A DNA stretch of 17,734 nt, taken from an uncultured bacterium. Its GTDB lineage: Bacteria > Lernaellota > Lernaellaia > Lernaellales > Lernaellaceae. Location of the stretch: assembly GCA_964534375.1 (NCBI GenBank), contig CAZHPN010000132.1, positions 1-17,734 on the forward strand, in the 5' to 3' direction. The notes under the pieces are model-generated. The model did not search any database and was not told the origin of the DNA. It was given only the letters and a program-made list of their open reading frames with translations. Of the stretch, positions 1 through 17,734 are shown in pieces (position 1 is the first letter of the stretch; the number at the start of each line of letters is the position of its first letter). The translations under genes and the position numbers were made by a program.

Positions 1-1
1 G

Positions 2-862
2 ACCCACATCGATCACGGAATCGTGGCCAGCGCCTACGGTTTCTGGGGCACGGGGCCTGACGACGTCTTCGCCGCCGGCGGGGATGAGATTTACCACTAT
101 GATGGAACATCATGGTCGGTCATGGAACCCTTGTTCCCCGGTCCGATGACTCTCTGGGGCAGTTCGCATTCCGACGTGTTCGCCGTGGGAGGGGCTTACA
201 CGATCGCGCATTTCGACGGCGTATCCTGGTCGGTCTATCAAGCCGGCGAACAGTACTTCCTCAACGCCGTTTGGGGCAGTTCCCCATCGGACGTGTTTGT
301 CGTCGGTTACGACGGAAACGGAGGCGCGATTTTGCAATTCGACGGCGCCAATTGGTCGCCGATGACCAGCGGAACGCAAGCCGAGCTTTACGGCGTTTGG
401 GGAGCGTCGTCGTCCGACGTTTTCGTCGTCGGCATTGACCCGGTAGGAAACCCGGGAACGATTTTGCATTATGACGGCAATTCTTGGTCGGCGATGCCGC
501 TCGATATCATGTGCGCCCCGAACGCTGTCTGGGGCACATCGCACTCGAGCGTTTTTGCCGTGGGATCAGGCACAAGCGTCAATGCCCAGATTTTGCATTA
601 TGACGGCAACGCTTGGTCAGACATGGGCAGCGTTCCCGCGGCCAAGTTGTTGGGAGTTTGGGGGACATCGTCGTCAGATGTGTTCGCCGTCGGCGATGGC
701 CAAGATGTCGAAGGTCTCGTTCTTCATTTCGACGGCTCGACGTGGTCCGCCATGAAAACCGGAGTGGCCACGTGGCTGTACGGCATCTGGGGCAGTTCGC
801 CCTCCGACGTTTTCATCGGCGGGGAACATGCGATTCTGCACTACGCAGGCCCGTCGGACTGA
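2..862 (+). CDS. Beta-propeller repeat protein (seven WGxSxxDVFxVG repeats), probably 5'-truncated by the window edge
   Basis: Frame is open from position 2 to TGA at 860-862. Seven ~40-45 aa repeats of the form (V/L/I/F)WG(S/T/A)xxxDVFxxG...I(L)H(Y/F)DGxxWS. No signal peptide is visible in the window. Confidence 0.8.
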   Translation, partial: THIDHGIVASAYGFWGTGPDDVFAAGGDEIYHYDGTSWSVMEPLFPGPMTLWGSSHSDVFAVGGAYTIAHFDGVSWSVYQAGEQYFLNAVWGSSPSDVFVVGYDGNGGAILQFDGANWSPMTSGTQAELYGVWGASSSDVFVVGIDPVGNPGTILHYDGNSWSAMPLDIMCAPNAVWGTSHSSVFAVGSGTSVNAQILHYDGNAWSDMGSVPAAKLLGVWGTSSSDVFAVGDGQDVEGLVLHFDGSTWSAMKTGVATWLYGIWGSSPSDVFIGGEHAILHYAGPSD

Positions 863-938
863 TGCCGACGCTGTTGGCAACCCTGCATTTTTCAAGTAAA
901 TGAAAGAGCCCTGGCCGAAGAGGAACGGGGAATGCGCA

Positions 939-3035
939 ATGGCGGGTGAGCGACGAGACCGCGCGAGAGACGACGACGCGCCGGTCGCCGGGCGGCGATT
1001 CGGCCCGCCCCGCTGGCTCATTCTGTTGTTTGCCGCGGCGCTCGTCGGCGGCGGCGCGCTGACGGCGAAGTACGAAGCCGACCGCTGGGTGCGGCGCCAG
1101 GCTGCCGCGCGGCTCGCGGAGGCGCTGCCGAAACTCGAAAAGCTCGCCGGCGCGCGGCTGACGACCGGCGACGCGCAATTCGGCCTGGACGGCAGCGTCG
1201 CGCTCCACGACGTGGTCATCGCGGAAACCAGCGGCGCCGCGCCGTTCGTAACCTGCGACAAGCTGGAAATCCATTATTCTCTGGATCTCAAGAACAAGAC
1301 GGCGACCGTCGACGAGATTCGCCTGCGCCGCCCGCGGCTCACATTCCAAATGGCGGCGAATGGTTCGATCGCCTGGCCCGAGCCGCTCGCCCGGCTGTTC
1401 AGCCGCGGCAAAGACAAGTCGGCGAAGACCGATGATCCATTGTCGTTGTCGCACGGCCGGGTGCGCGTCGCCGATGTCATAACGGTGCGGTTTTACGACG
1501 GCGAGGCGACGGTGACCGACGCCGGCCGTTTCGTCGCCGGCCCGCTGTTCCGGATCGGCCAGGCCCACGGCGCCGCGCGCTTCGACGCCCCGACGCGCGA
1601 GGTCACGGTCGCCGGCCAGGCCAAAGAGTTGGCCGGCGGCGGCAAGTTCGACTTTACTTTGGCGGCCGAATCGGCGCGCGCCAAGGTCACCTTCGCCTGC
1701 CGCGACCTGCCCCTGACGTCGCTGGCGCCGTGCGCGCCGCCGCTGGTGAAGCTGACGTCCGACGCGCGGCTCGACAGCGAAACGGCGGTGACGGTGGACA
1801 AGACCGGCCGGGCCTGGCGGATCGAGACCAACAGCCGCGTCGCGGGCGTCACGCTGGCGAATCCGCGGCTGGGGCCCGCCGAAATTCACAACGTCGCCGG
1901 CGCGCTACGTGGCGAACTGCAATTTGACCCGGCGGAGAAGACGATCCGCGCGCCGGAATTGGAAATCCGGCTTGGCGAAGCGCCGTTTTTTCTGCGCGAT
2001 CTGACCTTGCGGGCGTGGGGCAAAGCGCCGTTTCTGCTGCAAACGGGCGTCGGCGCGCACGCACTGCAGTTGCAAGCGCTGCTCGACGGCCTGCCGGCGG
2101 ATTTGATTCCGATCCTCAAGGGCCTCAAGGTCGAAGGCGCGGCGAACCTGCGCGCGGCGTTGATTCTGGACACGGCGGCGCCGTCGCGGAGCAATTTGGA
2201 CGTGGACGGCGAGGTGACGGATTTCCGCGTGGTTTCGGCGCCCGCGCGGTGCGACGTGCGGCAGATTAACCGCCTGGATTTTACGCACCTCGCGCGCAAG
2301 CACGGCGAACTGCAGGCGACGATTGTCGTCGGCCCGGCCAACCGCGATTTCGTGCCGCTCGCCGACCTCGGCCCCTATATCGTCGGCGCGGTGCTCACCT
2401 GCGAAGACGGCTCGTTCTTCCGCCACAACGGCTTCATGCTGCGGCACATCAACGACTCGCTGCGGCGCGACCTGCACGAAAAACGGTTCGCGCGCGGCGC
2501 CAGCACGGTGAGCATGCAACTGGTGAAGAACGTGTTTCTCAGCGAGGAAAAAACCCTCTCGCGCAAGTTGCAGGAAATGCTGCTCACTTGGTGGCTGGAA
2601 AAGGAAGTCAAGAAAGACCGCATTTTGGAAACCTATTTGAACATCATCGAATGGGGGCCGAAGATTTACGGCATCGGGCCGGCGGCGCACCACTACTTCC
2701 ATTGTTCGCCGCGGTCGGTGACGCCGATCCAGGCCGCGTTTCTGGGCAGCATTATCGCCAACCCGGTGCGCTACCACTACATGAAGCAGAAAGGCGAAAT
2801 CAGCGACGGCTGGCGCACCACCCTGGCCTTCGTCATGCAAAAGATGGTCGAGCGCGGCACGATCGAGCAGGCGCAATACGACGAGGCCGCCGCCGAGAAC
2901 TTCGACGTCTCGTTCGAGCCGCCGCCGGACGCGGACGACGACGTCGCCGCGCCGAAGAAACCCGCGGCTTGGCCGGACGGCGAACGGCAAAACGCCTCGA
3001 CGCCGCGGCCCCTGCCGCCCGATCGCGGGCGTTGA
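939..3035 (+). CDS. Monofunctional peptidoglycan transglycosylase (GT51) with N-terminal TM anchor and long beta-rich (AsmA/DUF748-like) region
   Basis: ATG at 939 follows a purine-rich SD (GAGGAACGGGG). TM segment WLILLFAAALVGGGAL. GT51 motifs are EDGSFFRHNG, GASTVSMQLVKN, RKLQE, KDRILETYLN and YGIGPAAHHYF. No transpeptidase domain follows. Confidence 0.88.
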   Translation: MAGERRDRARDDDAPVAGRRFGPPRWLILLFAAALVGGGALTAKYEADRWVRRQAAARLAEALPKLEKLAGARLTTGDAQFGLDGSVALHDVVIAETSGAAPFVTCDKLEIHYSLDLKNKTATVDEIRLRRPRLTFQMAANGSIAWPEPLARLFSRGKDKSAKTDDPLSLSHGRVRVADVITVRFYDGEATVTDAGRFVAGPLFRIGQAHGAARFDAPTREVTVAGQAKELAGGGKFDFTLAAESARAKVTFACRDLPLTSLAPCAPPLVKLTSDARLDSETAVTVDKTGRAWRIETNSRVAGVTLANPRLGPAEIHNVAGALRGELQFDPAEKTIRAPELEIRLGEAPFFLRDLTLRAWGKAPFLLQTGVGAHALQLQALLDGLPADLIPILKGLKVEGAANLRAALILDTAAPSRSNLDVDGEVTDFRVVSAPARCDVRQINRLDFTHLARKHGELQATIVVGPANRDFVPLADLGPYIVGAVLTCEDGSFFRHNGFMLRHINDSLRRDLHEKRFARGASTVSMQLVKNVFLSEEKTLSRKLQEMLLTWWLEKEVKKDRILETYLNIIEWGPKIYGIGPAAHHYFHCSPRSVTPIQAAFLGSIIANPVRYHYMKQKGEISDGWRTTLAFVMQKMVERGTIEQAQYDEAAAENFDVSFEPPPDADDDVAAPKKPAAWPDGERQNASTPRPLPPDRGR

Positions 3036-3039
3036 CCTC

Positions 3040-5094
3040 ATGACCGAGGACGCGAAGATCCGGGGCCTTCTCGAAACAAAACCCTTTCCGGAACGGCTCG
3101 TTTGGCTCCTGTTGGCGGCTCTTTGGCTGCTGGTCTTCGCCTTGCGTCTGGTCAGCTCGTTGAATGCGATCGGCGATGACCCGGGTGCGGCAAACCTCGC
3201 GTCCGGTCTGCTCGACGGCCTGGCGGCTTCGCCGTGGTCGTATCAGTACGCGCAGCTTCCCGGCACAATGGTGTTTGGCATTCTGCTCTATCCGGTCTAC
3301 GCGATATGCGGCTCTTCGCTGCTTTGGATCGAAATCTTGGGCGCGCTCTTTCTCGCCGGCGGCGTGGTCTTTTGGACGCTGGCCGTTCGCCGCGCCTGGC
3401 AGCGCGAGGTCGCGCCGATTTTCTTCTTGTGGCTGATCTTCCCGCCCCCTTTTCTGGAGGCGAACTTCCATTCGGCGAAGGCTTCGCATGTCGAGAACCT
3501 GTTTTTCTCGGGCCTATTGGTTTTTCTGTTTGTACGCCGCGGGAGCGCGGCGCCGCGATTCTGGGAAACGCTGGGCTTCAGCCTGCTGGCCGGCTTCGCC
3601 GTCTTCTTTTATCAGGGCAACATCGCGATTTGCCTGGCGCTGGCGGCAACGGCCGTCTGGCGCTGGGGGCGGAGCGGCGCCTGGCGCCTTCTCTGGCCGG
3701 CCGCGCCCGCTTTTCTGCTCGGTTACTGGCCCAGCCGCTATTCGCGGACGTTGCCATTTGCCTTCAACCCTTTTTACCACCACACCATCCCCTTCGCCGA
3801 TTGCTGGAGCAAATGGGCCGATTTTTTCTCGATCATCGCCCCGCGCTGGGCTGGCTACACCGGCTTCGGCGGCCACTGGCTGTCGCTCGCCTGGCCCCTG
3901 CTCGCCATCTTCGGCATCGCCTTCGCCGTGCGGCATATCGCCGCCGGAGAGTTGGGGCCATTTCCCGGAGATTGGCTGGCGCGCCTCCTCGCGGCCCAAT
4001 TGTTTTTCTTTTTTGTGGCGTATGGCTTTTCGGAATGGACGATTCCGCTGAATATTTCCGCGTACGGATCGTTGCGATATCTGGTCTCGATTTCCTTGTC
4101 CGTTCTCGCGTTCGCCTGCTATTTCCTTCAGCAAACAACGCGACGGTGGAAATGGCTGCTGCTCGCGCCGTTTCTGCTCGCGGGCGGCGTCAACGTCGTC
4201 CGCGGCGTGGATTTTTCCGCCGGCGGGTTGGCGCACGATCTGCACGGTTTCCTGGCCCGGCGCGGCGACGACTATGCGCAATATGTCTATTTCGATCTGC
4301 CCCGCGAGTGGAAAACTCACGCCGACGCGGCAGCGTCCATCGCCAAACTGCCGAGACGCTGGCGCGACGACGGTTATGTCAGCCTCGGGATCTGGCTGCC
4401 GCCGGAGGAACTCGCCGCCGTCGTCCAGGACGAATCGCTGCCCCCGGCCGCGCGGCGTTACCTCGCCCTCGGCGGTGCGATCCGCTGGACCCGCCACGTC
4501 AACGCCGGGGCAGAATCGGCCGATGCCCGAAATCGCCGGGCCGCCGCCCTTTCGCGGTTGAAAGACATGGACCGGCCGATCGCCCAGTCGTTCGCTGCCG
4601 GCGTCGGTCGCGGGCTTGGCGAGCAAGAGGAAGACATGATCCGAAAGGCGGCCGAGACGGCGAACTCCGGCGAACCGAACTGGGAAAATCTGAGTGCGCA
4701 GGCGGGCCGCATTCGCGACTGGCTGCCTCAACTGACCGACCGCGAGTTCATTTTGGCCGTTTTCGAAGGATTCGGCCTGTCGTCCGGCCTCGACTTCCCG
4801 TCGACAGTGGATTCCAAACGGGGGCCCGACCTCGGCGCCGAACGCCTCGAACAGGCGATCGTTCGCCAGGAGCGGTTGGCGGGCATCGCCCCCGGCGGCG
4901 AGGCGGACGAGGTCTTCCGCCAGGGGTTCACGGCCGGCCTGGCCGCGTGGATCAAGAACCGCTACAAGCGATTCGATTTTTCGCGGGGCGGCGTCGACCC
5001 GGCCGCAATGGCGTCGGCGCTGTCGGAACAGGGCGTTCGATTACGGCGTTGCGCCGGCCAAGGCGGTGAATACGATCTGGACCTTGCGAAGTAG
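3040..5094 (+). CDS. Polytopic membrane protein, putative GT-C (ArnT/PMT-like) glycosyltransferase with soluble helical C-terminal domain
   Basis: Starts 4 nt after the upstream stop. About 10 hydrophobic segments in the first ~390 aa, an acidic DD pair after TM1 (IGDDPG) and a late-loop LRY motif, followed by a soluble tail. The family assignment is an inference. Confidence 0.6.
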   Translation: MTEDAKIRGLLETKPFPERLVWLLLAALWLLVFALRLVSSLNAIGDDPGAANLASGLLDGLAASPWSYQYAQLPGTMVFGILLYPVYAICGSSLLWIEILGALFLAGGVVFWTLAVRRAWQREVAPIFFLWLIFPPPFLEANFHSAKASHVENLFFSGLLVFLFVRRGSAAPRFWETLGFSLLAGFAVFFYQGNIAICLALAATAVWRWGRSGAWRLLWPAAPAFLLGYWPSRYSRTLPFAFNPFYHHTIPFADCWSKWADFFSIIAPRWAGYTGFGGHWLSLAWPLLAIFGIAFAVRHIAAGELGPFPGDWLARLLAAQLFFFFVAYGFSEWTIPLNISAYGSLRYLVSISLSVLAFACYFLQQTTRRWKWLLLAPFLLAGGVNVVRGVDFSAGGLAHDLHGFLARRGDDYAQYVYFDLPREWKTHADAAASIAKLPRRWRDDGYVSLGIWLPPEELAAVVQDESLPPAARRYLALGGAIRWTRHVNAGAESADARNRRAAALSRLKDMDRPIAQSFAAGVGRGLGEQEEDMIRKAAETANSGEPNWENLSAQAGRIRDWLPQLTDREFILAVFEGFGLSSGLDFPSTVDSKRGPDLGAERLEQAIVRQERLAGIAPGGEADEVFRQGFTAGLAAWIKNRYKRFDFSRGGVDPAAMASALSEQGVRLRRCAGQGGEYDLDLAK

Positions 5095-5187
5095 ACCAGC
5101 CCGCGAGGGCGACGTTTGCAAATACAGCTTGACTTTGAGGCCGGTTCATCTTTTGATTCAGGCCAACGCGTTGGCAGGAGGGCGGCG

Positions 5188-5592
5188 GTGAAGAGAATCG
5201 TTTTCTTTTGTCTGCTGGTCGTCGCCGGGCTGGCGGCGGCCTGCGTTGAAGAGAAACCGGTTGCGTTGGGCAATCCGAATCCGACGGGCCATACGCTGCA
5301 GGCGGCCAACCCCGCCAAGTTGAAAATGTTTTTCGGCCGCTACGCCGGCACGTATGTGGTGGTCGACGTGGAATGCGCCAATGTGCTGCACACGTCGCCG
5401 GTCGACGGCTACCAGGCAATCTTGGCGCGGCACGAATACGGAAATTTGTACGTGCTGGTTCGCGAGGGCCTTTACCAGGAGGCGGTCTCCCAATTGAAAC
5501 CCAACCAGAAAATGCGCGTCTTTGGAATCGTGTCGTCCGCCCAGGCTGCGGCCGACAAAGAAGGCAAGATCGCCATTATCGTGGACGAGTAG
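5188..5592 (+). CDS. Lipoprotein of unknown function, possibly OB-fold
   Basis: GTG at 5188 follows AGGAGG (5176-5181). Signal MKRIVFFCLLVVAGLAAA-C ends in a lipobox-like Cys. The C-terminal LKPNQKMRVFGIV pattern resembles OB-fold strands. Confidence 0.7.
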   Translation: MKRIVFFCLLVVAGLAAACVEEKPVALGNPNPTGHTLQAANPAKLKMFFGRYAGTYVVVDVECANVLHTSPVDGYQAILARHEYGNLYVLVREGLYQEAVSQLKPNQKMRVFGIVSSAQAAADKEGKIAIIVDE

Positions 5593-5599
5593 CCGCGCC

Positions 5600-6784
<1,185 letters not shown>

Positions 6785-6826
6785 TCCGGGCGAAAATTCG
6801 GCGTTCCGAACGCCAAGAGGCCTCGT

Positions 6827-7240
6827 ATGAAAAAAGTGGAAATGGTGCGCTGTTTCGTCGTCAGCCCCGAGCCGCAGCCGGGCAATCCCGAGCACGAGGA
6901 AAAAACGGTGCGCTACGTCCCGGGCGACGTGTTTCGCCTGTGGCGTTACCTGATGGAAGATTCCAAAGGTTTCGGCGTGCAGCAGCCGGTGACTTCCTTC
7001 TGGGTCGACGAGGAAATGTACAGTCGCGAGCGGGCGCTCTACGGCGAGCACACCGTGGAAAAGGTCGTCGAGGTCAGCTTCATCTATTGCCGCGACACCG
7101 AGGTCGGCCGGCCGGTCGTCCGCTATTTTCCCCAGGCCCACTTCGAAAATATTCTCTCGTTTTTCATGAAGAACTTCAGCGACGAATATATCAAAGGCGG
7201 CATGCAGAAAACGATCGGGATGTTCGTCGAGCGGAAATGA
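6827..7240 (+). CDS. Hypothetical soluble protein (137 aa) with apparent two-fold internal repeat
   Basis: ATG preceded by AAGAGG. Codon usage and composition are protein-like, and the ORF fills the gap between rlmI and the convergent gspK. Confidence 0.75.
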   Translation: MKKVEMVRCFVVSPEPQPGNPEHEEKTVRYVPGDVFRLWRYLMEDSKGFGVQQPVTSFWVDEEMYSRERALYGEHTVEKVVEVSFIYCRDTEVGRPVVRYFPQAHFENILSFFMKNFSDEYIKGGMQKTIGMFVERK

Positions 7241-7327
7241 AGTTCTCCCGGGCGGTGCGTCCGCGCCTTTCCCTGCATCGCCGGCGGCCGTCGTCGCGCG
7301 TCGGCCGTATCCAGCGCAGACGGCGCC

Positions 7328-8488
7328 TCACCTCTTCGTCGAGACCGTCCCGTTGTTGCCGGCTCCGAATCCGCCCGCGCCGCCCACTCCCGACGAGCCG
7401 CCCAGCGGCGACGGCGTGCCCTGGCCCCCGATTTGCGCCTGCGAGGAAGCCGCGACGCCCGGCGCGACGCGGAAATAAATCACGCTGGCTTTGGACGTGG
7501 TGCGGCCGATAATGCCCAGGGCGTTCTTTTGCACGCCGCTGACCAACGCCGTGCAGGTCACGCGAAAGTAGTGGCTGGCGACGCCGAAAAACTGCACGAA
7601 GCGGCCGGCCGTCTTGGCGTCCATGCCGAGCGTCTGCAGTTGGCTGGACATGTTCTTGACCGTGAAGTAATTCGACGAGTCGGACTGGCCGAACGACGGC
7701 GTGCTGCTGCCGTCGGCCCCCTGTCGCCGCCATTGGTCGATCTTCTCGGACAAGCTGGGGTCGGCGTTGGTGTTGAGCGTCTGCAGGACGGCGGTGATGA
7801 TATTCGCATCGACGGTGTTCAGGTTCATCTTCGGATCGCCGTAGATCGACACCAACGGCTCGAGTTGGCCCCAGATTTCGTCGGTGATGCCGGTGACCAG
7901 CCGCACTTCCTGGATCGACTCGAAGCGCGAGCATTTCGCCGTCGTCGGCGGGGTCATCGACGAGTAGCCGTAGACCGAATCTTTCGCGCCCGAACCGTCC
8001 AGCGCATCCGTGCCCGCGCTGATGTAATCGACGATGGCGTTCGCCAACTTCGGATCGAGACCCTGATTGGTCAGGATTTGTTTGAGGACGTCGATGAGCG
8101 GCTGGTACGGTTTGCCGTGGTTGTCGACCATGTTGTTGAGGTTGAACCGCCCGCTTTCGTCGTTGATGTCCATCATCAACGTTTCGTCTTCGGAAATCGG
8201 AATGCCGGGCATGCCCGCCTTGCCGAGAAAATCGTACCAGTCTTCGCCGAAATAATCGACGCTGTTGTCCTGAATGTCGCGCAGCAGGATGCCCGAGGCG
8301 ACCTGCATCGCGCTGCGCAGCAGGTACTCCGCCTTGACGCCGCCGACCAGGTTGTTGGCGATGTAGAAGTTGATGCGCACGGATTGGTGCAGATCGAGAA
8401 TCATCACGGTCATCAACGTCGTGATCATCAGCACGATGATGATCGCGATGCCGCGGCGATCGCGCAGGACGCGGCCGACGCGCTTCAT
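7328..8488 (-). CDS. gspK: Type II secretion minor pseudopilin GspK
   Basis: Prepilin site RRG|IAIIIVL with no E+5, as is typical of GspK. Motifs DESGRFNLN, RFESIQEVRLVTGI and MNLNT. The ATG overlaps the gspJ stop (TGATG). Last gene of the pseudopilin cluster. Confidence 0.88.
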   Translation of the reverse strand: MKRVGRVLRDRRGIAIIIVLMITTLMTVMILDLHQSVRINFYIANNLVGGVKAEYLLRSAMQVASGILLRDIQDNSVDYFGEDWYDFLGKAGMPGIPISEDETLMMDINDESGRFNLNNMVDNHGKPYQPLIDVLKQILTNQGLDPKLANAIVDYISAGTDALDGSGAKDSVYGYSSMTPPTTAKCSRFESIQEVRLVTGITDEIWGQLEPLVSIYGDPKMNLNTVDANIITAVLQTLNTNADPSLSEKIDQWRRQGADGSSTPSFGQSDSSNYFTVKNMSSQLQTLGMDAKTAGRFVQFFGVASHYFRVTCTALVSGVQKNALGIIGRTTSKASVIYFRVAPGVAASSQAQIGGQGTPSPLGGSSGVGGAGGFGAGNNGTVSTKR

Positions 8489-9351
8489 CACAGGCCTCCG
8501 CCCGACGACGTGCTGCTGGTGGTCCCGCCGATCGTCAATTGCCGGCCGCCGCTGCCCGTGCCGCGGCTGCCGCTGCCGCTGCCGCTGCTGCCGCTGCTGC
8601 TGCCGCCCGGACTGGTGTCGTCATCCGGCTGCGACAGGTCGATCGTCGAAAGCACCAGGCGGATCTTGGTGTGAAACGCCATCGACGTGTCGCGCGGCCC
8701 GGCCACGAGGATGCCCACGTCCATCGCCAAGGGCAACGTGTTGATCATTTCCTGTTCCTGGTCGGTGACCTCGGACGGCGGCGGCGTCGCCTCGCCGTTT
8801 TGGGCGGCCGTCGACGGTTTGTTGGGATCGCGGGTGTCCCAATCCTCCAGCCATTGCTGGCCGTCGTAATAATGCAGTTCAAGCGACATGACGTTGTCCA
8901 CCAGCTCGCAAAATTCGCCGGCTTCGAGGCTCGGATCGAGCGTCGCGTCTTCGCGGCGATACAGCGTCATCAGCCCGGTGTCCGGGTTCTCGGCGACGTA
9001 GTAATTCACCATCGACTGATCGGATTCGCGGGCGTCCGGATTGTATTTCACGTGGTTGAACGACGAGAAGTGCACCTCGTCGAGCGGCAGGCCGTCGGGC
9101 GTCCGTCGCGACACGGCGTAAAAGATCGAGCGGGTGTTCGGGTTGGTGCTGATGAAGGCCGATTCGAGGTCGGCGTCCATCTTGTCCATCGCCCAGCGCG
9201 CCTGCTGGTAGATTTCGTTGCCGCTCTCCACGTCTTCCTTGGAATCGGCGGTGTAGGAGATCGAGCCGTAGATCAGGCTCATGATGACCGCGAGAATCAC
9301 GATCGCGATCATGATCTCCAGCAGCGTGAAGCCGGCGTCGCGACGTCGCAA
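8488..9351 (-). CDS. gspJ: Type II secretion minor pseudopilin GspJ
   Basis: AG|FTLLEIMIAIVIL N-methylation motif. LYRRED and YYDGQQWLEDWDT...LPLAM patterns are typical of GspJ. Likely TTG start at 9351, just after the gspI stop; the longer ORF from 9444 overlaps gspI. Confidence 0.85.
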   Translation of the reverse strand: MRRRDAGFTLLEIMIAIVILAVIMSLIYGSISYTADSKEDVESGNEIYQQARWAMDKMDADLESAFISTNPNTRSIFYAVSRRTPDGLPLDEVHFSSFNHVKYNPDARESDQSMVNYYVAENPDTGLMTLYRREDATLDPSLEAGEFCELVDNVMSLELHYYDGQQWLEDWDTRDPNKPSTAAQNGEATPPPSEVTDQEQEMINTLPLAMDVGILVAGPRDTSMAFHTKIRLVLSTIDLSQPDDDTSPGGSSSGSSGSGSGSRGTGSGGRQLTIGGTTSSTSSGGGL

Positions 9352-9352
9352 C

Positions 9353-9892
9353 TCAATGCCCCCCGGTCGTCGTCTTGCTGGTCGTCGAACCGCCGCTCGA
9401 GCCGCTGCTCGAACCGCTGCTCGAACCGCCGGCGGCGTCGTCATCGGATTTGGAGGAGTCGTCGTCGGTCAGGTCGGCAGCCTGCTGCATCTCCTTGGTG
9501 GTGGCGGCCAGGTACTGCATGATTTCCACCATTTGCTCGGTCGGCCCATCCGGCCAGAAGACCCGCACCCGGCACTCGCGGACGTAATTCCAGAAGACGT
9601 TTTCCTGCACGTCGCGTTCCCACCGGTACTCCGGATAGAGGCCCGGATAGGTATCGCTGAAATCACCCTGGTCGGAGGTGATATCCGGGAAGCCTTGCAG
9701 TTCGAGGTCGTTCATCACGGACTTGGCGAGGTTGATCGCGATCGACACGCGCCGGCTGCGCTCGGACATCTGCAAGGAGGCGCCGTGATTCTCCAGCAGT
9801 ACGACGATCACCGTCGCCAGAATCGCCATGGCGATCATGACTTCCAGCAGCGTGAAGCCCCGCGACCGGCCTATCGTCGTGGTCTTCCTCAA
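9353..9892 (-). CDS. gspI: Type II secretion minor pseudopilin GspI
   Basis: RG|FTLLEVMIAMAILA, YRWERDV and VRVFW. TTG start overlaps the gspH stop. Lies between gspH and gspJ. Confidence 0.85.
   Translation of the reverse strand: MRKTTTIGRSRGFTLLEVMIAMAILATVIVVLLENHGASLQMSERSRRVSIAINLAKSVMNDLELQGFPDITSDQGDFSDTYPGLYPEYRWERDVQENVFWNYVRECRVRVFWPDGPTEQMVEIMQYLAATTKEMQQAADLTDDDSSKSDDDAAGGSSSGSSSGSSGGSTTSKTTTGGH
9385..9432. repeat. In-frame 12-nt tandem repeats encoding the GspI SSGS tail
   Basis: TCGAACCGCCGC TCGAGCCGCTGC TCGAACCGCTGC TCGAACCGCCGG. Confidence 0.85.
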
Positions 9893-10566
9893 TTCGACGA
9901 CCCCGATGAACCGCTGGCCCCGCTGGCCCCGCCGGACCCGCCGGACCCGCCGGACCCGCTGGAACTGCTGGATTTTTTCTTTCTCCCCCAGCCCGAGCCG
10001 TTCCCGTTCGCGCTCGTCGTGCCGGTCGGTTGGATGACGTTGTTCTGCAAGTCCATGAAGTCGATTTGGCGGTCGTACACCACGACTTTGCCCGTCATCG
10101 ATTTGAACAGCAGCGTCCAGACGCGGCCGTCGCGCGTGCTGATGTGCACCACCGCCGGCTCGACGTAGCCCGTCGGATAAAAGATCACGAATTCCTCGCC
10201 GACGCTGGTCTTATCGGGGTTGTGCGGCGTGGCGACGTCCAGGAAGAAGACGCCGTCGGGCATTTGTTCGTGATCGACGAATGTGCTGGGCAGTTCCACA
10301 AACTCGCCGGTCGAACCGTTCGTCGCCAAGTAGCTCAGGTAGTATTCCTGGGAGTCGAAACTGAGGTTCAGCCGAATCGGCGTCTGGCGGATCACCGACT
10401 CGTTGAAGCAGAACTGCGCCGTGCCCGCGAACTTGCGGATTGTGCTCTTCAGGTCGACCTCGAACACGTCGTTCAGGCGCGGAATCGCGATCCCGACCAC
10501 CGTCCCGATGATGATCAGCACCACCAGGATTTCCAGGAGCGTAAAGCCGGCGGTGCGCTTGATCAT
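9889..10566 (-). CDS. gspH: Type II secretion minor pseudopilin GspH (FimT/GspH-like)
   Basis: AG|FTLLEILVVLIIIG and IFYPTGYVEPAVVHI (the GspH FxPxG motif). Lies directly after gspG. Confidence 0.83.
   Translation of the reverse strand: MIKRTAGFTLLEILVVLIIIGTVVGIAIPRLNDVFEVDLKSTIRKFAGTAQFCFNESVIRQTPIRLNLSFDSQEYYLSYLATNGSTGEFVELPSTFVDHEQMPDGVFFLDVATPHNPDKTSVGEEFVIFYPTGYVEPAVVHISTRDGRVWTLLFKSMTGKVVVYDRQIDFMDLQNNVIQPTGTTSANGNGSGWGRKKKSSSSSGSGGSGGSGGASGASGSSGSSN
9911..9960. repeat. In-frame 9-nt tandem repeats encoding the GspH SGG/SGA tail
   Basis: (CCGCTGGCC)x2 followed by (CCGCCGGAC)x3. Confidence 0.85.
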
Positions 10567-10576
10567 CAACTGGACC

Positions 10577-11035
10577 TTACGGATAGATGTTGTCGTCCGC
10601 TCCGGGCCTGCCGCTCGGACCGTTCGACCACACCTGGAAATTGTACCCGTCCTGGCACACGTAATTGTAGGGATTGCCCCACGGATCGAGCGGCAACTTG
10701 TTGTCGCGCAGGTAGCCGGTTGACCGGAAACCGGTCGCCGTGCGGCCGGTGGTCGGCGGCGCGACCAGCGCCATCAACCCCTGCCCCGAATCCGGATAGA
10801 AGCCGTTGTCGATCTTGAACATGTCCAGCGCGTCGCGGAACGTCGAAAGCTGGATTTTCGCGGCGCGCACCTTGGCCTCTTCCAGCCGGTTCAGCACGTT
10901 GACGCCAACCAACCCCGCGATCGTGCCGATAATGATCACCACCACCATGATTTCCAGCAGCGTAAAGCCGCGGGAATCGCGCGCCGCGCGCCGCGCGCCG
11001 CGCCCCAATGCCTGGCGTTTCTCGTTGTTCGACAT
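10577..11035 (-). CDS. gspG: Type II secretion major pseudopilin GspG, distal copy (G3)
   Basis: RG|FTLLEIMVVVIIIG, ALDMFKIDNGFYP, QGLMALV, LPLDPWGNPY and SNGPSGRPGADDNI. SD AAGGAG. Confidence 0.93.
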   Translation of the reverse strand: MSNNEKRQALGRGARRAARDSRGFTLLEIMVVVIIIGTIAGLVGVNVLNRLEEAKVRAAKIQLSTFRDALDMFKIDNGFYPDSGQGLMALVAPPTTGRTATGFRSTGYLRDNKLPLDPWGNPYNYVCQDGYNFQVWSNGPSGRPGADDNIYP

Positions 11036-11131
11036 TTGCCTTCTCCTTCTTCATGCCGCTAACGCCGTCCGGCGATTCTTCTTGTCGGACACCCGACAAA
11101 ACCGGCAGCGTGATTTTCCAATGGTCGAACC

Positions 11132-11572
11132 TCACGCATAAATCCTCTGGTCCGCCCCGGCCTTGCCGCCTGGGCCGTCAGACCACACCTGGAAATGGTA
11201 GCCATCCTCGCACGCGTAGCGCGGCGGATGGCCCCACGGGTCGAGCGGCAACTTGTTGTCGCGCAGGTTGTAATGGCGCAGGGGGGGCCACACGTTCGGC
11301 GGCACAACCAGCGCCATCAGCCCTTGCAGGGAATCCGGGTAGAACCCGTTGTCGCCCTTGAACGAGTCCAGCGCGTTGTCGATCCGTGAAAGCTGGGTTT
11401 TTGCCTCGTGGATCTTAGCCTCCTCCAAACGGTTCCTCACAATGACGGCGGCCAGACGGGCGACGCCGGCGACAAGGATCGCAACAAACACGGCTTTCCA
11501 CAGCGTAAACGTGCGGGAGTCGCGCCGAACCTTCTCCTGTTCTTCCTCGCCGTTCGCCATCCGCCGTCTCAT
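11132..11572 (-). CDS. Divergent GspG paralogue (G2) lacking the prepilin peptidase motif
   Basis: The globular domain is clearly GspG (ALDSFKGDNGFYPDSLQGLMALV, LRDNKLPLDPWG, FQVWSDGPGG), but the N-terminus reads DSRT-FTLWK. The ORF is intact. Start could be 11572 or 11560, with no strong SD. Confidence 0.75.
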   Translation of the reverse strand: MRRRMANGEEEQEKVRRDSRTFTLWKAVFVAILVAGVARLAAVIVRNRLEEAKIHEAKTQLSRIDNALDSFKGDNGFYPDSLQGLMALVVPPNVWPPLRHYNLRDNKLPLDPWGHPPRYACEDGYHFQVWSDGPGGKAGADQRIYA

Positions 11573-11623
11573 CCTGCGCGCCGCAGTCGTCGTCCGGCGG
11601 CGCGCGCGACTAGCGCTCGCACC

Positions 11624-12082
11624 TTACGGATAGATGTTGTCGTCGGCCCCGGGCCTGCCGCTCGGACCGTTGGACCACACCTGGAAGTTGTAGCCGTCCT
11701 GACAGACGTAGTTGTACGGATTACCCCACGGATCGAGCGGCAGCTTGTTGTCCCGCAGGTAGCCGCCGGGCCGGAAACCGCGCGTCGGGCGGCCGATGTC
11801 CGGCGCCGCGACCAGCGCCATCAACCCTTGCCCCGAATCGGGGTAAAAGCCGTTGTCGATCTTGAACATGTCCAGCGCGTCGCGAAACGTCGAAAGCTGG
11901 ATTTTCGCCGCGCGCATCTTGGCCTCTTCCAGCCGGTTCAGCACGTTGACGCCGACCAGTCCGGCGATCGTGCCGATGATGATCACGACGACCATGATCT
12001 CCAGCAGGGTAAAGCCGCGGGAGTCGCGCAGCGCGCGAACCGCGCCCCGCCCCACCTTGTTCCGTTCCTCGGTCTTCGACAT
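11624..12082 (-). CDS. gspG: Type II secretion major pseudopilin GspG, proximal copy (G1)
   Basis: C-terminal 152 aa of the listed 11624..13399 ORF. ATG at 12082 follows a strong SD (AGGAGGAGGAG). Same GspG motifs as G3. Confidence 0.93.
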   Translation of the reverse strand: MSKTEERNKVGRGAVRALRDSRGFTLLEIMVVVIIIGTIAGLVGVNVLNRLEEAKMRAAKIQLSTFRDALDMFKIDNGFYPDSGQGLMALVAAPDIGRPTRGFRPGGYLRDNKLPLDPWGNPYNYVCQDGYNFQVWSNGPSGRPGADDNIYP

Positions 12083-12105
12083 TCTCCTCCTCCTTTTGCG
12101 TGCCG

Positions 12106-13341
12106 CTAATGCAATCCGGCGGTCATATCCATGATCGGCAGCATGATGGCTATGACCGTAAACCCGACGAAGCCGGCCATGACGAGCAGCATGATCGGCT
12201 CCAAAATCGAAGTCAGTGCGTTGATCGTCGTCTTGACTTCCCCCTCGTAGGCGTCCGCGACACGGAACAGCATGTTCTCCAGTTCGCCTGTTTTCTCGCC
12301 GACGTTGATCATGTGGATCACGACCGGCGGAAACACGCCGCTGCGCTCCAGCGGTTTGCCGACGCTTTCGCCCTCTTTCACGTTTTCCCGCGCCGTCTCG
12401 ATGGCCTTCTCCAGCACCTTGTTGGATACGACGTTCCGCACGATGTCCATCGCGGCCATGATCGGCACGCCCGACTTGAGCAGCGTGCCCAGCGTCCGCG
12501 CGAAACGGCCCACCGCGATCTTCATGATCAGCGGCCCGAAAATCGGCGCCTTGAGCAGGTAGCCGTCGACGATCAGCGAGCCCTTGGGCGTCGCGCGCCA
12601 TCGGCGGAACAAGTAGAGCGCGCCGGCCAGGAACAGCGCGATCAGCCACCAATAAACGCGGATGAAGCGGCTGCCGGCCAAGAGCGCCATCGTCACGGCC
12701 GGCAGGGCCTTGTGCATGCCCGAGAAAATCGCGCTGATCTTCGGGATGACGAACGCGACCAGGTACGCGACAATGCCCGAACCGATGACGCCCATCATCA
12801 CCGGGTAAGTCATCGCGCCGCGGATCTTGTTCCGCAACTCGACCTGCGCCTCGATGAAGTCGGCCAGCCGCGCCAGCACCAGGTCCAGCGTGCCGGAATT
12901 CTCGCCGGCGTTGACCATGTTGACAAACAGCGGCGAGAAGATTTTCGGGAATTCTTCCAGGGCCTTGGCGAGGCTGGAGCCTTCGTTGACCTTGTCGCGC
13001 ACCTGGCTGAGGGTTTTCTTCAAAACCACGTCGTCGACCTGGTTGGCCAGCGCGCCGATCGCCTCGATCAGCGGAATGCCGGCGCCGGCCAGCGTCGCCA
13101 ACTGGCGGATCGTCATGGCCAGGTCGCCGAGCGCCACCTTGCCGCGCATGGCCTTGATGTCGATTTCCATCGACAGGCCCTTGCCCCGCAGGCCCTTGTC
13201 TTCGGAAACCTCGTGCAATTCGACCGGGAACAGACTGTCCGTGCGCATCTTCGCCCGCGCCGACTTGATGTTGTCGGCGTCGACGATGCCCTTGACGGTC
13301 TTGCCCGAACTGTTCAGGGCGACATAACTGAATACGGCCAC
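12106..13341 (-). CDS. gspF: Type II secretion inner-membrane platform protein GspF
   Basis: RQLATLAGAGIPL, MVNAGENSGTLDLVLARLADF, AMTYP, RFARTLGTLLKSGVPI, GEKTGELENML and LEPIM. GTG start after GAAGGGG. Confidence 0.95.
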   Translation of the reverse strand: MAVFSYVALNSSGKTVKGIVDADNIKSARAKMRTDSLFPVELHEVSEDKGLRGKGLSMEIDIKAMRGKVALGDLAMTIRQLATLAGAGIPLIEAIGALANQVDDVVLKKTLSQVRDKVNEGSSLAKALEEFPKIFSPLFVNMVNAGENSGTLDLVLARLADFIEAQVELRNKIRGAMTYPVMMGVIGSGIVAYLVAFVIPKISAIFSGMHKALPAVTMALLAGSRFIRVYWWLIALFLAGALYLFRRWRATPKGSLIVDGYLLKAPIFGPLIMKIAVGRFARTLGTLLKSGVPIMAAMDIVRNVVSNKVLEKAIETARENVKEGESVGKPLERSGVFPPVVIHMINVGEKTGELENMLFRVADAYEGEVKTTINALTSILEPIMLLVMAGFVGFTVIAIMLPIMDMTAGLH

Positions 13342-13458
13342 ACAGACCCCTTCGCGGATGCCTATCCGTTCTGACCCGCCCGCCCCGCCGACCGTTCAAC
13401 CAAACGGTCGCCGCCGGGGCAAACCCGGACTCTTCGCCCGGCGCCGGATCGGCCCAGG

Positions 13459-13487
13459 ATCATACTACGATGCCGCCTGTCCACCAA
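13459..13487 (-). promoter_or_regulatory. Putative sigma70 promoter for the gspF operon
   Basis: On the - strand, TTGGTG (13487-13482), a 17 nt spacer, then TATGAT (13464-13459). This would give a ~110 nt leader. Confidence 0.45.
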
Positions 13488-13566
13488 GGGGCGGAAAGCT
13501 GAATCGCCGGCTAAGAGGTGCTGGTCTTCTTTGAGCAGGATGCCCAGTGCGGCCGTTGGCCGCAAC

Positions 13567-13594
13567 CGAATTTCGGAATGCGGAATGCGGAATG
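13567..13594. repeat. Heptamer tandem repeat (CGGAATG)x3 plus one degenerate copy
   Basis: CGAATTT CGGAATG CGGAATG CGGAATG, read directly from the sequence. Confidence 0.85.
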
Positions 13595-13662
13595 AACGGG
13601 CGCGGAGTTTCAATCTTTCTCTCCTGGCCCAGTCGGACGACGGCCGCGTGCGGCGTCGACGA

Positions 13663-13703
13663 TCCCAGAGGTCCCATACGTCCCATAACTCCCATTATTC
13701 CCA
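13663..13703. repeat. 9-nt period tandem repeat TCCCA(N4)
   Basis: TCCCA at 13663, 13672, 13681, 13690 and 13699. Confidence 0.85.
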
Positions 13704-13809
13704 CCGCCCGCCCAACGCCGAGCGGCCGGCGCCCTATCGAAAAACCCGCCCCGCCTTGACACCGTCGCCGTCGGCATACGACAACAGGCCACGTTTGACG
13801 GAGGTGACC

Positions 13810-14727
13810 GTGGAAGTAATGGCGCTGGGAGTGGGCGGCATGATGCCGATGCCCGGCCGCTGGCTGACCAGCGTCGTTTTGTTGCACGAAGGCCAGGCGA
13901 CCCTGTTCGACTGCGGCGAGGGCACGCAGGTGCCCTTGAAAAAGAGCGGCTTCGGCGTCGGCCGCTTCGTGCGGTTCGTGCTCTCGCACCTGCACGCCGA
14001 CCACGTGACGGGCGTGCCCGGCATGCTGATGCTCCTCTCCCAGGCGGAGCCGGGCCACGACGTGGAAATTCTCGGCCCCCCGGAGGTGACGCGGTTCGTC
14101 CGCGGCGCGCGCGAGTTGCTGCGTTTTTACTTGAATTATAACTTGAAATATCGCGATCTCGACCCCGCCGGCGGCTCGCTGAAGGGCCCCGGCTTCACGC
14201 TGCGCTTTCTGCCGCTGAATCACACGACGCCGAATCTCGGCTTCGCCTACGAGGAAGATCCGCGCGCCGGCCGCTTTCACGTCGAGACGGCGCGCCGGCT
14301 CGGCGTGCCGGAAGGGCCGCTGTGGGGCCGGCTGCAACGCGGCGAAACCGTCGTTTTCGACGGCCGCCAGGTGACGCCGGCGGCGGTGCTCGGGCCGCCG
14401 CGCCGCGGCCGCAAATTCGCCTACGTGACCGACACCGGGCCGTGCCAGAACGCGATTGAATTGCTGCGCGGCGCCGACCTGGCGGTGATCGAGGGGATGT
14501 TCTGCGAGGAACACGCCGACGAAGCCGCCTCGAAGCTGCATCTGACCGCCCGGCAGGCCGCGGCGATCGTCCGCGACAGCGGCTGCACGCGCGCTCTGCT
14601 CGGCCACGTCAGCCCGCGCTATACGCACGACGAACTGCACCGCGTCGAAGACGAGGCGCGCGACGTCTGCGACCGGCTGGAACTGGTCCGGCCATTGGAG
14701 CGCATCGCGATTCCGCTGCCGGAATGA
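13810..14727 (+). CDS. rnz: Ribonuclease Z (tRNase Z)
   Basis: GTG at 13810 follows GGAGG. Motifs LGVGGMMP, FDCGEGTQ, SHLHADH (HxHxDH), GP exosite VPEGPLWGRLQRG, YVTDT, HLTA and HVSPRY. 305 aa. Confidence 0.93.
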   Translation: MEVMALGVGGMMPMPGRWLTSVVLLHEGQATLFDCGEGTQVPLKKSGFGVGRFVRFVLSHLHADHVTGVPGMLMLLSQAEPGHDVEILGPPEVTRFVRGARELLRFYLNYNLKYRDLDPAGGSLKGPGFTLRFLPLNHTTPNLGFAYEEDPRAGRFHVETARRLGVPEGPLWGRLQRGETVVFDGRQVTPAAVLGPPRRGRKFAYVTDTGPCQNAIELLRGADLAVIEGMFCEEHADEAASKLHLTARQAAAIVRDSGCTRALLGHVSPRYTHDELHRVEDEARDVCDRLELVRPLERIAIPLPE

Positions 14728-14866
14728 TGATAGTTTTTTTTGATAGGATCAACAGAGCCTGCCCGCGCGAAGGCGGGGGATCAACCGGATCATTTTCCCG
14801 ACGTTTCCCGCCCCGTGAAACACGGCGCCTGTTCACTGTTCACTGGCTCGTCTGCTGCCGAAATGC

Positions 14867-14895
14867 TTGCATAACGCATGCATTGGCGTTATGAT
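14867..14895 (+). promoter_or_regulatory. Sigma70 promoter of the TA operon with overlapping palindromic operator
   Basis: TTGCAT (14867-14872), 17 nt, TATGAT (14890-14895). The inverted repeat CATAACGC-N8-GCGTTATG (14870-14893) overlaps both boxes. Confidence 0.75.
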
Positions 14896-14920
14896 TTCCG
14901 CGGTTCGATTCGGAGGCGCG

Positions 14921-15178
14921 ATGTCGACGCTGCAAATTCGGGGCTTGCCGCAAGAGGTCAAAGACCGGCTCCAGGAATTGGCCCGGCGCGAGAAGCGCTC
15001 GCTGAACGCGCAGGCGGCGCTGTTGCTGACGGAGGCTGTCGACCGCGAACGCCATCGCGAGACCGCGGCTGAGTCGTTGTTGCGGGCGGATGAAATCCGC
15101 GAGGCGGCGCCGAAGCGGCGGCGCGGCGCCGACAGCCTGGCGATGCTGCATCGCGGACGGGCCGAGCGGCGTCGATGA
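14921..15178 (+). CDS. Antitoxin, FitA/Arc-like ribbon-helix-helix (VapB role)
   Basis: ATG at 14921 follows GGAGG. MSTLQIRGLPQEVKDRLQELARREKRSLN is an RHH signature. The stop overlaps the toxin start (ATGA). Confidence 0.85.
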   Translation: MSTLQIRGLPQEVKDRLQELARREKRSLNAQAALLLTEAVDRERHRETAAESLLRADEIREAAPKRRRGADSLAMLHRGRAERRR

Positions 15179-15630
15179 CCCCGGCCGCCGGCTTGACGAT
15201 CGACGCCAGCGTCGCCCTGAAACTGTTTTTCCGTGAAGAGTATTCGGATCGCGCCCGCGCGGTTTTCGCCGGGCTGGCCGGCGGCCCGCCGCGCCGCCTG
15301 CTGGCCCCTGACTTTCTGCTCGTCGAGTGCGCGAATGTGTTTCGCACGGGCGTCAAACGGCGCCTGCTGTCCGCCGGCGCCGCCCGCGAGGCGCTGGCGA
15401 TCCTGCGCGAGTTGCCGTTGCGGCTGGTTTCCACGGCCGAGTTGACGGCCGACGCGCTCGGATGGGCCCTGGCACACGATCTTTCGGTCTACGACGCCTG
15501 CTACGTCGCCGTCGCGGTTCGCTCGCAAACGAGATTGCTCACCGCGGACCAGAAACTGGCGAACAAATTGGGCGATGCGACGCCCGGCGCGCTCTGGCTC
15601 GGCGACGAAAACTTTTCGGCAGAAATCTGA
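15175..15630 (+). CDS. vapC: PIN-domain toxin, VapC family
   Basis: Acidic tetrad in IDASVALK, LVECANV, VYDACYVAVA and LLTADQKL. Translationally coupled to the antitoxin. Confidence 0.88.
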   Translation: MTPAAGLTIDASVALKLFFREEYSDRARAVFAGLAGGPPRRLLAPDFLLVECANVFRTGVKRRLLSAGAAREALAILRELPLRLVSTAELTADALGWALAHDLSVYDACYVAVAVRSQTRLLTADQKLANKLGDATPGALWLGDENFSAEI

Positions 15631-15635
15631 TCGCC

Positions 15636-15664
15636 TTGACGCAACTCGCATCGCGGCCAAGAAT
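15636..15664 (+). promoter_or_regulatory. Possible sigma70 promoter for the downstream GT-C gene
   Basis: TTGACG, 17 nt, AAGAAT. The -10 box lacks the first T. Confidence 0.35.
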
Positions 15665-15706
15665 GCGCGGGCTTCCGGATTTTGGTGCGGCCGGCAAGGA
15701 AGCGAG

Positions 15707-17512
15707 ATGGCGGAAACGCAACGCGCGACGAACATAGCCGCAACGCTCGCGGCGCCGCGAAACTGGACGACGTCGCGCGTTTTCTGGACGGCCCTGGCCG
15801 CGCTGTTCGCCGCCGGCTTGCTCCTGCCCGCGGCCGGCTCGGTCGACGACACGTTCATCACCTTTCGCTACGCCGAGAACCTCATCCGCGGCCACGGTCT
15901 GTGTTTCAATCCGGGCGAAATCATCGAAGGCTACACGAGTTTCGGCCAACTGCTGCTCGTCGCGCCGTTTGCCGCGGCCAAGTGGCTGGTCGGCCCGTGG
16001 GCCTTGGCGCTCGGGCTCGCCGCGTGGGCGGGCGTCGTCGCGCTGGCCTGGCGGCGAATGGCGCAGGAACTGGGCGGCCGCCCGCCCGCCTTCGCCGAGC
16101 GGCTCGCGCTGCTTTACCTGACGCTCTGCCTGCCCGCGGCGACGTGGGCCTGGTCGGGGATGGAGCCGGCGCTGCTCGCTTTCGCGTGGCTCGCCGCCTG
16201 GACGGCGCATCTGCGCGAATACGAGGCGAACCGCTGGCCGTGGCGTTCCGGCCTGCTGACGTTCGCGGCCGGCCTGCTGCACCCCGAGGGCGTGCTGATC
16301 GGCCTCGCCCTCGGCATTTCGTGGTTCTGGCCGTTGAAAAGCGGCAAAGCGGCCCGCGGCCTCGCCTGCGGGGCAATCGGCGGCGGCCTCTTCGCGCTGT
16401 ACTGGCTCGGGCGGTGGCGTTATTTCGGCGACTTCATGCCGAACACGTTTTACGCCAAAGTCGGCGGGCATTGGCCGTGGCGCGCCGGTCTGCAGTACGT
16501 CGTCGACGCCGCCGTTTCCGGGCTCGCGCCGCTGCTGCTCATCGGTCTGGTGGCCGCCGAGTTGAAAAACCGGCGCCGCTGGCCGCGCTGGCTGGTTCTG
16601 GCGCTGGCGATCGTGGCCGTGCTCGTCGGCTACAACGTGCTGATCGGCGGCGACTACTTCGCGTTCAATCGCTTCCTGGTTCCGGCGCTCCCGTTTCTGG
16701 TTCTCGCGACGTGGCGTTTGTGGCGCGATCGCCGGCCGGCTGCCGCGCTTGGCGCCGCGCCGCCGCCGCGTCATCCGTGGCTGCGGCCGGCGGCGGTCAT
16801 GGTTCCCGTGCTGCTCTGGTCCGCTTTCATCCCGCATCTGCAGTTCGTCGAGCATCTTTTTTTCCACCGGGCCGTCGCCGAGAACGTCAAAGCCGGCCGG
16901 ATGTTCCGGCGCAGCGTGCCGCGCGACGCGCTGGTCGCCACGATTCCCATCGGCGCCTTCGGGTATTTTTCCGAAGCGCGGATTCTCGACATGATGGGCC
17001 TGACCGACAAGCACATCGCCCGCTTGGATGTCGCGACGGGCCGCGGCGCCGCCGGCCACGAAAAATACGATTACGCCTACGTCTTCGGCCGCCGGCCGGA
17101 TATCATCATGCAATTGCCGCTGCTGTTCCCCGGCGACGAGGCCGGGATGCGCGCCTGGCTGCGGCAGAGCACGATTTCGATCCAGCAATATGCGATCTAC
17201 GACCGGCCCGAGTTGGCGCGCGATTACGAACTCTGTTGGCATTTCGTGGAGCATCGCGCCCCGACCGCCTGGCGGCGCGGCGCCGCGCCGGTCGACCTCG
17301 GCGTGTTCGCGTACCTCCGCAAAGATCACCTCGCCCAGGCGCCGTACTGGGATTGGAAACAGTTCCGGCCCGACGTGGCAGCGCTGCCGTTTCGCGAGGG
17401 GCCGAACTATATCGCGGCCAACCGGCGGCTCCTCGGCCGCTTCACGCTCGGCAATTTCCACTTCGTGGACGAGCCGCTGCGCGCCGGCCCCGCCGCGACG
17501 CCCGCCTCGTGA
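15707..17512 (+). CDS. Polytopic GT-C glycosyltransferase, AftB (arabinofuranosyltransferase)-like family
   Basis: VDDTFITFRYAENLIRGHGLCFNPGEIIEGYTS, SGME, HPEG, YFGDFMPNTFYAK, GGDY..NRFL, DMMGLTD and GHEK follow the conserved motif order of AftB-type proteins. ATG at 15707 follows AAGGA. Confidence 0.75.
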   Translation: MAETQRATNIAATLAAPRNWTTSRVFWTALAALFAAGLLLPAAGSVDDTFITFRYAENLIRGHGLCFNPGEIIEGYTSFGQLLLVAPFAAAKWLVGPWALALGLAAWAGVVALAWRRMAQELGGRPPAFAERLALLYLTLCLPAATWAWSGMEPALLAFAWLAAWTAHLREYEANRWPWRSGLLTFAAGLLHPEGVLIGLALGISWFWPLKSGKAARGLACGAIGGGLFALYWLGRWRYFGDFMPNTFYAKVGGHWPWRAGLQYVVDAAVSGLAPLLLIGLVAAELKNRRRWPRWLVLALAIVAVLVGYNVLIGGDYFAFNRFLVPALPFLVLATWRLWRDRRPAAALGAAPPPRHPWLRPAAVMVPVLLWSAFIPHLQFVEHLFFHRAVAENVKAGRMFRRSVPRDALVATIPIGAFGYFSEARILDMMGLTDKHIARLDVATGRGAAGHEKYDYAYVFGRRPDIIMQLPLLFPGDEAGMRAWLRQSTISIQQYAIYDRPELARDYELCWHFVEHRAPTAWRRGAAPVDLGVFAYLRKDHLAQAPYWDWKQFRPDVAALPFREGPNYIAANRRLLGRFTLGNFHFVDEPLRAGPAATPAS

Positions 17513-17586
17513 CCGCGGCCGCGCTTTTCAATCGCGAGGCGGCAGGGCAAGATGGGCGCGGTCGTTTTCCCGAAGACGGACAGTCG

Positions 17587-17734
17587 ATGAACCTGGGCGT
17601 TTATTGCGAAACCCTGCCGCCCGAAACGCTCGCCGCGCCGGACGTCCTCCGCCTGCTCGGCGAACGCGGCGTCACCCTCGCCCAGGCCGTGCGCTTCGAC
17701 AACACGAACGCCGCTTTCGACGCCGCGCGCTTCT
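17587..17734 (+). CDS. Hypothetical protein, N-terminal fragment running off the window
   Basis: ATG at 17587 and open to the window end (MNLGVYCETLPPETLAAPDVLRLLGERGVTLAQAVRFD...), with GC3-rich codons. Confidence 0.6.
   Translation, partial: MNLGVYCETLPPETLAAPDVLRLLGERGVTLAQAVRFDNTNAAFDAARF

Follow-up and report, generated by a model that had tools for sequence, protein, structure and literature searches.

The window, meaning the whole stretch of 17,734 nucleotides that was analysed, derives from an uncultured wetland bacterium and carries a type II secretion system (T2SS) locus on the minus strand, in the order gspF-G1-G2-G3-gspH-I-J-K. The features were assigned as follows.

12106..13341, minus strand: gspF, the platform protein of the inner membrane, which heads the operon (two repeats of Pfam T2SSF, E 4.9e-67)
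11624..12082, minus strand: G1, intact major pseudopilin GspG, 152 aa (Pfam T2SSG and N_methyl)
11765..11806, minus strand: G1 loop, codons 93-106 (equivalent to PulG 70-83, the alpha3-beta1 L loop)
11573..11623, minus strand: G1-G2 spacer (gspH 5' remnant joined to a gspF 3' remnant at a common CCGCCGG)
11132..11572, minus strand: G2, fast-evolving GspG derivative, 146 aa (Pfam T2SSG)
11036..11131, minus strand: G2-G3 spacer (gspH 5' remnant, then a gspF 3' remnant and ribosome-binding site)
10577..11035, minus strand: G3, intact major pseudopilin GspG, 152 aa (Pfam T2SSG and N_methyl)
10718..10759, minus strand: G3 loop, codons 93-106 (from codon comparison with G1)
9889..10569, minus strand: gspH-like minor pseudopilin whose C-terminal tail is rich in Ser and Gly (N_methyl; weak TIGR01708 match)
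9353..9892, minus strand: gspI-like minor pseudopilin (N_methyl and operon position)
8488..9444, minus strand: gspJ minor pseudopilin (N_methyl; T2SSJ 26 bits, slightly below the cut-off of 28)
7328..8491, minus strand: gspK minor pseudopilin (Pfam T2SSK_1st, E 1.6e-17)

A promoter and terminator scan of positions 7000-13700 gave counts no higher than those of shuffled sequences, with none between the G copies. Contigs of RNA run X4 covered gspH, the G3 loop and G2 and left 11648-12082 (G1) uncovered; such cover is not proof of transcription, nor does the gap mean silence.

The three copies were compared with GspG profiles and structures. All carry the T2SSG domain (PF08334; 91 bits for G1 and G3, 63.6 bits for G2, cut-off 21). 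With the TIGR01710 equivalog, for which the NCBIfam cut-off is 88.85 bits, G1 (123.6 bits) and G3 (127.6 bits) scored above and G2 (68.6 bits) below. A class III signal peptide has a leader ending in Gly (or Ala), Phe at +1 and Glu at +5, as given in the available part of PMC10191384; G1 and G3 contain one, RG/FTLLE, with matches to PF07963 and TIGR02532. G1 aligned with PulG (5wda) at E 9e-26 in HMMER with no gaps through the loop, and the identity of G1 and G3 to PulG is about 40%. An AF2 model of G1 (pLDDT 88.6) adopted the GspG fold, with a long N-terminal helix, an alpha-beta loop and a small beta sheet, and was matched by Foldseek to 3g20 (E 3e-9), 5wda (E 5e-8) and also 4lw9; a first AF2 model, built from 22 sequences, had a pLDDT of 59 and was set aside. 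We infer that G1 and G3 are working major pseudopilins and that both join filaments.

The tandem array was traced in contigs of three DNA runs. In DNA run X1, one 945-base contig spanned 10932-11876, from the start of G3 through G2 to the end of G1, with 0 differences, flanking contigs connected G3 with gspH and G1 with gspF, and word depths were alike (11.2, 9.6 and 8.0). Matching pieces were present in runs X2 and X3, the three runs coming from three studies. The G1 and G3 proteins are each found on three contigs, the longest of which, 94762 bases, carries both. One further X1 contig joined 10701 to 12619 with a side of 23 letters; this single joint was treated as coming from another organism or from chance. 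The array would be an assembly artefact if versions of one gspG from different strains had been joined end to end in this metagenome-assembled genome; the genome is a draft of 381 contigs, and De Bruijn contigs end inside stretches common to G1 and G3. Such an artefact is nevertheless extremely improbable here, given the bridging contig without differences and its like, at similar depth, in three runs, the independent records with both proteins on one contig, the diverged gspF-end and gspH-start remnants in the spacers, and the mutual dS of the copies (0.4-0.6), which far exceeds strain-level variation. The array assumed in the sequence-only reading is therefore real.

The spacers record how the array arose. 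Between G2 and G3, 53 columns aligned with the gspF 3' end (score 47); between G1 and G2, local alignments with the gspH 5' and gspF 3' ends scored 24 and 22 and are so short that these remnants are suggestive only. The 45 nt upstream align in all three copies. Taken with the bridging contigs, the gspF-end and gspH-start remnants indicate true tandem duplication, in which a unit made up of the gspF end, gspG and the gspH start would have been duplicated twice to give gspF-G1-G2-G3-gspH. The triplication is lineage-specific. A second gspG was found at 0 of 179 other loci, each of the seven family genomes (7/7) has one gspG orthologue, and the closest relative (G004) has a single G in the order gspF-G-H-I-J-K, so that the earlier statement that T2SS operons normally hold a single gspG agrees with this copy-number survey. 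In the tree, the three copies group as one clade (99/97), with a fragment (P0037) as its sister.

G1 and G3 aligned without gaps, with replacements at 17 codons and synonymous differences at 30. Eight of the replacements fall in the leader, at residues 3-18, and one is M56V; the other eight lie in residues 93-106 (A93P, D95T, I96T, P99T, T100A, R101T, P105S and G106T from G1 to G3). In the mature proteins 9 of 129 residues thus differ, eight of them inside 14 residues; the sequence-only reading had counted the same nine, and the 16-residue stretch to which it had assigned eight of them agrees with ours to within 2-3 bases. By the Nei-Gojobori method, the mature protein minus the loop has 27 synonymous differences and 1 non-synonymous difference (dS 0.44, dN/dS 0.009). 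Of the 12 differences in the loop, 11 are non-synonymous and 1 is synonymous (dN 0.53), and the cleaved leader has a dN/dS of 0.85. The scaffold of G1 and G3 is under strong purifying selection, as had been surmised from its many synonymous changes. At least eight of nine changes fell within a 14-codon window in 0 of 200000 permutations, and against a uniform expectation of 14/129 the binomial P for the clustering is 1.6e-7. No gene-conversion tracts were found between the copies, the 30 sites unique to G3 and 26 unique to G1 being interspersed, and the flank dS of 0.44 indicates that there was no recent homogenisation.

The position of the divergent stretch was established by comparison with PulG. 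In the gapless HMMER alignment to 5wda, G1 residues 93-106 correspond to PulG 70-83, and in the G1 model they form a coil between H87-90 and E124-126. In PulG and OutG, residues 69-83 make up the alpha3-beta1 L loop, which is surface-exposed except for residues 82 and 83, according to the available part of a 2026 preprint (PMC13081927); the earlier assignment of the stretch to the variable surface region of the protein is upheld by this mapping. The same source reports that loop swaps between PulG and OutG restored or reduced secretion of PelD, and concludes that the loop controls secretion specificity (PMC13081927). By analogy, the loop change between G1 and G3 would alter secretion specificity, the evidence for such a role coming from this single preprint (PMC13081927) on distant Enterobacterales proteins that are about 40% identical. 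It is also possible that the effect is on filament packing and not on cargo, because the equivalents of PulG 82 and 83, which lie at the subunit interface (PMC13081927), are also changed (P105S and G106T).

If G1 and G3 were instead redundant dosage duplicates, functionally equal, the loop would drift as their least constrained part. Positive selection on the loop was not demonstrated: the 11:1 ratio of non-synonymous to synonymous differences gave P = 0.07 against neutrality, and the loop dN of 0.53 is similar to the flank dS of 0.44. Both values would suit drift, as would the leader dN/dS, and across 116 homologues no window of 14 residues varies more than 92-105, so tolerance accounts for part of the loop pattern. 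Among sites whose family entropy reaches 2.5 bits or more, however, the loop has 6 of 7 changed and the rest of the mature protein only 1 of 21 (Fisher P = 1.2e-4), leaving 20 of 21 other highly variable mature sites intact despite a dS of 0.44. Across 144 further homologue pairs that share 80% identity or more, the loop held only 382 of 2235 differences (17%), compared with 8 of 9 between G1 and G3 (P = 5.6e-6). T100A and G106T, moreover, fall at less variable positions. The change between G1 and G3 is loop-specific beyond general tolerance.

The direction of change also argues against functional equivalence. The G1 loop, AAPDIGRPTRGFRPGG, is the more ancestral-looking, family-typical version, and the G3 loop, APPTTGRTATGFRSTG, is derived and Ser/Thr-rich: six of the eight replacements are to Ser or Thr, and its Ser/Thr content (6/14) is the highest of 118 homologues (median 1, next 4). 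With a functional role of the loop demonstrated in PulG and OutG (PMC13081927), we regard redundant dosage as possible but rather unlikely. The G3 loop may also be O-glycosylated. The Wzy_C/O-antigen-ligase family has three matches over cut-off in the genome; all lie away from the locus and are uninformative on glycosylation.

G2 differs from its neighbours at the residues on which processing and assembly depend. Its leader junction reads RT/FTLWK. Position -1 is Thr and position +5 is Lys, whereas these are Gly and Glu in every one of 116 homologues, and no N-methylation motif was matched with the PF07963 and TIGR02532 profiles. Its ribosome-binding site is degenerate; an alternative start, the ATG at 11560, is aligned with the G1 start and would give a protein of 142 aa, and a near-identical 142-aa G2 variant (P0039) is present on another contig. 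Its loop, VPPNVWPPLRHYN, has four residues fewer than those of G1 and G3, in agreement with the shorter version described from the sequence. Relative to G1 and G3, dN/dS is 0.52-0.58, rising to 0.83-0.91 in the N-terminal helix, and its tree branch (length 0.98) is 20-50 times longer than those of G1 or G3. Judged by these residues, G2 has lost the signals for filament entry and is not a third major pseudopilin; the proposal of three major pseudopilins thus fails for this copy, with its Thr-1 and Lys+5, missing N-methylation match, sub-threshold TIGR01710 score and long branch. Because G2 should be uncleavable by prepilin peptidase and has no Glu5 for docking, it would be a copy in decay or else a derivative that stays anchored in the membrane and does not polymerise. 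Neither the loss of cleavage and assembly residues from G2 nor the eight leader differences between G1 and G3 had appeared in the sequence-only reading.

In Neisseria, pilE and pilS are pilin-like copies in which conserved blocks surround variable surface segments, giving antigenic variation. The present locus resembles them in having several copies, variable segments and one copy without a functional N-terminus. A comparable cassette system, with G2 and possibly G1 or G3 as recombination donors of loop versions for an expressed copy, would vary the surface against phages, predators or immunity. Three loop versions do lie between conserved blocks (DNGFYPDS...QGLMALV before, LRDNKLPLDPWG after), and the degenerate N-terminus and ribosome-binding site of G2 loosely recall silent cassettes. 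A system of the pilE/pilS type is, however, recognized by recombinant loop variants in the population together with truncated, promoterless donors, and by that standard the locus does not appear to be one. The G1 loop and the G3 loop each read the same in the three DNA runs, with one X3 piece over the G3 loop carrying 1 difference. The contigs of these runs contained neither chimeric nor variant loops, although contigs drop rare variants and switching at low frequency could escape them. The 90% protein clusters of G1 and G3 contain one sequence apiece, so the hypervariability that had been proposed is not seen in the population. G2, furthermore, is full length, and flanks with a dS of 0.44 and no conversion tracts do not suggest recombination. 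The T2SS filament is periplasmic according to the available text of PMC13081927, which makes evasion of phages or predators implausible; nothing was found in support of that earlier suggestion, and we consider a cassette system very unlikely.

A diversity-generating retroelement target was also considered and rejected. In such a target, differences are confined to template-repeat adenines and a reverse transcriptase lies nearby; here, of 12 loop nucleotide differences, A was present in G3 at only 5 and in G1 at 2, and a domain scan of 17 ORFs of the window detected no reverse transcriptase.

All three copies also depart from the family at the calcium site. PulG D117 and D125 are calcium ligands (PMC13081927, available part), and Asp occupies the D117 position in 116 of 116 and the D125 position in 115 of 116 other homologues. 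The equivalents are Ser141 and Asn149 in G1 and G3, unlike PulG, and Gly and Arg in G2, so that all three copies lack both conserved calcium-binding Asp residues. Elsewhere in the genome, gspC has a tandem duplicate (78% identity, dS 0.51, dN/dS 0.24) with a dS close to the one between the gspG copies; one contig (C62) carries the two gspC genes with gspD and gspE. A prepilin Peptidase A24 is encoded on C69 and a GspL-like protein (32.6 bits) on C288. No PF04612 match, and hence no GspM by this profile, was found in the genome, which is 94% complete.

Tandem major pilin or flp paralogues occur in type IV and Tad pili. These systems likewise have the major subunit gene of a filament tandemly duplicated; here, in contrast, the subunit is a T2SS pseudopilin, and divergence is in one loop on a scaffold under near-total constraint. 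PulG of Klebsiella oxytoca and OutG of Dickeya dadantii are of the same family and fold, and the stretch divergent between G1 and G3 is the region that differs between them (PMC13081927, available part), but their loop versions belong to orthologues of two species, whereas those described here belong to recent paralogues in one operon. More than one gspG has been recorded on chromosome 2 of Cupriavidus metallidurans CH34, where gspD and gspEFG are accompanied by two additional gspG (PMC2864759), and in Acidovorax citrulli, for which a double gspG1/gspG2 mutant is listed in a strain table (PMC9147443). The likeness to both is one of gene content alone, as the accessible parts of these reports do not compare the sequences of the copies, and the present locus differs in placing its extra gspG within a canonical gspF-K operon and in having among them one that should be non-cleavable. 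In the literature found, multiple or paralogous gspG were limited to CH34, Acidovorax and the eukaryotic GspG1/G2, with two other genome descriptions giving a single gspG. A tblastn search over plasmids returned 641 records with 669 places; a Ralstonia syzygii megaplasmid locus among the candidates had one GspG within 6 kb and provided no multi-gspG comparator.

Building on the demonstrated duplication, selection pattern, loop identity and G2 defects, we favour an account, with a probability of roughly 0.55, in which a double duplication left two working pseudopilins that differ in their loops and a third copy that has decayed or does not polymerise. G1 and G3 would serve one T2SS on a common constrained scaffold, with divergence almost only in the surface L loop, and would most likely give the pseudopilus two kinds of surface, each with its own preference for partners or substrates, whether combined in mixed filaments or used alternatively. 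A more elaborate version is doubtful, and would have a co-duplicated GspC/GspG module form a two-flavour T2SS, in which one shared set of secretin, ATPase and minor pseudopilins serves two cargo sets, with an O-glycosylated, Ser/Thr-rich G3-type surface, a scaffold free of the otherwise universal calcium-binding Asp pair and an uncleavable, membrane-anchored G2 that caps or throttles assembly. Were the loop neutral, the locus would amount merely to a lineage-specific gene duplication.

Cargo choice by the T2SS has long been debated, and the 2026 preprint implicates the major pseudopilin in it through its alpha3-beta1 loop (PMC13081927, available part). With its frozen scaffold, different loops and a gspC that is also duplicated, the locus is a natural experiment on the L loop, and the loss of calcium ligands together with an uncleavable GspG whose reading frame has been kept open would offer handles on pseudopilus stability and the control of assembly.

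The three GspG-type genes, G1, G2 and G3, lie in tandem between gspF and gspH:

12106-13341, minus strand, gspF
11624-12082, minus strand, G1, GspG-type
11132-11572, minus strand, G2, GspG-type
10577-11035, minus strand, G3, GspG-type
9889-10569, minus strand, gspH-like minor pseudopilin
9353-9892, minus strand, gspI-like minor pseudopilin
8488-9444, minus strand, gspJ-like minor pseudopilin
7328-8491, minus strand, gspK-like minor pseudopilin

The remaining T2SS genes are dispersed over the draft genome (6.3 Mb, 381 contigs, completeness 94%), away from the window, which takes up the whole of the 17734-base contig C132: tandem gspC genes, gspD and gspE on contig C62, a prepilin peptidase gene on C69 and a GspL-like gene on C288. 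GspM gave no match with the Pfam model in this 94% complete genome, and all three T2SSG-domain matches in the assembly (3/3) fall inside the window, with none beyond it. The closest relatives that bear a name are genomes of uncultured organisms, of the 'Deltaproteobacteria bacterium fen_1099' type and of Candidatus Lernaella, and window DNA is contained in wetland metagenomes. All four minor pseudopilins (gspH, I, J and K, 7328-10569) carry C-terminal low-complexity tails of 30-45 residues rich in Ser, Gly and Thr; similar tails are present on gspI and gspJ of a relative, G004 (locus L186).

The triple array is real. A 945-base contig from DNA run X1 spans 10932-11876 with no differences and contains the 5' part of G3, a spacer, the whole of G2, a second spacer and the 3' part of G1. 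Further X1 contigs tie G3 to gspH (9937-10829) and G1 to gspF (11930-12700), and the depths of the pieces are alike (11.2, 9.6 and 8.0); the breaks between them fall, as expected, at long words that are identical in G1 and G3. X2 and X3, which come from separate studies, yielded the same pieces; one of these runs may be the source sample. The G1 and G3 proteins each occur on three recorded contigs, the longest of 94762 bases. A second X1 contig of 79 bases and lower depth covers 10883-10961, in the N-terminal helix region of G3, with five differences, the three listed by position being at third codon positions; it hints at the co-occurrence of another strain or a close relative. The array originated by duplication of a unit. 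About 45 nucleotides upstream of the start codon are homologous in all three copies, and the G2-G3 spacer holds a short gspH-start remnant followed by a segment that aligns over 53 columns to the gspF 3' end with its ribosome-binding site. In the G1-G2 spacer, a gspH-start remnant appears fused to a gspF-end remnant at a common CCGCCGG, a junction that these short alignments can only suggest.

Of the 17 residues that distinguish G1 from G3, 8 belong to the cleaved leader and 8 to the stretch 93-106 (the loop); the remaining one is M56V. A further 30 codons carry synonymous differences. By Nei-Gojobori counting, 27 changes in the mature part outside the loop are synonymous and 1 is a replacement (dS 0.44, dN/dS 0.009), whereas inside the loop 11 are replacements and 1 is synonymous (dN 0.53); dN/dS in the leader is 0.85. 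None of 200000 permutations placed 8 of 9 replacements inside one 14-codon window. The gap-free alignment thus bears out the loop-confined divergence described by the sequence-only reading, which had also placed it in a variable surface region. That placement was right. G1 24-150 aligns to residues 1-126 of the PulG filament chain (5wda) gap-free before residue 110, and therefore G1 93-106 corresponds to PulG 70-83, in the L loop. A predicted G1 model (118 sequences, pLDDT 88.6) matched GspG, EpsG and PulG structures in Foldseek; in it, residues 91-123 are coil, preceded by a short helix (87-90) and followed by the first strand (124-126). According to a preprint, PulG and OutG differ in three regions, among them residues 69-83 (the 'L' region, alpha3-beta1 loop), and the differences lie on the accessible filament surface, except for 82, 83 and 108 at subunit interfaces (PMC13081927). 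Two of the eight loop changes, P105S and G106T, fall at the equivalents of PulG 82 and 83. In the same preprint, the OutG L loop placed in PulG restored PelD secretion in Dickeya, while the PulG L loop placed in OutG lowered it (PMC13081927); these swaps therefore provide an experimental precedent for a specificity role of the loop.

There is some evidence that the loop diverged by drift at a tolerant segment: its dN is close to flank dS, its N:S ratio of 11:1 does not exceed the neutral expectation significantly (P=0.07), and no 14-residue window varies more than residues 92-105 across 116 homologues. Tolerance alone, however, does not explain the pattern. Family entropy reaches 2.5 bits or more at 28 mature sites; of these, 6/7 changed inside the loop versus 1/21 outside (Fisher P=1.2e-4). 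The loop accounts for 382 of 2235 differences (17%) when 144 other pairs of homologues that are at least 80% identical are compared, against 8/9 in G1/G3 (P=5.6e-6); the pairs are non-independent and give a baseline rate only. The change is also directional, with 6 of 8 G3 replacements leading to Thr or Ser; the G3 loop has 6 Ser/Thr per 14 residues, the highest among 118 homologues (median 1, next highest 4), and the G1 loop retains the family-typical FRPGGY. Functional divergence of the G3 loop is therefore favoured, though not proven.

Other readings lack support. Neither population-level hypervariability nor cassette switching is supported: loops were the same in all three runs, clusters had single members, and no gene-conversion tracts were seen among the G copies. 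A DGR source is not supported by the G1/G3 codon differences. Evasion of phages or predators conflicts with the description of the T2SS filament as periplasmic (PMC13081927).

G2 is not a third major pseudopilin, as had been supposed. At the leader junction it has RT|FTLWK, whereas 116/116 homologues carry Gly at -1 and Glu at +5; a profile search gave no N-methylation match; its GspG score is 68.6 bits against a cut-off of 88.85; and its branch is long (0.98, versus 0.019 for G1 and 0.046 for G3). According to a review, the last residue of a leader peptide is always Gly or Ala, and Glu5 forms a bridge to the N-terminus of the adjoining subunit (PMC10191384). When G2 is compared with G1 and G3, overall dN/dS is 0.52-0.58; it rises to 0.83-0.91 in the N-terminal helix and falls to 0.25-0.36 in the globular part. 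The ribosome-binding site is degenerate. Nevertheless, the gene keeps an open reading frame that neither indel shifts, it preserves blocks such as LRDNKLPLDPWG, and a near-identical variant (P0039) lies on another contig. G2 is either a slowly decaying copy or a retained, uncleaved membrane-anchored protein.

The two main calcium ligands are missing from all three copies: where PulG has D117/D125, G1 and G3 have S141/N149 and G2 has G/R, while Asp occupies these positions in 116/116 and 115/116 other homologues. The nearest relative, fragment P0037, retains GPDG...DD. A second duplication is found on C62 (locus L187):

3688-4566 and 4822-5700, gspC tandem pair
5720-8419, gspD, after the gspC pair
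8438-10144, gspE, after gspD

The paired T2SSC proteins (292 aa each) align gap-free at 78% identity (dS 0.51, dN/dS 0.24), with dS of the same order as for G1-G3 (0.37-0.44) and G2 (0.56-0.60). Within the family, a single strong GspC match was obtained in G001, and a single one in G004, where it sits close to the start of a contig. GspC has a part in the selection of cargo. Upstream of this cluster is a peptide-N-glycosidase F C-terminal domain protein (1114-3084, minus strand) and downstream a GH88 glycoside hydrolase (12282-14351, minus strand), both possible secreted cargo.

The window also contains:

900-3035, plus strand, 711-aa protein, transglycosylase domain and weak DUF748 match
3040-5094, plus strand, large polytopic membrane protein
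14867-15178, plus strand, ribbon-helix-helix antitoxin gene (FitA-like), overlapping the PIN-domain gene
15175-15630, plus strand, PIN-domain gene, a VapBC-type toxin-antitoxin pair with 14867-15178
15575-17512, plus strand, large polytopic membrane protein

Neither membrane protein has a Pfam or NCBIfam match. The Atlas clusters closest to them belong to PMT_2/ArnT-like and arabinofuranosyltransferase-like (GT-C) families, and these are no more than leads; both proteins may have a bearing on the pseudopilin segments rich in Ser/Thr. AT skew is strongly negative (-0.34 to -0.39) at 3001-4500, adjoining the 711-aa gene.

In the tree, G1, G2 and G3 form one clade (support 99/97), with P0037, a 91-aa fragment from another metagenome, as sister. 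A survey of gspG copy number, as the sequence-only reading had advised, found a single copy elsewhere: one orthologue in 7/7 family genomes searched (61-72% identity), the closest, G004, having gspF-G-H-I-J-K with one G, and exactly one GspG with a globular domain at each of 179 other loci, some of them short, relaxed threshold included. A search of plasmid records gave matches at 669 places in 641 records. In a family relative, two adjacent T2SSG-domain proteins at 5683-6366 and 6433-6891 of L185 (G005:C24) have lipoprotein-type signal peptides (…LLAGC…, …LAAC…), no prepilin leader and no adjoining T2SS genes; a similar pair is hinted at in G002:C335. Multiplicity of gspG is not new per se: the C. 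metallidurans CH34 cluster is reported with gspD, gspEFG and two additional gspG (PMC2864759), and a strain table for A. citrulli includes a double gspG1/gspG2 mutant (PMC9147443). Our literature search on multiple gspG copies found no comparison of the copies with each other. The array is a new version of a known system, a real and lineage-specific triplication of gspG: two of its members are constrained paralogues with different specificity loops, and the other is a defective derivative. As such, the locus is a clean natural experiment on the idea that this loop sets specificity.
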